A DNA stretch of 64,000 nucleotides from a virus, in the IMG/VR virus record IMGVR_UViG_3300032287_000965, positions 2,343 to 66,342 of that record; one strand, given 5' to 3'. The notes under the pieces were generated by a model that was not told the origin of the DNA, made no database searches, and worked only from the letters and a program-made list of their open reading frames with translations. Below, in pieces: positions 1 through 64,000 of this stretch (its first letter is position 1; every line of letters begins with the position of its first letter). Both the position numbers and the translations under genes were made by a program.

Positions 1-334
1 TGGCGTTGGAGTAAGTTGTATCTTCCGTCCAACCAAGGTGCGAAGACATGGTGTCCGACGCAGAGAACGATGTGCCCGATCCGGGACCGGTAATCAGACC
101 CAGATACCAGACGGCGGTGTAGCTAGTGCCAGCGAAGAAGGTGTTGTTCATCAACTGCAAGCCAGAGTTGACCACCAAATTGGGGAACGTATCACGCCAC
201 TTCTCAACACCGTCAGCGCCGATACATACCACGGTATATACGCCAGATGCGCCCAGACCTTCGCGCAGTCCTTTGTTTGTGATGACCGTAGCATCCACGC
301 TATCAGCTACGTTGGATTTCTCTTTTGTGCTCAT
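1..334 (-). CDS. Virion structural/tail protein, partial (runs off left edge)
   Basis: Not in ORF track. Read manually from ATG at 334: MSTKEKSNVADSVDATV...VEKWRDTFPNLVVNSGLQLM...WYLGL. GAGG SD upstream; follows 344..778 in the late operon. Confidence 0.7.
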   Translation of the reverse strand, partial: MSTKEKSNVADSVDATVITNKGLREGLGASGVYTVVCIGADGVEKWRDTFPNLVVNSGLQLMNNTFFAGTSYTAVWYLGLITGPGSGTSFSASDTMSSHLGWTEDTTYSNA

Positions 335-343
335 GACTACCTC

Positions 344-778
344 TCAAGGAAAACGAATTAGCGCCGTCGTCGCTGAATTAACAGGCATCGTGACGGTATT
401 GTTGGTTGAAGTAAACGTCTTGTCCGAACCAAAATCCAGAACAGCCACTGACTTGTTGCTACGAGTTACGTTATAGATCAAAGCGCCACGGGCGGTAAAG
501 TTGGCACCGGGCCATGACACGTTGTTAAAGTCCACATATACCGTGCCTGCGTTGGGACCAGTCGTTTGTGTACTGATCGTTGCTCCCGTTACTGCAACCC
601 CACCTGCCACATAACCTGTACCCGTTACTTCGTTCGTCGCCGTATACGCAGTGGTCAGTGGGCCGATATCGGAGAACGCAGTGTACAGCGCCATCTTCAA
701 CGTATCAGTCGCCAAGTTCTGCCCCGCCTGAAGCATATCTTGCTTAAAGCTGTTTGTAAGGCCTTGTTGGATCGCCAT
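344..778 (-). CDS. Virion structural (tail-associated) protein
   Basis: 144 aa, Thr/Gly-rich beta-type sequence (DTLKMALY...GY.AGG...ARGALIYN...VLDFG) typical of phage tail proteins; operon context. Confidence 0.65.
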   Translation of the reverse strand: MAIQQGLTNSFKQDMLQAGQNLATDTLKMALYTAFSDIGPLTTAYTATNEVTGTGYVAGGVAVTGATISTQTTGPNAGTVYVDFNNVSWPGANFTARGALIYNVTRSNKSVAVLDFGSDKTFTSTNNTVTMPVNSATTALIRFP

Positions 779-1497
779 TACGGATTCACCTTAATCTTAG
801 CCTGACCATCACGGTAAGCATCACCACGCTCAAGCCCGGTACCCAGACGATTCAACTGACCCATAGCTTCATCGTACTTAGTTTTATACGCCAGCATCAT
901 ATCCTGCTCACCCTTCAAGAAGATGTAGGCTTCAAGCAACGCGCCATACAGCAGAACCGGCGAGTAGTTGTCGCCAAGCCATGTGCGCCCGTCAGCCGCC
1001 ACCGTGATTGACTCAGGGTAGTAGTTGTAGTGCAGCTCTATCGTATACACCGCGTCTGGCGTGGGGCCAAGGATAAAACTTAACTCGTCCGTAATAACGC
1101 TGGTCACAACGGTAGGTCCAAACAGAGCGTAATACCGTGGGATGCCTGATTCGGTTGGGTTAGGGTACGCTGCGCGGATGAAGTTCACATCCTTGTTCAG
1201 CAAGTACTCGTAATTACCCGTAGCGTCAATCACTGCCATCGAAAACACCGACAGAAAGTCGGATGGGCAGGACAAATACTTGTTGCCTGATGTGGTCAAG
1301 CCTGTGACGTTCTTACGTAGCGGAGGAACCTGAACGCTGTTATATATGCGCTCTTCAGCTTGCGTAATAAATCCGTTGATCTGCTCAGTGCCATCAGACG
1401 TAGTCGTGCCTGTACCTGCTACGTTCGTCCACGTATTAGACGGGAAGTCGTTTTGCAGGTAGTTCTTAACCGCAATGAACAGTTCGTTGTACGTCAT
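778..1497 (-). CDS. Head-tail adaptor / tail tubular protein A-like
   Basis: 239 aa; MTY.EL..A...Y, FI.QAE.RI, G.P.YYA, LGPTPD..Y..EL.Y, LLYG.L.EA pattern of podovirus adaptors. Confidence 0.65.
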   Translation of the reverse strand: MTYNELFIAVKNYLQNDFPSNTWTNVAGTGTTTSDGTEQINGFITQAEERIYNSVQVPPLRKNVTGLTTSGNKYLSCPSDFLSVFSMAVIDATGNYEYLLNKDVNFIRAAYPNPTESGIPRYYALFGPTVVTSVITDELSFILGPTPDAVYTIELHYNYYPESITVAADGRTWLGDNYSPVLLYGALLEAYIFLKGEQDMMLAYKTKYDEAMGQLNRLGTGLERGDAYRDGQAKIKVNP

Positions 1498-1499
1498 GA

Positions 1500-1760
1500 T
1501 TAACCCATCGGACCACGAGCCATCGTGCCTTTAGTAGCTGCGCCTGTGCCACGGATTTTGATACCGGTGGTTTTGGTTTCTTTGTAGTTGCCCTTGGAAA
1601 GGCCGGCCACTGAAATGTTCATGTCGTCCATGCACTTGGCACCTGATGCGCCTTTGGATGGTTCTGCTTTAACTTGTTTGCCGTCCATAGTATGTGGCTC
1701 CGCGTAAACAGCAGCTTGGCCTACTTCTTTGCCGCCCTGCTTTTGTGAAAATTTAGCCAT
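1500..1760 (-). CDS. Small basic late protein with C-terminal RGTGAATKG motif
   Basis: ORF; start trimmed to ATG 1760 (MAKFSQK); Lys/Gly-rich C-terminus. Confidence 0.7.
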   Translation of the reverse strand: MAKFSQKQGGKEVGQAAVYAEPHTMDGKQVKAEPSKGASGAKCMDDMNISVAGLSKGNYKETKTTGIKIRGTGAATKGTMARGPMG

Positions 1761-1762
1761 AA

Positions 1763-1936
1763 TCAACCCGATTTTTGATTAGCCGCACGCGCTAGATTAC
1801 GGCCCATGGACTTCATTGCGTCAGTAGTGACACCGCCCTTGGCCATTTTGTGCATACGCTTCTCGTGGCCTTTGACCGCCTTCTTGGCAATCTTTTCCAT
1901 GAGTGGTTTGTCCTTCTTAATGTCTTCGTGTTTCAT
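1763..1936 (-). CDS. Small basic late protein (57 aa) with MAKGG motif
   Basis: Not in ORF track. Manual translation MKHEDIKKDKPLMEKIAKKAVKGHEKRMHKMAKGGVTTDAMKSMGRNLARAANQKSG; AGGAG SD upstream; fills the gap between neighbours. Confidence 0.75.
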   Translation of the reverse strand: MKHEDIKKDKPLMEKIAKKAVKGHEKRMHKMAKGGVTTDAMKSMGRNLARAANQKSG

Positions 1937-1944
1937 ATAAACTC

Positions 1945-2367
1945 CTATGTAATCGTTACTGTACCCACAACTCCGGCAGATACCAAGTAGTTTGGTGTCA
2001 GCCCCGCATCATTGGCGCTGGCTCCGCCCACTGGCCTCCAGCCCCACTGAAACACCCGGCTACCGCCTGACGGATCGCCATTCTCATTTATGCCGGTACC
2101 CACCGTCTCTGTCAACTGCAACCCTGTGTAACCTGCTTGGTAGTAACTCAAGTCAGGCCGGGGGTCCCGCAGACCTTGCGGGTCATCCACTGGGTACATA
2201 CCCAACTGAAGCTGCGGTTGATCTGGGTCCCAACAAGTGGGGCACACCAGCAAGTTATACGTCTTGGTCTTCAAGACCTGCTTCTTCAGTTCCTTGAGCT
2301 TATACCGCTGGCCACACCGGTCGCACTCTGCAATGGCATGTTTGCCCGACGCAAACCTATTGCCCAT
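1945..2367 (-). CDS. Zn-ribbon-containing late protein
   Basis: CDRC...CPTC pairs followed by DPDQPQL...DPRPD. Confidence 0.7.
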   Translation of the reverse strand: MGNRFASGKHAIAECDRCGQRYKLKELKKQVLKTKTYNLLVCPTCWDPDQPQLQLGMYPVDDPQGLRDPRPDLSYYQAGYTGLQLTETVGTGINENGDPSGGSRVFQWGWRPVGGASANDAGLTPNYLVSAGVVGTVTIT

Positions 2368-2369
2368 GG

Positions 2370-3317
2370 TTAGCCACCACCAATAAAGTACTGTCTTGGG
2401 ACAAACCGTACAGCCGCCCGATCCTGATCTTCATTTGCCGCGTTGTTCCATGCCTCGTCATACTGCGCCTTCAAGACATCCAGCCGTGCCAGACCTTCTG
2501 GGACTTTTAGCGCAATGTAGTACGCCAAACCTGCTGCCAAGCAGGGGATAAAACGAAACGGTACATCCATGGTTTTAGTGCCGCCCGTACCTGCATCCTG
2601 AATACGGCGCATACGCCAGTAAACGAACTGGTAGGTATAGGCGCTGTCTGGGGTTGGCCAGACGGTAATGCTCTGCTTTTGTACGGCGTATATGGCCGCG
2701 CTTACCAAGTGCGCTGTTGCCGTTGTATTGTCCTGCCCGCGTGTGCAGTTAAGCAAGTACGCAGGGTTGCCGTTTTCCGCAGGTTGAGTCTGATTAAACC
2801 CAATCAACTCTGTGCCGATGCGAATGAAGCCAGCAGTTGGGATGCCTGCCAGCGAAGTCACAGGGATGGTTGTAGCTGTTGCCGAGATGCCTGCTTGCAA
2901 CGTACCCACAAGTAAGGACTCACTACCCGACAGACGCTGCACCCAAACCTGAATCGGACGGCCTTGAATCAGCTTGTTGGGGATGGTGGCGTAAGTTGAA
3001 ACTGAAATGCGGGTGATCGTCAGATCCGCTTGGTTGTTTGGCTGGTTGGCGTTAGTGCGAATAACATGGTCAAGCAAATCAACAGTATCGTCAGGAAGTG
3101 CATACGTTGGTTGCCCCTGTGTCAAAGTAATCGTGTTCTGCTCGAACGTCCACATGTTCACGCCACGGTTTGCCCAATCGGCAAAAAGGAGGTTCAACGA
3201 CCTCCGGGCTGTACGCAGATCATAACCAGTACGCAACTGACTCCCGGCGCGTTCGAACGCCTCCTCAACCATTTCGTTGAGGTCAAGATTAAAGCTGGCT
3301 GTACCGGATGTGGTCAT
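2370..3317 (-). CDS. Head completion / adaptor protein with inserted beta-rich domain
   Basis: 315 aa; EEAFER.G...ARRSLNLLF..WANRG.N.W and P.RF.PCL.AGLAYY motifs; position downstream of the capsid genes. Confidence 0.6.
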   Translation of the reverse strand: MTTSGTASFNLDLNEMVEEAFERAGSQLRTGYDLRTARRSLNLLFADWANRGVNMWTFEQNTITLTQGQPTYALPDDTVDLLDHVIRTNANQPNNQADLTITRISVSTYATIPNKLIQGRPIQVWVQRLSGSESLLVGTLQAGISATATTIPVTSLAGIPTAGFIRIGTELIGFNQTQPAENGNPAYLLNCTRGQDNTTATAHLVSAAIYAVQKQSITVWPTPDSAYTYQFVYWRMRRIQDAGTGGTKTMDVPFRFIPCLAAGLAYYIALKVPEGLARLDVLKAQYDEAWNNAANEDQDRAAVRFVPRQYFIGGG

Positions 3318-3550
3318 TATCTAAACCCTGCTGTTTTCTTTGCAATGCCTTTAGGCTGCGCTACGAACTGCTTGCCTGCTTTCTTCCCTGCCCGCTTTGC
3401 CTTCGTCGTGGCGGCATACTCGGCTGGGCTTAACGCCTTAATCGCCTTTTCCGGCAGGTACCGCTCACCGGTCTTTGACGACGGCTTTCCGCTTTTGGTT
3501 CGCCATTTCTGGTCTCCCCAGTTTTTCAACGACTGTTGCGGGGCTTTCAT
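3317..3550 (-). CDS. Small basic late protein (DUF5872-like)
   Basis: 77 aa; Q.SLK.W..QKW.TKSG...GERYLP pattern, Lys-rich. Confidence 0.6.
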   Translation of the reverse strand: MKAPQQSLKNWGDQKWRTKSGKPSSKTGERYLPEKAIKALSPAEYAATTKAKRAGKKAGKQFVAQPKGIAKKTAGFR

Positions 3551-4149
3551 CGCATCTTACCTCGTGTTTTACCGCGCTGCGCTATTCCGTCTGCGCGAGA
3601 TGATGCTGACTTTACAGCACCCCCCTTGTTCATTTTTTCTGCGTCTTTAAACCGTACTGCTTTACCTTCTGGCACTTTGCTTCTGGGTACGCGCATGGTA
3701 ACAACACCCTCACCACCTTTCCATTCCCTGCCAAACTTACCAACTTTATCGCCGCCACTCCACCACTTCTCATCGCCCGCACCGTATTTGGGTTTTGGGT
3801 TTCTCTCAAAATATCCAGATTTTTTTGCTGCTTCATATTCCGCTTGCGACATATTTCTGTACGCGTGCGTAATATCTTTATCACTAGTCGGCATACGGAC
3901 TGGAGAACTTTTTAACCGCAGCCCCTCTGATGTAACAACTTGGTTTCTAACATAAGGGCGCGTTGCCATTTCTGCGGTGCTCAATGCCCTTTTCCCCAAA
4001 CCCAAACCAATTAAATCTTCTGGGCCTACAGGAGATGCTTCTAACGCTTGCTCACGCTCAAGTTGCCGACGGTATGCTGGGTCACGCATATCCCGTGATG
4101 GCATATCCATCACTGATCCCCCATCGTCAAATCTTTTGCGCTTTTTCAC
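3547..4149 (-). CDS. Tagged late protein with ADP-ribosyltransferase-like payload
   Basis: Probable GTG start at 4149, just after the upstream stop. Central HAYRNMSQAEY...G.F...EKWWS segment; C-terminal KGGAVKSASSRADGIAQRGKTRG tag. Confidence 0.55.
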   Translation of the reverse strand: MKKRKRFDDGGSVMDMPSRDMRDPAYRRQLEREQALEASPVGPEDLIGLGLGKRALSTAEMATRPYVRNQVVTSEGLRLKSSPVRMPTSDKDITHAYRNMSQAEYEAAKKSGYFERNPKPKYGAGDEKWWSGGDKVGKFGREWKGGEGVVTMRVPRSKVPEGKAVRFKDAEKMNKGGAVKSASSRADGIAQRGKTRGKMR

Positions 4150-4150
4150 T

Positions 4151-4426
4151 TTAGTCTCTGTACCCACCACCAGCAGCCTTGTACTTCTTAGCCACCAACT
4201 GCGCTTTACGGGCTGACCACTGACCAGCACCGGTACCTTGAGTTGCTGCGGACTTTACCTGCGACACGATCTTCTTGCGAAGTTCTGGCTTGGTGTAGTT
4301 ACCAGCAGCATTAACCTTCCCACCTTCTTTGTATTGCGTAAAGTCGGTGTCATCCCGACGGGCTTTTTTCTTCCCGCCGGGCATTTTGGAAGGGCTGATT
4401 GCGCCCATACCGCGTGAGGCCATCAT
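4151..4426 (-). CDS. Small basic late protein
   Basis: 91 aa; YKEGGKV motif, then NYTKP.LR...GQWSARKAQL...YK..GGGY. Confidence 0.7.
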   Translation of the reverse strand: MMASRGMGAISPSKMPGGKKKARRDDTDFTQYKEGGKVNAAGNYTKPELRKKIVSQVKSAATQGTGAGQWSARKAQLVAKKYKAAGGGYRD

Positions 4427-4749
4427 CAGACCACCCTACCTTTCGTTTTACCGCGCTGGGCAATACCATCTGCACGGGAAGAAGCCGACTTGACTGAGCC
4501 GCCTTTTTTAAACCCTCCTTGGTCTCTCAGCCGAGTTGCCTCCCCGCTATCGTAGAGTTCACGCTCTTTACGATTACGCATATCTTGTTCCTGATTTGCA
4601 CGCTCGTTTTTTAGCCATTCAGGAAGAGGCGTCATGTCTCTTTCTTTTGGCGCTACTTTAGCGGGTAGCTTTGTTGCTGTCGATCTGACAGTGCCAGAAG
4701 CGTTTGTTTTGCTTCTGGCAGGGATGTTTTCGTAAGGTTTATCAGCCAT
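4426..4749 (-). CDS. Small late protein with conserved C-terminal tag
   Basis: 107 aa; ends FKKGGSVKSASSRADGIAQRGKTKGRVV; GGAGG SD. Confidence 0.75.
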   Translation of the reverse strand: MADKPYENIPARSKTNASGTVRSTATKLPAKVAPKERDMTPLPEWLKNERANQEQDMRNRKERELYDSGEATRLRDQGGFKKGGSVKSASSRADGIAQRGKTKGRVV

Positions 4750-4761
4750 TACGGCCTCCTA

Positions 4762-5133
4762 TTAGCAGTAGCCGCCGCTCTTCATGCCTTTACCGCCTGC
4801 CATAACGATCTGCTTGCCTTTGGTTTTGCCTTTGGTAGCAATACCATCACGGCTGGGAGCAGCAGTTTTAACTTTACCCATGGAGGTCATACCGCCAGTT
4901 GCCATCTTTTTGACCTTGCCGCCTTTTTTCATACCGCTAATTGCTTTGCGCTTTGCATCGTCCATGTCCATGGAACGCATTTTGGATTCTGTAACTGGTT
5001 TGACTGGCATACCGCCTCCTGATTTAGTGAATTCGCGCCCTACGCTCATCGGTACGCCAACCTTCTTGGCAAAAGACGGGCTGTGAGCGACAGCCCGCAT
5101 AAACTTTCCCTGCTTCTTACTGACCGCTGGCAT
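4762..5133 (-). CDS. Small basic late protein with repeated M.xGG motifs
   Basis: 123 aa; MP..SKKQ..FM.AVAH N-terminus; MKKGGKV, MATGGM, SRDGIATKGKTKG, MKSGG. Confidence 0.75.
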   Translation of the reverse strand: MPAVSKKQGKFMRAVAHSPSFAKKVGVPMSVGREFTKSGGGMPVKPVTESKMRSMDMDDAKRKAISGMKKGGKVKKMATGGMTSMGKVKTAAPSRDGIATKGKTKGKQIVMAGGKGMKSGGYC

Positions 5134-5368
5134 GGAAACGTTCCACTATACGGTCAAGTTTTTCTTCAATCCTGTCAAAACGACGATTGACTTCATTGGT
5201 CAACTCTTTCATATCGTTGCGCGGGACGTACTCCTTTGCAACCTCTGTTTTAAAGTCAGCCAATGATTCTTTCGTTGCTTTTGCGGAATTAAGCGCGTCT
5301 TTCAAGAACCACCCCACAATACCGAGTAGAAAATAAAGGGCGCCAACTAAAAAACCTATTACGTCCAT
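5117..5368 (-). CDS. Small membrane-anchored coiled-coil protein
   Basis: N-terminal hydrophobic helix, then heptad-like RFDRIEEKLDRI; start trimmed to ATG 5368. Confidence 0.6.
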   Translation of the reverse strand: MDVIGFLVGALYFLLGIVGWFLKDALNSAKATKESLADFKTEVAKEYVPRNDMKELTNEVNRRFDRIEEKLDRIVERFHASGQ

Positions 5369-5370
5369 GA

Positions 5371-5625
5371 TTAGCACTTCCAAGCTCTTAGCGATTTGTT
5401 AATACGGCTATTCGGGTCGTTCGCGGTTTTCGACGAAGTGAGCTTCTTTTTCATTCCAGACATCCGGGCGCAGAACGATTTTTTCCTTGCGCCGCCTTCC
5501 GGCTGGGGGGCTTTCAACCCCGGCTTCCCCGGATTCGCTGCGTTGTAGGAGGCGCGCCCTTTGGCGTTTAGACCACCCTTGGGATTCTTGCCCTCTTTCC
5601 TTGTCCATGCTGGTGATTTAGCCAT
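5371..5625 (-). CDS. Small basic late protein (DUF6321-like)
   Basis: GGLNAKGRA...LKAP...RKKSFCARM...SRINKSLRAW.C pattern. Confidence 0.6.
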   Translation of the reverse strand: MAKSPAWTRKEGKNPKGGLNAKGRASYNAANPGKPGLKAPQPEGGARKKSFCARMSGMKKKLTSSKTANDPNSRINKSLRAWKC

Positions 5626-5626
5626 T

Positions 5627-6418
5627 TTAGCCCTGCATGTAGTTTTGAACTAAGAGAACGATGAACATCGAAGAAACACCGTTGTTATTGGAACTAGCAA
5701 GTGCTGTTGCCTCAAGTGTAGTCTTCTCTGGGATTTCAAGCGGGTACTCAAACACATAGTCCGCTACACCATTATTGACAGTCGTGACTGCGGCAGTGCG
5801 ACGAATATTGTCGGTGCCACGGGTTAAAAGTCGTCCCTCAACTTGGGCGGACCCACCTGCTTGACCCGCCGAAAACAAACCCTGAGACACATACCCCGTA
5901 TACCCTGCTGGGATGGTGTAGCTGCCCGTGATCGTAGTGTTGTAGTCAAACTTAATGATGTCGTAGGTGGTCGCAGGGACACCAGCAGTCACAGTACCTG
6001 TGCCGATATAAATGTCACCTGCGGCACTGTTTCCAGAACCTGCCGTTAATACATAAGCATAGTTAACCCGAAGCAGCGACGCAGTCATCGTCACGGCCGT
6101 TTGTCCGTTCAGCGTGACGGTCTCTGTGACTTCGTTGTAATTAGCGTCAAGACCCTGCACAACGACCGTGCGGGCACCTGTGCCTGCGGCTGTATCGTTA
6201 GCGCTGGTAGAGCTGACCTTCATCTGCAAAGCAGCCGCAGGGAAAGTAATTAAACTAGCCAGAGGCCAAACCGATACTTGAGCCGTGTCTACATCAGAAT
6301 TGAATCCAAAGACAGTGACATTTCTGTGCCCCTGAATTTGACCACGAGAGACTTGCAACTCAAACGGCTCGTACGTACCTACTTGGGTTATAGAACGCCA
6401 AGTTCCAATATTAGCCAT
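5627..6418 (-). CDS. Virion structural protein (head fibre/decoration-like)
   Basis: 263 aa, Thr/Ala/Gly-rich beta protein (D...GTGART....GLD) downstream of the capsid gene. Confidence 0.55.
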   Translation of the reverse strand: MANIGTWRSITQVGTYEPFELQVSRGQIQGHRNVTVFGFNSDVDTAQVSVWPLASLITFPAAALQMKVSSTSANDTAAGTGARTVVVQGLDANYNEVTETVTLNGQTAVTMTASLLRVNYAYVLTAGSGNSAAGDIYIGTGTVTAGVPATTYDIIKFDYNTTITGSYTIPAGYTGYVSQGLFSAGQAGGSAQVEGRLLTRGTDNIRRTAAVTTVNNGVADYVFEYPLEIPEKTTLEATALASSNNNGVSSMFIVLLVQNYMQG

Positions 6419-6432
6419 AACAGGCTCCTCAA

Positions 6433-6927
6433 TTAGTCGTTCTGTTGGCCTAGCAATGGATCGGTAACGTAGTATATGATTTTACCGCTAATATTACCGC
6501 CAGTAGCTGCCGAAGCCCCTGCACGACCAGTGATATACACTAGCTCAGTTGCCGACATAACAGCGTTAAGCGAAGTGCCCGCAGTAGCCGAAGCCCAGTT
6601 AAAGACCTGCTTACCAGCATCAGCATCCGACTCGTTCAATAGAGCTTGTGGCGAAGCAGTGCCGGTGGTGTAGAGCGTAAAACCCATATCAAACGTTGGG
6701 GTAGTGCCGCCAGTACCTGCGGCGTTAGCGTTGATCTGCAAAATAACTGCGTTAGCGGGGAGAATAACGTTTGCTGCATTAGCAGCGGAAGAGACTTTAG
6801 CGTTGCCTGAAGCTTGAGTTGCCGAAAAATAAAACTCAGCAACCATAACGCCGGAGCCACAATATGCGGTGCGAGTTTGATCGCCGCCGCCCGAACGCCA
6901 GATACTTTGGGTAGTAGAAAGTGCCAT
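6433..6927 (-). CDS. Virion structural protein (head decoration-like)
   Basis: 164 aa; LPANA.I..I motif; first gene after the capsid terminator. Confidence 0.55.
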   Translation of the reverse strand: MALSTTQSIWRSGGGDQTRTAYCGSGVMVAEFYFSATQASGNAKVSSAANAANVILPANAVILQINANAAGTGGTTPTFDMGFTLYTTGTASPQALLNESDADAGKQVFNWASATAGTSLNAVMSATELVYITGRAGASAATGGNISGKIIYYVTDPLLGQQND

Positions 6928-6934
6928 TTGAATT

Positions 6935-7015
6935 TTCCCTCATGCGGTTAGGTGCGACGATCTGCATGAAGTCAGGCGGGGGGCCTGTTCGATCGCACCG
7001 GGTATCCCCCGGAAT
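6935..7015 (-). ncRNA. Candidate structured 5' leader RNA (interleaved double pseudoknot overlapping the SD)
   Basis: Three interleaved complementary pairs on the minus strand: CGGGGG/CCCCCG, GGUGCGA/UCGCACC, CUUCAUGC/GCAUGAGG. Confidence 0.45.
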
Positions 7016-7032
7016 TCTGTACTTTATATACT

Positions 7033-7062
7033 AAAAAAGGGGAGCCGTAAAGCTCCCCTTTT
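7033..7062 (-). terminator. Intrinsic terminator after the major capsid gene (potentially bidirectional)
   Basis: AAAAGGGGAGC-6nt-GCTCCCCTTTT hairpin with a T6 run on the minus strand, directly after the MCP stop. Confidence 0.85.
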
Positions 7063-7065
7063 GTC

Positions 7066-7980
7066 TTACGCGCCTGCGGAACCGAACATACCCAATGGGT
7101 CTGACCAGCCGAAGGAATAACGCTCACGAGCCTTGTAACGGACGTTGCCGGTATCAAAATCTCCGTCCATTTTTGTATCCAGCGGGGCACGAATGAAGTG
7201 CTTCATGCCGTTTGGAACGTCGGTGGTCAGGAACCAAGCATTGGTGTCGGTCAGGAAGTGGTTAATTGTATAACCCTCTGGGATCGAACCGTTGTTCTTG
7301 ATTGCGTTGATATCGTTGTCGTTGGTACCGACACGCAGGCTGGTTTCGAGCAGACGAGTTGCAACGAATTGCAGGCTCGGCGGAACGACCAGTTTACGTG
7401 GGCGGGCAGCGATCAGCAGACCACGTTCGTCAGTCCACGCAGCGATTTGAATCACAGCGTTTTCCAGCGAAGTTTCGTTCAAGTCAGCAGCAGTCGAAGG
7501 AATGTTGCTGTTGAAGCCGCCGTTTACCAGTGGGTGCGAAGCCGAGAACAGAGGTACGCCATCGCCGCCGTAGTACTGAGCAGAGTTGGTGAAGCCGTTG
7601 TTCAGGATTGCAGCCGCTTTGACCTGCTTGGTGTAGGCCATTGAACGAGCCAGAGCCTTGGTGTAACGAGCAGACAAGCTGTCGTACAGGTTATCTTCAA
7701 TCGCTTCTTCAGTGATCGAGAAACCTTGGGCGATAGTCTCGTGGTTGTATCGAGCAGTCCAAGCTTCCTGTGCATTGTCGTACGCAATCGCAGAACCTTC
7801 GTTCTTGACTGGTGCGGCAGTAAAGCCAGACAGCTTGGTTTCTTCTTCGAACGAACGCTCGGAAGTCTCTGTTTCGTAGATTTCCTTGCTTTCTTCACCG
7901 TAACGTGCGTACTCCAGACCAAACAAAGCATTCAGACCGGGGAGCAGTTCTTTAAGTAGTTGTGCGCGTGAAATAGCCAT
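7066..7980 (-). CDS. Major capsid protein (HK97 fold, Mu gpT-like family)
   Basis: 304 aa; MAISRAQL.KEL.PGLNALFG, SERSFEEE, ITEEAIEDNLY, P.KL.VP, RYKARERYSFG; strong SD; followed by a terminator. Confidence 0.9.
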   Translation of the reverse strand: MAISRAQLLKELLPGLNALFGLEYARYGEESKEIYETETSERSFEEETKLSGFTAAPVKNEGSAIAYDNAQEAWTARYNHETIAQGFSITEEAIEDNLYDSLSARYTKALARSMAYTKQVKAAAILNNGFTNSAQYYGGDGVPLFSASHPLVNGGFNSNIPSTAADLNETSLENAVIQIAAWTDERGLLIAARPRKLVVPPSLQFVATRLLETSLRVGTNDNDINAIKNNGSIPEGYTINHFLTDTNAWFLTTDVPNGMKHFIRAPLDTKMDGDFDTGNVRYKARERYSFGWSDPLGMFGSAGA

Positions 7981-7991
7981 GATTTAGCTCC

Positions 7992-8633
7992 TTATACACC
8001 AGTGGCGTTGTAATACGAGTGGTAGCCGAAGTTGAACTTAACGATCACTTCAACAAAACCAGACGAGGTTGCGGTGTCAGGCACCATGTCTACTACACGC
8101 ATTGGCAGGGAAGTCGTTACGCCGTTAGCGTAGATGCCGATACGAGAGTTGCCAGTCGTGGTCGAGCCAGTGTTCAACACCAGAACCACGTTGTTGCCCA
8201 GAGTGGACTGAGACAGTGCCACAGGGACCAAACCGGTACCGTCAGCAGTATCGCCAACCGATACGACCTTGTAAAGCTGGTCAGGATCGTCAGCAATGTA
8301 CGCTTCAGCATCAGTTACGCCAGAAGCGAAACCGGGCCAGTACTGGGAGAAAGTCAATTGTTTAGTTACTGGGTTGGTGTAAGTGCATCCGAGGAATACA
8401 CCGACAACACCTGCAACTGGGGAAGATTCAGTGTCCAGAGTGGAAACGATAACTGTACCGCTCGAAGCCAGCTGAACTACGTCGCCGTTGAAAATAGCGG
8501 TGTTGTAGTTAACTGCCGAAGTAGCGATAGGAAGTTGACGAGTCGCACCAGCAAACACCTGACCACCAATCAAATTGATTGGCTTTAGCCCGTAGGGGGC
8601 AGCGATTGTTGGATAAGGCGCAGTTTGTGCCAT
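7992..8633 (-). CDS. Capsid cement/decoration protein
   Basis: 213 aa immediately upstream of MCP; PYGL.P, IF.GD.V, GVF.GC.Y, DDPD motifs. Confidence 0.6.
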   Translation of the reverse strand: MAQTAPYPTIAAPYGLKPINLIGGQVFAGATRQLPIATSAVNYNTAIFNGDVVQLASSGTVIVSTLDTESSPVAGVVGVFLGCTYTNPVTKQLTFSQYWPGFASGVTDAEAYIADDPDQLYKVVSVGDTADGTGLVPVALSQSTLGNNVVLVLNTGSTTTGNSRIGIYANGVTTSLPMRVVDMVPDTATSSGFVEVIVKFNFGYHSYYNATGV

Positions 8634-8659
8634 GATTTAACTCCTAGTTAATAAAAAGA

Positions 8660-9094
8660 CTACTTATTACCTTTACCAAAAGATGTCGTTGACTTACGTT
8701 CGTTGAACAAAGGCATCCGCGCATCACTCTGGCGCATAAACGAATTGTCCACGGCTTCGATGTTGTTCTCAGACTGCTTCTGGTAGTGGTTGTTTCTTGC
8801 TTCCACCATCTCAGTCGGCATCTTGCACAACAGCAGCCCACCATGGGAGACTTCACCTTTTTCGTTTGCCGGAAGCATAAGCTCCGGATGATCTTCCGCT
8901 TTGACCGGCACCCAGCCTTCACGCATACGCATGGAGAAATTCGGGGAGGCTACACCGTTAATGTGGGTTGCTACCCACCGGTAAGACCAGCCCGGTTCTG
9001 GGGTTGGATCAGGCAGTGCTGAAGGTGGTACATAAACAGCACGTGCGGTTTTATCGCGTGAAACGAGATCACGAGGAGTGCGAGTATCGGCCAT
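8660..9094 (-). CDS. Head-module hypothetical protein
   Basis: 144 aa; P...PG..YRWV, REGW.PV, GGLLLCKMP motifs. Confidence 0.65.
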   Translation of the reverse strand: MADTRTPRDLVSRDKTARAVYVPPSALPDPTPEPGWSYRWVATHINGVASPNFSMRMREGWVPVKAEDHPELMLPANEKGEVSHGGLLLCKMPTEMVEARNNHYQKQSENNIEAVDNSFMRQSDARMPLFNERKSTTSFGKGNK

Positions 9095-9095
9095 C

Positions 9096-10082
9096 TTAAA
9101 TCTCCAATTTAGCTACTTCAGCAGCGTACTGCTGCGGGGTTAGTCCATACTTTTTAGCCAAGGCAAGTTGCCGTTGGGACAGTTGGATTTTCTTTGTTCC
9201 AGACGAACGAGACGCTGGAGCAACCACAGCCGCAGGTTTTTTTGGAGCCTCGGATTGAACCTGTATAGGTTCTGGCGTTTTCTCAGCATTCCCGCCAAAT
9301 AGTTCGGGGAACGTCTTCTGCATGCGCCCATCGATTTGGGCGAAGTATTCATCGTCACGAGGATCTACCCCGGAATTGACTAGCTTGTGATGCAGCCCTA
9401 GTGCGTAGCTGGTGTATTCTTCGAACCCCGGTTGACCGTACCACTGGTTTTTTGCCTGCCAGCGCAGCGTCTTTTCGTCCGGTTCAACTTGTGCGGGTTG
9501 AGATGGTTCTCTTTGTACAACAGGCTCATCGTCTTGTAAAGGGGTTGGACGATAATTTTTTGCTTGATCAAATCTAACCTTAGCTTCCATCAAGGCTTCT
9601 TGAGCCGCAATAATAGCGTCGGTGTCAAATGACTCTTGGGCATCTTTAAACTGACGGCGGGCTGCTTGCAACTGCGCTTCAGCCGCATCTTTGGCCGTAT
9701 TAGCAAAGACTTCCTGACCGTAATTGACCGTCTGCTTGAGCTTTTTGTTCTCTTCAGACAGGTACGTCATGAGCTTATCCATCTCCTGCTTTTCTCGCAG
9801 AAGGGCTTCTTTCATCCGGCGCTCGTCATGACGGGCATGTGTTAACTCTTTAATACGAGTCTGCACTTTCTCCGAATAGTTTTCGATTTCGTCGTCAGTC
9901 GGGTCTGCCACCTCTTTGTCCAATGGCTTGCGGCCACGGTCTTTTGCGGGGGTATCATCAACTATTTCAATTTCGACATCCTCTCCGGCATCGGTATCGG
10001 CCTGAGTGACTACGGAATCGTCTTCTTGAGCAACGACTTTCTTACCGTCGTCCTCGTCCGGAAACTTATAATTATCTAACAT
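9096..10082 (-). CDS. Capsid scaffolding protein (putative)
   Basis: 328 aa; acidic N-terminus, long coiled coil, C-terminal LS..Q..LA.K.G.T..QYA; lies between portal and MCP. Confidence 0.65.
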   Translation of the reverse strand: MLDNYKFPDEDDGKKVVAQEDDSVVTQADTDAGEDVEIEIVDDTPAKDRGRKPLDKEVADPTDDEIENYSEKVQTRIKELTHARHDERRMKEALLREKQEMDKLMTYLSEENKKLKQTVNYGQEVFANTAKDAAEAQLQAARRQFKDAQESFDTDAIIAAQEALMEAKVRFDQAKNYRPTPLQDDEPVVQREPSQPAQVEPDEKTLRWQAKNQWYGQPGFEEYTSYALGLHHKLVNSGVDPRDDEYFAQIDGRMQKTFPELFGGNAEKTPEPIQVQSEAPKKPAAVVAPASRSSGTKKIQLSQRQLALAKKYGLTPQQYAAEVAKLEI

Positions 10083-10094
10083 GTAACACTCCTA

Positions 10095-10523
10095 TTAAGC
10101 ACGGGTAATACCGCGTGGATCATCCACGACCGCATCAATCTGGTCGTCATTCAGCAGGCGGAACTCTTTTCCATAAATCTTGAATCGAGTACCGGAGTAA
10201 GTACGTACCAACACAAAGTCGCCCGGTTTGCACCAAGGGCCATTTGGGAACTTATCTGTGTCTTTGTACGCATCGGGACCAACATCCAGCACAAACAAAA
10301 TCGTGGTCGAGTGCTCTTCCTGACGCATGATCGACTCCGCTTTGACTAAGCTGGAGTTTTCAAACTTATCCGACACATCGGGAACGCCACAAAGAATCTT
10401 CCATCCTGTTGGCTTGGGCAACATACGCCCGCGCTCTTCAATAGGGATTTGCTCTGTTGGTTCTTCGACCTGTTGAATTGGCTCCGGCATTTGAATACCC
10501 GGAGGTAGTAATAGATCGCTCAT
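10095..10523 (-). CDS. groES: GroES-like co-chaperonin
   Basis: P.G..IL...V..VGP.....K.GD.VL...YSGT..KI.G.E..LLN.D.I.AVV matches the Cpn10 pattern. Confidence 0.75.
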   Translation of the reverse strand: MSDLLLPPGIQMPEPIQQVEEPTEQIPIEERGRMLPKPTGWKILCGVPDVSDKFENSSLVKAESIMRQEEHSTTILFVLDVGPDAYKDTDKFPNGPWCKPGDFVLVRTYSGTRFKIYGKEFRLLNDDQIDAVVDDPRGITRA

Positions 10524-10719
10524 CGTCTTCGTCCTCTTTGGTTGCTGCTTCTACAAGGTCAAGTAAATGTCGCTCTGCGAGGGCAAGACCCTGAATTACC
10601 CCGCAGAGTTTTTGATAAGAGGCGAAATCTGTGCAGACGCCATTTGCCATGTCGTCTGTGTAGTCATTCATGTCTTTGCGTATCTTGTCGCGTAGTACGC
10701 TTACGAAGTTGTGATCCAC
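10438..10719 (-). CDS. Hypothetical head-module protein
   Basis: GTG start with GGAG SD directly after portal; DF..Y....G.IQGL motif; its C-terminus overlaps the groES-like gene. Confidence 0.6.
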   Translation of the reverse strand: MDHNFVSVLRDKIRKDMNDYTDDMANGVCTDFASYQKLCGVIQGLALAERHLLDLVEAATKEDEDDERSITTSGYSNAGANSTGRRTNRANPY

Positions 10720-13233
10720 TTATTCTCCTTTTGGTGGTTTATCCGTTTTCTTAAAAGTAGCCATGTGCTTTAACGCAGCCTGCTTGCGTTGGAAATCTGA
10801 TTGATCTCTGGCCTTTTGTCCTTCCATACCAAGACGAACACCTTCTGCTTGTTGGGTTGCAGCAAGTTTTTGTTTGTCCATCTCAATCTGTGAAGCTGCT
10901 TTGAGGCCACCAAGTTGAATGTCCGCGTCGGTTTTTTGTTTGTCCAGTTCCAAACGTTGCGCTGCAAGCATGGCGTCTGCCTGAGCTTTCTGTTCTTTAA
11001 TACCCACCTCACGCTCTTTAAGCTGCAATTCTTGCATCTGCATCTGAACCATCGGGTCCTGCATCTGCTGTTGCGCTTGTTGCTGCGCCACTTGCGCTTG
11101 GCTCTCTTGCAGTACTTGTTGTGCCGCCTGTGCCATCATCGCCGACAAAGCAATTTCCATCTGTGGCGGCAGCTTCTCGTCTTCTGGTGGCAGAGCAATA
11201 CCCATCTGCTGCTCGATCTTCTGACGATATGCATAAGCCACGTGTTCGGAAATGTGCGCCATCATCGCCGCTTGAATCTGCGGTGCTCTTGGGTTTTGTC
11301 CGACTAGTTCTTGAATCAACGGATCATTCATTGCAGACATGTGCACTTGAATGTGCGCCTGATGATCTTGGTAGAAGAACGCTTTGAGTGGTTTGCCTTT
11401 TAGCGCGGCCATGTTTTCTGCTACAGGATCGCGTGGCTTCTGGTCGTCTTCCAACGGCACTAACTTTTCTGCATTCTTAATACCCAGCACTTCCAACATC
11501 TGACGGTGCAAGAATGGCAGGTCGTAAATATCCGGTGCCATCTGCGCCATCTGAATAACGGCTTGGTACTGCACTACACGCTGCGACATCGTCGCTGCAT
11601 TCGGATCACTGACAGGGATCAGGTCTACCTTGTCGTAGTCTTCACGCTTGGCTTTCTTATTGCCGTACTCAGGTGTGTACTCGTAAGCTGGATCGGTGTA
11701 GTCACGGATGATTTCTTTAAGCAGCTTGAACTCGCGCTTTAGTGTGTAGTGCACACGCGCTTGTACTGCCGTCATGACTTTAAGCTGCCGCTCCAGCAGT
11801 GCTAACGTTGTTCCAACAGGAGCCTGCGCCGACATGTCGGAGACTTTCATATCCGCAGTCGCTGCAAAGCGACGGCCTTCGTCCACGATTGTGCCCAGCA
11901 GGTTGTAGAGAACTGTAGACGGTTCCTTGTATGGCAGAGGCAGAATGCTGTCGCGGATGTTGCCGGATGCTACGTCCACATCACGCCACTCACCCGGAGC
12001 GATGGGTGTGTCGTCGCCCTTGATTCTCAAGCCTCTGGATTTTAATCCGCCGGGCAGGTTTGAAAGAGTACCTGCATCAACGAGCTGTCTCATCAACGAA
12101 GTCGCGTTCTTTGCAAAGCCGCCCACCAAATGGAACAAACCGAAGCCATACGCACCAAAGCCGGGGATGTACTGGTAGTGCACAAAGTGCTGACGCTTCA
12201 AACGCAGTGGGTCTTCGTGCTTCCAGTTTCTGCGAATGGCCAGAACTTCGTTGCTGCCTTTAATTAATGTGACGACGTATGGCAGCGCAATCTCTGTTGG
12301 CTCTTTGTCCTCATCAACATCTGCGTGTGGGTCGTCCTCAATATATAAGTCTACGTGGCACTCATACAGGGTGTATCTGTCGTCGTTCAAATCAGAGAAG
12401 CCGGTCTCTTTGTCTTTGGCTTTCTGAATGTCCTCTACCTTGCGATCGGGATCGCCCAACTCAACATCACGGTAGAACCCTGCTTGCTGCAACTTGATGA
12501 TCTCGTTCTTGGTCTTGCGCATCACGTGCGTGAAGCGATGGCAGGTGTCCATATCTGTTGCGCCGTACGGCAAAATGCCGTCTTCTGCTGGCACAAACAT
12601 CGACACTTGGCGTCCCAAATTGGGATCATAGTAGACCTTCTTAAACGCCGAGCCGGTAGCAGGCAAGCTCCACAACATACGCTCATGCTCTGGGCGGTAC
12701 TCCGACATGACTTCGGTCAACTCGAAGTTCATATCTTCTTCTACGCGCTGCGCTGCTTCTTTGATCTCTGGCGTCTCTTTACCGATGATCTTGGTACGCA
12801 CAGGACCCTGCGCTGGGAATGTTTCTGAGATGGTCTCAGACTGAAAGCGTACAACTGCTTCGGAGAGCATGGGGTGAAACACGCCACACGCGCCTGACCA
12901 TGGTTCTGTTCTCTCTTCTATCTGAAGACCAAGCAACTTAATGCCCTCGACGTACATCTTCTCCCACTCTTTGCGGGAGTTCTTATCGTTCTCAATGTCT
13001 TCCAAAAGCTCAGATGCCAGCGACTCAATCGCCCGGTCATCCAACTCTTCTGCCAGATTGGCATCAAAGTCGTCTTCATCTTCGGCCTTCATTACGTCCA
13101 ACTCAAAGCCCGGACCCTTGATGCTGACCGCTTCTGGGTCAACGATCTCGATCTCCAGCCCCGGTTCTTCGTCGTCAGTCTCCAACGCGCCCAACCCGGC
13201 GGGGGCTTGGTTTATTGCTTTATCGATTGGCAT
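10720..13233 (-). CDS. Portal protein
   Basis: 837 aa after terL; SR.EWE, HP.L.EA.VRFQ, GSAFKKVY, GFG.YG.G, LVDAGTL.N and a Gln-rich barrel-like C-terminus (P22-like portal organisation). Confidence 0.85.
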   Translation of the reverse strand: MPIDKAINQAPAGLGALETDDEEPGLEIEIVDPEAVSIKGPGFELDVMKAEDEDDFDANLAEELDDRAIESLASELLEDIENDKNSRKEWEKMYVEGIKLLGLQIEERTEPWSGACGVFHPMLSEAVVRFQSETISETFPAQGPVRTKIIGKETPEIKEAAQRVEEDMNFELTEVMSEYRPEHERMLWSLPATGSAFKKVYYDPNLGRQVSMFVPAEDGILPYGATDMDTCHRFTHVMRKTKNEIIKLQQAGFYRDVELGDPDRKVEDIQKAKDKETGFSDLNDDRYTLYECHVDLYIEDDPHADVDEDKEPTEIALPYVVTLIKGSNEVLAIRRNWKHEDPLRLKRQHFVHYQYIPGFGAYGFGLFHLVGGFAKNATSLMRQLVDAGTLSNLPGGLKSRGLRIKGDDTPIAPGEWRDVDVASGNIRDSILPLPYKEPSTVLYNLLGTIVDEGRRFAATADMKVSDMSAQAPVGTTLALLERQLKVMTAVQARVHYTLKREFKLLKEIIRDYTDPAYEYTPEYGNKKAKREDYDKVDLIPVSDPNAATMSQRVVQYQAVIQMAQMAPDIYDLPFLHRQMLEVLGIKNAEKLVPLEDDQKPRDPVAENMAALKGKPLKAFFYQDHQAHIQVHMSAMNDPLIQELVGQNPRAPQIQAAMMAHISEHVAYAYRQKIEQQMGIALPPEDEKLPPQMEIALSAMMAQAAQQVLQESQAQVAQQQAQQQMQDPMVQMQMQELQLKEREVGIKEQKAQADAMLAAQRLELDKQKTDADIQLGGLKAASQIEMDKQKLAATQQAEGVRLGMEGQKARDQSDFQRKQAALKHMATFKKTDKPPKGE

Positions 13234-13242
13234 GATTTGTCC

Positions 13243-14772
13243 TTAGTAGTACGCCGCTTTTCTGGCGCGGTGGTATATGGGTTCGTCTTTTTCGTCGGTA
13301 TCAAGGGTAATGAACCCCCCTTGCCTAAAGCGTAGCAGTGCTTGCGACGTAGTATCCACGAAGTCATCGTGTTCGCCAACCGGGAAGGCCGCTACTTCTT
13401 CGATAACTTCTCGTGCCCATCTGGTGTCGGGTGCCCAGACTTTGCCGCTGGTGAAGAGGTCGGCGACTGCGTTGAGTCGCACCATTTTGTCGTTGCCTCT
13501 GCTTGGGGAGAACTCCTGAACTGGAATACCCATTGCCCGAAGTTCTTGAATAAGCGGGGCACCTGCTGCCTTTTTCTCCACAATGAATGCATCGGGTTCC
13601 CATTCTTTATAGTGCTTCAACGCAGTTTGTTTTAAATCTGGAAACGCCATCCGCTCCTTGAACGCGTCCAACAGTATTAACTGTGGCGTGTCGTTCTCTT
13701 CTTCGTTGTACCAAATTCCCCACGTGGTGCAGGCTGAATAGTCGGAGTTGTTCTTGGTCTCAAAGGCCGTATCCCACGACTGAATAATGTATTCGCATTG
13801 CGGGGGGTCGTCACTTTCCCAGATGCGCCAGTGCTTGCGCGAGATGATGGCCGAGTTCTCTGAGGTGGGGCTTTGCATGTACTGGGCGTTCCAGTACCGG
13901 GGGTCGAGTGACGCCTTGACTTTCTTTAACTGCTCCAGCGGCCACTGCTCTGGCCACAGGCTTTTCTCGTTCTCGTCGTTCTCATTCAAGATGGCCGGGA
14001 GTTCTACGATCTCCCACGGCTCGGCATCCGGGTTTCTGGTCTGGTAGTCGATAAGCCGCCCGGTCAAGTCCAACAGCGACCATCTGGTCATAATGACAAT
14101 AATTGCCCCACCGGGCATCAGACGTTGCAGGGGGCCTGTCTGAAACCAACTCCACGCCGTATCGAACGCGAGTCTTGAATTTGATTTAACGTCCTGTTCG
14201 CTATGCGGGTCATCAATAACAAATAAGTCAGCACCGCGACCAGCCAAAGCACCACCGACACCCGCTGCGTAATACTGACCTCCGGCTCCGGTACTCCACT
14301 TTCCTGCTGCTTTCTGGTCATCTGCAATCCGCGTATCTGGGTAAAGTTCTTGGTACTCTTCTGACTCAATCAGGTTTCGCACCCGCCGTCCAAAGTCTTC
14401 CGACAAGCCCGCCGTGTGGGTGCCCATGATGATCTTCTTGTCGGGGTACTTACCTAAAAAATAAGCTGGGAACAGGTAAGACGAGAACTCGGACTTACCG
14501 TGGCGTGGTGCGATATTGATAATGACCCGCTTCTTTTTGCCGCTGATCACATCCTCAAAGATCTTTGAGAGCTTCCGGTGGTGGGGGCCGATCTTAAATC
14601 CCGGATACACATGGGTGGCAAACCCAAGCATGGAGTCCCTACCGATTACTTTACTGGCGCGGGCAGCGCGTTCTTCCAAGTCGGCAAGTAGTTCTGCTTT
14701 TTCTCGGGGGGTTAGGGTTGGGAGGGCGCGTTGTAGCGCCGTTATCTCTTCAGGACTCAGTACTGGGTTCAT
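13243..14772 (-). CDS. terL: Terminase large subunit
   Basis: Walker A APRHGKS, Walker B FVIDDP, coupling motif MTRW, nuclease SWDTA...DYSA and HDD.VD. Confidence 0.95.
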   Translation of the reverse strand: MNPVLSPEEITALQRALPTLTPREKAELLADLEERAARASKVIGRDSMLGFATHVYPGFKIGPHHRKLSKIFEDVISGKKKRVIINIAPRHGKSEFSSYLFPAYFLGKYPDKKIIMGTHTAGLSEDFGRRVRNLIESEEYQELYPDTRIADDQKAAGKWSTGAGGQYYAAGVGGALAGRGADLFVIDDPHSEQDVKSNSRLAFDTAWSWFQTGPLQRLMPGGAIIVIMTRWSLLDLTGRLIDYQTRNPDAEPWEIVELPAILNENDENEKSLWPEQWPLEQLKKVKASLDPRYWNAQYMQSPTSENSAIISRKHWRIWESDDPPQCEYIIQSWDTAFETKNNSDYSACTTWGIWYNEEENDTPQLILLDAFKERMAFPDLKQTALKHYKEWEPDAFIVEKKAAGAPLIQELRAMGIPVQEFSPSRGNDKMVRLNAVADLFTSGKVWAPDTRWAREVIEEVAAFPVGEHDDFVDTTSQALLRFRQGGFITLDTDEKDEPIYHRARKAAYY

Positions 14773-15355
14773 TGTCTACACTTTGACATTCTATTTCTTC
14801 GACTTCTCTGACATCCGTGATGTCCACGATCTTGGCGAATTTACCCAGCTTTTCCTTGATCCGCGCTTCCAGTTCAGCGTCGGACAACTCTGTCTTCTTA
14901 ATCTCGATCTTCTCGGTGAACAGCCCCACTTCCGTGACTTTGCCCAGAAGCGCCAATGCTTTAAGCCTGACGCTGGCTGTCGGATGGTTGGTTTCTTCCA
15001 GTATCTTGGCCACCGTATACCCGCGTAGCTCCTTGGCCTGATTGATGAACTCCCAATCGTACGCCGTTAGCATTCCAACAAGGTGTTGTACCGCTGCGGG
15101 GGTTTTGATTTCAGCTAATGCAGCGCGGGAGTGCTCGTCGGGCTGGGCGGTGACGATATTGGTGAAGGCCGTTCTGGCTGCTTGGGACTCCAACTCATTG
15201 GCGACCTCGTCGCTGGCCGCGCCCAGACTTTTTAACCAGTCGGCGGTATCTACTTTGGCATCTACCAAGTCTGCCGGAGCAGTTTTTTCAAGCGTGACGA
15301 AGCCAGCGGAGTCGTCGTCCACATCGGGGGTGAATTCTATTAGGTGATCCAACAT
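14750..15355 (-). CDS. terS: Terminase small subunit (putative)
   Basis: Directly upstream of and overlapping terL; RLKAL.LLGK...GLF.EK.E motif; start trimmed to ATG 15355 with AAGGGA SD. Confidence 0.7.
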   Translation of the reverse strand: MLDHLIEFTPDVDDDSAGFVTLEKTAPADLVDAKVDTADWLKSLGAASDEVANELESQAARTAFTNIVTAQPDEHSRAALAEIKTPAAVQHLVGMLTAYDWEFINQAKELRGYTVAKILEETNHPTASVRLKALALLGKVTEVGLFTEKIEIKKTELSDAELEARIKEKLGKFAKIVDITDVREVEEIECQSVDNEPSTES

Positions 15356-15366
15356 GCGCAGGTCCC

Positions 15367-15396
15367 TTGCGTACCTCGTTGCGCGGAGTGTATAGT
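15367..15396 (+). promoter_or_regulatory. sigma70-type promoter for the candidate sRNA
   Basis: TTGCGT (15367-72), 18 nt, TATAGT (15391-96). Confidence 0.55.
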
Positions 15397-15415
15397 GTGT
15401 AAAGCAAGTGCGCAA
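15387..15415 (-). promoter_or_regulatory. sigma70-type promoter for terS/packaging-head operon
   Basis: Minus strand TTGCGC (15415-10), 17 nt, TACACT (15392-87); gives a ~25-nt leader containing the terS SD. Confidence 0.55.
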
Positions 15416-15495
15416 GTGGCAACTCTTGACATTTGCTTCTCCTTTGCTCGTCTCCGGGCATCTTTGGCCCCCGATCCCCCTCGGGGGCTTTTTTT
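15402..15495 (+). ncRNA. Candidate trans-acting anti-RBS small RNA (~94 nt)
   Basis: Bounded by a promoter and an intrinsic terminator; three hairpins; CATTTGCTTCTCCTTTG (15430-46) is complementary to the RBS+start of several plus-strand genes. Confidence 0.6.
15467..15495 (+). terminator. Intrinsic terminator
   Basis: GCCCCCGA-TCCCCC-TCGGGGGC followed by T7; no plus-strand CDS upstream to explain it. Confidence 0.8.
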
Positions 15496-15505
15496 GGGCT
15501 GTGTT

Positions 15506-15521
15506 TGTCCAACGTTTGACA
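15506..15521. promoter_or_regulatory. Putative operator TGTC-N8-GACA (copy 1)
   Basis: Reverse complement TGTCAAACGTTGGACA matches 31676-31691 at 14/16. Confidence 0.45.
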
Positions 15522-15708
15522 GTGTTGTTATAATTTTTTTAATAATAGTGGGGGGTTTTGTAGTAGTGATGGAAAAGTTATCAAGGTGAAAACGAAAATA
15601 GTGGGGATGGTTACGGAATAGTGTTCTATGGCGACGGGTATGCCACCCCAAAAAAGGGGTCATGGGGGTACGGTGGGGTCGCAAAGTTGCCGAAATTGCA
15701 CCGAAAAG

Positions 15709-15723
15709 GGGTCATTCTGACCC
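15709..15723. repeat. GGGTCA-N3-TGACCC palindrome, copy 1
   Basis: GGGTCATTCTGACCC upstream of the first early gene. Confidence 0.85.
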
Positions 15724-15817
15724 GAAAAAGGCTCTGGAAATGCCACACTTGCGATAATGGCTCTACCAAATGGCGCTGTGCCACTGGTAAACACTCAATC
15801 AATCGAAAGGAATCACC

Positions 15818-16195
15818 ATGAACAAGCAGACACAAGCCAAAGTAAACACAATCGTATCCAAGTTTCTTGATGCATCAGACGATCTTGTCATAAGCCTGCA
15901 CTCCGAAGGCTTGACCACAGACGCAGAGCAGAGACCGTACGTCATCGTTGCAGTATGCGCGAAATACACCGAAGGCAAAGGCTGGAATGAATCCGCGAGT
16001 GGCAAAGTCATGCTCGATACGAAGCACAAGCGCTATGAGTTCCTGAAGACCAAAGTGCGCGATGTCATGGCGGCACTGAAGGGCGAGACGCGTAGCGCGT
16101 CATCTGGCAAAACCGATCCGGTTGACGCGATTATCCGTGCCTTCAACAAGCTCGATGCGAAGCAACAGCGCGCCGTCATCAAGGCACTGGCTTGA
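15818..16195 (+). CDS. Early hypothetical protein
   Basis: 125 aa; GAAAGGAATCACCATG RBS. Confidence 0.8.
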   Translation: MNKQTQAKVNTIVSKFLDASDDLVISLHSEGLTTDAEQRPYVIVAVCAKYTEGKGWNESASGKVMLDTKHKRYEFLKTKVRDVMAALKGETRSASSGKTDPVDAIIRAFNKLDAKQQRAVIKALA

Positions 16196-16198
16196 TTT

Positions 16199-16215
16199 CG
16201 GGTCAACGTGACCCG
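16199..16215. repeat. Palindrome, copy 2
   Basis: CGGGTCAACGTGACCCG followed by a T-tract. Confidence 0.9.
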
Positions 16216-16292
16216 TTTTTTCCACGGGGCATCGGCGTGAGGTCTGGCTGGTGTTCCGTTATCTGTCTAACCACCACCGAAAGGCGTTAATC

Positions 16293-16490
16293 ATGAAATT
16301 CGCACATATCCCAAAAGCAGCGTACTCAATCGGGCAAGTCATCACCGTACACGGCAAGCCCATGCGTGTGGAAAGCTACACCCATACCGGAAAAAACGTA
16401 GTCGTACATTCATTGGAAGGCGCACCGCGCTTTGAGCGGATTGTCTGTATCTGTACAGACGCGCAAGCCATTGAAGCCATTACAAACTAA
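16293..16490 (+). CDS. Early hypothetical protein
   Basis: Start trimmed to ATG 16293 (MKFAHIPK) after GAAAGG. Confidence 0.7.
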   Translation: MKFAHIPKAAYSIGQVITVHGKPMRVESYTHTGKNVVVHSLEGAPRFERIVCICTDAQAIEAITN

Positions 16491-16497
16491 CCAAAAA

Positions 16498-16514
16498 CGG
16501 GTCAACCTGACCCG
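16498..16514. repeat. Palindrome, copy 3
   Basis: CGGGTCAACCTGACCCG. Confidence 0.9.
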
Positions 16515-16538
16515 AAATTAACCCAAAGGAGCATCACC

Positions 16539-16751
16539 ATGGAATACGAAACAATGAAATGCAAAGGCTTTTGGTTGCCGACTGACCCGACTGCGAAGGC
16601 TGTTGGAATTATGGACGTACTCATAGCCAGAGGTAGTTGGGACGAGGTAGAGGGCGCCGATGACGAGCGCATCTTCTACTACATGGACGGAGCTGAGTTA
16701 CAGCGCGGGGATATTATCTCTGACGGCTTTGTTGTAATTGAAATTAACTAA
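16539..16751 (+). CDS. Early hypothetical protein
   Basis: 70 aa; AAAGGAGCATCACCATG RBS. Confidence 0.75.
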   Translation: MEYETMKCKGFWLPTDPTAKAVGIMDVLIARGSWDEVEGADDERIFYYMDGAELQRGDIISDGFVVIEIN

Positions 16752-16767
16752 CCAGAAAGGAATCATC

Positions 16768-16959
16768 ATGGAATACCAAAAATACACCCGCCATACCTTC
16801 AAGCGCCTGACAGCCGATGAAGTCCGAGAGTTCCGCGAACTACAAGAAGCCCAATCCATTGCATGGATGACGGGCAACAAGAGCCGAGCCAAAGAACTGG
16901 GCAAAGTACTGGGCGAACTGCGTAACAGCAACCTCGCCTACCGCAACCTGTATGCGTAA
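16768..16959 (+). CDS. Early hypothetical protein
   Basis: Start trimmed to ATG 16768; GAAAGGAATCATCATG RBS. Confidence 0.75.
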   Translation: MEYQKYTRHTFKRLTADEVREFRELQEAQSIAWMTGNKSRAKELGKVLGELRNSNLAYRNLYA

Positions 16960-16966
16960 CCAAAAT

Positions 16967-16983
16967 CGGGTCAACCTGACCCG
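16967..16983. repeat. Palindrome, copy 4
   Basis: CGGGTCAACCTGACCCG. Confidence 0.9.
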
Positions 16984-17011
16984 TTTATCCACCCCTGAAA
17001 GGAGCATCATC

Positions 17012-17161
17012 ATGAAAGACCAAACAACCATCGACAAAGTAGTAGCGCAACTTCAACAAGACATTGCCAGCGGTGACCTAACTGCGATTGAAGAACTGCT
17101 GCGCTTTGTGCCTGAGCAAAACCTGCTTGCGTACCTGCCCGAAATTACCCACAACCACTGA
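17012..17161 (+). CDS. Early hypothetical protein (49 aa)
   Basis: GAAAGGAGCATCATCATG RBS; MKDQTTIDKV...GDLTAIEELL. Confidence 0.7.
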   Translation: MKDQTTIDKVVAQLQQDIASGDLTAIEELLRFVPEQNLLAYLPEITHNH

Positions 17162-17172
17162 AAGGAACCACC

Positions 17173-17379
17173 ATGAAACTAATCAAAGAATCCACAGGTA
17201 TCGAAGTCAAGGCAGGAGACGTAGCGCACGACTTCAGGGGCGAAGCAGCCATCGTTACAGGCTGGGCGTTGCCCAGACACGCAGGATCAACGGGGAGGGT
17301 TTACGTCAAAGAGATGGGAGACAGGGGATTCACAGGCGAGTACTACCCATCTGTATACGGCATGAAATGGGTGGAATGA
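17173..17379 (+). CDS. Early hypothetical protein
   Basis: 68 aa; GAAAGGAACCACCATG RBS. Confidence 0.75.
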   Translation: MKLIKESTGIEVKAGDVAHDFRGEAAIVTGWALPRHAGSTGRVYVKEMGDRGFTGEYYPSVYGMKWVE

Positions 17380-17746
17380 AGATTACTACAAAAAAGGGGT
17401 CAAAATGACCCCTTTTTCCACCTATCCATGATTACTACAAGTGGACAAGAAAAAAGACAGCGAAAACGTAGCGCCATCAAGGCGTATCCCAAAAACAGGC
17501 ACATACATACATCTATTTAAATATATATATATATATAGGAGAGTATTTGTATGTACGTGCGGAGAACGAAAAGCTTTTGTCTTTTTTGGTAAGCAGGGGC
17601 TTTCTTATTTCTCCATACCGATAGATAAACGAACCACTTCCTGTGCTCACCCGCACCCACACTGCCAAAGCACTGTCCAAAAACTTGTCCGACTGTGTTA
17701 ATCTTGGATACCGCCTTGGATACCACTATTAAAAAGGGTAGTAATC
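17380..17746. other. Non-coding AT-rich region with short repeats; candidate replication origin
   Basis: (AT)n tract at ~17515-17537; GATTACTACAA x2 (17381, 17430); CTTGGATACC x2 (17703, 17715); no convincing CDS. Confidence 0.45.
17396..17412. repeat. Palindrome, copy 5
   Basis: GGGGTCAAAATGACCCC flanked by A- and T-tracts; could double as a terminator. Confidence 0.85.
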
Positions 17747-18535
17747 ATGCATAAATGGATGTACAGAGCCACGCAACGCAAGATCGACAGCGTACTACTG
17801 CGTAAATTCCCCGAGCAACACGACTTGCGAAACGGGGTTCGGAATGAGATACGGCAGGTCAAGAGCCAACGCCGAGCCGAGAAGATCGCAGCAACGCACC
17901 GGAAAAAACTCTGGGCAGTGTTACTGCGCGACTTAAATTATGAGTACAACAACATCAGGCAAGGCATCAAGTACGCCAAGACCCAGACACAGCCCGAAAG
18001 ACTACTCGCCTTTGAGAGCTATTTGTTGATAGTAGAGAGGGTCAGGGATGAGATCGAGGCAGCGCAGGCAAACCCCGAAGTTCCCAAACCCACGCCCAGT
18101 GCGTACAGCCAGTGGATCAACGCCAAAGCCAAGCGGCAGATTCCCAACAACGGCATTCACTGGACTGATTGGGTTCCAGCTGGGGTAAAGCTAAAAGCAC
18201 TGGCACTGTTCGATGCCATACCGCATACGCCCAAAGCCAAGCGCAAGATACCGTTTCAAAGAACCCAACGCCCGATCAAGAACAACCCAGCACTCACCCG
18301 CCTGATAAAACGAACCGAGAAGGAGATCGCCTATGTGAAGCAGGAATTAGACATCGCCCCGACACACCCAGTAATACGCCTGAAGTACGCCCAAATGCAG
18401 AAGGCACTGGCACGGATGCATGAGATGAAACCAAGCGAAGCCGTGCCACACACGTGGCATGGGGTGTACGGATACGACAAGGCAGAACTCGATGCCGCAA
18501 GGAAAGAAGTAAAAGAGAAACTAGATGTAGTATAA
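17747..18535 (+). CDS. Basic hypothetical protein
   Basis: 262-aa ORF, Lys/Arg-rich and helical. Confidence 0.75.
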   Translation: MHKWMYRATQRKIDSVLLRKFPEQHDLRNGVRNEIRQVKSQRRAEKIAATHRKKLWAVLLRDLNYEYNNIRQGIKYAKTQTQPERLLAFESYLLIVERVRDEIEAAQANPEVPKPTPSAYSQWINAKAKRQIPNNGIHWTDWVPAGVKLKALALFDAIPHTPKAKRKIPFQRTQRPIKNNPALTRLIKRTEKEIAYVKQELDIAPTHPVIRLKYAQMQKALARMHEMKPSEAVPHTWHGVYGYDKAELDAARKEVKEKLDVV

Positions 18536-18556
18536 TCTAGATGTAGTGCAGCAAAA

Positions 18557-18573
18557 CGGGTCAGCCTGACCCG
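18557..18573. repeat. Palindrome, copy 6
   Basis: CGGGTCAGCCTGACCCG, about 20 nt downstream of a TATAAT at 18531. Confidence 0.9.
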
Positions 18574-18601
18574 AAATTCAACCAACCGAAAGGAGCAACA
18601 C

Positions 18602-18859
18602 ATGAAGTATTACATTGGCAGGATCGAAGAAAGCAATGGCGGCATGGAGTACAACGACCGCTTCCTGTTCACAACCAAGGGCAACCCAGACAAGTACGCC
18701 GACAAGGTAGCAATGGAGTGGCGCGGTTGTACTCGCGCAGACTGGGACAAGGAACACGATGCGTACTGGTCTGACTGCACCCTGATCTGGGCGGGGGCAG
18801 TGAATGAAATCCCGAAGGAAGACTTCGCTGTCCTGAGTAAGTACATAGCCGTCCTGTAA
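18602..18859 (+). CDS. Early hypothetical protein
   Basis: 85 aa; leader CAACCAACCGAAAGGAGCAACACATGA identical to that of the next gene. Confidence 0.8.
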   Translation: MKYYIGRIEESNGGMEYNDRFLFTTKGNPDKYADKVAMEWRGCTRADWDKEHDAYWSDCTLIWAGAVNEIPKEDFAVLSKYIAVL

Positions 18860-18885
18860 CCACAACCAACCGAAAGGAGCAACAC

Positions 18886-19194
18886 ATGAGCCAGAGTTTT
18901 TATACCGTAGCCGTTTACATGGAAGACCGCGCATTCGGCGGGCACGAGGAGGGTGGCTGGTACTACGACACCGCCGAGCTATGCATGGAGCCTGAAGCAG
19001 CGCAGTACCTGCGAGGGTTTAGTGATGAGGGCGAGGCGTACACCTACGCTATTGACCTGCACAACATCCTGACCAAGTGGAACGAAGGCAGACCAGAGAC
19101 GAGCAGCGTCTTATCCGAGGGCAGGTACGCAGCCATCGTCAGTGAAGGTATGCCCAAGCCCCACTACCCAGAAACAACACCACGCTATTCGTAA
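18886..19194 (+). CDS. Early hypothetical protein
   Basis: 102 aa; DR.FGG.EEGGWYYD motif and C-terminal P..YP...PRY. Confidence 0.8.
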   Translation: MSQSFYTVAVYMEDRAFGGHEEGGWYYDTAELCMEPEAAQYLRGFSDEGEAYTYAIDLHNILTKWNEGRPETSSVLSEGRYAAIVSEGMPKPHYPETTPRYS

Positions 19195-19206
19195 AGGAGC
19201 AACACC

Positions 19207-19428
19207 ATGAAATACACATCTGAACAACTATTCGCAGCAGCGCATGAGATGAGGAAGACCGGCGGCAGTTTCGCAGCAGCCATAGCCAGTGCGTTCTTCC
19301 TTGCTGACTTGGGGAACCAAGCCATCCTACTCGATGCCTTCGGGCATCTGTTTGAGAAGTACATTCCGCTCGATGAGCGGCTCGATGCAGAGATGGCACA
19401 GGGTAATTGGTTCGCTGATCTACGGTAA
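19207..19428 (+). CDS. Early hypothetical protein
   Basis: 73 aa; M...GGSF..AIA.A...AD..N...L..AF pattern; AAAGGAGCAACACCATG RBS. Confidence 0.75.
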   Translation: MKYTSEQLFAAAHEMRKTGGSFAAAIASAFFLADLGNQAILLDAFGHLFEKYIPLDERLDAEMAQGNWFADLR

Positions 19429-19435
19429 ACAAAAA

Positions 19436-19452
19436 CGGGTCGGCCTGACCCG
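19436..19452. repeat. Palindrome, copy 7 (one mismatch)
   Basis: CGGGTCGGCCTGACCCG. Confidence 0.8.
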
Positions 19453-19499
19453 TTATTCAGGCCATTCACTTAACGCAACACAACCCGAAAGGAAACACC

Positions 19500-20945
19500 A
19501 TGATTGACAATGACTATTGCGGCTATGACAAATGGGAATGGATGATGTCTCTGGCCAACGTGCTGGAGGAACGCGCAAGGGTAGGTAACTACATCTTGAT
19601 CAACGGCTGGGATGCCATGCCTGAGGACTACCAGCAACGACACCCTGACCGTGACCCTGCGCTGTACCGCCTGTGGTTTGGGCGTGAGCGTAGGAATGCA
19701 CCGATGCACCCTGCTATCCGTGATGCAGTGCGCCAAGCACCACCCGCAAACTGGCATCTACTTGTGCTTGAGTGGGCACACGCATCCGACTCTGACCCTA
19801 GCCGTATCGCATACACAAGGTCAGACGCACACGGCGAGGCTGACAGGCAGACGGTGACATCCGTGGGCAAGTATCTTGCCCGTCACTTCCCTACTATGCC
19901 TGACCATGACCTGCGTAGTATCGTCATGCGCTACGGTGCTAACCGCTTCGAGCTATGGGATACGGTGGACAAGATCGTGGAGGCTGTGCAAGAGGGGCCG
20001 CACTCATGTATGTGCTGGCGTGACCTTGACCCCGGTGATACGCACCCTTACGAGACGTATGACCCCAAGTATGGCTGGCGTATCGCAGTGCGTATCGATA
20101 GCAACAGCCTGATTACTGCGCGGTGCTTGGTCAATACGTTTAGTAATACGTTCGTGCGTTCCTACACACGCAAGGATGGGGCGTACTCGCACAGCGATGA
20201 GGCTATCGAGGTGTGGCTGCGTGACAAGGGCTTTGAGAAGTCCTGTGATTGGGTAGGTCTCAAGCTTGCCAAGATAACCAAGGGCAGGCACAGCGATGAC
20301 TTCTGGGCGCCGTACATTGACGGTGACTGCAAGCTTGTCTCTGACAGGGGCAACTACCTGATGATTACCAACGATGGCGAGTACGAGTGTACCCGCACTG
20401 ACGGTCATGCCGATGGCTCATCGCTTTGCACTTGCAGTGACTGCGGTGAGCGTCACGGTGAGGATGACATGACTGGCATCGGGTATCACGGCGATTCGAT
20501 GGTGGGTTCGTGCTGCATCGACAGCTATACATATGTCATGGGGCGTAACGGTTGCGAGTACTACATACCAGAGAACGAGGCGGTGTACGTTGAGTCAACT
20601 GGCAATTACTATGACCCTGAGTGCCTGAGCCGCTATGACATCGTTGAGCTTGACTGCGGTGACTATGTCGAGTCGTGCGATGCGGTGTACCTTGAGGAGC
20701 GTGATATGTGGGTGTACGGCGATGATGACTGCGTTGTGTGGTGCGATGACCCAGGTGTGTATCAGCACCGTGATGACTGCGTTGAATTAGCAGAGGGCGG
20801 CTGGGCATTGGAGTCTGATGCATGGCAGTGTGACCATGACAAGAAGTGGTACATCAGCATAGCCGATCAGTTCGAGACACCATGCGGCCTGACAGTACAC
20901 GTAGACCATGCAGATGCATACGCAACCAACACAGAGGAGAACTAA
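19500..20945 (+). CDS. Hypothetical protein with SCM-motif (PcfJ/GNAT-like) domain and Cys/acidic Zn-finger-like repeats
   Basis: 481 aa; GPHSCM...ARCLV...FVRSY...APYID, followed by CSDCGE and other Cys/Asp-rich repeats. Confidence 0.6.
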   Translation: MIDNDYCGYDKWEWMMSLANVLEERARVGNYILINGWDAMPEDYQQRHPDRDPALYRLWFGRERRNAPMHPAIRDAVRQAPPANWHLLVLEWAHASDSDPSRIAYTRSDAHGEADRQTVTSVGKYLARHFPTMPDHDLRSIVMRYGANRFELWDTVDKIVEAVQEGPHSCMCWRDLDPGDTHPYETYDPKYGWRIAVRIDSNSLITARCLVNTFSNTFVRSYTRKDGAYSHSDEAIEVWLRDKGFEKSCDWVGLKLAKITKGRHSDDFWAPYIDGDCKLVSDRGNYLMITNDGEYECTRTDGHADGSSLCTCSDCGERHGEDDMTGIGYHGDSMVGSCCIDSYTYVMGRNGCEYYIPENEAVYVESTGNYYDPECLSRYDIVELDCGDYVESCDAVYLEERDMWVYGDDDCVVWCDDPGVYQHRDDCVELAEGGWALESDAWQCDHDKKWYISIADQFETPCGLTVHVDHADAYATNTEEN

Positions 20946-20946
20946 T

Positions 20947-22047
20947 ATGAAAGCAACTAACGTACTGGGCAAGGTATTGAACACCGCCCTATCCATCAAG
21001 CGCCCACATGGGTCAGCAACCAACGTCAGGTTTACGCAGTGGCTGCGTGAGCAACTGCCTCTTGAGCTTAACAAGGCTGCGTTCTATGACGGTGCAGGTA
21101 ACCTACACGTAGACAACCGAGTCAACGCATCACACAAGACTCTATTCGTAGCACACGTGGACACTGTCCACCGCAACGAAGGCAAGAACAAGATCACCAA
21201 GACCAAGACACACTGGCGGGCTAAGGGTGACGTACTGGGTGCGGATGACGGTGCAGGTGTTGCGCTGTTGATGCATCTGATCTGGGGTGGTGTGCGTGGC
21301 TATTACATCTTCACGCAGGGTGAGGAGCGCGGTGGTGTAGGTGCAAGGTATCTGGCTGAGAAACAGCAAGACTTGTTGCGTGAGTTCGACAGAGCCATCG
21401 CCTTTGACAGAAGGGGGATAGATTCAGTCATCACGCATCAGGGTTGGGGTCGCTGCTGTTCTGATACGTTCGGCTCTGCCTTGGCTGACGCATTGATGGA
21501 TGGGCATGACGCACTGATGATGTTGAACGATGACACGGGCGTGTACACAGATACCGCAGAGTTCACAGACATCATCCCCGAGTGCACCAACATCAGCGTG
21601 GGCTATGCCCGTGAGCATACGCAAGAGGAATCGCTTGACCTTGTGTATTACAACAACCTTGCTGCTGCTGTGCTGACGGTTGACTGGGATGCGCTGCCTG
21701 TTGAGCGTGACCCATCGGTGGTGGAACCCATGCAAGATGTAGGTACTTGGTGGCAGAGCTACAAGACCACGAGCCAGTACGCATACGACCCCACCGATGC
21801 CGAGCCTGACTACAGACGCGAGGATGCTATCGATGCCGTGCTCGATGCGCAGTATGGTCACTACGATGCGCTGGCCAATATGGTTGCCGAGTCTATCTGG
21901 CCTGACGATACAGGGCTGGCGCTACGGCATATGAACTTCAAGGGTCTCAAGCCTTCGTCACTTGACTGGGCGCTTGAGTGTCTGGAGCATGGCGAGGATG
22001 TGGACTTGATACTTGACTCGCTGTTTGATGAGTTGCACTTTGCATGA
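20947..22047 (+). CDS. M28/M20-family zinc peptidase
   Basis: AHVDTV, LGADDGAG, GEERG, FDRRG, YTD, N.SVGY..EHT..E metal-binding motifs; start trimmed to ATG 20947. Confidence 0.85.
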   Translation: MKATNVLGKVLNTALSIKRPHGSATNVRFTQWLREQLPLELNKAAFYDGAGNLHVDNRVNASHKTLFVAHVDTVHRNEGKNKITKTKTHWRAKGDVLGADDGAGVALLMHLIWGGVRGYYIFTQGEERGGVGARYLAEKQQDLLREFDRAIAFDRRGIDSVITHQGWGRCCSDTFGSALADALMDGHDALMMLNDDTGVYTDTAEFTDIIPECTNISVGYAREHTQEESLDLVYYNNLAAAVLTVDWDALPVERDPSVVEPMQDVGTWWQSYKTTSQYAYDPTDAEPDYRREDAIDAVLDAQYGHYDALANMVAESIWPDDTGLALRHMNFKGLKPSSLDWALECLEHGEDVDLILDSLFDELHFA

Positions 22048-22056
22048 GTGTGTAAT

Positions 22057-22073
22057 GGGGTCACGTTGACCCC
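22057..22073. repeat. Palindrome, copy 8
   Basis: GGGGTCACGTTGACCCC followed by T6. Confidence 0.85.
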
Positions 22074-22093
22074 TTTTTTAAAAGGAGAAGCAA

Positions 22094-22321
22094 GTGGAAG
22101 ACAAACGTTTAAGAACCCATGCAGGTAAGTTCGAAGTGGTACTCAGCCCTGAAGAAAACTTTGGGTACTTCGAACACGAGGACTACGGCGATGAGTGGGG
22201 TGGTGGCCTGTGGTTCGAGGGCAAGAGCCTGATTGACTACGATGGTGTGTATGAGTTGCCAAGCGAAGTCATTGCAGGTATTCGTGAACTGGGCTACATC
22301 GTAGCCCAAGAGTTTGAATAG
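22094..22321 (+). CDS. Hypothetical protein
   Basis: GTG start after AAAGGAGAAGCAA; GGLWF..K.L.DYDGV.ELP motif. Confidence 0.75.
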   Translation: MEDKRLRTHAGKFEVVLSPEENFGYFEHEDYGDEWGGGLWFEGKSLIDYDGVYELPSEVIAGIRELGYIVAQEFE

Positions 22322-22329
22322 GAGAAATC

Positions 22330-22524
22330 ATGAAACGTTTTATATTAGCTGTGGCCGTTGTACTTACAGGATGTGGCACGATGGACAATAAACCTGCGGT
22401 AGTCGCACAGGAGTTTGAAAGCTGCAAGATTTACTACGAAGCGGCCAAGCCACCAGTGGCAAACGTAACGGTGGTACGCCATAAGAAGAAACCCAAGAAG
22501 GAGGCCAACAATGGACAACAATGA
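22330..22524 (+). CDS. Putative lipoprotein
   Basis: Signal peptide MKRFILAVAVVLTGC with lipobox LTGC. Confidence 0.65.
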   Translation: MKRFILAVAVVLTGCGTMDNKPAVVAQEFESCKIYYEAAKPPVANVTVVRHKKKPKKEANNGQQ

Positions 22525-22609
22525 TTGGGATGAGGACGCACTGCTGACGATCTTCTGTGTGGTATGCCTCATAGGGCTACTGTTCTTTGTGTTCTTAGGT
22601 ATCTTGTAG
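22511..22609 (+). CDS. Small single-TM protein (32 aa)
   Basis: Not in ORF track. MDNNDWDEDALLTIFCVVCLIGLLFFVFLGIL; GGAGG SD. Confidence 0.55.
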   Translation: MDNNDWDEDALLTIFCVVCLIGLLFFVFLGIL

Positions 22610-22629
22610 GCGAAGTAGGCGCTAACCTA

Positions 22630-22658
22630 TTGACACACTACCCGTAGTACTTTACCTT
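22630..22658 (+). promoter_or_regulatory. sigma70-type promoter
   Basis: TTGACA, 17 nt, TACCTT in an intergenic gap. Confidence 0.6.
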
Positions 22659-22689
22659 TGACTTTCCTTTAACCCCATCTGGAGGGACT

Positions 22690-22947
22690 ATGCACGACAA
22701 CACATTAGACAAGCAGTTCACAGAGAAGCCACGTGTCACGCCATACGACACAGGCAAGATCAAGATCGGTGTGTACTACGAACCACCACGCCCAGTGCAG
22801 GATGAAGATGAGATCGCACTGCAAGACGCACTACTAGGTGGTGAGTGGAGACCCACTGCATCAGCTAAAACAAACTGGCAGATGGTGGCCTTTGTTGCAG
22901 GGGGCATCGTCATTTACGTACTCGGTATGTCACTTATGTTGAGGTAA
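22690..22947 (+). CDS. Hypothetical protein with C-terminal TM helix
   Basis: PY.TGK.KIG.YYEPP...LQ.ALL, then a hydrophobic helix. Confidence 0.7.
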   Translation: MHDNTLDKQFTEKPRVTPYDTGKIKIGVYYEPPRPVQDEDEIALQDALLGGEWRPTASAKTNWQMVAFVAGGIVIYVLGMSLMLR

Positions 22948-22949
22948 TC

Positions 22950-23582
22950 ATGTCCAACTTAGCCACTGCATTACAAATCGCACTAGCCAAAAAAACTGAA
23001 CAGGAGAAGCAAATGCAAACACGTACAACTACACCAGAAGACATCAAGACCATCGCCAACGCTTGGGCGAAAGAAGACCCACGGGATGACGCAAGACCTG
23101 CGCTGCCCCATGCGTTCAAGCCCACCAACAACGTCAGCCGTGAGACGTTCAATGCGGTGCGGGACAACCCACGACTGCAACACAAAGACATAGCCCGTAT
23201 GCTGTCCAACCGTGGGTTCAATGCGGCTTCCATAGGCTCACTGCTCACGCAGATGCACAACTGCGGCATGGTTGCAAGAGATGACAACGGGCGCTACACC
23301 GCACTACAACCTGAGTACACGCCAATCAAGGCAAGCAAGAAAAAGAAAGTGGCTGTGCCCGTAATCAAGAAGAAACAAACGAAGGCAGGCATCGCCGCGC
23401 TCAACACGCAGGATGGCGTGGAGAAGAAGCTGGTGACCATAACCCGGCGCACAGAGCCAGCCCCCGCTCCTATCACACCCACCGCTGTTGTCTTTGACCC
23501 AGAGCAGCTACTATCAACACTTTCTTTTGCCCAAGTCATGGCGCTGTACAAACGCATCAAGACCATGGTGGGAGAGGCATGA
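22950..23582 (+). CDS. Winged-helix DNA-binding protein (putative); alternative start at 23013
   Basis: TFN.VRDNP.L....I...L...G......SLL.Q....G.V wHTH-like pattern; in-frame ATG 23013 preceded by AGGAGAAGCAA. Confidence 0.6.
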
Positions 23583-24181
23583 TGCAGACCAAAGACTATC
23601 GCGTAACGGTCAAGGTACGCAACGCTCGCATCATCAACGCGCTTGCAGAACGAGGGGAAGTGGTAGGGCAGATTGCGGCAACCAAGATCGGCATATCGTA
23701 CGCGAAGCTCTTGGCGTTATCCAACATAACGCTATCGCCCATCGATGCAGAGGGCAACATCATCCCCGAAGTACTGAAGCTATGCGACTATCTCAATAAG
23801 ATGCCGTTGGATTTGTTTTCTGTGGAACAGATTGTGCCATTGAAGACCAACACAGCGGAGTTGGATATGTCCATAGACGAGGTGGAGATGCTGATGCTAC
23901 CTGCATCAGAACGGCAAGACCCTGCGCTACTGCTTGCAGATGGGCAGTCAAACCACGCAATCAGGTATGCACTGGAGACGTTGCCCCCCAGAGAAGCCAA
24001 GGTCTTGCAGTTACGCTTCGGCATTGACTGTGAAGAGCATACCTACGATGAGCTGGGGAAAGTCATGGGTATCAGTAAAGAGCGTGTGCGACAGATTGAA
24101 GCAAGCGCATTGCGTAAATTGCGACACCCGTACAGGTCAGATGCTTTGCGGCGGGCAGCGCCCATGTTAGGAGAGGCATGA
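23579..24181 (+). CDS. Stand-alone sigma70 region-4 domain protein
   Basis: C-terminus [15 protein letters not shown]...[31 protein letters not shown] closely mirrors RpoD region 4; no region 2 visible. Confidence 0.8.
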
Positions 24182-24342
24182 TGCGCTTCTGGGTCTATGA
24201 TGACGAGGGGGTTTTGTTTCGCAAATTCCATGACCGGCATGAGGCAGAGAAGTTTGTTCAGCCGGGCTGGAAGCTTGTGACCAAGGCCAAGGAGAAAGAA
24301 GTTAAACCAACCGAAGCCACACATGGGAGGGCACTCTGGTGA
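24178..24342 (+). CDS. Small hypothetical protein
   Basis: Not in ORF track. [16 protein letters not shown]...; ATGA/GTGA coupling to both neighbours. Confidence 0.6.
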
Positions 24343-24542
24343 GCAAACCAACACTGCGAGAACTCGCAGACTACCTTGACGACAATGCGCGTGGTGAGAT
24401 GGACACCGAAGCGGCAGCAGCACTGCGCAAGCTTTCTGATCTGTTCAAGGTAGCGCACGAGATGATAACAGCCAAGACGCATGAGGGCAGCAAAGCTGCT
24501 TACTGCGAGATGATTGACTTGATAAAGGGGAAGACAGAATGA
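24339..24542 (+). CDS. Hypothetical protein
   Basis: 67 aa, translationally coupled. Confidence 0.65.
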   Translation: MSKPTLRELADYLDDNARGEMDTEAAAALRKLSDLFKVAHEMITAKTHEGSKAAYCEMIDLIKGKTE

Positions 24543-24751
24543 AAGCATTTCCAAACATGACGGGCCAGCAGGGCATGGACTTACGCGATTACTTTGCGAC
24601 AGCAGCGTTGCCTGTGGCGTTTAATATGGTCAAAGAAGTACACGCTATCTACCATAAGGAGTACGAGTGGGATTACGAAGACGATTGTGAAAACATAGCA
24701 GACGTAGCGTATTGCTTTGCGGATGCAATGATGAAAGCGAGGGCAGAATAA
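24539..24751 (+). CDS. Hypothetical protein (GM.LRDYFA...AY..ADAM phage family)
   Basis: Recognisable motif common in proteobacterial phages. Confidence 0.75.
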   Translation: MKAFPNMTGQQGMDLRDYFATAALPVAFNMVKEVHAIYHKEYEWDYEDDCENIADVAYCFADAMMKARAE

Positions 24752-24954
24752 TGAGTGAAATACGTACATCACGACAGTTCATCGTGGACTTCCTTGAGAA
24801 GAACAAAGAACTCATGGGCGGTATCGAAGCGGTGCAGACACTGGACGGGAGAACCATAAACCTGAACAACATGACCGATGAAGAAGCCAAAGAAGCGGCT
24901 GAGATATTCATGGGTGTCGGCAATCCTACGCGCTTCGGTGCGCTTCTCAAATGA
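24751..24954 (+). CDS. Hypothetical protein
   Basis: Start trimmed to ATG 24751 (TAATG coupling). Confidence 0.6.
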   Translation: MSEIRTSRQFIVDFLEKNKELMGGIEAVQTLDGRTINLNNMTDEEAKEAAEIFMGVGNPTRFGALLK

Positions 24955-25133
24955 GATGGTATGTCGCAGTAGCCGTGGGCTTCTATGTATGCGTTGCGTT
25001 GTTCTCTGTGTATTGGGGACATCGGGCGCTGACGCAGCCCACGAAGCTGCCTTGCGGTGTATCGGAGATCAGCCCGGATTTTGATAACGCACAGCGTGAG
25101 TTGTGCAGACAGATGAGAGGTCATAAGTTATGA
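24951..25133 (+). CDS. Small membrane protein
   Basis: N-terminal TM, then C...EISPD......CR motif. Confidence 0.65.
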   Translation: MRWYVAVAVGFYVCVALFSVYWGHRALTQPTKLPCGVSEISPDFDNAQRELCRQMRGHKL

Positions 25134-25354
25134 AGTGTCCAAGTTGTGCCAACAGTAAGATCGTTACCTACGACACGCGGCGTATTGAGGACATGGTAGT
25201 ACGCAAGCGCAGGTGTTTGGCTTGTGATGATCGGTTCTACACGCTTGAGCAGTACATGTCGGAAGAAGAACTTGAAGAAGTCCAAGAGATAAGGAAGAAG
25301 CAAACACATGACCCCCGAAGCGAAAGTCAAAGCGAAGGTAAAGAAGCTGCTTGA
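25130..25354 (+). CDS. NrdR-N-like Zn-ribbon protein (no ATP cone)
   Basis: MKCP.C......DTR......RKRRC..C..RF.T.E. Confidence 0.7.
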   Translation: MKCPSCANSKIVTYDTRRIEDMVVRKRRCLACDDRFYTLEQYMSEEELEEVQEIRKKQTHDPRSESQSEGKEAA

Positions 25355-25616
25355 TGAGCTTCGCATTTACTACTTCTTCCCTGCTACGCATGGGTATGGG
25401 CGCTCTGGAGTACCTGACGTTGTCGGGTGCTTCATGGGTTTGTTCGTGGCCATCGAGTGCAAGGCAGGGAAGGGGCAGCTTACGGCTTTGCAGGAGCGGG
25501 AGATTGAAAGTATTAAAGAAGCAGGGGGCTTCGCTTTCGTTGCCCGTGAAGACAACACAGATGAGCTAAGGAGGTTATTGACATGTCTGATCCAAGAGCT
25601 TTTGCCAAGCGATTAG
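25308..25616 (+). CDS. VRR-NUC domain nuclease
   Basis: PE..VK, G.SGVPD, F.AIECKA, T.LQ......I..AGG motifs. Confidence 0.85.
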   Translation: MTPEAKVKAKVKKLLDELRIYYFFPATHGYGRSGVPDVVGCFMGLFVAIECKAGKGQLTALQEREIESIKEAGGFAFVAREDNTDELRRLLTCLIQELLPSD

Positions 25617-25855
25617 AGGAGATGAATGAGGACGAGAGAGAACACTTTCGTAATCTGATTGAAGCACTGGCAAAGTGTTACGGCAAAGATGCAGCACAGG
25701 GGGTGGTGATAATCTCGCTGCCAGACAGCCCGATACACGAAGTCATATCACTCAACGCAACCGACATGGAGACGCACAATCTAATCAAGTCAGTCGAAGA
25801 TTACTTTGTGTTTGTAAACACGATGGATGCACCACCAAAAGAGCAGTTCAACTAA
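25583..25855 (+). CDS. Hypothetical protein
   Basis: 90 aa; GGAGG SD. Confidence 0.7.
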   Translation: MSDPRAFAKRLEEMNEDEREHFRNLIEALAKCYGKDAAQGVVIISLPDSPIHEVISLNATDMETHNLIKSVEDYFVFVNTMDAPPKEQFN

Positions 25856-25870
25856 AACAAGGAGAAGCAA

Positions 25871-26155
25871 ATGACTGAAGAATTTAACAAGTGGTGGGAT
25901 TCAGACGCCGTGACACGTGACGCATCTTACGGCAGGTGGGACGCGGATAATATTCCCAAGAACAATCCGTATAGTGTAGACACCCCTGTCTACTGGGCAT
26001 GGGAAGGATGGCAAGCGGCGTTGAAAGTAAAGCGCGAATGGCAGGGGCTGACGGATGGTGAGATTGACGCTTTGCATAAAAAAGATCGGGCATGGCCTCT
26101 GTATTCAAACATTGCCAGAGACATCGAAGCCAAGCTAAAGGAGAAGAACACATGA
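25871..26155 (+). CDS. Hypothetical protein ending W.GLTD.EI...KLKEKNT
   Basis: AAGGAGAAGCAAATG RBS; C-terminal module shared with the next gene. Confidence 0.7.
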   Translation: MTEEFNKWWDSDAVTRDASYGRWDADNIPKNNPYSVDTPVYWAWEGWQAALKVKREWQGLTDGEIDALHKKDRAWPLYSNIARDIEAKLKEKNT

Positions 26156-26367
26156 GCGAATGTCCGAACTGCGAACGATACAAAGAGAGCGCCAAGAATT
26201 GGCGGCACAAAGCGTATGAGTTATCCGGTCACCCATTGCCGTGGGATCGTGGCGATACATGGGTAGGGCTGACGGATGAGGAAATAAAAGAAATACTGGA
26301 CTGCGGCAGACCTGACTTAGTCAACATTAAAAAAGCAGAGCAAAAGCTGAAGGAGAAGAACACTTGA
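26152..26367 (+). CDS. Hypothetical protein ending W.GLTD.EI...KLKEKNT
   Basis: Start trimmed to ATG 26152 (MSECPNC). Confidence 0.7.
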   Translation: MSECPNCERYKESAKNWRHKAYELSGHPLPWDRGDTWVGLTDEEIKEILDCGRPDLVNIKKAEQKLKEKNT

Positions 26368-28337
26368 GTAAACCATACGAACGAATCATCGTACTTGACT
26401 TCGAGACTGCATGGGGGCGGGCTGTGAAGCTTGGCTTCTCTTGCCAGACGAACGAAGAGTACCTGCGTGACCCACGCTTCAAAGCATGGGGGTTGTGTTG
26501 GAAGGACTACGGTGACCCGTTACCTGCCACATGGGTACGTGGCCGTGACATCGAGAAGTGGGCGAAAGATTTTGACTGGAGTAAGACCGCAGTCGTTGCT
26601 CAGAACGCGCTGTTCGATGTGTCCATACTGGCGTGGGTGTACGGCTGTCATCCTGCGTTTATCTTTGACACGCTGTCCATGGGTCGTGCTGTGCGCGGTG
26701 TCGAGGCTGGCAACAGCTTGAAGAAGATGGCAGAGGACTTCGGTCTTGAGGCCAAGGGGCAGGGGCTGGCTTCGTCAGAGAACTACCTTGACGAGTTACC
26801 GTTCCACGTTGAGCAGGAGTTGGCGGATTACTGCCGCCATGATGTGTACCTGTGCGAAGAAATCTTTAAGCGTTTAGTCGATGGCTACCCTGCATCTGAG
26901 TTACGGTTAATCGACATGACGCTAAAGATGTACACCCAACCACGCTTGGTGCTCGATGAGCAGATGCTGTTCCAAGCCATTGAAGAAGAAAGGACAACAC
27001 GTGAAGAACTTTTGGCGCGACTTAACGTGGACGATGCAACGCTGGCGAGTAACCCTAAGTTCGCGGATATTTTGGCTTCGCTGGGATGTGCAGTTCCATA
27101 CAAGAAGAGTAAGACGACAGGTAAGCAGACGCTTGCACTTGCTAAGAATGACGCTATGTTCCAAGCACTATTGCATAGCGACAAAGAAGATGTCCGACTC
27201 TTATGCGAAGCACGACTGCGAGTTAAATCTACGACTGAGCGCACACGAGCGCAAAGATTCTTAGACATCTCAAGCCGTGGTCCACTGCCCGTACCGCTTG
27301 CCTACTACGGTGCGACTACTGGGCGGTGGACGGCAGCCAAGGGGAGCGCAATCAACATGCAGAACCTAAAGCGTGGCAGCTTCTTGCGCAAGGCGATCAT
27401 GGCTCCTGATGGGTACGCACTGGTCGTGGGTGACTTGTCTCAGATCGAGCCGAGGGTGTTGGCATGGCTGTCGGACTACGACGAGATGCTGGGTATCTTC
27501 CGCGCAGGGGTAGACCCCTACGCTGCCTTCGGGGCGCAGATGTTTCGTATCCCTAACATGACCAAGGACAGCCATCCAGAGCTACGGCAGAGCGCTAAGT
27601 CAGCGTTGCTTGGCTGTGGGTATGGGTTGGGTTGGGCAAGCTTTGCCAGCCAGTTGCTGACCGGCTTTCTGGGCGCTCCTCCTGTGCGATACGAGGCGAC
27701 ATTTGCCAGACAGTTGGGAGCTAACCAGAAACTTGCAGAAGAGTTTTTGAGTTGGCAGGACACCGAGGCCAAGCTGCGGGACATCCCCCACACATGTAGC
27801 TTGAAAGAGTTGGTGTATCACGCCATCGCAGCCAAGCGCATCATCGACATCTACCGCAAGACCGCCTACCCGGTTGTTTCCTTTTGGGAAATGTGTACAG
27901 GCTTGATCGAGCGCAGTCTTTACGGTGGCGAGGAGTTCGTGTATAAATGTCTAATCTTCCGTAAGGGCGAGATTGAATTGCCCAACGGAATGAAACTGCT
28001 TTATCCAGACTTACGCATCGAACCAGACGATAAAGGTAGGAGCCAGTGGGTATACGGGCCAGACGCTACCAAGTTGTACGCAGGTAAAGTAACAAACAAT
28101 GTTACTCAGGCATTGGCACGTATTGTGATGACTGATGGGATGCTGCGGGTATCTAAAAGATACCCTGTGGTTGGCACCGTCCATGATGAACAGATCGCCA
28201 TGGTGCCGGAAGGAGAAGCCGCTGAAGCCTTAGATTGGGTTTTGGCGCAGATGACTATGGAGCCTTCATACATGCGGGGGATTCCGTTATCAGCAGATGG
28301 TGGTACACACAAGCGGTATGGCATGGCTAAGAACTAA
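26364..28337 (+). CDS. polA: Family A DNA polymerase with 3'-5' exonuclease (Leu762 type)
   Basis: ExoI LDFET, ExoII QNALFD, ExoIII YCRHD; TGRW, NMQN; motif A DLSQIEPR; motif B RQSAKSALLGCGYG; motif C VHDE. Confidence 0.93.
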   Translation: MSKPYERIIVLDFETAWGRAVKLGFSCQTNEEYLRDPRFKAWGLCWKDYGDPLPATWVRGRDIEKWAKDFDWSKTAVVAQNALFDVSILAWVYGCHPAFIFDTLSMGRAVRGVEAGNSLKKMAEDFGLEAKGQGLASSENYLDELPFHVEQELADYCRHDVYLCEEIFKRLVDGYPASELRLIDMTLKMYTQPRLVLDEQMLFQAIEEERTTREELLARLNVDDATLASNPKFADILASLGCAVPYKKSKTTGKQTLALAKNDAMFQALLHSDKEDVRLLCEARLRVKSTTERTRAQRFLDISSRGPLPVPLAYYGATTGRWTAAKGSAINMQNLKRGSFLRKAIMAPDGYALVVGDLSQIEPRVLAWLSDYDEMLGIFRAGVDPYAAFGAQMFRIPNMTKDSHPELRQSAKSALLGCGYGLGWASFASQLLTGFLGAPPVRYEATFARQLGANQKLAEEFLSWQDTEAKLRDIPHTCSLKELVYHAIAAKRIIDIYRKTAYPVVSFWEMCTGLIERSLYGGEEFVYKCLIFRKGEIELPNGMKLLYPDLRIEPDDKGRSQWVYGPDATKLYAGKVTNNVTQALARIVMTDGMLRVSKRYPVVGTVHDEQIAMVPEGEAAEALDWVLAQMTMEPSYMRGIPLSADGGTHKRYGMAKN

Positions 28338-28348
28338 AGGAGAAGCAA

Positions 28349-28678
28349 TTGGATAAAACCAGAAAACAGAAGTTAGAGTTACCACGCAAGATCAGAGTAG
28401 GTAGGAAGCTGTACACCGTTGACATATTGGAGACGATGCTGAAAGACGGTGACATGGCGCGAGTGCATTACGACCGCAACCGTATTGAGCTTGGCAAGAA
28501 GAGCAGCGTCACTGGTAGGCGGTACTCAAGAAAAGAAATGAACGATTCGTTCTGGCATGAGTTGGTACATGCCATCCTGTACGACATGGATGAGCACCGA
28601 CTTAACCGCAACGAGAAGTTTGTTACCGAGTTTGCCCACCGGCTGTCAGAAGCCATTGACTCTGCGAGGTTTGAATGA
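28349..28678 (+). CDS. HExxH metallopeptidase-like protein
   Basis: FWHELVHAIL...NE.FV; TTG start after AAAGGAGAAGCAA. Confidence 0.65.
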   Translation: MDKTRKQKLELPRKIRVGRKLYTVDILETMLKDGDMARVHYDRNRIELGKKSSVTGRRYSRKEMNDSFWHELVHAILYDMDEHRLNRNEKFVTEFAHRLSEAIDSARFE

Positions 28679-28926
28679 TTACCGAAATTTACTACGATGA
28701 AGAAAATAAAAAAATAAGAATGGAAACGTACAGGGCGGTTGCAATTAAGCCGTATCCCAACAGCACCGAGGGTGCTTTCCCATTACACGCTAAAGACTGC
28801 CCACACAAGGGTGAAGTTTCCTGCTTTACACAAAGCTGGTCATCCGTCTGCGGTGGGTACATGGGTCATGCAGGACTCGCGGTTATTCGTTGCCAAGAAC
28901 CCTTGAGAGATACCGATGAAAAATAA
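28675..28926 (+). CDS. Hypothetical protein
   Basis: 83 aa, coupled to neighbours; AT-rich 5' end. Confidence 0.55.
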   Translation: MITEIYYDEENKKIRMETYRAVAIKPYPNSTEGAFPLHAKDCPHKGEVSCFTQSWSSVCGGYMGHAGLAVIRCQEPLRDTDEK

Positions 28927-29584
28927 AGTCGTCTGGTCGCACAGTGCCTTGAAGGATTACGAGGGCTGTGCCAAGCGTTACCAAGAAGTTCGTGTCTTGA
29001 AGAACTACCAGTTCAAAGAGACCGAGGCCACCAAGTACGGCACCGAACTTCACAAGGCAGCAGAGGACTACGTGCGGGATGGTACCCCCATCCCAGAGCA
29101 GTTCGCCTTCGTCAAAGACACGCTCGATGCATTGGTGGCCAAGCCGGGTAGGAAGCTATGCGAATACCAGATGGCGCTGACCATTGACCTAAACCCATGC
29201 GGCTGGAAGGATGAGGCTGTGTGGGTCAGGGGTATCGCAGACTTACTGATTATTGATGACGACAACCTAACAGCTTGGATTGTGGACTACAAGACAGGCA
29301 ACAACAAATACCCAGACCGAGAGCAGTTAAAGCTCATGGCCATGATGGTGTTTGCGCACTTCCCGCACATTCGCAAAGTGAATGCTGCGCTGTTGTTCGT
29401 AGTAAAGAATGACATGGTCAAGCTGAGTATGACCGTGGACGAAGCAGAACCCGCGTGGTGGGATTACAGAGAGCGCATCGCTCGTATCGAGCAGGCTCAT
29501 GCAACAGGCGTATGGAACCCAAGACCTTCTCCACTATGCCCGTGGTGTCCTGTAACCACCTGTGCCAACCATCCAAGGAGTTAA
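28916..29584 (+). CDS. PD-(D/E)XK exonuclease (RecB/Cas4-like)
   Basis: WS.S....Y..C, GT.LH, E, G.AD, VDYKTG, QL, C-terminal C.WC....C. Confidence 0.85.
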   Translation: MKNKVVWSHSALKDYEGCAKRYQEVRVLKNYQFKETEATKYGTELHKAAEDYVRDGTPIPEQFAFVKDTLDALVAKPGRKLCEYQMALTIDLNPCGWKDEAVWVRGIADLLIIDDDNLTAWIVDYKTGNNKYPDREQLKLMAMMVFAHFPHIRKVNAALLFVVKNDMVKLSMTVDEAEPAWWDYRERIARIEQAHATGVWNPRPSPLCPWCPVTTCANHPRS

Positions 29585-29586
29585 TT

Positions 29587-29841
29587 ATGTTTAGTTGTGG
29601 CTGCGAAGTAGAACATATGAGTATTGATTTCAACAGCAACACCGGTTCTTTGCACGTATCAGAAGGACAAACACCCAACATACAACAAACAGCACAGGCT
29701 TTTGTTGCGATAGATGAAAACATAAAGCGAATTAATGTTTATGTGGATGGCGTGTTAGACGTAGTACTTCTATACATACCCGCGCACAATTCATGGGTTG
29801 CCACTCCCCCAACTCAACCAGTTTTTGGAGAAATTAAATGA
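29587..29841 (+). CDS. Hypothetical protein (AT-rich insert)
   Basis: Start trimmed to ATG 29587 after AAGGAG. Confidence 0.6.
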   Translation: MFSCGCEVEHMSIDFNSNTGSLHVSEGQTPNIQQTAQAFVAIDENIKRINVYVDGVLDVVLLYIPAHNSWVATPPTQPVFGEIK

Positions 29842-30068
29842 CACGCAACTACAAGTCCGAGTACGAAAACTACCACGGCAAGCCAGAGCAAGTTAAAAAC
29901 CGTGCCGAGCGAGTCAAAGCTAGGCGCATGATGGAGAAGACGGGCGCTGTTACTAAAGGTGATGGCAAAGATGTAGACCACAAGAAGCCGCTGCGTTCAG
30001 GCGGCACAACCACAAAGAGCAACCTCAGAGTTCGCAGCAAGTCAGCAAACAGAAGTGATAATAAATAG
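29838..30068 (+). CDS. Small HNH-like protein
   Basis: DVDHKKPL..GG.....NLRV.....NR. Confidence 0.7.
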   Translation: MTRNYKSEYENYHGKPEQVKNRAERVKARRMMEKTGAVTKGDGKDVDHKKPLRSGGTTTKSNLRVRSKSANRSDNK

Positions 30069-30077
30069 GGGAAGTAA

Positions 30078-31640
30078 ATGCAGATCGTCGATAACAAAGC
30101 GTTGCTCTTTCGCACTCGCAACCCCGATAAGTATCGGGTAATTCCTAAACATAAAATACTCAACAAAAGCGCTGACGGTACATCAGAAATCGCTGTTTAC
30201 TGGGGGCTAGATGAAGTACGTGTACTCAAGAATCTCGGTGTCAAAAATGTCCCGTCGCCAATTACTCGTCGGTATGCTTGGCCCGGAAAGTATAAACCTA
30301 TGGCACACCAGATTGAAACGGCGGCGTTTCTCACTATGCATAAGAAGGCGTTTGTGTTCTCGGAGCCGGGAACTGGCAAGACTCTATCGGCTCTTTGGGC
30401 GGCGGACTACTTGATGCAACGTGGGGATGTACGGCGCTGTCTCATTCTGTGCCCGCTCTCCATCATGCAGTCAGCATGGCTAGGTGACTTGAACAACAGC
30501 ATCATCCATCGCTCTGCCGTTATCGCGCACCACGCGCAAGCTAGTCGCCGTATCGAGATGGTTCAGCAAGACTACGAGTTCGTGATCGCTAACTACGATG
30601 GCTTGAATCTTATTGCGGATGAGATCATCAACGATGGTCGCTTTGATCTAATCATTGTCGATGAAGCCAACGCATACAAGACCATGACCACCAAGCGTTG
30701 GAAGGCGTTGAAGTCTATTGTCGGACCCAACACCCACCTGTGGATGATGACGGGTACGCCAGCATCGCAGTCACCTGCGGATGCGTACGGCTTGGCGCGT
30801 CTGGTCAACCCTGATGGTGTGCCTAAGTTCTTCACAGGCTGGCGCGATAAGGTCATGAACAAAGTCACGCAGTTTAAGTGGGTGCCCAAGGCCAGCGCAG
30901 CGCAGGATGTTCACGAAGCCTTGCAGCCCGCCATACGCTTTACCAAAGAGCAGTGCCTTGACTTGCCACCAGTACTCACCATGACGCGAGAGGTACCACT
31001 GACACCACAGCAAGCCAAGTACTACAACCTGCTGAAGGAACGCATGATGGTGCAAGCAGCAGGGGAGACCATCACTGCTGTGAATGCCGCTGCCGGGGTA
31101 TCTAAGCTCTTGCAAATATCATGCGGTGCAGCATACACGGACGACAAAGAAGTCATTGAGTTCGATGCTGCCCCACGCCTCTCAGTGCTGGAGGAAATAC
31201 TGGAAGAGACCTCGCGCAAGGTCATCATCTTCGCTTTGTTCCGCAGCACCATCAGCACCATACACACGCACTTGCTCAAAAGAAACATCACTGCCGAGGT
31301 CATCCACGGTGACATCACACCGCCCAAACGCGCAGACATTATTCGACGTTTCCAGACAGAGAAAGACCCACGAGTGCTTGTCATGCAGCCTCAAGCAACT
31401 GCACACGGTATCACTCTGACTGCGGCTGACACGGTGGTGTTCTTCGGTCCGTTGATGTCTGTTGAACAATATATCCAGTGCATCGCACGGGCTGACCGCA
31501 AGGGGCAGAACTCAGACAAAGTCACTGTCATTCACATTCAAGGCAGTCCGATTGAGAAGCGTATGTTCAAGGCGCTGGAGGGCAAGGTCACAGATAACAC
31601 TCTGTTAACGGAGATGTTCAACGCTGAAATAAAAACGTGA
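30078..31640 (+). CDS. SNF2-family (SF2) helicase
   Basis: Q motif HQ, Walker A EPGTGKT, Walker B IVDEA, MTGTP, GITLT.A, Q..AR..R.GQ. Confidence 0.9.
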   Translation: MQIVDNKALLFRTRNPDKYRVIPKHKILNKSADGTSEIAVYWGLDEVRVLKNLGVKNVPSPITRRYAWPGKYKPMAHQIETAAFLTMHKKAFVFSEPGTGKTLSALWAADYLMQRGDVRRCLILCPLSIMQSAWLGDLNNSIIHRSAVIAHHAQASRRIEMVQQDYEFVIANYDGLNLIADEIINDGRFDLIIVDEANAYKTMTTKRWKALKSIVGPNTHLWMMTGTPASQSPADAYGLARLVNPDGVPKFFTGWRDKVMNKVTQFKWVPKASAAQDVHEALQPAIRFTKEQCLDLPPVLTMTREVPLTPQQAKYYNLLKERMMVQAAGETITAVNAAAGVSKLLQISCGAAYTDDKEVIEFDAAPRLSVLEEILEETSRKVIIFALFRSTISTIHTHLLKRNITAEVIHGDITPPKRADIIRRFQTEKDPRVLVMQPQATAHGITLTAADTVVFFGPLMSVEQYIQCIARADRKGQNSDKVTVIHIQGSPIEKRMFKALEGKVTDNTLLTEMFNAEIKT

Positions 31641-31647
31641 AAGGGGG

Positions 31648-31691
31648 TTGCAATCAAAACCAAACCACAGTAATCTGTCAAACGCTAGACA
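31648..31691 (+). promoter_or_regulatory. sigma70-type promoter with overlapping TGTC-N8-GACA operator (copy 2)
   Basis: TTGCAA (31648), 17 nt, TAATCT (31671); TGTCAAACGCTAGACA at 31676-91 covers the predicted TSS. Confidence 0.55.
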
Positions 31692-31710
31692 AAAACAATA
31701 GGAGAAGCAA

Positions 31711-32115
31711 ATGAGTGACGAGATCATTCCGCTGGATAAACTCGCAAAAATTTATCGCAAGATAAAGACGGAGATCGACACGCTGACGCAAGAGTACGAC
31801 ACCAAGTTGGAACAACTCAAAGCACAGCAAGACGAACTTCGTTTCGCAATGAAAGACCAGATGAAAGCGCTTGGCGTCAAGTCGGTCAACACCACCTTCG
31901 GTACCGTGTCATTGGTAAACAAAACCCGTTACAACACACAGGACTGGGACTCGTTCAAGAAGTTCATCATCGAGCACGATGTCGTTGACCTGTTGGAGAA
32001 ACGGATTGCGCAAGCCAACATGGCGCGGTTCCTTGAAGAAAATCCGGCGCTTGTACCACCCGGATTAAACGCGTACACGGACTTCGAAGTTCGTGTGACT
32101 AAACCTACTAAGTGA
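31711..32115 (+). CDS. Coiled-coil replication-module protein (Gam-like architecture)
   Basis: N-terminal coiled coil; S..T..GTV, DW..F..FI, PPG motifs. Confidence 0.55.
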   Translation: MSDEIIPLDKLAKIYRKIKTEIDTLTQEYDTKLEQLKAQQDELRFAMKDQMKALGVKSVNTTFGTVSLVNKTRYNTQDWDSFKKFIIEHDVVDLLEKRIAQANMARFLEENPALVPPGLNAYTDFEVRVTKPTK

Positions 32116-32123
32116 GAATCTAT

Positions 32124-33077
32124 ATGTCCGATCTAACTGTATTCAATCCCGCACAAGTACCCGACTTCGCACGTAACAACGAACTGTCTGAAACCGCACT
32201 GGCTCTTACCGGTGGTGGCACTGGTGGTAGCGTCAAGCGCATCTCGATCAAGGGCGGCGTGTTCCGTCTGGTGTCGGGTGGTAAAGAGATTGCTGCCATC
32301 GAAGACCGTCACCTCGATGTGATTATCGTCAAAGCCGCACCCAAGGTCAGCCGTATTTTTTACGCTGGTGCATACGATAAGGATGCTGCCGCTGCTGCGC
32401 CTGACTGCTGGTCTAACGATGGTGAGAAGCCTGATGCTGGTGCGAGAAACAAACAAGCGCAGACCTGCCTGTCGTGCCCACAGAACCAAGCCGGTTCGGG
32501 TCAGGGTAATAGCCGCGCTTGCCGTTATCAGCAGCGTCTGGCTGTGGTGTTGGAGAACAACCCCGGCGGTGATGTCATGCAGTTGACGTTGCCAGCGACA
32601 TCGGTGTTCGGTAAGGAAGACGGCGACAAGCGTCCGCTTCAGGCATTTGCGCGTCATCTGGCCTTGTCCAACCCGCCGATCAACCCAGAGCAGATCGTTA
32701 CCCGCATGAAGTTCGATACCAAAGCGGAGTCACCCAAGCTGTTCTTTGCTCCGATCCGTTGGTTGACCAATGACGAGTACGCCGTGGTCAAGACGCAAGC
32801 TGACAGCACTGACGCACAACGTGCAGTCGTGATGACTGTGGCGCAGACAGATGGCGTGAAATCAAACGCTGCCCCTGCTCTGCCGGGTAAAGCACCTGTT
32901 GTTGAGGCTGAAGAGGAAGCACCAGCACCCAAGGCCAAGACCGCTAAGAAGAAAGCCGAAGTCGTTGAAGAAGACGAGTCCGAGCCAGAAGTTCGTAAGG
33001 ATGCTGCGAAGCCATCCGCTGTGCCTGAGAAGAAGGGCAAGCTGGCCGACATCGTGGCTGACTGGGACGACGAGTAA
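32124..33077 (+). CDS. ssDNA-binding/annealing protein (putative)
   Basis: Cys cluster (PDCWS...C.SCP.N..GS...RAC), low-complexity linker, acidic C-terminal tail ADWDDE; replication context. Confidence 0.55.
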   Translation: MSDLTVFNPAQVPDFARNNELSETALALTGGGTGGSVKRISIKGGVFRLVSGGKEIAAIEDRHLDVIIVKAAPKVSRIFYAGAYDKDAAAAAPDCWSNDGEKPDAGARNKQAQTCLSCPQNQAGSGQGNSRACRYQQRLAVVLENNPGGDVMQLTLPATSVFGKEDGDKRPLQAFARHLALSNPPINPEQIVTRMKFDTKAESPKLFFAPIRWLTNDEYAVVKTQADSTDAQRAVVMTVAQTDGVKSNAAPALPGKAPVVEAEEEAPAPKAKTAKKKAEVVEEDESEPEVRKDAAKPSAVPEKKGKLADIVADWDDE

Positions 33078-33082
33078 GTTCA

Positions 33083-33160
33083 TGGGGGAAAGCGGATGCT
33101 GTGTGCGCCACGCCGGTAAATAACTGGATGTAATGCGGCACAGACGCAGCGAGTACCCCA
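33083..33160 (+). ncRNA. Candidate structured RNA, long hairpin with loop-E-like motif
   Basis: TGGGG/CCCCA, GAA opposite AGTA, CTGTGT/GCACAG, CCGGT/ACTGG nested pairings. Confidence 0.5.
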
Positions 33161-33167
33161 CCCAATA

Positions 33168-33250
33168 GCCCAGCCGGAGGTGGCGCTAATAACACCGGCA
33201 GCGGGGGCTGGGCATCCTTTCGGAAAGTTTCACAGGCTCAGTGACCCCGC
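33168..33250 (+). ncRNA. Candidate structured RNA with alternative folds
   Basis: GCCGG..GTG/CACCGGC plus GCGGGG.CTGGGC/GCTCAG...CCCCGC hairpins; competing GCCCAGCC/GGCTGGGC helix. Confidence 0.45.
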
Positions 33251-33273
33251 ACTTCTAACCACACATAAACCAC

Positions 33274-33555
33274 ATGGCCTACTCTCAAAAAATAATAGAT
33301 GCCGTTGCAGCAGCGCCTAAGACACCGGGCAACCAGCTTGGGCGTTGGGCTATCTATTTGGAATTTCCTGTAACCAAGATTGCATACGTGCTTGGTGTGA
33401 CACGACAGACTGTTTATAACTGGATGATGGGTAAGACCGAAGTGTTTGTCGGCTACCAAGATCGTGTCGAACTGATGCTAAAGATTATGCAGTCATCTAA
33501 AACCGCGGACGAAGCATGGAGAAGAATATGCAAAGAATACAACCTAAAGCCCTGA
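33274..33555 (+). CDS. HTH DNA-binding protein (Cro/XRE-like)
   Basis: VTKIAYVLGVTRQTVYNW helix-turn-helix. Confidence 0.8.
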   Translation: MAYSQKIIDAVAAAPKTPGNQLGRWAIYLEFPVTKIAYVLGVTRQTVYNWMMGKTEVFVGYQDRVELMLKIMQSSKTADEAWRRICKEYNLKP

Positions 33556-33728
33556 CAGATAAAGAACTCCTGAGCGCATCGCTCTTGATGTTTGAACCCG
33601 ATGTCGGTATGCCCATCGACTTTCAGAAAGAACTTATTCGTCGCTTGGCTACGTTTGTTGAAGCGGCACAGATACGCGCAACAGACTACAAAACGTCAGA
33701 CCCCAACCAGCTTCCGTTGTTCGACTAA
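33528..33728 (+). CDS. Small protein with C-terminal QLPLF (clamp-binding-like) motif
   Basis: Ends DPNQLPLFD; start uncertain (33516 or 33528). Confidence 0.6.
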   Translation: MQRIQPKALTDKELLSASLLMFEPDVGMPIDFQKELIRRLATFVEAAQIRATDYKTSDPNQLPLFD

Positions 33729-33745
33729 AACAATAAAGGATAACT

Positions 33746-36712
33746 ATGAACCCGCTTGATTTTATGGCGGCGGTTCTCCCACCACCGGGTAACGGGTACT
33801 ACTGCGTGGCGGAACTGACATCGAAGTACAAAGAGCACGTGTACAAGGAGACACTGGAGGAACTTGAGCAGACGATTGAAAGTTGCAAGCTGAATGGTTA
33901 CGACACGTACTTCGCACTGGGGACATTTAAAAACCCTGATGACCGCACCGCACCCAATGTGGAGATGGTCAAGTGCATCGCTATTGATGTGGACTGTAAC
34001 CACCCGCTGGACTTGCCGGATGCAAGCGGCGTAATCAAACAGAAGGGCTACCCGTCTCCCAAGGCTGGGTTCGAAGCCATCATGGCGTTCATCGATGAGG
34101 TCGGCCTGTCAGGTCTTGGCCAGCCTTGGTTCGTCCATTCGGGCGGTGGGGTACACGCATACTGGCCGTTGAAAGAAGCGTTGCCCAAGTCGGTGTGGAA
34201 GCCGGTGGCCGAGCAGTTCAAGCGCCTGTGCTTCTCCAAGAAGCTGGCTATTGACGCGACTGTGACGGGCGACGCCTCACGTATCCTGCGGGTGCCGGGG
34301 ACGATCAATAACGGGGTCAAAAGCGGCAAGAAGGTGCGTGGGGTAACTAACGTGCGCTTCATGAACGAGGGGGACTTGTTCGACATCGAGGACATCAAGG
34401 CGCTGGTCACCAAGCATCTGGCCGGTACCCCCTACGAGTCCAAGCCCACACCCCCGGCCAACGTGGTCGAGCTTCCCGGTCAACGCCCAACTCTGCCCGC
34501 CAATACGGAAACCACAGGCACCAGCGTCAAGCTGTTCGAGAACTCAGTGACTAAGTTTCGCAAGATATTTGATCGTACCAAGCAGGGCACAGGCTGCGGT
34601 CAGCTTGCATACTACATGGAGAATGCCGAGCAGGATGGCATGGAGCCGCTGTGGCGTGGGTTGCTGTCGATAGCGCAGAAGTGCGAGGAAGCGCCCAAGG
34701 CGGTCATCTGGCTGTCTCAGCTTCACCCATATGACGAAGACCGGATGAACACCAAGCTGCGGGAGATCAAAGGTCCGTACCCCTGCACTAAGTTTGACTC
34801 CGAGAACCCCGGCATATGCACATCCTGTACACATTGGGGCAAGATCACCAACCCGCTGGCATTGGGGCGCGAGTATGCGGTTGAGGTAGCGCCCAAAGAG
34901 ATCGACGTGCAGGTGGAGAACGAGGCGTATGCCCGCAAGGTGCTGCGTCCTGAACCACCCAAGGGCTACGCCTATGGCAAGCAGGGCGGGGTGTTCATCG
35001 AGAAGGACGATGAGGACGCTAACGGCAACAAGATCAAGCGCCAGATCATGCTGATCCCCTACGACTTGTTCCCTGTGGACATCCTGAACTCCGGGGGCGA
35101 ACACACGGTACACATGATGGCGATCAGGAACGGCAACCCCAACACCATCACCATTCCCCAGAAGAGTATCGTCAGTAAGGATGAGACCATGAAGCACCTT
35201 GCCAACCAGAACATTCTGGCGTCCTTCGGCTCAGGTAACGACAAGAACCTGTACGACTACGTCCGTGCCTGTGTGGAGAAGGTAAGCGTTGAGAAGCGCA
35301 CAGTCAGTGTGCCCACCAGCTACGGCTGGCAGGAGGACGATACGTTCGTCTTTGCCGGGAAGATATACACGCCCACTGGTCAGATCGAAGTGCCCATGGA
35401 AGGGCTGGAGAACATCGTTGCCAACACCAAACCCACCGGCTCAATCGAGCAGTGGCGGGCGGTCATCAACCTGTTCATCCAGAAGAAGATGTGGCAGCAC
35501 GTGTGCATCATGCTGGCAGGAGCAGGTGGCCCGCTTATGCGCTTCACAGGCATTTACGGTATGACGTTCCACTGCGGCTCAACCAACTCCGGTACAGGTA
35601 AATCGTTGGCGCTGGAGGCTGCGGCTTCTGTCTGGGGTCACCCGGTGCACTACCGTACCAGTAAAGGTACGTCTCCTGTGGCCATGCAACAGCGCTTGGG
35701 TCTCTTGCATAGCATCCCCCTGATAACGGATGAGATCACCGCGAAGAACCGGAAAGACTTTGGGTGGTTCTCCGAGTTCGTACTGGACATGACCAACGGG
35801 CGGGGCAAGGAGCGTATGGAGTCTGGCTCCAACAAGGAGCGTATGAACTTGTCCACGTGGATGGACACGGCCATCATGTCTTCCAACACGTACGTGGTGG
35901 ACTACTTCACAGGCGCTCAATCCCACTCTGCGGAAGGCGAACTGCGGCGTGTGCTTGAGTTTGCAATGAATGATGTACTTACATGGGAACCACATGAGAT
36001 TGAGATCATTAAGTCGTTGGCGGATAATTACGCGGTCGCAGGGCACATGCTCGTCGAGTATATGGTCCAGAATCTGGACAAGATTAAAGAGTTGGTTCCG
36101 CAAGTAGTCAGGCGTATGTATGGTGAGTACCGTGCTACCAATGATGAGCGTTTCTGGATGGCGGCTATTGGCGCTGCGGTGGCCGCAGGGATTCTGTTTT
36201 CCGATGAGCACTGCGGTGCAATCAACATCCCGATGCAGCCTGTGTTGGATACGTTCGGCAACGCCGTGCGGTACATGCGTAATGCCATCAACACCGGCAC
36301 ACGCTCTGCTGAGGATGTGCTGAACTCATTTACTCAGGAGTACTACGGCAATTTCATTATTGTGAAGTTCAACTCAACTGACGGTGTGCTGGCAGAGCTT
36401 GGCAACGGTGGGGCGATTGATGCGTCCACAACCCGAACCAAGATCATGGGGCGCATCGAGCATGGCGCGACTGTCGGGTTCACGGACTACTACATCGAGG
36501 AGCGATTATTAAAAGCGTTCTGCTCCACCATGAGCTTCGGCTACGCCGACTTCAAGAAGTATTTGGAAGAGCAGTTCATGGTGTCGTACATGCCCAAGAA
36601 AGACATGACCGCCAAAACCAAAGGACCACCGATGCGTGTGTCCGTCATGAAGATAACCAGACGTTCCGATGAAGAAGACTTTACAGGTAACGTACCCTTG
36701 GTCGCAGCTTAA
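33746..36712 (+). CDS. Primase-helicase (AEP/RepB-type primase + DUF927-like + P-loop NTPase)
   Basis: IDVD, SGGGVHAYW, D.SRILRVPGT.N; Cys cluster C..C.H; GW.....FV; Walker A SGTGKS; Walker B ITDE. Confidence 0.85.
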   Translation: MNPLDFMAAVLPPPGNGYYCVAELTSKYKEHVYKETLEELEQTIESCKLNGYDTYFALGTFKNPDDRTAPNVEMVKCIAIDVDCNHPLDLPDASGVIKQKGYPSPKAGFEAIMAFIDEVGLSGLGQPWFVHSGGGVHAYWPLKEALPKSVWKPVAEQFKRLCFSKKLAIDATVTGDASRILRVPGTINNGVKSGKKVRGVTNVRFMNEGDLFDIEDIKALVTKHLAGTPYESKPTPPANVVELPGQRPTLPANTETTGTSVKLFENSVTKFRKIFDRTKQGTGCGQLAYYMENAEQDGMEPLWRGLLSIAQKCEEAPKAVIWLSQLHPYDEDRMNTKLREIKGPYPCTKFDSENPGICTSCTHWGKITNPLALGREYAVEVAPKEIDVQVENEAYARKVLRPEPPKGYAYGKQGGVFIEKDDEDANGNKIKRQIMLIPYDLFPVDILNSGGEHTVHMMAIRNGNPNTITIPQKSIVSKDETMKHLANQNILASFGSGNDKNLYDYVRACVEKVSVEKRTVSVPTSYGWQEDDTFVFAGKIYTPTGQIEVPMEGLENIVANTKPTGSIEQWRAVINLFIQKKMWQHVCIMLAGAGGPLMRFTGIYGMTFHCGSTNSGTGKSLALEAAASVWGHPVHYRTSKGTSPVAMQQRLGLLHSIPLITDEITAKNRKDFGWFSEFVLDMTNGRGKERMESGSNKERMNLSTWMDTAIMSSNTYVVDYFTGAQSHSAEGELRRVLEFAMNDVLTWEPHEIEIIKSLADNYAVAGHMLVEYMVQNLDKIKELVPQVVRRMYGEYRATNDERFWMAAIGAAVAAGILFSDEHCGAINIPMQPVLDTFGNAVRYMRNAINTGTRSAEDVLNSFTQEYYGNFIIVKFNSTDGVLAELGNGGAIDASTTRTKIMGRIEHGATVGFTDYYIEERLLKAFCSTMSFGYADFKKYLEEQFMVSYMPKKDMTAKTKGPPMRVSVMKITRRSDEEDFTGNVPLVAA

Positions 36713-36860
36713 ACGTGGGCAGGGGTTCTTCGTCCCTTGTCTGGACACGGAGGCCGTCATACAAGACGGCCTCCGCAAAGCTTTAGCTCACCGCATCTTC
36801 CACGCCAAGGCCAGCGTGGGAGTAAAGAACGGCCTTGTCGGGGTCTGGTTTAGTCGGTGA
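36669..36860 (+). CDS. Small hypothetical protein
   Basis: YPW..L..G..FFVP...GVW..R motif; last gene of the plus arm. Confidence 0.6.
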   Translation: MKKTLQVTYPWSQLKRGQGFFVPCLDTEAVIQDGLRKALAHRIFHAKASVGVKNGLVGVWFSR

Positions 36861-39800
36861 CCGACAGGAACTTTTCAACATAGTTGTTGCGAATCTTATC
36901 AATCTGCTCAACCCGCTTAGTCTTATCTTCTTCTGACATAAACGGATTGGCAATTACATCGCGGCGCAGTTTCGACAGTTCGCCCACCTTCTGTTGCACA
37001 GTGCCTGACAACGAAGCGTAAATTACTTTGTTGCGGTACTCATCCAAAAACTCACGGGCTTGATCCCGCTTGCCTTCTGTCAGCAACCTACCGAATGTCC
37101 CCTTGGCTTGCTGAATCTCCAACATACGCTCGTACCCTGCATCCAACGTGCCCCGGCCTTCAACCGGCTGGAACATACCGCCAATGAACGGCGTGTCGTG
37201 CATCTTCTTGGTGGGCTTCGCTACTTCAGCAGCTTCCGTATTCAACAGCGGGTTGGCCAATGACACCAACGCAATACCCAAAGAACCCGTGTAGCCACGT
37301 GTCAGATGATCCCAACCGATTGGCGTGATGCCTGCATCACCCGTGATGCCGCCCAGCAACTTGGCAAGTTCAGTCGTGGACTCACGATAGCGTTCGGTTG
37401 GCAGCATGGTTTTGACCTCGCGCTGCGACTCGATGTCACCGGCAAAGAACGACTTACCCAGATACAACTCAACAACGGGCTTGACCGCTTGCGGCAGACT
37501 GAGCGGGTTCGACAGCGCCACCAGCTTACCCATACCCTTGGTGATGTCCTCTGACTTCCTATCGTCAGCGCCCATATTGAACACCGCCTCCGGCAACGCT
37601 TTGAACAGGTAGCCCAATTCAAATGGGATAGGCACCTTCAGCGGCTCTTCTTCGCCCGGAATATAAACAAACCAGTTAGCCAGACGCTCTTCAGGCTTGG
37701 CGTTTTTGTACGCTTCGTCATCTTGCATCATGGCGGCGTACGCCATCGTGCCTGCGGCCAGCAGCAACCCGCGTTGGAAAAGCTTCTTGCGAATCTCAAG
37801 CTGCTCATTAAACGGCATCTCGCCTTTGAATGCACGGTACAGAACGTCGAGACCCTGAATCTGCGCATTGAAGAACGGGATCATGACACTCAGCGCTTGC
37901 ATACTGGGAGACAAACCACGACGGCTAAAGTTCATCGACTCCAGCGTACGCAGCAGCGCCTCCATCTCCGACATGCCTTTGGCAATCGAATCTTTATAAA
38001 CAACCGCACGAGTAGCAGCATCGCCTTGCATCGCAAACGCATCAGCACGAGCCATTAGTTTTGCCCAGCCCGGTTTCCCCGCTGTTATGTCACGCAAGGC
38101 TTTGTCCATATCGCGCTGGTCGCCAGTAAAGACGTTACTGGATATGGCACCAGAGGCCATAAGCTTGCGCTCTACTTCGCTGCGCCCGGCCACCATACTG
38201 GAAAGTTCCTTGAACGAATTCAAGATCGGCACACCGCTAGTTCCTGTGGTCATCCATGCAGTCAGCGGATCACGGATAGCCTGCTTCAAGGCGTATGCTG
38301 GGTTGCGAGTCACGAACTTACGCAGGATGTCGGCAGGCATACCCATCGCCTTGATCGCAAACGGCAGCGTGGTCTTGATACCTTCCATACCTTTGACGAT
38401 CAGATCAGCTGGGATGCCAAAATCGTTGCTGTCAATCACCGCAAAGTGATCTTCGCCCTTGACTTTGAAGCGCACGGTGTTGGGGCCAGAAGGACCACTA
38501 CCTTCATCCAGTGTGCTGGCAATACCCAGCTTGCGCAGGAGGAACGCAGAGTCCTTGACCATCTGGTTACGCAAAGCCATGTTCGTCAGCATGAACGTGT
38601 TCTGCACGGCGCTGGTAAAGATCGGCATGATCTGGTCGTTGCTGCCCACCAGTTGCTGAAGCTCTGGCTCATCCTTGATATTACCAATACGAACAGGACG
38701 CTCTTTGTCCACCATCAGTTCAACAACGTCGCCGTTCATGCGGTAGAACGGTACATAAGGCAACGCCTTCAATTCAGCGGCTTGCTTCTGCGACATAGCG
38801 CCAGTCTGCACAAGGAAATCTACCAAGCCGTTGTTGTACTCCTGATAGATTCTATTGGCTTCAACGAACGCATCTTTGGCTTGCGGGTTCTGCTTCAGAT
38901 ACGCCATGACTTCAGCGTGTTCTGCTTTAGACCGAGCAGGGTCTTTCAGGTTCAGCTTCTCCCAGCCCACCTTCTCAGCGCGAAGACCTGCAATATATGC
39001 GGTCAGCATCGCTTCGGCTTGGGTGTCGTTCTTGATGCCGGACTTCGACAGGGCTTCTGCCACCTTAATCATGTTAGCGCCGGGACGGCTTTCGTAAATG
39101 TAGCCCTTACCGTCATCCAGTTTTTTCAAATGCAAAGAACCACTGGTCAGCGCCTGAGTCGCATACTGGCTGCGCTGCTCACCAAAACGAAGGTAGTACT
39201 CACCCTGTGTCGCTTCCAGCGAACTGATAAGCCCCTCGTCCTTACCCTTCTTGAACGCCTCAGACAACGCAGCAAAGCGGTCAACAAACTGCACCCGGCC
39301 TGTCAGACCAAGGATGTTGCCCATCAGGGTATCTTTTGTTGACTTCGACTTACCAACAAACGACGAGGCCATATCTGTTGGCTCTTCTTTCGACCGGAAA
39401 GAAAAGAAACCCGGCTTCTCTTCCTGAACGCCAACGTCCTTGGGGGCGTAGCGTGGCTGTTCTGGAACCTCAACATAGTCAGCGTCAACAACTGTTTCTT
39501 CTTGCTTTAATTCCGGTGCAGTCAACTCACCAACCATAAGCGGCTCAAACTGTATGTTCTTTTTGGCTACGCCAACCGAAGCCAAAGCTTCTTTTATTTT
39601 TTTAATAACATTATTTAGTTCGGGCAAGTCACGGTTTGTTATCAACGAACGCAGTTGAAACTGCAAAACGCCTTCTGCATCTATTCCAGTACTGGGCGTC
39701 CCAAAGTATTCTTCTTGCCGTTCCAATCGAGTGTCAAAATTAGCATTAAATTTTGCAAAATCATTTGGCGTCATTAATTTAAACAGTTCTTTGGCAAACG

Positions 39801-42800
39801 ATTGCATTTGCTTTGCCACAGAATAATAAGCGTCTTCACCAAAATCTTTAATAGCACTAACCACAAGCGCGCTGTCTTCCGGGGTAGTAATGCTACCGTC
39901 CCTGTTTAAAACAACTTGACGTTTAACGCTGTACACATCTGCGGGAATAGTAGTTGAAAATAAATCAAAAGTTGCATCTACTATTTTTCTTGTGTTAGGT
40001 TCGTTATCTATTACATCAATTTGAGTTACATCTGGCGCTATCAAATGCAGCGTGTTACCGCCAGCATTAAGTGTTAAACGATTAATACGTGCGTCGCCAT
40101 CCAACAATAAAGTAGCGTAGTCTCTCGAAGATTCAACAAACTGTATTTGCGTTCCATCTGCCACACTTAGTGTTGGCATTACGGGGTCTTCGCCACGAAC
40201 AAGCACTTCAGTTATGCTTTTAACTTTAGGCAAAATAAGCGCGTCTTCGGTTTGTCCCATGTACACATGCTTTACCTGAACAAGTTGGGTAAACTCAATG
40301 TTATTTTTTGCCGCAAAGTTAATAGTGCCCAGCGCTTTAACATCTGTTATTTTTGTTGCAAACGATACGTGGCCGTCGGAAATTCTGCGTAGTGCTTTGT
40401 ACACATACGCAATTTTTTCTTCTGGCGTCTTTCCACGAGGCAACAAAAGTGTTCGACCACTAATTTGAATGCTTTCTGCTTTTTGAGCTACTGCATCAGC
40501 GGCAATTTTTTTAAAAATTTTATCCGCTTGCTCTTGTATGCTATCCCGTTGAGCAGTACTAAAATACGGCGCTGGAAGACTGACTGACACAACCCCGTTT
40601 GCATCATTGCGATCCCCGGTTAAAGTCAAAGAGTCCATAAAAAAGTGGCCTTCTTTATACGCATTAACGGCAGAGCGCACAAAAACATCATCTACTTTAC
40701 GCACTACTTTTTCTGACACATACGTGCCGTAACCAAACATTGGAAGATCCTGTAAAAAACCTGTTGTAATTTTAGTTTTTGAATCTTCTAACGCCTCAGC
40801 CATGTGTTGTTTTGTCGTACTGTCTGCGGCTTTAAAGAAACGAACGGTTTGTTCTGGAGTTAGAGTTCCTTCGGTTTGTATTGCATCAAGCATTACTTTT
40901 CTAAACTCAACGCCATCCAAATAGTCTTGGCTGCCAGCAAAACTTCTCTTCTTTAAAAAATCAGAAGCTATTTTTTGTTGCGCATCAGACAAAGATTGGT
41001 TGGGTGTATTTCCGCGAATCTCCCCGATTGATGTTGTACCATTCATTCGAATGGCGACTTCTGGCACACCGTTACTGTAGTAAATGTAAAAATCGCCTCT
41101 GTTCAACTGTTCTTTTGCAGTACCGACATCTCTACCGGTACACCACGAAGTACCCGCCGCTCCCGCGTTGAGAGCTACTGCTGCATCATAGTCGTCGGCC
41201 TGCGCAAACTTCTTCCAACCCTGCTTGCCAAGATTTAATTGTTTGTTGCGATCCGCCCGTTTTTGCAACCCATCAAGGAACGCATCTTTCAGTCCTTTGC
41301 CAGCGCGAAGCTCTTCAATAATTGCGTTGGCGGAGTCATGCCCAATCACAGCAACAGGGTGAAGGTTGTCATCGGATATGGTTACGAGTTTTAACCGCCC
41401 GTTTTTATCCGCTATAACACTGTACTTAGACGCAGCTTTAGCCACCAACGCCTGTTCTGCCAGCGTGTAATCTGGGTTTTGACGTAAGTACTCCGTTAAA
41501 TCTATGATGTCTTGAATTCGTTTTTTATTAACGTCATCCGCCTCAAGCATTTGATCGGACGGGTCCATTGATGCATACGCAATTACTTGCGGGTCAGCGG
41601 TAAAAAAGTCTTCTACGTTTGACGCGTCGTACTGTCTGCCATCAGGCATACGACTAAAAGAATCCCAATTAATAGCGGTAACAAATGCCTGTTTTATGTA
41701 GTCTTCCGGATGTGTGTTCATCATGGCAAGATAACCCGCCGCTAAACGATCCACATCTTCTGGCGTACGGTCTTTCTGTTTGATCTCAGGACCAAACTGT
41801 TCCGCAAACTGCTTCATCGAGTTACTACCGGTGTGCAGCGCCGCAATGTCTTTGGCTGAGTACTTCCTACTGACCGGTTTTTCAGCACGACCAATCTTGC
41901 TGCTGGAAGGAATCATCAACAGATCAACAGCTTTGAGCGCATTGCCCAGCATGTTCTCTGGAATCTTCACGCCAAGCATACGCAGGATGACGCTCTTCAG
42001 ACCTTCCCACAGGCTGGAGCCTTTCCACTTCTTATTGCGCAGTTGCTCTTGTAGGTTCCTGTTCGAGAAGACTTCAGCAGCAAACTCGGACAGGCTGCTC
42101 TTGGCGTTGGCGCTGGTGATCTTGGGGTCGTTCTTGATCGCGTTGTACATTGCAAGCAGTTCGCGCTTGGCGGCAATCTGCTCTTTGGTCAGCATGCTGT
42201 CCGGCATCTGGATCACGCGCTCGACAGCAGCGTGGGTGGCCTCGTGCAACAGAACTTCTTGAGACAGACCGCCATTGCGTGACAACTGAATCTGGGTGCT
42301 GATGGCTTCGCCCAGTACTTCCTTGCCTTCTGAATCAAACAGTTTGTCTTTAAGGACAATGTCCGTAGCGTCTAGCATACCGGCCAGACGCGCCGCAACC
42401 ACACGATTTATTTCAGATGCCTTGGGGTCATTGGCAATGCTGCGCAATACACCAGCGAGGTTGTTCGCCTCCAGCATCTTGACTTGTTCAGGCGATAAGT
42501 CGGGGCTTTCAACTTCCACACCACGGGCAAACTTGCCTTGTTCTTTCTCTCTTGCTTCAACTTCCTTTATTACTTTTTCTTGGGCGGCTTTAGTCATCGC
42601 CACCTGCATGGCGGTGCCTTTAGCTTCTTTGGCGGCTCGTGCTCTTTGGGTACGCTCACGGGCTTCTTGACGTTGTTGATAGTCAAAGGCCTCCCCTTTA
42701 GCTTCAGACTGTCCTGCTTCAAAAGCTTCTTGACGACGTTGCGATGCCGACTTGCTTTCTTCCGAACTGGTACGCATACTGCCCAGCTTGGCAATCTTAC

Positions 42801-45800
42801 GAGTAACTTGCGGAGTGCGTAGGTCTTTAACTTCCTGTTTACCCGCAGCAACCGTTTCGCTGTACTCTTCTTGTGCTTTAGCAACAGCCGCTTTGAACTC
42901 AGGCGCAGCTTTACCAAGTTCCGCTGCTTTGGCTTGCAAGTCTGCAAGGACAGGCGCTTCGTATGCGCGGAAGGCAGCCAGCTTTTCGTTAGCCGCTTTA
43001 ACAAAGCTGGCTTCAGCGGTTTTGTACCGTTCGTTTTTTGGCGTCTTAACATTTATTAAGTGCGCTTCAAGGCTGTTTACTTTCTTATCAGCCTTTTCTT
43101 TCTCTATCGGATTCTCATCCGGCACAGCATCACGCACTGCAATCGCCGTTTTTAATTCTTGTTCAACACGAGCAATCTCTTTTGGGTCCGTATACTTTTC
43201 TTTCAACGCAGCCAACTTCTCCTGACCGCCGGTAAGAAATTTGTTGTACTTGTCAGCGCGATTCTTTAGTTCTTTTAAACGCGGCGCAGCGTACGCAGTA
43301 TAGGCTTCAGTCTTCTCACCAAGCTCTTTGGCAATCTTTTCTTTGTCAACCTTCACCTTACCCGCTTGCACTTTGGCGGCGGTCTTAACTTGTCTGGATG
43401 TATCACGCGCAGACTTGCCCAGCTTCTCCAGTTCTTCCTGCTTCTGGCGGGGAGTCTTAATTGTTGGCTCACCCTTGGTGCCTTCAACAGGCGCAAACTC
43501 ACCTGTCGTCTTGTACAGCTTGGCTAGTTCAGCATCAAGCTGCTGACGGTACTTTGCTACCTCATCAAACTTATTCTGGTACTTGGCTTTTGCTTTTTCT
43601 ACTTGCTGTTTCTTCTTGGCAATCTTGTCGGCAGGCGCTTTTGCTTTCTTCAGCGCAGTAAGCTGCTCTTCACGGGCATTGTAGTCATCCCACAGATCGT
43701 GCAGTTGCTGGAGAAGTGAGCGAACCTGAACCTTCTTGCCGTTGACTGTACGAGAACGAGGCGCTTCCACAATGTTGCGCAGACGAAGAATCTCTTTAGC
43801 CGCTTCTTCCGATACCGAAAACTCCACGCGCTCGTCACCCACCGTAGCTTCGTACGTGTCGTAGTTCTTTTCCCGACGCAAGATACCGCCGATGCGGTTT
43901 TTCAACAGTTCGTAGATTTCTTCACGCGGGGTCAGCTTCGAGTGCTGGGCGTTAAACGCAGCACGGTCGGCCTTACGGCGTAGCTCAAGAACACGATCTA
44001 TCGTCTTCTGGTCGTTATTATTGATTGCCGTATTGAGCAGGTTGAAGTTGCCGTACAGCTCGTCGCTGCTAAACTGGCCTTCAAGCTTTTCTTTTACTGC
44101 TTTTGTTGGCTTGCCTTCTTTTAAGGCACCAATCTCGTTCTCAAGCTGCCGTACTCGCATCAAAGCTTCGTGCTTTTGATCTTCGTGTTTATTACGGTTG
44201 TACGCATCCATTGGCCGCGTATCTTTTTGCAGCAAGGCGTTTAGTTCTTCCCGCCGTGTAGCCAACACACTCTCGCGCTGGGCAACAGCTTTCTTTGCTG
44301 CTGCGCCTAGTACTGCCTGATCTGGGCGCTCTGGTCCTTGTCCTGCCTGCTCAAGTTCTGTGGCTGTGTACTCGTCGCCCTTCTCTGTCTTGAACTTCAA
44401 GACTTCCTCGGACTTAGGCTGCGCCTCGTCCGCCCCAAACATCGGAATCTGTTCACCTGCTGGGGTTTCTTTGACGCGCAGCATATCCTGCTTCTTGCGG
44501 AAGGACTCTTCGGCTACAGCGCGTTGGGCTTTTAACTTCTCAAGCTGCTTCTCTGCTTTTTCAACAGCATCGTAGTCGCGCACATCGGCGCGGCTCATCT
44601 CACTGATGGTGTTCTGTAGCTTGGCAATCTTGGCGTCGATGGCCTTTAAGGTCTTGGCCTGTGTGCCTTCAATCTCTTCACGGGACTCGGTAAAGCCGCC
44701 AAGCTCCTCGATCTTGGCTTTAAGCGCCTTGGCTTTGGCTTCATTATCGCGGTATTCCGCGATCAAACTACGCGCCACATCGTCTTCACCAGCAGTACGG
44801 GCAGCTTCAATCTTCTCAGCCAACGGATCTAACGAGGCATTCAGCGTCTCGTAGCTGTCCATCAGCTTGTAGACATCGTACTTCTCTGGCGGTGCGGGCA
44901 GCATTCTGGTGGGTGGGGTGTACCCAAGCTGCGGCAGTTGCTCTGGCGCAGGTAGCGCCAGTAGTTCTTGGTTGCCTGCGGGTTGCAGTGCGTCCAGTTC
45001 CGATACGGGTGCTTCAGGCGGAATCTCAGGCCGAGGTTGTACAGGGGTTCTTCCAACGCCTTCCAACATGCTGCCGGGGATTGACAACGCACCACCAAGG
45101 ACAGCGCCGCCCACGAAGCTGTCGAAGTATTCTTTACGGGCTTCTGGGTCATTGATTGCCAGCCCTGCTTGCAGGCGCTCCAGTACTTGCTGCCCAACTT
45201 CGGTACCGCCTTCTACACCCGCCGCTGTAAACGCAGGGGTGATGTACTTTTGCACAATACCCGCAGCTTCTTTATTGCCGATCTGCACCCCGGCACTGCT
45301 AAAAATTTTGCGGATACCGGGGATATAGCGGAAGCCAATTACATCAAGGGCGGCTTGTGGCACCGCAGTAATGGCGGCTTTGCCAAACTCAAGGTCTTCA
45401 GGCCGTGCACCTCTTTCAAGCTGGCGTGTCAGGTTCGAGCCAGTAAACTGCCCTGCGGATGCCAAGCCAGACAAACCAAGCGCTGCTGGTACTCCCAGAG
45501 GCGCTGCTGCTAAACCTACGCCCAAAGGCGCGGCCATGTACGGCAACGAGCCGCCCAGAACACTCTTAAAAAACTCAAACGGCTGGTCTGTAAACTCTGG
45601 CGTGAAGGCAATTTGTGCAGCTTTTTTGCGGTGCGCGGCAGCGGACTCAGCCGCACCTTCTACGCCAAACCCCGCCAGAAACGCATCTTTATCGCCCAGC
45701 AGGCGCTCGATGCCCGCTCTGAAGTTGGCTTTAAGTCCCGACTGAGGCTGCGGTACGGGTTCTTCGACAACAGGCGGCGTAGTTAACCTGCGCAGTTCGT

Positions 45801-45882
45801 CTGCCAGTATTTGCGCATTTTCCGTATCACCGGCTTCATGCGCCTTCAAAAACGCACGTTCAAGCTGTCGAAGAGTTGTCAT
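36850..45882 (-). CDS. Giant virion/ejection polyvalent protein (zincin metallopeptidase, PcfJ-like, LPD38-like C-terminus)
   Basis: 3010 aa; LLHEATHA...SEFAAE zincin; GTSWCT...GDFYIY...AIRM...EIRG; C-terminal IPFFNA..QG, P.PFELG, LPQ..KP..E motifs. Confidence 0.75.
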   Translation of the reverse strand: MTTLRQLERAFLKAHEAGDTENAQILADELRRLTTPPVVEEPVPQPQSGLKANFRAGIERLLGDKDAFLAGFGVEGAAESAAAHRKKAAQIAFTPEFTDQPFEFFKSVLGGSLPYMAAPLGVGLAAAPLGVPAALGLSGLASAGQFTGSNLTRQLERGARPEDLEFGKAAITAVPQAALDVIGFRYIPGIRKIFSSAGVQIGNKEAAGIVQKYITPAFTAAGVEGGTEVGQQVLERLQAGLAINDPEARKEYFDSFVGGAVLGGALSIPGSMLEGVGRTPVQPRPEIPPEAPVSELDALQPAGNQELLALPAPEQLPQLGYTPPTRMLPAPPEKYDVYKLMDSYETLNASLDPLAEKIEAARTAGEDDVARSLIAEYRDNEAKAKALKAKIEELGGFTESREEIEGTQAKTLKAIDAKIAKLQNTISEMSRADVRDYDAVEKAEKQLEKLKAQRAVAEESFRKKQDMLRVKETPAGEQIPMFGADEAQPKSEEVLKFKTEKGDEYTATELEQAGQGPERPDQAVLGAAAKKAVAQRESVLATRREELNALLQKDTRPMDAYNRNKHEDQKHEALMRVRQLENEIGALKEGKPTKAVKEKLEGQFSSDELYGNFNLLNTAINNNDQKTIDRVLELRRKADRAAFNAQHSKLTPREEIYELLKNRIGGILRREKNYDTYEATVGDERVEFSVSEEAAKEILRLRNIVEAPRSRTVNGKKVQVRSLLQQLHDLWDDYNAREEQLTALKKAKAPADKIAKKKQQVEKAKAKYQNKFDEVAKYRQQLDAELAKLYKTTGEFAPVEGTKGEPTIKTPRQKQEELEKLGKSARDTSRQVKTAAKVQAGKVKVDKEKIAKELGEKTEAYTAYAAPRLKELKNRADKYNKFLTGGQEKLAALKEKYTDPKEIARVEQELKTAIAVRDAVPDENPIEKEKADKKVNSLEAHLINVKTPKNERYKTAEASFVKAANEKLAAFRAYEAPVLADLQAKAAELGKAAPEFKAAVAKAQEEYSETVAAGKQEVKDLRTPQVTRKIAKLGSMRTSSEESKSASQRRQEAFEAGQSEAKGEAFDYQQRQEARERTQRARAAKEAKGTAMQVAMTKAAQEKVIKEVEAREKEQGKFARGVEVESPDLSPEQVKMLEANNLAGVLRSIANDPKASEINRVVAARLAGMLDATDIVLKDKLFDSEGKEVLGEAISTQIQLSRNGGLSQEVLLHEATHAAVERVIQMPDSMLTKEQIAAKRELLAMYNAIKNDPKITSANAKSSLSEFAAEVFSNRNLQEQLRNKKWKGSSLWEGLKSVILRMLGVKIPENMLGNALKAVDLLMIPSSSKIGRAEKPVSRKYSAKDIAALHTGSNSMKQFAEQFGPEIKQKDRTPEDVDRLAAGYLAMMNTHPEDYIKQAFVTAINWDSFSRMPDGRQYDASNVEDFFTADPQVIAYASMDPSDQMLEADDVNKKRIQDIIDLTEYLRQNPDYTLAEQALVAKAASKYSVIADKNGRLKLVTISDDNLHPVAVIGHDSANAIIEELRAGKGLKDAFLDGLQKRADRNKQLNLGKQGWKKFAQADDYDAAVALNAGAAGTSWCTGRDVGTAKEQLNRGDFYIYYSNGVPEVAIRMNGTTSIGEIRGNTPNQSLSDAQQKIASDFLKKRSFAGSQDYLDGVEFRKVMLDAIQTEGTLTPEQTVRFFKAADSTTKQHMAEALEDSKTKITTGFLQDLPMFGYGTYVSEKVVRKVDDVFVRSAVNAYKEGHFFMDSLTLTGDRNDANGVVSVSLPAPYFSTAQRDSIQEQADKIFKKIAADAVAQKAESIQISGRTLLLPRGKTPEEKIAYVYKALRRISDGHVSFATKITDVKALGTINFAAKNNIEFTQLVQVKHVYMGQTEDALILPKVKSITEVLVRGEDPVMPTLSVADGTQIQFVESSRDYATLLLDGDARINRLTLNAGGNTLHLIAPDVTQIDVIDNEPNTRKIVDATFDLFSTTIPADVYSVKRQVVLNRDGSITTPEDSALVVSAIKDFGEDAYYSVAKQMQSFAKELFKLMTPNDFAKFNANFDTRLERQEEYFGTPSTGIDAEGVLQFQLRSLITNRDLPELNNVIKKIKEALASVGVAKKNIQFEPLMVGELTAPELKQEETVVDADYVEVPEQPRYAPKDVGVQEEKPGFFSFRSKEEPTDMASSFVGKSKSTKDTLMGNILGLTGRVQFVDRFAALSEAFKKGKDEGLISSLEATQGEYYLRFGEQRSQYATQALTSGSLHLKKLDDGKGYIYESRPGANMIKVAEALSKSGIKNDTQAEAMLTAYIAGLRAEKVGWEKLNLKDPARSKAEHAEVMAYLKQNPQAKDAFVEANRIYQEYNNGLVDFLVQTGAMSQKQAAELKALPYVPFYRMNGDVVELMVDKERPVRIGNIKDEPELQQLVGSNDQIMPIFTSAVQNTFMLTNMALRNQMVKDSAFLLRKLGIASTLDEGSGPSGPNTVRFKVKGEDHFAVIDSNDFGIPADLIVKGMEGIKTTLPFAIKAMGMPADILRKFVTRNPAYALKQAIRDPLTAWMTTGTSGVPILNSFKELSSMVAGRSEVERKLMASGAISSNVFTGDQRDMDKALRDITAGKPGWAKLMARADAFAMQGDAATRAVVYKDSIAKGMSEMEALLRTLESMNFSRRGLSPSMQALSVMIPFFNAQIQGLDVLYRAFKGEMPFNEQLEIRKKLFQRGLLLAAGTMAYAAMMQDDEAYKNAKPEERLANWFVYIPGEEEPLKVPIPFELGYLFKALPEAVFNMGADDRKSEDITKGMGKLVALSNPLSLPQAVKPVVELYLGKSFFAGDIESQREVKTMLPTERYRESTTELAKLLGGITGDAGITPIGWDHLTRGYTGSLGIALVSLANPLLNTEAAEVAKPTKKMHDTPFIGGMFQPVEGRGTLDAGYERMLEIQQAKGTFGRLLTEGKRDQAREFLDEYRNKVIYASLSGTVQQKVGELSKLRRDVIANPFMSEEDKTKRVEQIDKIRNNYVEKFLSVTD

Positions 45883-45889
45883 AGTTTTA

Positions 45890-48800
45890 CTAGTATTGTT
45901 TCAATACATCCTGCGCTTTCGGAGATATTGTATATCCGCCTACGCCATTTGCGCGCAAGTAGTCTTCTTCGGTTGGGTACTGAGCACGGAATTCTGGCCC
46001 CCTTATTGGATCATTTGCGTACGTTTGATACGCTTTAATGTACGCAGCCCGGCTCTTAAACCCGCTGATTTCTTCGTACGCATCCGCAAAACCAATATTG
46101 CGATCTTTAGCGTATTGGGTAATAACCGCTTCTTCGCCGGTTGGCCGACCCATCACCTCTGTTTGTTTTCCAAGATACTTACCGTACACCTCTCTAAATG
46201 CCTGATCAGCCGCCAGTTTCGAGCGATCAATACGCGACTGCAAGGTAGCAAGCCCAGAACGACCAACGTTAGAAGCCAACTGCGACAACTCCCCACCCGG
46301 CTGTCCCGGCTGCGCCATCATCATGTTCAAGCCCAGCGTCAAGATGTCTTCGTTTGAGAAGCCCGTGGTTCGCGGCGCTACTTCAGGTAAAGGTGGCGCT
46401 ATTATTTGTTCTGCAACTTTCTTGGCTTCTTGTACGGGGGTAGTGTCGGGGCGTGGTTTGATACCGCGAGTGTATTCATCGGGGTAAGCATCATCCCGTA
46501 AAAAAGCGTCTGAATACTCCGGTTTTTCCGGAGGTGTTGTACTGCTAAAGTCTGTACCGCCAGAAAGTACGCGCTTGGGAGTTATAGTTGGAGTTATAGC
46601 TTTAGCAGTACTAATAGCCCGATTAAGTCCCGGATGCGCAGCTAACCACGACGCAAAAGCGCCGGGTTTGGTTTTGTCGTATCCCGCACGAGCAGCTTCA
46701 GCTTGCTGCAAACGACGGTTAGCGGCTTCACTTGTTCTGGTGTCTTCAAGCAAACCACGAATACCCGCTGTTTTATTTGGTATAAATGTCGGAGTTTCAG
46801 GTAATACCGCTTTGCCGTCAGGCCCAACTTTTATTGAGGTATCTGGCGCAGGCGCTTCCAAACGTGGCGCTTCAACTTTTTTCTCTGCTGCAGCTGCTTC
46901 GGTTCTAAGTTGGGCAATGCCTTCGTCTGTAGGCGCTGCTGGTTTTTCTTTCTTTGGCATGTTGTCTTGTACTTGCCATTTGCCGCTCTTGGCTTTTCCA
47001 AGAAGCGGAACAATCACCAGCGCGTTGTCAAGCGCAAGCTGTGCAGCTTCTTCGTTCATGCCGTACTTTTTAGCAATACCACGAACGCCCAGTGAAGGTA
47101 GGGACATAATAATGCTAAGTGGGTCTTTGCGGTAGGCAGGGTCGTTCTCAACACCAAACCATTTACCCGAACGCAAATACCCCGCAGCTTGAACTATTGG
47201 GTGCTCCCCCGCCGCTTGCGCCGCTTCTTCAAACGTATATTGCTTACCAACAGGGGCGTTGTAGTAGTTCCGCATTACGAGGTCTGCAAGCGCTTCGGGA
47301 ATACCCAAGACCACATCGGCCATACCGGCCCCCAGCGCCAGAGGTATGTTTTTAGAAGAAGGCGCTGCGGGTGTATTGCTTGGGGTGCCAAAAATTAGCG
47401 CACCGGTCATTGGGTCGTAAACAGCGTCGTCTCTTTCTGCGGCTTTTGCTTTGGGGGCAGGCTTGGCCTCTGTCACTACTGGTGCTGGTGCTGGTGCTGG
47501 TGCTGGTGCTGGTGCTGGCCTTGTTTGGTTATACGTTGCAGGCGTTTGTTGTACTACTTCCGCTGCATTAGCAGATGGAATGAGTGATGTTATACCCCCT
47601 GCGTCTGGTTTTGCGTTGCGGTTTTGTGGCGCAGTTATTTTGGGTTCGTACGTTGCCGCTGTAGTTTGTTCTACACGTTCGGGCGCGGGTGCGGGTTGAG
47701 TTTTATTGACCGCAGCCGGTGCAAATTTTGGCATAGCGACATAGTGTACTGGGTCCCCTTTAGGGTCTGGCCTGTACAGGCCGTGCTTCCGCATAAAAGA
47801 CTCAGGAACTGAGGTAGAAACATCCGCAGCGTTCATGTGAAAAACTTCACGCCCCGGATAATTTGCCGGATTAATAGGCGTAAAAACTTTCTCGGAACCC
47901 GGACCGCCTTTTTGTTTTTTGTTACTCAGCCCTTGCTGTTCATAACGGGTACGCCCCATACTGGTAATTGGCAATTCTTTGCCGTACAGTTTTTTATAAT
48001 CTGCTTGGGCGGCTTCTAAACGAGTGTAAAACTCTTCGTCTATTGGTGGGATTGCCGGAAAAGTTTGCTTGTTTGCCGGCGCAGTACTAGTCACACCAGC
48101 CGCGCCAGCTTTACTGAATGGCAGTACGTCAAACAGACGTTCTCCCAAAGTTCTTTCTTTTTGTTGCTGAGGTTGATTTTGCGCAGGTTGGTTCTGCGCT
48201 TGTTGAGTAGACGGCTGCGTCAAGATTGCTTCAACTTGTGGCTTATAACGCGGATTTTGACCGGTTGCTTTACCAATAGTACTGCCCGGAAGGCTTGCCC
48301 ACTGACGAGCAGCTTTTGCTTTTGCTGCGTCAAAGTTGCCTTTAACAATGTCTTGCAAAGCGCCGATATCTTTCAAGATACCAATAGCTGCACGTTTCTG
48401 GTTTTCTAATGAAAAATCAGTCAGCCCCAGTTTCTTTCTTTGGTAATCCCAAGTCTTGCTCATTATCTGAAACATACCAGCGGCATCACTCCTATCGCCT
48501 TTCTTGTTAAAGACAACAGATTGGCGTGGGTGATCGTCAAAGCCTTTAAATTCTTTAAACCCAACAAGCTGATTAGCTTTTGGGCTACCTTCATACGCAT
48601 TGAGATACCGCAAAAACTTATCGACGTTCGGGTCTTGCAGGTAAGCGTCTGGATTAAACTTCTCACCACCCTTTGTGCCGCCTGCCATATTGACAGTGCC
48701 ACCTTCAGCGTAGCCAGCAATGCCTCCATCGGCCATCGTGGCAATGTTTTGCGCAGGTAATACACCGATACCTTGATCTTCAGGCATGGTGTCTTGATCC

Positions 48801-49006
48801 ATCATCGCAACTTCTTGATCGGCTATAGTAGGCTTTGGACCACCTTGCTGCATCTTCCCGCTTTGGCGAAGCTGTTGACGACGCTTGGATTCGGACGCTG
48901 CCAGCGGCAATATATACGGGTCATCCTTGTGCATACGCGCATACTGCGCCAACTGCGCATCCGACATATCTGCCAGACGGGAAGTAATCTGCTGAACATT
49001 AAACAT
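45890..49006 (-). CDS. Ejection protein with lambda-type lysozyme and M15-like peptidase domains
   Basis: EG...F.DHP...AAG.FQ....TW...DFS..NQ...WASLP (lambda R-like); ITS..RT..Q...H..AAD...GL......D.VH (M15-like). Confidence 0.75.
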   Translation of the reverse strand: MFNVQQITSRLADMSDAQLAQYARMHKDDPYILPLAASESKRRQQLRQSGKMQQGGPKPTIADQEVAMMDQDTMPEDQGIGVLPAQNIATMADGGIAGYAEGGTVNMAGGTKGGEKFNPDAYLQDPNVDKFLRYLNAYEGSPKANQLVGFKEFKGFDDHPRQSVVFNKKGDRSDAAGMFQIMSKTWDYQRKKLGLTDFSLENQKRAAIGILKDIGALQDIVKGNFDAAKAKAARQWASLPGSTIGKATGQNPRYKPQVEAILTQPSTQQAQNQPAQNQPQQQKERTLGERLFDVLPFSKAGAAGVTSTAPANKQTFPAIPPIDEEFYTRLEAAQADYKKLYGKELPITSMGRTRYEQQGLSNKKQKGGPGSEKVFTPINPANYPGREVFHMNAADVSTSVPESFMRKHGLYRPDPKGDPVHYVAMPKFAPAAVNKTQPAPAPERVEQTTAATYEPKITAPQNRNAKPDAGGITSLIPSANAAEVVQQTPATYNQTRPAPAPAPAPAPAPVVTEAKPAPKAKAAERDDAVYDPMTGALIFGTPSNTPAAPSSKNIPLALGAGMADVVLGIPEALADLVMRNYYNAPVGKQYTFEEAAQAAGEHPIVQAAGYLRSGKWFGVENDPAYRKDPLSIIMSLPSLGVRGIAKKYGMNEEAAQLALDNALVIVPLLGKAKSGKWQVQDNMPKKEKPAAPTDEGIAQLRTEAAAAEKKVEAPRLEAPAPDTSIKVGPDGKAVLPETPTFIPNKTAGIRGLLEDTRTSEAANRRLQQAEAARAGYDKTKPGAFASWLAAHPGLNRAISTAKAITPTITPKRVLSGGTDFSSTTPPEKPEYSDAFLRDDAYPDEYTRGIKPRPDTTPVQEAKKVAEQIIAPPLPEVAPRTTGFSNEDILTLGLNMMMAQPGQPGGELSQLASNVGRSGLATLQSRIDRSKLAADQAFREVYGKYLGKQTEVMGRPTGEEAVITQYAKDRNIGFADAYEEISGFKSRAAYIKAYQTYANDPIRGPEFRAQYPTEEDYLRANGVGGYTISPKAQDVLKQY
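47479..47518. repeat. Tandem (CTGGTG)6+ repeat encoding a Pro-Ala linker
   Basis: Direct observation; encodes PAPAPAPAPAPAP. Confidence 0.9.
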
Positions 49007-49008
49007 GA

Positions 49009-50097
49009 TTAACCCTTTTCCATATCGTGCAGAAGCAACTCTGCCAAACCTGCGGGGATGTCTTTATCTCTAACCGCACCGCCTTCAGCGCCAAACACAG
49101 GGTTCTTTCCGCCAAACAAACCGTAGGCTGTCAGCCCCAAACCGCCAATCTGTGACAGCATAGAAGGCGGCGCTTGATATTGAACCTGACTCTGCTGCCC
49201 CAACGGCACACCACGCAGGATGTCCGACATGAACGACAACTGCTGCTGCGGGTAGCCGCGCTGGGTAAGGAAGTCTTGATAGGCTTGAGTAAGTCCTTGC
49301 TGCTCTAAAGCTTGCTGCTGGGCACCGGCGGCTGACTGCGCTTGGATTGCTCCCTGCTGTTGGCCGAACTGAGTTTGACCCAACTGACCCAACGTATTTG
49401 CGCCTTGTAGTGCTTGACCATAACCACGAAGCCCTAAATCAGCACCAAACTGCTGTGCTTGACGGGCTTGTTCAAACGCAGTCTGCATACCTTTGCCGTA
49501 GATGTCGGCTTGCTGCTGACCTAAATTGCGCTGGCGTTCAGCTTCTACAATAGCCGAGCGGGCACCACCAAAAGCACCACGTTGTACGGCTTGTGCTTGG
49601 TTCTGTTGACCTAGTATGTTTGACTGCCGTGCAGCTTCTCTTAGCTGCGGAGCCATGGCGTTTTCCATGTACGGCGACATGTACGACTGCATAGCGTAGG
49701 GGTTCGTAGCCTGTTGTGCGTACTGCCGACCTGCACCGAGACTGCCAAGCCCTGCCTGTCCTGCTAACTGTGTACCAATTCCCAACTGCTGCGCGGGGGC
49801 AAGATTGGCTGCGGATTGCTGCGCTTGTTCTTGTAATGGGGTAAAGCCCGCAGTTCGCTGCCCACCGTAAGCTTGATATGGAGTCTCCGAAAACGCTTCG
49901 GCCTTGCCCAACATACGTTCAACATACGGACGCGCATATTCAGGAATCGTCGTTGTAGTTTGCGTAGTATTAGTAGGCTGAGACTGCCCGCCACCACCGC
50001 CTTGAGGTTTAATCTTACGGTCGCCCGTATGTTTAAAGGCTTCTTCTGGCAAGTCAGGTATGCCAGCTAGTGCCATTGCGCGGTTGTTGAATCTCAT
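49009..50097 (-). CDS. Ejection/DNA-transfer protein
   Basis: Gln/Ala/Gly-rich; GGGG.S..T.T.T..IP, Y.G.R.A.F, GAFGG.R, hydrophobic Gly-rich C-terminus. Confidence 0.65.
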   Translation of the reverse strand: MRFNNRAMALAGIPDLPEEAFKHTGDRKIKPQGGGGGQSQPTNTTQTTTTIPEYARPYVERMLGKAEAFSETPYQAYGGQRTAGFTPLQEQAQQSAANLAPAQQLGIGTQLAGQAGLGSLGAGRQYAQQATNPYAMQSYMSPYMENAMAPQLREAARQSNILGQQNQAQAVQRGAFGGARSAIVEAERQRNLGQQQADIYGKGMQTAFEQARQAQQFGADLGLRGYGQALQGANTLGQLGQTQFGQQQGAIQAQSAAGAQQQALEQQGLTQAYQDFLTQRGYPQQQLSFMSDILRGVPLGQQSQVQYQAPPSMLSQIGGLGLTAYGLFGGKNPVFGAEGGAVRDKDIPAGLAELLLHDMEKG

Positions 50098-50501
50098 AAT
50101 TTTTCCCTCATCACCTGATGGGTGTTGGTCATGCCCATTTTTTCGTACATCTGAACCAGCGTACCTTTAGCCCAGCACTGTGTGGTTGTAGCGCCCATTA
50201 GGCGCATCCAGTTTTTAGCTTCTTCAAACACGTGCGGGCGGACGATGCCTTTGCCGCCCATCAAATTCACATGCGCTACGCGCTCACGCGGGTAGTCAAT
50301 AATGTCTACCGTTACAGCACCAGTAATACCCTCGTCTGGCTCATCCCAGATCAACAAGTAAGTACGCCCAGTACGAACAGCAAACTCAACTTGTTCAATC
50401 GTAATTAGTTCTGGGTCTAAATCAATTGCACGTTGCAACATTGGTGCAGCGATTGGCCACACTTGCGGTAACTGCGCCGGGGTAATTTGATAAAGCGCCA
50501 T
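50094..50501 (-). CDS. GNAT-like virion assembly protein (putative)
   Basis: 135 aa; alpha/beta pattern ending ...MYEKMG, located among ejection genes. Confidence 0.5.
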   Translation of the reverse strand: MALYQITPAQLPQVWPIAAPMLQRAIDLDPELITIEQVEFAVRTGRTYLLIWDEPDEGITGAVTVDIIDYPRERVAHVNLMGGKGIVRPHVFEEAKNWMRLMGATTTQCWAKGTLVQMYEKMGMTNTHQVMREKL

Positions 50502-50503
50502 GA

Positions 50504-52285
50504 TTACGCTGGCAAATGCTTATCTGTTTTACTATCAACAGCTACTTTCTTTTTGCCTATGCTTTTCTTCCGCGCTTTTTGCACACGATCCATCATCGCG
50601 TAAAGCTTTCGCGCACCCGCTTCAGTGCTGCCGTTACCAAGCTCCGAAACAATTCTGGCAGGCACGACAAATTCTCCATCAGCAAGACGGGCAGGCTGGC
50701 GATTACCAATAGAAGCAGGAATAGAATCAGAAACACCATCACCCGGACCTCTCAACAAACGCCCACCATCAGAGTAATCCCCAAGGGTTGATTCGCCCCC
50801 AACGTTACCACCTCTAGCGTAACCACCGTAACCACCCAACTGCTGGTTCATGTAGTCGTAAAAATCCTCAAGCCCCAGTTGCTGCTCGGGCGTTTGATAC
50901 GCAGGGACATTAATAGGTGTGGCAGAGCGCTGTGCTTGCATCGGACCCATGGCAGGGTTAGCAATACCGCCAGACACCCTGTTTCCGCCCCCAGTTTGCG
51001 TGAACTGCATAGTCTTTGGGTCGTACGAGAATGTAGGTAGTGGCGCAGTTGGCGCGGTTGATCGGCTTCCGCCTGCAAGTTCGGCGCGTGTTTGATTCTC
51101 AGGGTTTACATGGCCGGGGTTGGTACCAAGAACAGGACGGCCATACTGAGTTTCTCCGCCACCCGCAAACCGTGGTTCCCCAGTATAAGTGCTTACCCCG
51201 GCGTCGGCTGATGGGGAAATCACATTGGTAGCTTCAGGGCGCTGCATCGCGGGGTTAGAGTACATTGGCGTTTGCAGGTTTGCCTGCGGGTACCCTGTAT
51301 TTGCACCGACAGCATTCATTGCTGCCATCTGCTCTATTGGTCCGCCCACGGCTAAACTTACTATGCCGCCAGTAGCCGCTTTGTATGGCTCGCCAGCAAT
51401 AAACTGCTCATTAAAATAGTTACGCTCACTCGAATCCTGCATTGGGCTAACCGCATACGCTTCAGGGCGTTGAGTGCGCTCGTACGTATATGGGCGAATC
51501 ATTGATTTATCTTCAGGTTTTGCCACGCCTTTTTGCTTAAGCAGTTCATTTGCGGCAAGCGCTGCCATTCCTGCTGTAGCGTAGGGGTGCTGCTCTGCGT
51601 AGTCCTTTACGTCTTGGAACGAACCGATGTTGCCAAGGTTTTGTAAGAAGTTTTGATTTGGGCGGATGCCTTTACCTATGATGTCGGCGGCTTCAACAGG
51701 AGTAGGGTTGGACAGGCTTGGGTACTTTAGGCCAGATGTCTGTAACCCCCTAAACCCAGCTTCGCTAAATCCGGGAGTTGTTTGCTGTATTACGTTAGGC
51801 GCTATTGTTCCCGCTTTATCAGCTAATAGAGTTTCTGCCGCAAACGGTTTAGCAAGCGGTGGAGAATTAGCCAAAAACTTAGCGCCCATCTGCGACATAG
51901 GGTTTGCAAGCCCGCCAGCCATGTTCTGTGCAGCAGCATTTTGGAAAGCAAGATTAGTAGCTTGCTGCGCCGCTGCGTTTTGAACTCCTGCGCCAATTAC
52001 TTTGCCTTTTAACGCTTCCAACCCCGCTGATTGGAGCATAGATGGCCCCATAGCCTGAGCCGTTGCAGCGGGGGCTACAGAAGCCATAATAGGCGCAGCA
52101 GAAGCGCCAAGCCCACTGGTCAACGCAGGAGCAGCGCCAGCCATAAAGTTAGAGAAAATGCCCGCACCACCAGCCAATTTTGTGCCTAATGCAAGACCAG
52201 TTCCAAGAGCGCCAACACCAGCACCAACAGCGGCACCAGTCCCAAGAGCCGTAGTCGCAGCGGCGGCAGGAAGCAAAGCAGGCAT
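50504..52285 (-). CDS. Ejection/internal virion protein with repeated xxGG motifs
   Basis: Ala/Gly-rich N-terminus; C-terminal GPGDG.SDSIPA...ARLADGEFVVPA..V..LGNGS..AG domain. Confidence 0.65.
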   Translation of the reverse strand: MPALLPAAAATTALGTGAAVGAGVGALGTGLALGTKLAGGAGIFSNFMAGAAPALTSGLGASAAPIMASVAPAATAQAMGPSMLQSAGLEALKGKVIGAGVQNAAAQQATNLAFQNAAAQNMAGGLANPMSQMGAKFLANSPPLAKPFAAETLLADKAGTIAPNVIQQTTPGFSEAGFRGLQTSGLKYPSLSNPTPVEAADIIGKGIRPNQNFLQNLGNIGSFQDVKDYAEQHPYATAGMAALAANELLKQKGVAKPEDKSMIRPYTYERTQRPEAYAVSPMQDSSERNYFNEQFIAGEPYKAATGGIVSLAVGGPIEQMAAMNAVGANTGYPQANLQTPMYSNPAMQRPEATNVISPSADAGVSTYTGEPRFAGGGETQYGRPVLGTNPGHVNPENQTRAELAGGSRSTAPTAPLPTFSYDPKTMQFTQTGGGNRVSGGIANPAMGPMQAQRSATPINVPAYQTPEQQLGLEDFYDYMNQQLGGYGGYARGGNVGGESTLGDYSDGGRLLRGPGDGVSDSIPASIGNRQPARLADGEFVVPARIVSELGNGSTEAGARKLYAMMDRVQKARKKSIGKKKVAVDSKTDKHLPA

Positions 52286-52286
52286 G

Positions 52287-52586
52287 TTAAATCTCCTTCT
52301 TCATCAGTACGAGGCCCATGTTTTGCCCATACTCGTGTAATCCGAACATTGCGATAAGTTTACGCGCTTTTGTGTCATTTTCAAAAGGTGTTGCGTATAC
52401 TTCATTGTAGCCTTCGGCTTTTAGCCCCGGCGCAACTACGTTAACAAAAATACTACGGTATTTCTTAAACTTGGAAGGTGACCACGCTCCCGGTGTTATG
52501 TTCAAGTGCAGCGCCACTTTATTAATCTCTGACAAGTAATCGCAGAGAAAGCACACGTCCTCGTCTTCGTACAGCGTCTCTCTCAT
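52287..52586 (-). CDS. GNAT-like small protein (putative)
   Basis: 99 aa; LH......WS.S, VYA.......KA.KL..MFG. Confidence 0.45.
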   Translation of the reverse strand: MRETLYEDEDVCFLCDYLSEINKVALHLNITPGAWSPSKFKKYRSIFVNVVAPGLKAEGYNEVYATPFENDTKARKLIAMFGLHEYGQNMGLVLMKKEI

Positions 52587-52897
52587 GGCACGATTTTCAG
52601 TGCGTACGTCGTCGTGTCGTAGTAAATATCCCCAGTCCTTAGCTTGCCAGCACCAAACTCCACACTGGTTGGGCAGCTTATTTCGCGCAATCCCGTAGCG
52701 GGATTTACCTGACTCAAGTTCAACGCGGCTACTACCGTATTGGCATCAGGGCGACTTGTGGATGCTGCGCTTGGGCCGGGGTTATCCAACTGGGCAAAGT
52801 ATTGCCGTAAGATGTTGTGTACTGTATCCGCGTACGCCCGGTCGTATTCGACGGGGGCAAGGGGCAGCGCCGGACTTCTGGTGGTTCCTGTGGACAT
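52583..52897 (-). CDS. Tail-associated hypothetical protein
   Basis: P.LP.AP.EYD......N.LR.YF.QLD motif; follows the tail hub gene. Confidence 0.55.
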   Translation of the reverse strand: MSTGTTRSPALPLAPVEYDRAYADTVHNILRQYFAQLDNPGPSAASTSRPDANTVVAALNLSQVNPATGLREISCPTSVEFGAGKLRTGDIYYDTTTYALKIVP

Positions 52898-52899
52898 AC

Positions 52900-54807
52900 T
52901 TATCTCCTACCGTCAGGCCGCACATCAATACGGGGCACACCCAACTGCCACTGCGTACCGATCGAATTTGACTCCACCTTAAACGCCATCTGTCTGCCAC
53001 GGATGCGGGAGTAAATAATCTCCGTGAACTGCTGCACGTTGTAGGTAGTCGTCCCAGCGTAGCTTTGCGCTGAGGTTACCGTGGGGTTGTCCGCAACACC
53101 ATAGTTTGAGCCGGGGTTCTGGCGTGGGCGCACCGTGAAGTTTACCACCGGGTTGTTTGTTGTCTCCCCGGTTGTGCTCGAACCGTCAAACGTAATATCC
53201 GGGATGATGCGCCAGACGAAGCCGTAGTTGTGGCCGTCACCAATATCAAAGTCCGAAGACTGCACGTAGGCATTAATAGCACTGGGCGGGTTAGTACTAC
53301 CGTCGTCCACCGCCGCTTCGTGGTACACAAGGATATTGCCAGCCGTTGCCGCTGTCGGGTACGGACGCAGGGGCGAATCCAACCAAGCCGTACGATCTAA
53401 GGTGCCGTAATACCAGACCCGGTCAAGGTAGTTAAAGATGACGTAGCGGTCGATGACAGTCGAGTTCTTAGAGCAGTAGTTCCACCAGACTTCTGAGTAG
53501 CCCTCGTTGGTGCCAGCATTGAACTGCGCTTCCTGATCCCGGTTAATATCATTGAAGATATAAGTACGCACCGAGCAAGGCAGTGTCTCAACCCGACCAG
53601 AGTAAGCATAGAACTTATCCACGCCCATCCAGTACACCACACCGTTGGCTGTCGCCATAGCATTTGGGGAGGCGATTGAGATATTGTCGGCGAGCAGGGT
53701 GAAGCCGTACACAAACGGTGGCCCAAGATACTGCATCGAGTAAATAGCAGCGTCCGTCCATACCACGATTTCTTGACGAGTTTGCAATGCTCCAACAATT
53801 GTAGAACCGTGAGACAGGCGGTAACTACCCGCTTGGTTTGTTGCAGATGGCGTCCAGTCGGTGTAGCTTTCCTGTGCAGTCCAGCGGATAAGCAGCGGGT
53901 CTATGGCTGTTGTGCCATAAGCGCCGTAGTCGTTACATCCAAACGCAATAACAATCCGCGAGGTGTCAGACACCATAATCTCGTTAATCAAAGCCGGAAC
54001 GTCCGTGCCAGACACCAAAGAGCCGCGAGTACCATAGGCAGGAGTTGCGCCACCACCGGGTTGCCACAAGTAAAGAGCGCCGCCACGTGGCGAGAACAGC
54101 AAGTCTTCGCCAAAGTTGGACTGGCTCCACAGGCGCAACTGCAAACCAAAACCTGTAGTAAAGCCTGAACCCCAAGAGCCGCGTGACCAAGCGCCCGTGC
54201 CCCAGCCAGTGCCGATGGTGTAAGTGGCAAAGCCCGTATTGATCTGATAGGCAATCGTTATTGTTGAAGCGGAGTTGCTTCCGGTTGTAGCAGTAGCCAA
54301 CGTAACTGTATAGACCGTACCTGAAGTAACAGTCGCAATCTGGTACTCACCATTAACATTCACACCACCAATCGTACCGGCACCTGCTATGGTGACAAAG
54401 TCATTAACCTGCAAGTTATCTGCGGCGCTGTCTGAAACAGTTAATACCGTACCGCTGGCAGTAAGCGTGATCGTAGAAGCATTAACTACAGGGGGGCCAG
54501 CAGAAGGTGTGTTGCCGTTTATTTCACGTAAGGGCGTGATGTCGTAGTAAGTACCGCCGTCTTCGATGTAGAACTTCAGGTTGGTGCCAACACCCATCAG
54601 GTTGTAGCTTCTAAGCGTTACCCAATTCCACAACGAGCGGCACACACCAAGGAAAGTGTTATACGACAGCGCAGCCCAGCCACCGATCTTCTCAGGGTAG
54701 CCAGAACGAAAACGCACCTTGTCGCAGTCGTAGTAGCCGCCCTCGTTAGAAAGCGTTGTGCCTTCGCGGTTTACGCCGGGGCGGAACTGTAGCTGTTGTA
54801 GTGGCAT
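52900..54807 (-). CDS. Tail hub / tail tubular protein B (P22 gp10-like stabilisation protein)
   Basis: ~635 aa beta-propeller-like; PG.N...T.....G.Y.D...VRF..G.PEKIGGW N-terminus, DP..IRW...E, W.LG..R.D..PDG.R C-terminus. Confidence 0.7.
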   Translation of the reverse strand: MPLQQLQFRPGVNREGTTLSNEGGYYDCDKVRFRSGYPEKIGGWAALSYNTFLGVCRSLWNWVTLRSYNLMGVGTNLKFYIEDGGTYYDITPLREINGNTPSAGPPVVNASTITLTASGTVLTVSDSAADNLQVNDFVTIAGAGTIGGVNVNGEYQIATVTSGTVYTVTLATATTGSNSASTITIAYQINTGFATYTIGTGWGTGAWSRGSWGSGFTTGFGLQLRLWSQSNFGEDLLFSPRGGALYLWQPGGGATPAYGTRGSLVSGTDVPALINEIMVSDTSRIVIAFGCNDYGAYGTTAIDPLLIRWTAQESYTDWTPSATNQAGSYRLSHGSTIVGALQTRQEIVVWTDAAIYSMQYLGPPFVYGFTLLADNISIASPNAMATANGVVYWMGVDKFYAYSGRVETLPCSVRTYIFNDINRDQEAQFNAGTNEGYSEVWWNYCSKNSTVIDRYVIFNYLDRVWYYGTLDRTAWLDSPLRPYPTAATAGNILVYHEAAVDDGSTNPPSAINAYVQSSDFDIGDGHNYGFVWRIIPDITFDGSSTTGETTNNPVVNFTVRPRQNPGSNYGVADNPTVTSAQSYAGTTTYNVQQFTEIIYSRIRGRQMAFKVESNSIGTQWQLGVPRIDVRPDGRR

Positions 54808-54809
54808 GG

Positions 54810-55538
54810 TTATGTCTTCCACACGTAAAATGTTACGCCACCTATTGCGTACGTAGCTATAGGCTCCCAGTCAGGGTAGCAGTAATCGCCAGATATAACG
54901 ATCTTTCCCGGCGCAAGCTTTTTGATGCTGGGTAGTGCTGCTTCGCACAGTGGACGCCCAAGGTACATATAAATCACCGTATACGGCGTCAAGTCCGCGC
55001 TAACCAAATCGCCTTCTATAAACGTAACGGGAGTGTTAGCAAGCTCGGCTTCAATCTGGCTTTGTCTGTACAACACAGGATTAACTTCCACGCCTGTTGC
55101 CTGCATACCGCACTTAGCGGCTGCAATAGCAACGCGCCCATTACCACACCCAAGGTCCACAAACTTATCCGACGCACTTAACTTAAGATTGCTAAACAGC
55201 GTACTAACCGCATCAGCGGGGGAAGGAGAAAAGCCTATGTAGATTGGCGGTTTATTTGTTGAGACCCATGTATAAGACTCTTCGTCCAACACGTACGTGA
55301 AACCGTCGTGCGGCATAGGCTCCAAAAACACATCGCGCTCAGAGACATACTGATACCCAATACCTGCAAACTGCCTACGAAAAACCCCGGAATAGCTAGT
55401 CTGCTTCCAGTTAGTATCAGCGCCCAGTAAGGCACGGCAAAACTCAACACCCGCCTCTTCAGTGGGGGCATCCTCATCACTAACTACGATGACTTGAAGT
55501 ACGTAGTTGTTGTCGTCAAGCTGTGCAAAATGCGCCAT
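54810..55538 (-). CDS. Tail-associated N-terminal domain fused to class I SAM-dependent methyltransferase
   Basis: MAHFA.LD.NN.V..VIVV...WKQTSY...R..FAGIGY, then FVDLGCGNGR, GVE, GD, VIYMYL. Confidence 0.7.
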   Translation of the reverse strand: MAHFAQLDDNNYVLQVIVVSDEDAPTEEAGVEFCRALLGADTNWKQTSYSGVFRRQFAGIGYQYVSERDVFLEPMPHDGFTYVLDEESYTWVSTNKPPIYIGFSPSPADAVSTLFSNLKLSASDKFVDLGCGNGRVAIAAAKCGMQATGVEVNPVLYRQSQIEAELANTPVTFIEGDLVSADLTPYTVIYMYLGRPLCEAALPSIKKLAPGKIVISGDYCYPDWEPIATYAIGGVTFYVWKT

Positions 55539-55540
55539 AG

Positions 55541-56338
55541 TTAGACCGTAAAAGTTCCAGACGAAGTGAATGTGTGCACCACGTAACCGGGGCGAGAAGA
55601 TGTGCTTATGTTGCCGCCCGACGCTCTAGGCACCAAACCGACATAAGCGATGATTACTACGCCGCTACCGCCCGATCCAGCACTACCGCCTTCTGTAGCA
55701 CCACCACCGCCACCACCAAGATTAGCGCCACCACCGCCACCGTTAGCATTGCGCCACCCGCCTGTACCACGTCCGTAGGTTGTGGGGCTTGACCATGAAC
55801 CGCCATCAGAGCCGCTGGAGCCGCTACCACCACCTGCATATCCTACGCTTGAACCTGTGATGGAATAATCAAGACCGACACCACCTATACCGCCGGGAGA
55901 AGTAAACGCCTGACCTTGTGGGCCCCCGCCAACTGCACCTGCCCCGCCACCACCGCCGCCGGGCGTATAGTGATTACCAGTAGCTGAACCGCCAGCATTA
56001 CCTTGCCCTGCTGTGCCTGAACCAGCGGTAGGGAAGTTAGTACTAGTACCGCCACCACCCGAACCGCCGCTCCCGCCACGTCCATTACCACCGCCTATTG
56101 CTGTGTAGCCAAACCCCGTAGTATTACTACCATTAGAGTCTGACCCACCCCCGCCACCTACGACAATGGAATACGCCCCAGAAGCAATAGCCAAACTGGA
56201 GTTGTAAATTAGACCGCCCGCACCGCCACCGCCACCACCATCAGCACCGTTTCTAGCCCCGCCACCACCTCCCGCAATGATTAATACTTCTGCGGTGATG
56301 GGTAGTTTTGTGCCGAATAAAAGTGCAGCGATGCCCAT
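55541..56338 (-). CDS. Glycine-rich tail-associated protein
   Basis: GGGGG repeats, G.GGSGVVII.Y, VHTFTSSGTF. Confidence 0.75.
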   Translation of the reverse strand: MGIAALLFGTKLPITAEVLIIAGGGGGARNGADGGGGGGAGGLIYNSSLAIASGAYSIVVGGGGGSDSNGSNTTGFGYTAIGGGNGRGGSGGSGGGGTSTNFPTAGSGTAGQGNAGGSATGNHYTPGGGGGGAGAVGGGPQGQAFTSPGGIGGVGLDYSITGSSVGYAGGGSGSSGSDGGSWSSPTTYGRGTGGWRNANGGGGGANLGGGGGGATEGGSAGSGGSGVVIIAYVGLVPRASGGNISTSSRPGYVVHTFTSSGTFTV

Positions 56339-57306
56339 TAGGAGACTCCAGCGCCTGTTATAACGAAGGTATTACTTGCGATACACAGCACCGTGCAGAG
56401 GCCATAGCCACCCAGAGTCCGATTGCCTGTCAAGCCCGAAGAAGCCAGCGTCATGGTTGTACCGCCGCCTTGAGTGATGGTCTGGCTAGAGCCTGAGTTG
56501 TTATAGATAGCCACCGCTTGCCCTGCGCTAAACACACCTGACGGTACCGTGACGCCACCTGTCGTAATAGACACAACTTGACCTGCATCCCCAACAACCA
56601 ATGTATATCCAGTAGTTTTATTCTGTACCGGTAGATTGCGCACGTTACCGATGGTGTCAGCAATGCTTGTCATGCCAGACATGGTGCCGCCGGTTATAGC
56701 TACGTTGTTAGCGTTTTGGGTGGACATGGTACCCAGCGCACTAGTGGTTGCCGTAACGAACGCCGTAGTCGCAGCCTTGGTCGTGTTGTCTCCGGGGGAC
56801 TGAGTTACGAACGTCGCATTGCCCGCAACCGAGAAGTCTCCTGTAACCGTAGCGTTGCCGCCAAAGCTCATGTTGTTTACGAAATGGTTTAGCTGCTCCA
56901 CCACGTTGGTGCCGTCTGCACGAAGAAGCACTGACTTGCCTGTTGGAATAGCTACGCCTGTACCCGCTGCTGTGGTATTACCAATAACGGTCGAGCAATA
57001 CACAGTGGCTGTGTAGCCTGACGGGTTGGTAACTAAGTACAGCTTGGTTACCGGTGGTACGTACACAGCAAAGTTGGCACCGGTGGTTGTAGTTAGGCTG
57101 AGAGCCGCGCACCGTGCTTGGTCAGCTGCGCCATTCTGAGCAGTCAGCGCTTGGTTTGCGGAAGTGACTGAGACCGATGCCAAACCCGAGATAGCGTCTT
57201 CGATAATGACACCAAGGTTGTCGTTGGTGATCGTGCCCCACGTACCGGTCTTCTCACCGTTGGCAATCAGTTCAATCCGTAGATCGGGGGAGTATGTACT
57301 TGGCAT
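56338..57306 (-). CDS. Tail fibre/adaptor protein
   Basis: Start trimmed to ATG 57306 (MPSTYS..L.IELI..GE..GTWG..TN.N); ATTAFV repeat unit. Confidence 0.7.
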   Translation of the reverse strand: MPSTYSPDLRIELIANGEKTGTWGTITNDNLGVIIEDAISGLASVSVTSANQALTAQNGAADQARCAALSLTTTTGANFAVYVPPVTKLYLVTNPSGYTATVYCSTVIGNTTAAGTGVAIPTGKSVLLRADGTNVVEQLNHFVNNMSFGGNATVTGDFSVAGNATFVTQSPGDNTTKAATTAFVTATTSALGTMSTQNANNVAITGGTMSGMTSIADTIGNVRNLPVQNKTTGYTLVVGDAGQVVSITTGGVTVPSGVFSAGQAVAIYNNSGSSQTITQGGGTTMTLASSGLTGNRTLGGYGLCTVLCIASNTFVITGAGVS

Positions 57307-57317
57307 CGTATTTCCTT

Positions 57318-57830
57318 TTAGGCAATCATGGTTTCCGCGTGGGTTTTGGCTTCTGCCACACGACGCAGCCATCCTTTACCGAACGTGCCAAACGTAGGCA
57401 GACTGCGGTAAAACGCTTCCTTTTCTGCACTGAATTTTGCCACTAATTCGCTCTGATTGGCATCTTTTAATGACTGCATAGTTTTGGGGCCGATAGCACC
57501 GTCCGGCGTTGTGCCAATTGCTTTCTGCATTGTCTTAATTGCACGACCGGGACCTGCGTTAATTGCAAAGTCGAACATCAGGTAGTCCAGACCATCCGGC
57601 AGATCGTCAGCCTTGACCGCATCCCAGTACTTCTTCTTGTACATCGGGCCTACCGTCTCAGGTGTCAGAGCGCGCATTGCCTTTTCGTCAACAGCATGGC
57701 CTACCCATTCTTCCCAGACTTTCTTGGTCACGCCCAGATTGGTCATGCCGCCGGGGTCTTTTGGATGATTTACGAAGCCACCCTCGTGCTTCAGGATAGC
57801 GTTAAGGGCTTCTTGGAAGTTCTCTTTCAT
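57318..57830 (-). CDS. Endolysin, glycoside hydrolase 108 + PG-binding domain
   Basis: HEGGFVNHPKDPGG.TN.GVT, Y...YW, FD.A.N.G, DG.IGP.T, FGKGW.RR. Confidence 0.92.
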   Translation of the reverse strand: MKENFQEALNAILKHEGGFVNHPKDPGGMTNLGVTKKVWEEWVGHAVDEKAMRALTPETVGPMYKKKYWDAVKADDLPDGLDYLMFDFAINAGPGRAIKTMQKAIGTTPDGAIGPKTMQSLKDANQSELVAKFSAEKEAFYRSLPTFGTFGKGWLRRVAEAKTHAETMIA

Positions 57831-58302
57831 TTCTCAGTATCTCCTGACAAGCTTTTAATTGGTGGGCGATTTCGTCGGCGTCTGCTGCGATGGCGATAAG
57901 AGCTTCCGCAGCCTCTCCTGAAAGTCGGGCTTTCGTTCCTCCATGATCGCTGCTGGTACTGGGGGAAGCACTGGGCACGGCGTTACTATGGTCTGGACAC
58001 GCGGCGTCGATGAACAACCCGTCAGTACGAGCAGTATTAACCAACTTAGTGCGCTCCACTTCAACAGTTCTAACTTTATCGACATAAACCTTCTCCACTC
58101 TGTTTTGTGTGTTTGCCAGCAAGTGCTCATACTCGGCTACCTTAGCTTGCTCTGCTGCCAGCACCTTGCCAGCTTCAATAGCGGCTGCGGCCTTCTCTTT
58201 CTCCCAGTCAGCCTTGGTTACCTGCACACCCGTATGATGCCCGTAGAAGTAAGAGCAGATGACAAGCACCAGAGCGCCGACAATCACATAAGGATTAGGC
58301 AT
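57802..58302 (-). CDS. Rz: i-spanin (Rz-like)
   Basis: N-terminal TM (start trimmed to ATG 58302), coiled coil, AD.....L.ACQ. Confidence 0.75.
   Translation of the reverse strand: MPNPYVIVGALVLVICSYFYGHHTGVQVTKADWEKEKAAAAIEAGKVLAAEQAKVAEYEHLLANTQNRVEKVYVDKVRTVEVERTKLVNTARTDGLFIDAACPDHSNAVPSASPSTSSDHGGTKARLSGEAAEALIAIAADADEIAHQLKACQEILRNERELPRSP
57855..58085 (-). CDS. Rz1: o-spanin (Rz1-like lipoprotein) embedded in Rz
   Basis: Alternate frame within Rz; MSIKLELLKWSALSWLILLVLTGC lipobox; Pro-rich. Confidence 0.75.
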   Translation of the reverse strand: MSIKLELLKWSALSWLILLVLTGCSSTPRVQTIVTPCPVLPPVPAAIMEERKPDFQERLRKLLSPSQQTPTKSPTN

Positions 58303-58573
58303 TTTCTTCTTTCCCGGCTTTGATTGACTCGATCTTTTCCTGACCACGCGTCCAAGCAGAGATGCCCAAAATTGCCATAAACGTAATGTGGATGAATCCG
58401 CCCGACTGCAAGGTCAAGGAAGTCCACTCACGGAAAGCGTCGTTAGCCGCTTGCGTCTCCCAGAACTGCACAACCGTCCACAGGATCGGAAACAGCACAA
58501 AGTCGCACAGGCAAATAATCATGTAAGTGATCGCCATCATCGGACGCCACTTAGTCGTCATCCAGTCATTCAT
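58295..58573 (-). CDS. Holin (3TM/GTA-type family-like)
   Basis: WRP.M...Y..IC..DF, hydrophobic helices, ILG..AW.RG.EK; located in the lysis cassette. Confidence 0.7.
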   Translation of the reverse strand: MNDWMTTKWRPMMAITYMIICLCDFVLFPILWTVVQFWETQAANDAFREWTSLTLQSGGFIHITFMAILGISAWTRGQEKIESIKAGKEENA

Positions 58574-58821
58574 TCTTCACCCCTCATTTCCCGTAGAACT
58601 TTTAAACGTAATTCTTTCATCTTGCGGGTCTCTTGCTCCGCACGGTACAACGCGTTGTTCATGTCCATGTACATCACCCCCATCACAGGCAGCGCAATAA
58701 CTAACACAAAACACAAGACCAGAACGGCGACGAGGAGTGCCCACGGTACGTCTGACTCAGGCGGAGGAGGATTAGGACTCCTACGTACCACGCCACGACG
58801 AAAAGGATTGCTCCAACCCAT
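58570..58821 (-). CDS. Small single-TM protein overlapping the upstream gene
   Basis: Strong TM helix plus basic coiled coil; ATGA coupling to holin; start uncertain. Confidence 0.55.
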   Translation of the reverse strand: MGWSNPFRRGVVRRSPNPPPPESDVPWALLVAVLVLCFVLVIALPVMGVMYMDMNNALYRAEQETRKMKELRLKVLREMRGEE

Positions 58822-59411
58822 ACCGCTTCTTCTTTCCTTTTTCTGATCCGCCTGCGTCTTTGCGCCGCTTCGATCTGCAACCTTGCTGTCTCACGCTTAT
58901 GTGCCTCGTCCTGCTCAACAACAATCTTCTGCCACATCTTCTCGTACTTGCCCCACAGGTCGCCTAGTTCCGCTGGCGCTTTGTAGACCATCGTCTCACG
59001 CAATTCAGCTAACATCGCATCCAGCCTTGACCGTATGATGACGCGCACTAACGCCCGCTTGCCAATCGACTCTGTGCCTGTGTACACCTGCTGCGCTTCT
59101 GCTTCCTGCTGGATAAAGACCTTACCAATCTTGTCGTACTCATCCATTAACGCACCCAGATCGTTACCTATCTGGATAAACACATCGTTCGGGTCAGCCT
59201 TGCCTATCTCTTGCACCCGCTGCACTTCTTCGTTGTACTGAATCTTCTGTGCGTTCGTCGGATTCTGAATCTTGCCGAACTGCGTCTTTAAATCGTCCAG
59301 TACATCTTTTACTTCCCCCGCTGCGCCCTTAATGTCCTTGTATAGCTGGCATCCTTTCTTAACCGCCGCGACAGCAGCGTTGGCAGCAGCTAGGAGCGTT
59401 AGTGGGTCCAC
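58701..59411 (-). CDS. Membrane-anchored coiled-coil hypothetical protein
   Basis: MDP.TL.A.A N-terminus, helical body, C-terminal TM. Confidence 0.7.
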   Translation of the reverse strand: MDPLTLLAAANAAVAAVKKGCQLYKDIKGAAGEVKDVLDDLKTQFGKIQNPTNAQKIQYNEEVQRVQEIGKADPNDVFIQIGNDLGALMDEYDKIGKVFIQQEAEAQQVYTGTESIGKRALVRVIIRSRLDAMLAELRETMVYKAPAELGDLWGKYEKMWQKIVVEQDEAHKRETARLQIEAAQRRRRIRKRKEEAVWVGAILFVVAWYVGVLILLRLSQTYRGHSSSPFWSCVLC

Positions 59412-59415
59412 ATCA

Positions 59416-60141
59416 TCAAATCGTATCTATCTTGGTCCAGCCCGGTGGCATGTCTGTGTCAATCACCACCCAGCCAGAGTTTGTGTTTGAGTTAATTACC
59501 TGCCAGTTCACCGTCTGACTGTCGTCGATCAACTCCCACAATAGGCGCTGGACGATGGAGTCAAACGCTTGAGCTGTCTCTGCAACAACTGCTACGGCAA
59601 CAATATTATTTACCACAGAAGCAACCGCCGTTGCAGTTTCCGATATGAACGCTACAGCAGTTAAGATGTTAGTAACAGAGTCAGAGGCGTTTGCTGTTTC
59701 TGCTGTGGCGGCTACTGCGTCTACTGTGCTCGTCGGTGTGTCAGTCAAATCCGCTACTTCAGCACAGACAACGCTTTGTACCGACCCGGCAGACGTAATG
59801 GTATCCGACACCTGCGAGTACACATCAATGTTTGCCACAGCGACGAGCGTATTGGTAACGGCATCTACACCCTGCAATATCTCGGCAATTGCGGCTAGTG
59901 CGTCCAGCGTGTTGACAACTGTGTCTGTGCCTTCGGCTGTTTCTGCGATGTTGACCGGGATTGTAGCTACACCCACCAAAGAGTCTGCGCCTTGTGCCGT
60001 TTCGCTTATGCTGACCGGAATTGTAGATACCCCTGCGACCGCGTCTTGTGCCTGTGCCGTTTCAGAAACGTCAAGGTTCCACGTACGTGCAGCCGCCGTA
60101 GCAAATGGGGTAGTACAAAACGCGCTGTCAGCGAATAGCAT
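59416..60141 (-). CDS. Repetitive virion structural protein
   Basis: ~19-aa ETA...D repeats; N-terminal F....F...PF; C-terminal W..I repeats. Confidence 0.65.
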   Translation of the reverse strand: MLFADSAFCTTPFATAAARTWNLDVSETAQAQDAVAGVSTIPVSISETAQGADSLVGVATIPVNIAETAEGTDTVVNTLDALAAIAEILQGVDAVTNTLVAVANIDVYSQVSDTITSAGSVQSVVCAEVADLTDTPTSTVDAVAATAETANASDSVTNILTAVAFISETATAVASVVNNIVAVAVVAETAQAFDSIVQRLLWELIDDSQTVNWQVINSNTNSGWVVIDTDMPPGWTKIDTI

Positions 60142-60281
60142 TAGTCCTCCGCTGGCTCCGGTACGTTGCCTTCTTCAATCCACTTTAAATACGCTTGGTA
60201 ATCCGTGTTGGCTGGATCGAAGGGGATAAAAGCGTTGTCTAACAGACGTTGCACTGTGTTGTATTGGGTTAGTTTGTACAT
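60141..60281 (-). CDS. Small tail-fibre-associated protein (46 aa)
   Basis: Not in ORF track. MYKLTQYNTVQRLLDNAFIPFDPANTDYQAYLKWIEEGNVPEPAED; fills the gap exactly. Confidence 0.75.
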   Translation of the reverse strand: MYKLTQYNTVQRLLDNAFIPFDPANTDYQAYLKWIEEGNVPEPAED

Positions 60282-61331
60282 TTATAGCTCCGCTGCAAAC
60301 GTCATTTTTCCTGAGTTATTTGAATATAAAACCATTGCTCCAGTAGCAGAAGCCTGTGTTTGGAATGACCATGTTGACCCATCAGCTCCTAATGCTACAG
60401 GTTGCCCACAATTTGTAACAGCAAAAGTACCGCTAATAGTCATCGTAGGGGAAGTTCGCATTTGTACTGGAAATTGATACTGATTACCAACGTATGAACC
60501 AGAAGTTGTGTAACTCCGCAAAGTTATAGAATTTAAATCACCTGTATTTCCGCCAACTTGTTGATAGTACCTCTGACACAACGCCAACTCCGTACCATAC
60601 GGCCTGTAGTCAAAGCTGGTGGCTGTGCTGCCTTTTTCGAGTTGTACGCCGGTGATGTAGAAGGTGGCTCCGTTGGTTCCGACTACACTGGTTGCGCCAG
60701 TTGCAGATGAATAGTTAGCTCCTGCCCATGTACCTGCTGTTCCGCTATATGTGGAGCCAACACCCAAACCAAAATATACGTTGATGCCTATACCATTAGT
60801 GGTCAGCCAAGTACCTGACGTATCACCAGCAATAGTCACTGTCTTATATTCAAATGTGTTAGCCGCTGATATTGTGTATGTAAATGGATATGACCTTGAA
60901 CCATCTGCGTTTCCAACCGAACCACCAAAAGTTCCAGTTAAAGAAGAACGAACCCAAAATGACAATGTAACGGTAGCCGCACTTGCAGTACCCCAAGCTA
61001 AATCTGCTACATTAAGCCCTTCAATTCGTTGGTCAATAAAGAATATGTCACCAGCAGCAATTGAATATGCGCTTAATGATGTAACGCCAAGATATTTTGT
61101 AAAACCTGCTGGTGGCGTAACAGAACCTGCGTTTTGCTGCACTGAATATTTAGATGCTTGCGTTAATCCAGCAAACCACCTATCCACCAAATACTGCCCG
61201 TTCGTCGGTGTCACACTCGCCCCAGCATTGCGCTGGTCAATCACCATCGCACCGTTAATAATCCGGTTCTTGAAGCCGTAATACTGCGCGTTGGAGTCGA
61301 GCAGTCCGGGGGAGACGGTTGTTAATGCCAT
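60282..61331 (-). CDS. Tail fibre protein with carbohydrate-binding-like domain
   Basis: KNRIING.M.IDQR, DRW, TLSFWV, ITGVQLE.GS.AT.F..R....EL.LCQRYY. Confidence 0.75.
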   Translation of the reverse strand: MALTTVSPGLLDSNAQYYGFKNRIINGAMVIDQRNAGASVTPTNGQYLVDRWFAGLTQASKYSVQQNAGSVTPPAGFTKYLGVTSLSAYSIAAGDIFFIDQRIEGLNVADLAWGTASAATVTLSFWVRSSLTGTFGGSVGNADGSRSYPFTYTISAANTFEYKTVTIAGDTSGTWLTTNGIGINVYFGLGVGSTYSGTAGTWAGANYSSATGATSVVGTNGATFYITGVQLEKGSTATSFDYRPYGTELALCQRYYQQVGGNTGDLNSITLRSYTTSGSYVGNQYQFPVQMRTSPTMTISGTFAVTNCGQPVALGADGSTWSFQTQASATGAMVLYSNNSGKMTFAAEL

Positions 61332-61334
61332 GTT

Positions 61335-61598
61335 TTACTCCGGTTTCGGATACTTTGTCTTGACTGCATCAATCGCAGCTTTCCATGCGTCATAGCCGCC
61401 GTGGTACAACAGGTCGAACTGATCCGCGAATGACGGGTACTCTGCTGCGCGTTGGTACTTGTACATGTTGGGGTCAACCCACGCATTGACTGCTGCTTCG
61501 TCAATTTCAACCTTGTTACCCTGCGCATCGAACGCGCCTGTGCCGTCATCAATTGTGACTACGTTAGGGTAAAGCGCGTAAATAGCATCGTGATTCAT
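61335..61598 (-). CDS. Tail-fibre assembly/chaperone-like protein
   Basis: Y...R..EYP...DQ.D.LYH.....W...I..VK..YPK. Confidence 0.65.
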   Translation of the reverse strand: MNHDAIYALYPNVVTIDDGTGAFDAQGNKVEIDEAAVNAWVDPNMYKYQRAAEYPSFADQFDLLYHGGYDAWKAAIDAVKTKYPKPE

Positions 61599-62146
61599 CC
61601 GGCAATCTCCATGACTACTATTGATGATACGCCTCGGGCGTCATAACTAACTGTGTTTCGGTCTGCGAGACTTCTGTTTATATACATTGTGCCCCCTTGG
61701 CCATCAGCCCTAGCACTAGCTTGTATTTTATAAGTGATAGCACTTGCTGTTGCCGGGGAATCCAGATAGTCCATACTCTCTCTTACCCATTGACCGTCAG
61801 TTGCTGAATTGGTTGAGTTTGAATAATACAAAAAGGCTATTGGCCTACTTCCTGCTGCATCAGCCAAACCAATTTGTGTGCTGTTTCTTAGTAGCGCAAC
61901 AGGGCCTACATACAACGTATTGAGGTACGTCATATTAACCATTATCAGAAATTTGCTTGAAGATGATGTCGGCGTGATGGTGACACTCAGCCCAGATACA
62001 TCTTGCAAACTAGTGCTTGTGGTGGAAAAAGTATCTGTCTTAAACCCCTGCGCCACCTGCAACACGCCCCCAGCATTCACTATGCTGGTGTTCAACTTCC
62101 CCGTTGCTGAATTAATTACGCTTGCCAGCGTTGCTGCGGTAGTCAT
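61595..62146 (-). CDS. Tail fibre protein
   Basis: G.VLQV, GLSVTITP.S.SSK.L, DSP.T.SA.TYK.Q, S.I..MEIA. Confidence 0.7.
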   Translation of the reverse strand: MTTAATLASVINSATGKLNTSIVNAGGVLQVAQGFKTDTFSTTSTSLQDVSGLSVTITPTSSSSKFLIMVNMTYLNTLYVGPVALLRNSTQIGLADAAGSRPIAFLYYSNSTNSATDGQWVRESMDYLDSPATASAITYKIQASARADGQGGTMYINRSLADRNTVSYDARGVSSIVVMEIAG

Positions 62147-63489
62147 TATTTAGCCTCCAGTGCCGCGACTTTTGCCTTCAGTTCTTCGATCATGGCTTGC
62201 TGTTCTTGAATGGCTTTAACAAGACGAGCTTCGGTTTTGCTCCACCCTGTAATAGTCAGCATTTCATCGCTGGCAGTACCAACTACGTCTGGGTAAACCT
62301 CTTGCATTTCTTGAGCTATAAAACCGACCTGATGCCCCCCTGTTTTATAGTCGAATTCAACCGGGCGTAAAGCACAGATGTTTTCAAGTTGCGGCGGTAT
62401 ATCGGAAATGTTTTCTTTAAGCCTCTCGTCAGAGTAGGAGCCAAACGCTGCCGCACCACTACCATTTCCGTTGATCTGACCATTGCCAGAGCTTGCGTTG
62501 TTAAACAGAAATTGAATATAGACTTGACTAGTGGTTCCGTTATTAGGCTGTTTCTTTACGTACATACAAGGCGTTCCAACTGCGCCACCTGATGTATAAA
62601 AATCACTAGCGGGTGCGTTTCCTGATTCCGCAACAGTAAGTCTTGCAGTTGGGCTTGTTGTGCCCACCATAAAATTACCAGTAGAATCAATAACCATACG
62701 CCATGCGGCGGCAGTTTCATCGTAAACAACTAACGCGCCATTAGTAAAACCACCGACAGTGCCAAGAACTCCAACACGAAATTGACGTTGGTCGTTTTTA
62801 TAAAGCGTTGCGGCGTTATATCCGTTTGCTTGGGTATCTTCAATTCTTAAATAAGTATTTCCTGAACCTTTAACATCAAGCTTCTGCGCTGGCGAACTCG
62901 TACCCACACCCACGTTACCGCTACTAACTGCAAGGTTCACCCCAGCATTAAACGTCGAAGACCCAGTAACTGTGCCGCCCGTCAAAGGCAGTGCGTTTGA
63001 GATAGAAGTCAGGGTATAGACCTCAATGACCACAATGTCGCCAGCCGTGCAAGCGTTAAGTAGCGTAACAGTCGTGCCGTTCGTTGCTGTGTAGTCAGCA
63101 GGGGCAAGCTGGGAGCCGTTACGGATGACGTTGATGAAGCCCGGTGTGTACGATCCTGACGGGGTGAACGTAGTCTGACTTGCAGTTGCTGTAAACGAAG
63201 TCGAGGAAAAGTACGCCGTGTTGCCCGGTGACGATACGCCGATGACTGGCAGTCCAAGGTAGAGCACCGAGATGTTGTTTGTACCCGTAGGTGGAGCAGG
63301 TGAAAATGTAATCGTTGTGCCGATGACTGAGTACAGGTTCGGGTTCTGCACCACACCGCTAATGGCAACAATGATCGAAGTCGCACTTGCTGGCGCATAG
63401 GTCAGCGTGAAAGCCGTAGTTGATCCGTTACCGCTGAACTGATCAAACGGGAATGAGGCTGTTGTTGGTTGTGCGCCGATGTATGACAT
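62146..63489 (-). CDS. Tail fibre with C-terminal intramolecular chaperone (peptidase S74-like)
   Basis: GNVG.GT.SP repeats; SDERLKENI, LRPV.F, GFIAQE, LVKAIQE. Confidence 0.85.
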   Translation of the reverse strand: MSYIGAQPTTASFPFDQFSGNGSTTAFTLTYAPASATSIIVAISGVVQNPNLYSVIGTTITFSPAPPTGTNNISVLYLGLPVIGVSSPGNTAYFSSTSFTATASQTTFTPSGSYTPGFINVIRNGSQLAPADYTATNGTTVTLLNACTAGDIVVIEVYTLTSISNALPLTGGTVTGSSTFNAGVNLAVSSGNVGVGTSSPAQKLDVKGSGNTYLRIEDTQANGYNAATLYKNDQRQFRVGVLGTVGGFTNGALVVYDETAAAWRMVIDSTGNFMVGTTSPTARLTVAESGNAPASDFYTSGGAVGTPCMYVKKQPNNGTTSQVYIQFLFNNASSGNGQINGNGSGAAAFGSYSDERLKENISDIPPQLENICALRPVEFDYKTGGHQVGFIAQEMQEVYPDVVGTASDEMLTITGWSKTEARLVKAIQEQQAMIEELKAKVAALEAK

Positions 63490-63731
63490 TATTTAACCTC
63501 TAGTGCCGCAATCTGTTCTTGGTAAGCAGTAACGACTTCAGGCGTCCATACAGTATTGCAAATTGATATAACCTTCTCAGGCTGATCTGTCAGGTCTTGC
63601 CCCGGTGTCAACGATGTGCGGTGGTACGTTTTGCTGATCTCTTTGCCGTCTTCAATAATCTTGATCGCTTCACGGTAAAGAACAATGCCGTTCTCGGTCA
63701 CGGTAATTTGGTCAACTGTAGTTTCTTTCAT
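63489..63731 (-). CDS. Small tail-associated hypothetical protein
   Basis: Start trimmed to ATG 63731 after AAGGA; DG.EIS..YHR...PG.D...V..IC...WT.EV. Confidence 0.65.
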   Translation of the reverse strand: MKETTVDQITVTENGIVLYREAIKIIEDGKEISKTYHRTSLTPGQDLTDQPEKVISICNTVWTPEVVTAYQEQIAALEVK

Positions 63732-63744
63732 TTGACTGTCCTTA

Positions 63745-64000
63745 CTACGTTGTTTGGTAAACACCATTGAAAATCCAAGTCCAGTTGGCGCTTATTACTG
63801 AAGTTGAGCCGGTATAGTCTTGCAACGCTCCCGTGGTTCCATTATTGTTTAAATATAATTGACCCATCTTACCAGTTGATTGATCCTCTCTGGCAAGGAT
63901 AGTTTGTCTAACCCCCGGTGTGTTTGAAGCCGTAAATGGTAGTCCTGACATATTTAAAGTAGACGCGCCAGATGCAGCAGAAATTGCAACAAACCCAAAA
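63745..64000 (-). CDS. Tail fibre protein, C-terminal part (enters from right edge)
   Basis: Open frame with SGLPF motif and terminal ..G.Y.T typical of fibre tip domains. Confidence 0.6.
   Translation of the reverse strand, partial: FGFVAISAASGASTLNMSGLPFTASNTPGVRQTILAREDQSTGKMGQLYLNNNGTTGALQDYTGSTSVISANWTWIFNGVYQTT

Follow-up and report, generated by a model that had tools for sequence, protein, structure and literature searches.

Genomic setting of the divergent control region

The window analysed here is a 64,000-nucleotide stretch corresponding to bases 2343-66342 of a 66,342-bp IMG/VR virus record, whose completeness is rated 100%. The late genes occupy the minus strand from 15355 down to position 1 and include a 201-aa first gene at the terS position (14750-15355), TerL (13243-14772) and a portal-sized gene of 837 aa. 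Between about 15800 and 36712, the plus strand carries the early and middle genes, and minus-strand genes appear again from 36850. The phage also has a sigma region-4 protein (23579-24181). These flanking gene directions place the locus described below in the divergent control region that separates late from early genes. In a protein search, TerL shares about 50% identity with the proteins of Pelagibacter phages HTVC027P and HTVC023P and of phage DSL-LC04. A nucleotide search with the region 14700-16300 against deposited phages returned zero matches.

The 201-aa protein, which has no family match itself, served as the query for finding relatives in IMG/VR. The search led to 139 confirmed related loci, of which 80 were kept, and the presence of the element was scored among the 76 kept loci with at least 300 nt upstream. 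The element is present in 69 of these 76, and the seven loci without it all belong to one clade with 59-60% protein identity. The relatives share kinship, so counts of loci and of alignment cells are not independent. The bearers of the element appear to be a widespread group of uncultured aquatic phages.

Three promoters are predicted around the locus. The candidate sRNA promoter on the plus strand (15367-15396) is composed of TTGCGT (15367-15372), an 18-nt spacer and TATAGT (15391-15396), exactly the pattern described in the initial annotation; however, it is weak against the sigma-70 consensus, matching 3/6 and 5/6 positions, and stays under the threshold of the promoter tool. Its position is conserved in the RNA-bearing relatives as TTGnnn-17/18-TAnAnT; the RNA-less clade reads TACACA at the site of the -10 box. 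The L053 clade has an insertion between the -35 box and the Shine-Dalgarno (SD) sequence of terS, which argues that the -35 box is conserved in its own right. The divergent promoter of the packaging/head operon (15387-15415, minus strand) contains TTGCGC (15415-15410), a 17-nt spacer and TACACT (15392-15387). This late promoter, TTGC[GA][CT]-17/18-TA[CT]A[CTG]T, is kept by every relative, even in the RNA-less clade, where it is located 7 nt before the ATG. The two promoters stand back to back and share a near-palindromic -10 region, in which their -10 boxes overlap. The third promoter, of the early genes (15505-15534, plus strand; TTGTCC-18-TATAAT with TG), is the only site over the tool threshold in 14500-16500. 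It starts just downstream of the terminator described below, which ends 10 nt before it, and the sRNA locus is thus a separate unit. A scan for further promoters of the form TTGCNN-16/18-TAYANT found only the two at this locus against 3.0 expected by chance, so the pattern defines no promoter class. Both the sRNA promoter and the late promoter are inferred from sequence, and the host RNA polymerase is unknown.

Transcription from the sRNA promoter thus remains an inference, and the available transcript data do not bear on it. Three RNA-labelled runs contained 5-9% of the sampled words, and one of them is probably DNA. What they yielded over 13500-17500 was limited to contigs from relatives (88-99% alike), without information on strand, ends or level; one 301-nt contig spans 15247-15521 and says nothing about transcription.

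Architecture of the predicted RNA

The predicted sRNA is about 93 nt long (15403-15495, plus strand), with a 5' end inferred from the -10 box and a 3' end given by the U-run. Stem-loop 1 (15402-15438) is formed by AAGCAAGUG (15402-15410) pairing with CAUUUGCUU (15430-15438), which enclose a variable inner hairpin. The 17-nt seed CATTTGCTTCTCCTTTG (15430-15446) begins with the 3' arm of this stem and is the complement of the start-site word CAAAGGAGAAGCAAAUG. Following stem-loop 1, CUCCUU (15439-15444) is exposed, with an unpaired probability of about 1.0. Stem-loop 2 (15445-15460) comes next, and the element is closed by a strong intrinsic terminator (15466-15495), whose hairpin (15466-15489) has nine pairs, seven of them G-C, and a loop of six, followed by a tail of seven U. 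The predicted fold of the window RNA has an energy of -38.5 kcal/mol (z = -4.4). The word complement, the stem 1 pairing with its exposed anti-SD stretch and the terminator had all been described in the initial annotation and were found again as such. The two further loops that it had considered anti-SD-like, UCUC and UCCCCC, did not hold up: they are not conserved, and C-rich terminator loops occur in only some close relatives.

Single-sequence folds reveal one four-part architecture in nearly all of the 48 distinct versions of the element. In the shared layout, stem-loop 1 with the 3' arm CAUUUGC(UU) is followed by unpaired UUCUCCU, hairpin 2, and a G+C-rich terminator with its U-run. The 6-8 bases after stem-loop 1 (UUCUCCUU) are unpaired with a probability of about 1.0, and for the UCUCCU part this holds in nearly all 48 sequences. 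The columns TGCTT..C are invariant across the 48 sequences, and the element as a whole ranges from 78 to 137 nt. The length differences are non-multiples of three, and insertions of up to about 40 nt are located inside the stem 1 loop. The seed is the most conserved part of the element, whereas both hairpins drift. The arms of stem 1 co-vary in the relatives (GAGUGGGUG/CGCUUGCUU and GGUGAUAUG/CAUGUUGCU), with many G-U pairs. Stem-loop 2 is free in sequence but changes in a compensatory manner, and its loops vary freely.

With a plain MAFFT alignment of the 48 sequences, RNAalifold recovered no more than the invariant GCAA/UUGC pairs and the upper part of the terminator, since the variable hairpins were wrongly aligned. 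A covariance model (R1) was therefore built from 17 close sequences and a structure hand-written from the single-sequence folds. In the alignment of these 17 sequences made by MAFFT alone, the structure is 88.5% paired, compared with 83.3% in shuffles and 36-49% with the partners slid. The model matches the window once, on the plus strand only, with 101.9 bits. It also matched all 47 element-bearing relatives given to it, on one strand and once per locus, and gave no match in the four loci without the element (4/4). In the model-fitted alignment, in which two doubtful weak matches (E 0.014 and 0.1) were retained, 89.4% of the cells are paired, against 71.5% in shuffles and 40-49% when the 3' partner is slid by 1-3 columns; the observed values were reached by none of 500 shuffles. 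Changes on both sides are found at 22 of 27 pairs, namely 5/5 in stem-loop 2 (98.1% of cells paired over 49 distinct rows), 9/9 in the terminator and 8/13 in stem 1. These covariation figures are upper bounds, given a model-fitted alignment of related sequences.

The strand of the RNA is clear from the same sequences. Read as plus-strand RNA, the helices contain 132 G-U pairs against 7 A-C pairs. Moreover, when each sequence was folded alongside its reverse complement, a comparison that needs no alignment, the plus strand gave the more stable structure in 47 of 48 cases, with a mean difference of 6.2 kcal/mol. The G-U excess and the lower folding energy together place the RNA on the plus strand, and the U-run is located at the 3' end of this strand in every case. 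No conserved open reading frame (ORF) was found at the element on either strand.

The start-site word of middle-region genes

The 17-mer has six matches with at most three mismatches, compared with 0.23 expected by chance, and none of 100 shuffles reached six. Its 11-nt core AGGAGAAGCAA occurs in five plus-strand copies, each directly before a start codon, and in one minus-strand copy. All six matching sites are located within 22.08-31.71 kb, at the coordinates and with the match lengths that had been claimed for them, and the word is always in exact register with the start codon of its gene. Other ribosome-binding site (RBS) words, for example AAAGGAGCAACAC, serve the earliest genes (15.8-21 kb).

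Ranked by duplex energy with the seed among 83 start regions, the six sites take ranks 1-6, a result reached by none of 400 seed shuffles, whether all letters were shuffled or the CTCCT core was kept. The first rank (-25.9 kcal/mol) belongs to the word before the GTG of a 75-aa gene (22081-22096), which would form 16 bp with one G-U pair. It is followed by the word at 23002-23015, which matches in 14/14 positions. This site had been placed at an in-frame ATG of the gene; the match is confirmed, and the 189-aa protein probably starts at this very ATG (23013), since the ORFs of the relatives begin there. Ranks three to five are taken by the words before the ATG of a Gam-like 134-aa gene (31700-31713, 14/14), the ATG of a 94-aa gene (25859-25873, 15/15) and the TTG of a 109-aa gene (28336-28351, with 13/13 matched in 28336-28348). 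The Gam-like gene is assigned by PHROG 13900 and a weak match to Mu Gam. Rank six is the word AGGGGAAGTAAATG before the ATG of a 520-aa SNF2 helicase (30067-30080; Pfam SNF2-rel_dom, 3.2e-24). This word differs from the core at two positions, and both would form G-U pairs within a 14-bp duplex, in agreement with the initial annotation. When both strands of the window were scanned for duplexes with the seed, no non-self site surpassed the five exact-core sites, and the helicase site came eighth.

Co-variation of seed and word in relatives

In complete relatives, one reverse copy of the word at the RNA locus is accompanied by 2-6 exact copies on the early strand (1+6 in G001, 1+2 in G002, 1+4 in G003 and 1+5 in G004). 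The orthologues of the helicase, Gam-like, 109-aa and 189-aa genes keep the word. Particularly, the helicase start is complementary to the genome's own seed in all seven RNA-bearing relatives compared (7/7), whereas no such complementarity is present in the RNA-less genome. In that genome (G006) the whole early region is present without a match to the covariance model; the word is absent from its helicase start, which has no SD sequence either, and from its Gam-like start, which has GGAG only. Distant relatives are poorer in exact words, with one in G009 and none in the 9.7 kb of early region of G010. In G009 and G013, GAGAAGCAAATG is kept at the helicase start despite a degenerate SD sequence, which points to selection on the word itself.

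In the clade of G005, G016, G017 and G018, seed and word have changed together, as the initial annotation had proposed for related phages. Here the seed complement is AAGGAGAAAGCAAGCG, with one extra A, and in G016 the word GGAGAAAGCA, which carries the extra A as well, precedes three genes, which encode a 572-aa protein, the helicase (519 aa) and the Gam-like protein (137 aa). The canonical GGAGAAGCA is absent from this clade. Whichever way the seeds are swapped at the helicase start, the cognate one pairs better. For the Gam-like start of G016, energy favours the swapped seed, though it forms a shorter helix than the cognate one. The extra-A clade counts as a single evolutionary event, and so does the RNA-less clade.

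A predicted antisense RNA and alternative explanations

We consider it probable, although by no means settled, that the locus encodes a trans-acting antisense RNA, with a probable promoter back to back with the late promoter, which silences a set of middle genes through their shared word. Transcription of a plus-strand non-coding RNA would begin near 15403 and stop at the terminator (15495). The seed of this RNA, made up of the single-stranded stretch and the 3' arm of stem 1 (CAUUUGC), is predicted to pair with AGGAGAAGCAA-NUG, which would serve as SD sequence, spacer and start codon of the middle-region genes. The putative target set comprises the SNF2 helicase, the Gam-like protein, the 189-aa protein and three small proteins. 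As the pairing would cover both the RBS and the start codon, translation of the whole set could be turned off together; this repression is inferred. Nucleation may take place at the exposed UUCUCCU, after which stem 1 would open, both steps again being inferences. The exposed UUCUCCU beside a half-sequestered seed is compatible with a toehold model, whose kinetics are likewise inferred. AAGCAAGUG, the 5' arm of stem 1, imitates the target and forms G-U where the target gives A-U, so we infer that target binding is favoured. Since its promoter overlaps the late promoter, the sRNA is probably tied to the middle-to-late switch, an inferred link in timing for which co-activation and competition cannot yet be told apart.

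Several features expected of an sRNA are met. The seed is conserved and accessible, and the structure flanking it varies by compensatory change. The locus forms a separate transcription unit with an intrinsic terminator and without a conserved ORF, its promoter being known solely as a sequence pattern. Complementary sites are present in several mRNAs at functional positions, beyond chance expectation, and are conserved. A new phage sRNA family with a start-site-word regulon is well supported, in the absence of any expression or repression data. The sRNA interpretation given in the initial annotation is thereby supported: the observation behind it is confirmed, and the computational tests it proposed, including the top rank of the six sites, the co-variation in relatives and the novelty against Rfam, all turned out favourable.

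Three other explanations of the locus were weighed. The word at the RNA locus, read on the minus strand, provides a well-spaced SD sequence and the ATG of a 30-aa ORF (15432-15340) overlapping the first late gene at its start, and the motif could thus be the RBS and start of a leader peptide coupled to that gene, the finding that the initial annotation had named as a refutation. The ATG is kept in 52 of the 70 element-bearing loci, among which the window is counted; the remaining 18 have ACG, ACA or GCG instead, and among close relatives the change from ATG to ACG corresponds to a change from U-A to U-G in RNA stem 1. The reading frame varies between 1, 4, 6, 8, 9, 10, 13, 14, 26, 28, 30, 31, 39 and 42 codons, and no peptide common across clades was found in the 70 loci. 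The ORF is thus not conserved, although the nucleotide word is nearly invariant. Furthermore, the conserved late promoter is located downstream of the word, between it and the first late gene, which leaves the word outside the late mRNA, and the hairpins fold better on the opposite strand. A minus-strand small protein or leader peptide, which calls for a conserved start, frame and peptide, was rejected on these 70 loci, and the explanation can hardly be maintained. Alternatively, a phage protein could bind the word in DNA or mRNA, in the manner of the stoperators of cluster A mycobacteriophages or as a translational repressor of the RegA type, with 15430-15446 as one more site in the orientation of the late operon. 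Each copy is indeed oriented with the transcription of its neighbouring operon, and the co-variation of all copies within a genome, which we ascribe to the antisense RNA, is also expected if one protein factor read the word. However, insertions in the stem 1 loop make the distance between the word and the late -35 box vary from 0 to about 60 bp among relatives, and the complement of the word is part of an RNA helix in which the opposite arm co-varies and makes G-U pairs. These two observations disfavour a protein-read site, as do the position of the word outside the late mRNA and its exact register with the start codon at the genes, and we regard such a site as improbable.

The third explanation accepts the structured plus-strand RNA as real but confines it to a local role, in promoter competition, in transcriptional interference or as an insulating terminator, and attributes the word match to common descent from a start site. 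With overlapping -10 boxes, the two promoters must compete for polymerase, the terminator is placed 10 nt ahead of the early promoter, and no expression or target data exist for the sRNA. A local role seems unlikely to us, though less so than the two explanations above. It leaves unexplained why the seed is the most conserved part while the hairpins drift, why the seed is kept single-stranded, why the extra A occurs both in the seed and at distant gene starts, and why the word is retained at helicase starts with a poor SD sequence.

If the locus does encode the antisense RNA proposed here, one sRNA appears to address a whole set of the phage's own replication and recombination genes through a shared RBS word, which would offer a concrete and testable mechanism of temporal shut-off acting on translation. 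The element would also constitute a new RNA family that can be annotated, and the divergent pairs of seed and word with and without the extra A would represent natural orthogonal pairs. As a more tentative extension, which we think rather doubtful but possible, start-associated words of phages may generally act as address tags for phage antisense RNAs; the opening of late transcription and the shut-off of replication genes would here be outputs of one 50-bp switch, and the start-associated sequences (SAS) of cluster K mycobacteriophages, discussed below, may act alike. A hypothesis is thereby supplied for the SAS, whose function has been open since 2011.

Relation to known RNAs and start-associated sequences

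No Rfam family reached its gathering threshold anywhere in the window, as the claim of novelty requires. The best sub-threshold hit, the Betaproteobacteria toxic sRNA RF02278, scores 25.9 bits against a gathering level of 50 and covers only the terminator half (15449-15495); the Xanthomonas sX13 family scores 14 bits. Trans-acting sRNAs are well known in bacteria. Among them, S. aureus RsaE and RNAIII, Xanthomonas sX13 and RF02278 combine hairpins and a Rho-independent terminator with a pyrimidine-rich seed directed at the SD regions of several mRNAs. The phage element shares this architecture and the pyrimidine-rich seed without homology. Its seed is composed of a linker and a stem arm, in contrast to the C-rich loops of the bacterial RNAs, and its predicted targets are phage genes with a word of 11-15 nt instead of a short G-rich motif. 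In phage T4, the RegB nuclease and the RegA repressor shut off a temporal class of mRNAs through their translation-initiation regions; both are proteins, whereas the specificity factor here would be an RNA.

The c4 RNA of phages P1 and P7 is cut from the operon transcript of its own target, uses two loop sequences and acts on a single target, icd/ant, in immunity. The predicted sRNA differs from c4 in having a promoter and a terminator of its own, a single linear seed and six dispersed sites. The features of the c4-type antisense class are not met, and an assignment to it was rejected. Common to both, if the present interpretation holds, is that a small structured phage RNA prevents translation by pairing at an RBS distant from its own gene, according to the accessible part of PMC12197685. 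The phage sRNA literature searched, available in part, deals mostly with prophage RNAs acting on the host or with cis or operon antisense RNAs such as c4. For phage sRNAs at shared RBSs, the only examples in these partly available sources (including PMC12197685) were prophage sRNAs, 24B_1, c4 and comparable RNAs.

Among described phenomena, the SAS of cluster K mycobacteriophages come closest (Pope et al. 2011, PMC3203893, of which a part was available). There the authors left open whether the SAS is read by an RNA or by a protein, and in the available parts of papers from 2024 and 2025 its role is still called unknown (PMC11373665, PMC12699233). As far as the available text of PMC3203893 goes, both the SAS and the present word are asymmetric repeats that contain AGGAG, are located a few bases before starts, mostly ATG, and are longer than 16S rRNA can pair. 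Both are associated with non-structural genes only, in one orientation and at genes of differing families. In addition, four K1 genomes have a lone SAS copy in the opposite orientation, as in this phage (PMC3203893, same part). The same pattern is met here by five exact cores and one variant on the plus strand with one reverse copy at 15430-15446, and also in G001-G004. The two differ in sequence, the 13-bp SAS consensus GGGATAGGAGCCC having only AGGAG in common with AGGAGAAGCAA, and in number, with 13-19 copies per genome against 5-9 here, in other phages of other hosts; the present word also reaches the start codon, unlike the SAS (all from the available portion of PMC3203893). An antisense RNA for the SAS is not reported in those parts of the cluster K literature that were available.

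In the cluster K phage Anaya, the stretch read contains 16 plus-strand SAS copies and one reverse copy at 59870-59882 (record positions). The reverse copy lies within a 385-bp gene-free gap that follows a terminator-like hairpin. This gap has a strong predicted fold (z = -5.0), in which the reverse SAS forms a 10-nt apical loop, CCUCCUAUCC. We regard this hairpin as a lead and not as a finding. Among eight aligned cluster K phages, a hairpin with a CCUCCU-type loop is kept in six, with stem changes of the G-U type, and is missing from ShedlockHolmes and SirPhilip; the gap region is conserved in 145 cluster K records.

Promoter-adjacent elements and the first late gene

Within the clade lacking the small RNA (loci L061, L062, L067, L073, L078, L079, and L081, taken upstream of the first late gene), the −10 box of the late promoter (TACAGT) ends 7 nt ahead of the ATG of the first late gene. 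This short spacing, read from the sequence, suggests that the gene is probably translated from a leaderless mRNA in these loci. TGTCnAA..TTnGACA-like sequences adjoin the late promoter in the same clade, and they are also present 3′ of the RNA terminator in the related genomes G002, G003, G009, and G013. In the window, the near-palindrome TGTCCAACGTTTGACA (15505–15522) is located directly past the terminator of the RNA and overlaps the early promoter. By its sequence, this element looks like an operator.

A 200-residue protein containing a Sigma70 region 4 domain is encoded on the plus strand at 23579–24181 (Pfam, 2.1e-20), and no region 2 was found in it by Pfam. This protein could be the reader of the unusual TTGCnn −35 boxes in both overlapping promoters, the one driving the RNA and the late one. 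Among the other products of the window, a 3010-residue protein (36850–45882, minus strand) has a single PHROG match, which is of unknown function and covers only its last 665 residues.

Other repeated words and hairpins

Two further words recur ahead of start codons. The identical 25-nt word AACCAACCGAAAGGAGCAACACATG precedes two early genes (18577–18604 and 18861–18888), and AAGGAGAAGAACAC precedes two middle genes, including that of the DNA polymerase (26136–26154 and 26348–26366), and is also kept in G009, G013, G016, and G017. Both words match the RNA seed poorly, with duplex energies of −17.6 to −18.3 kcal/mol for the start regions. The early region additionally contains GGGTCA-N3-TGACCC hairpins at 15709–15723 and 16199–16215, which were scored as terminator-like sites. 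The first gene bearing the seed-matching word starts at 22094, and the hairpins may mark the boundary between early and middle genes.

Candidate counterparts in other phages

Mycobacterium phage Anaya of cluster K carries a sole reverse-oriented start-associated sequence (SAS), located within a gene-free 385-bp gap (L139:39871–39883, record positions 59870–59882). In the predicted fold, a strong hairpin (z = −5.0 for the region) has this reverse copy as its 10-nt loop, CCUCCUAUCC; the hairpin is kept in six of the eight aligned cluster K phages (L139 and L140–L146), with stem differences of the G-U type. The reverse copy could act as an antisense partner of the SAS.

The covariance model of the RNA also gives a weak second match in a single relative, L069 (1806–1896, minus strand; 20.5 bits, E = 0.014), about 800 nt from the main RNA copy, representing either a diverged second copy or a chance match.
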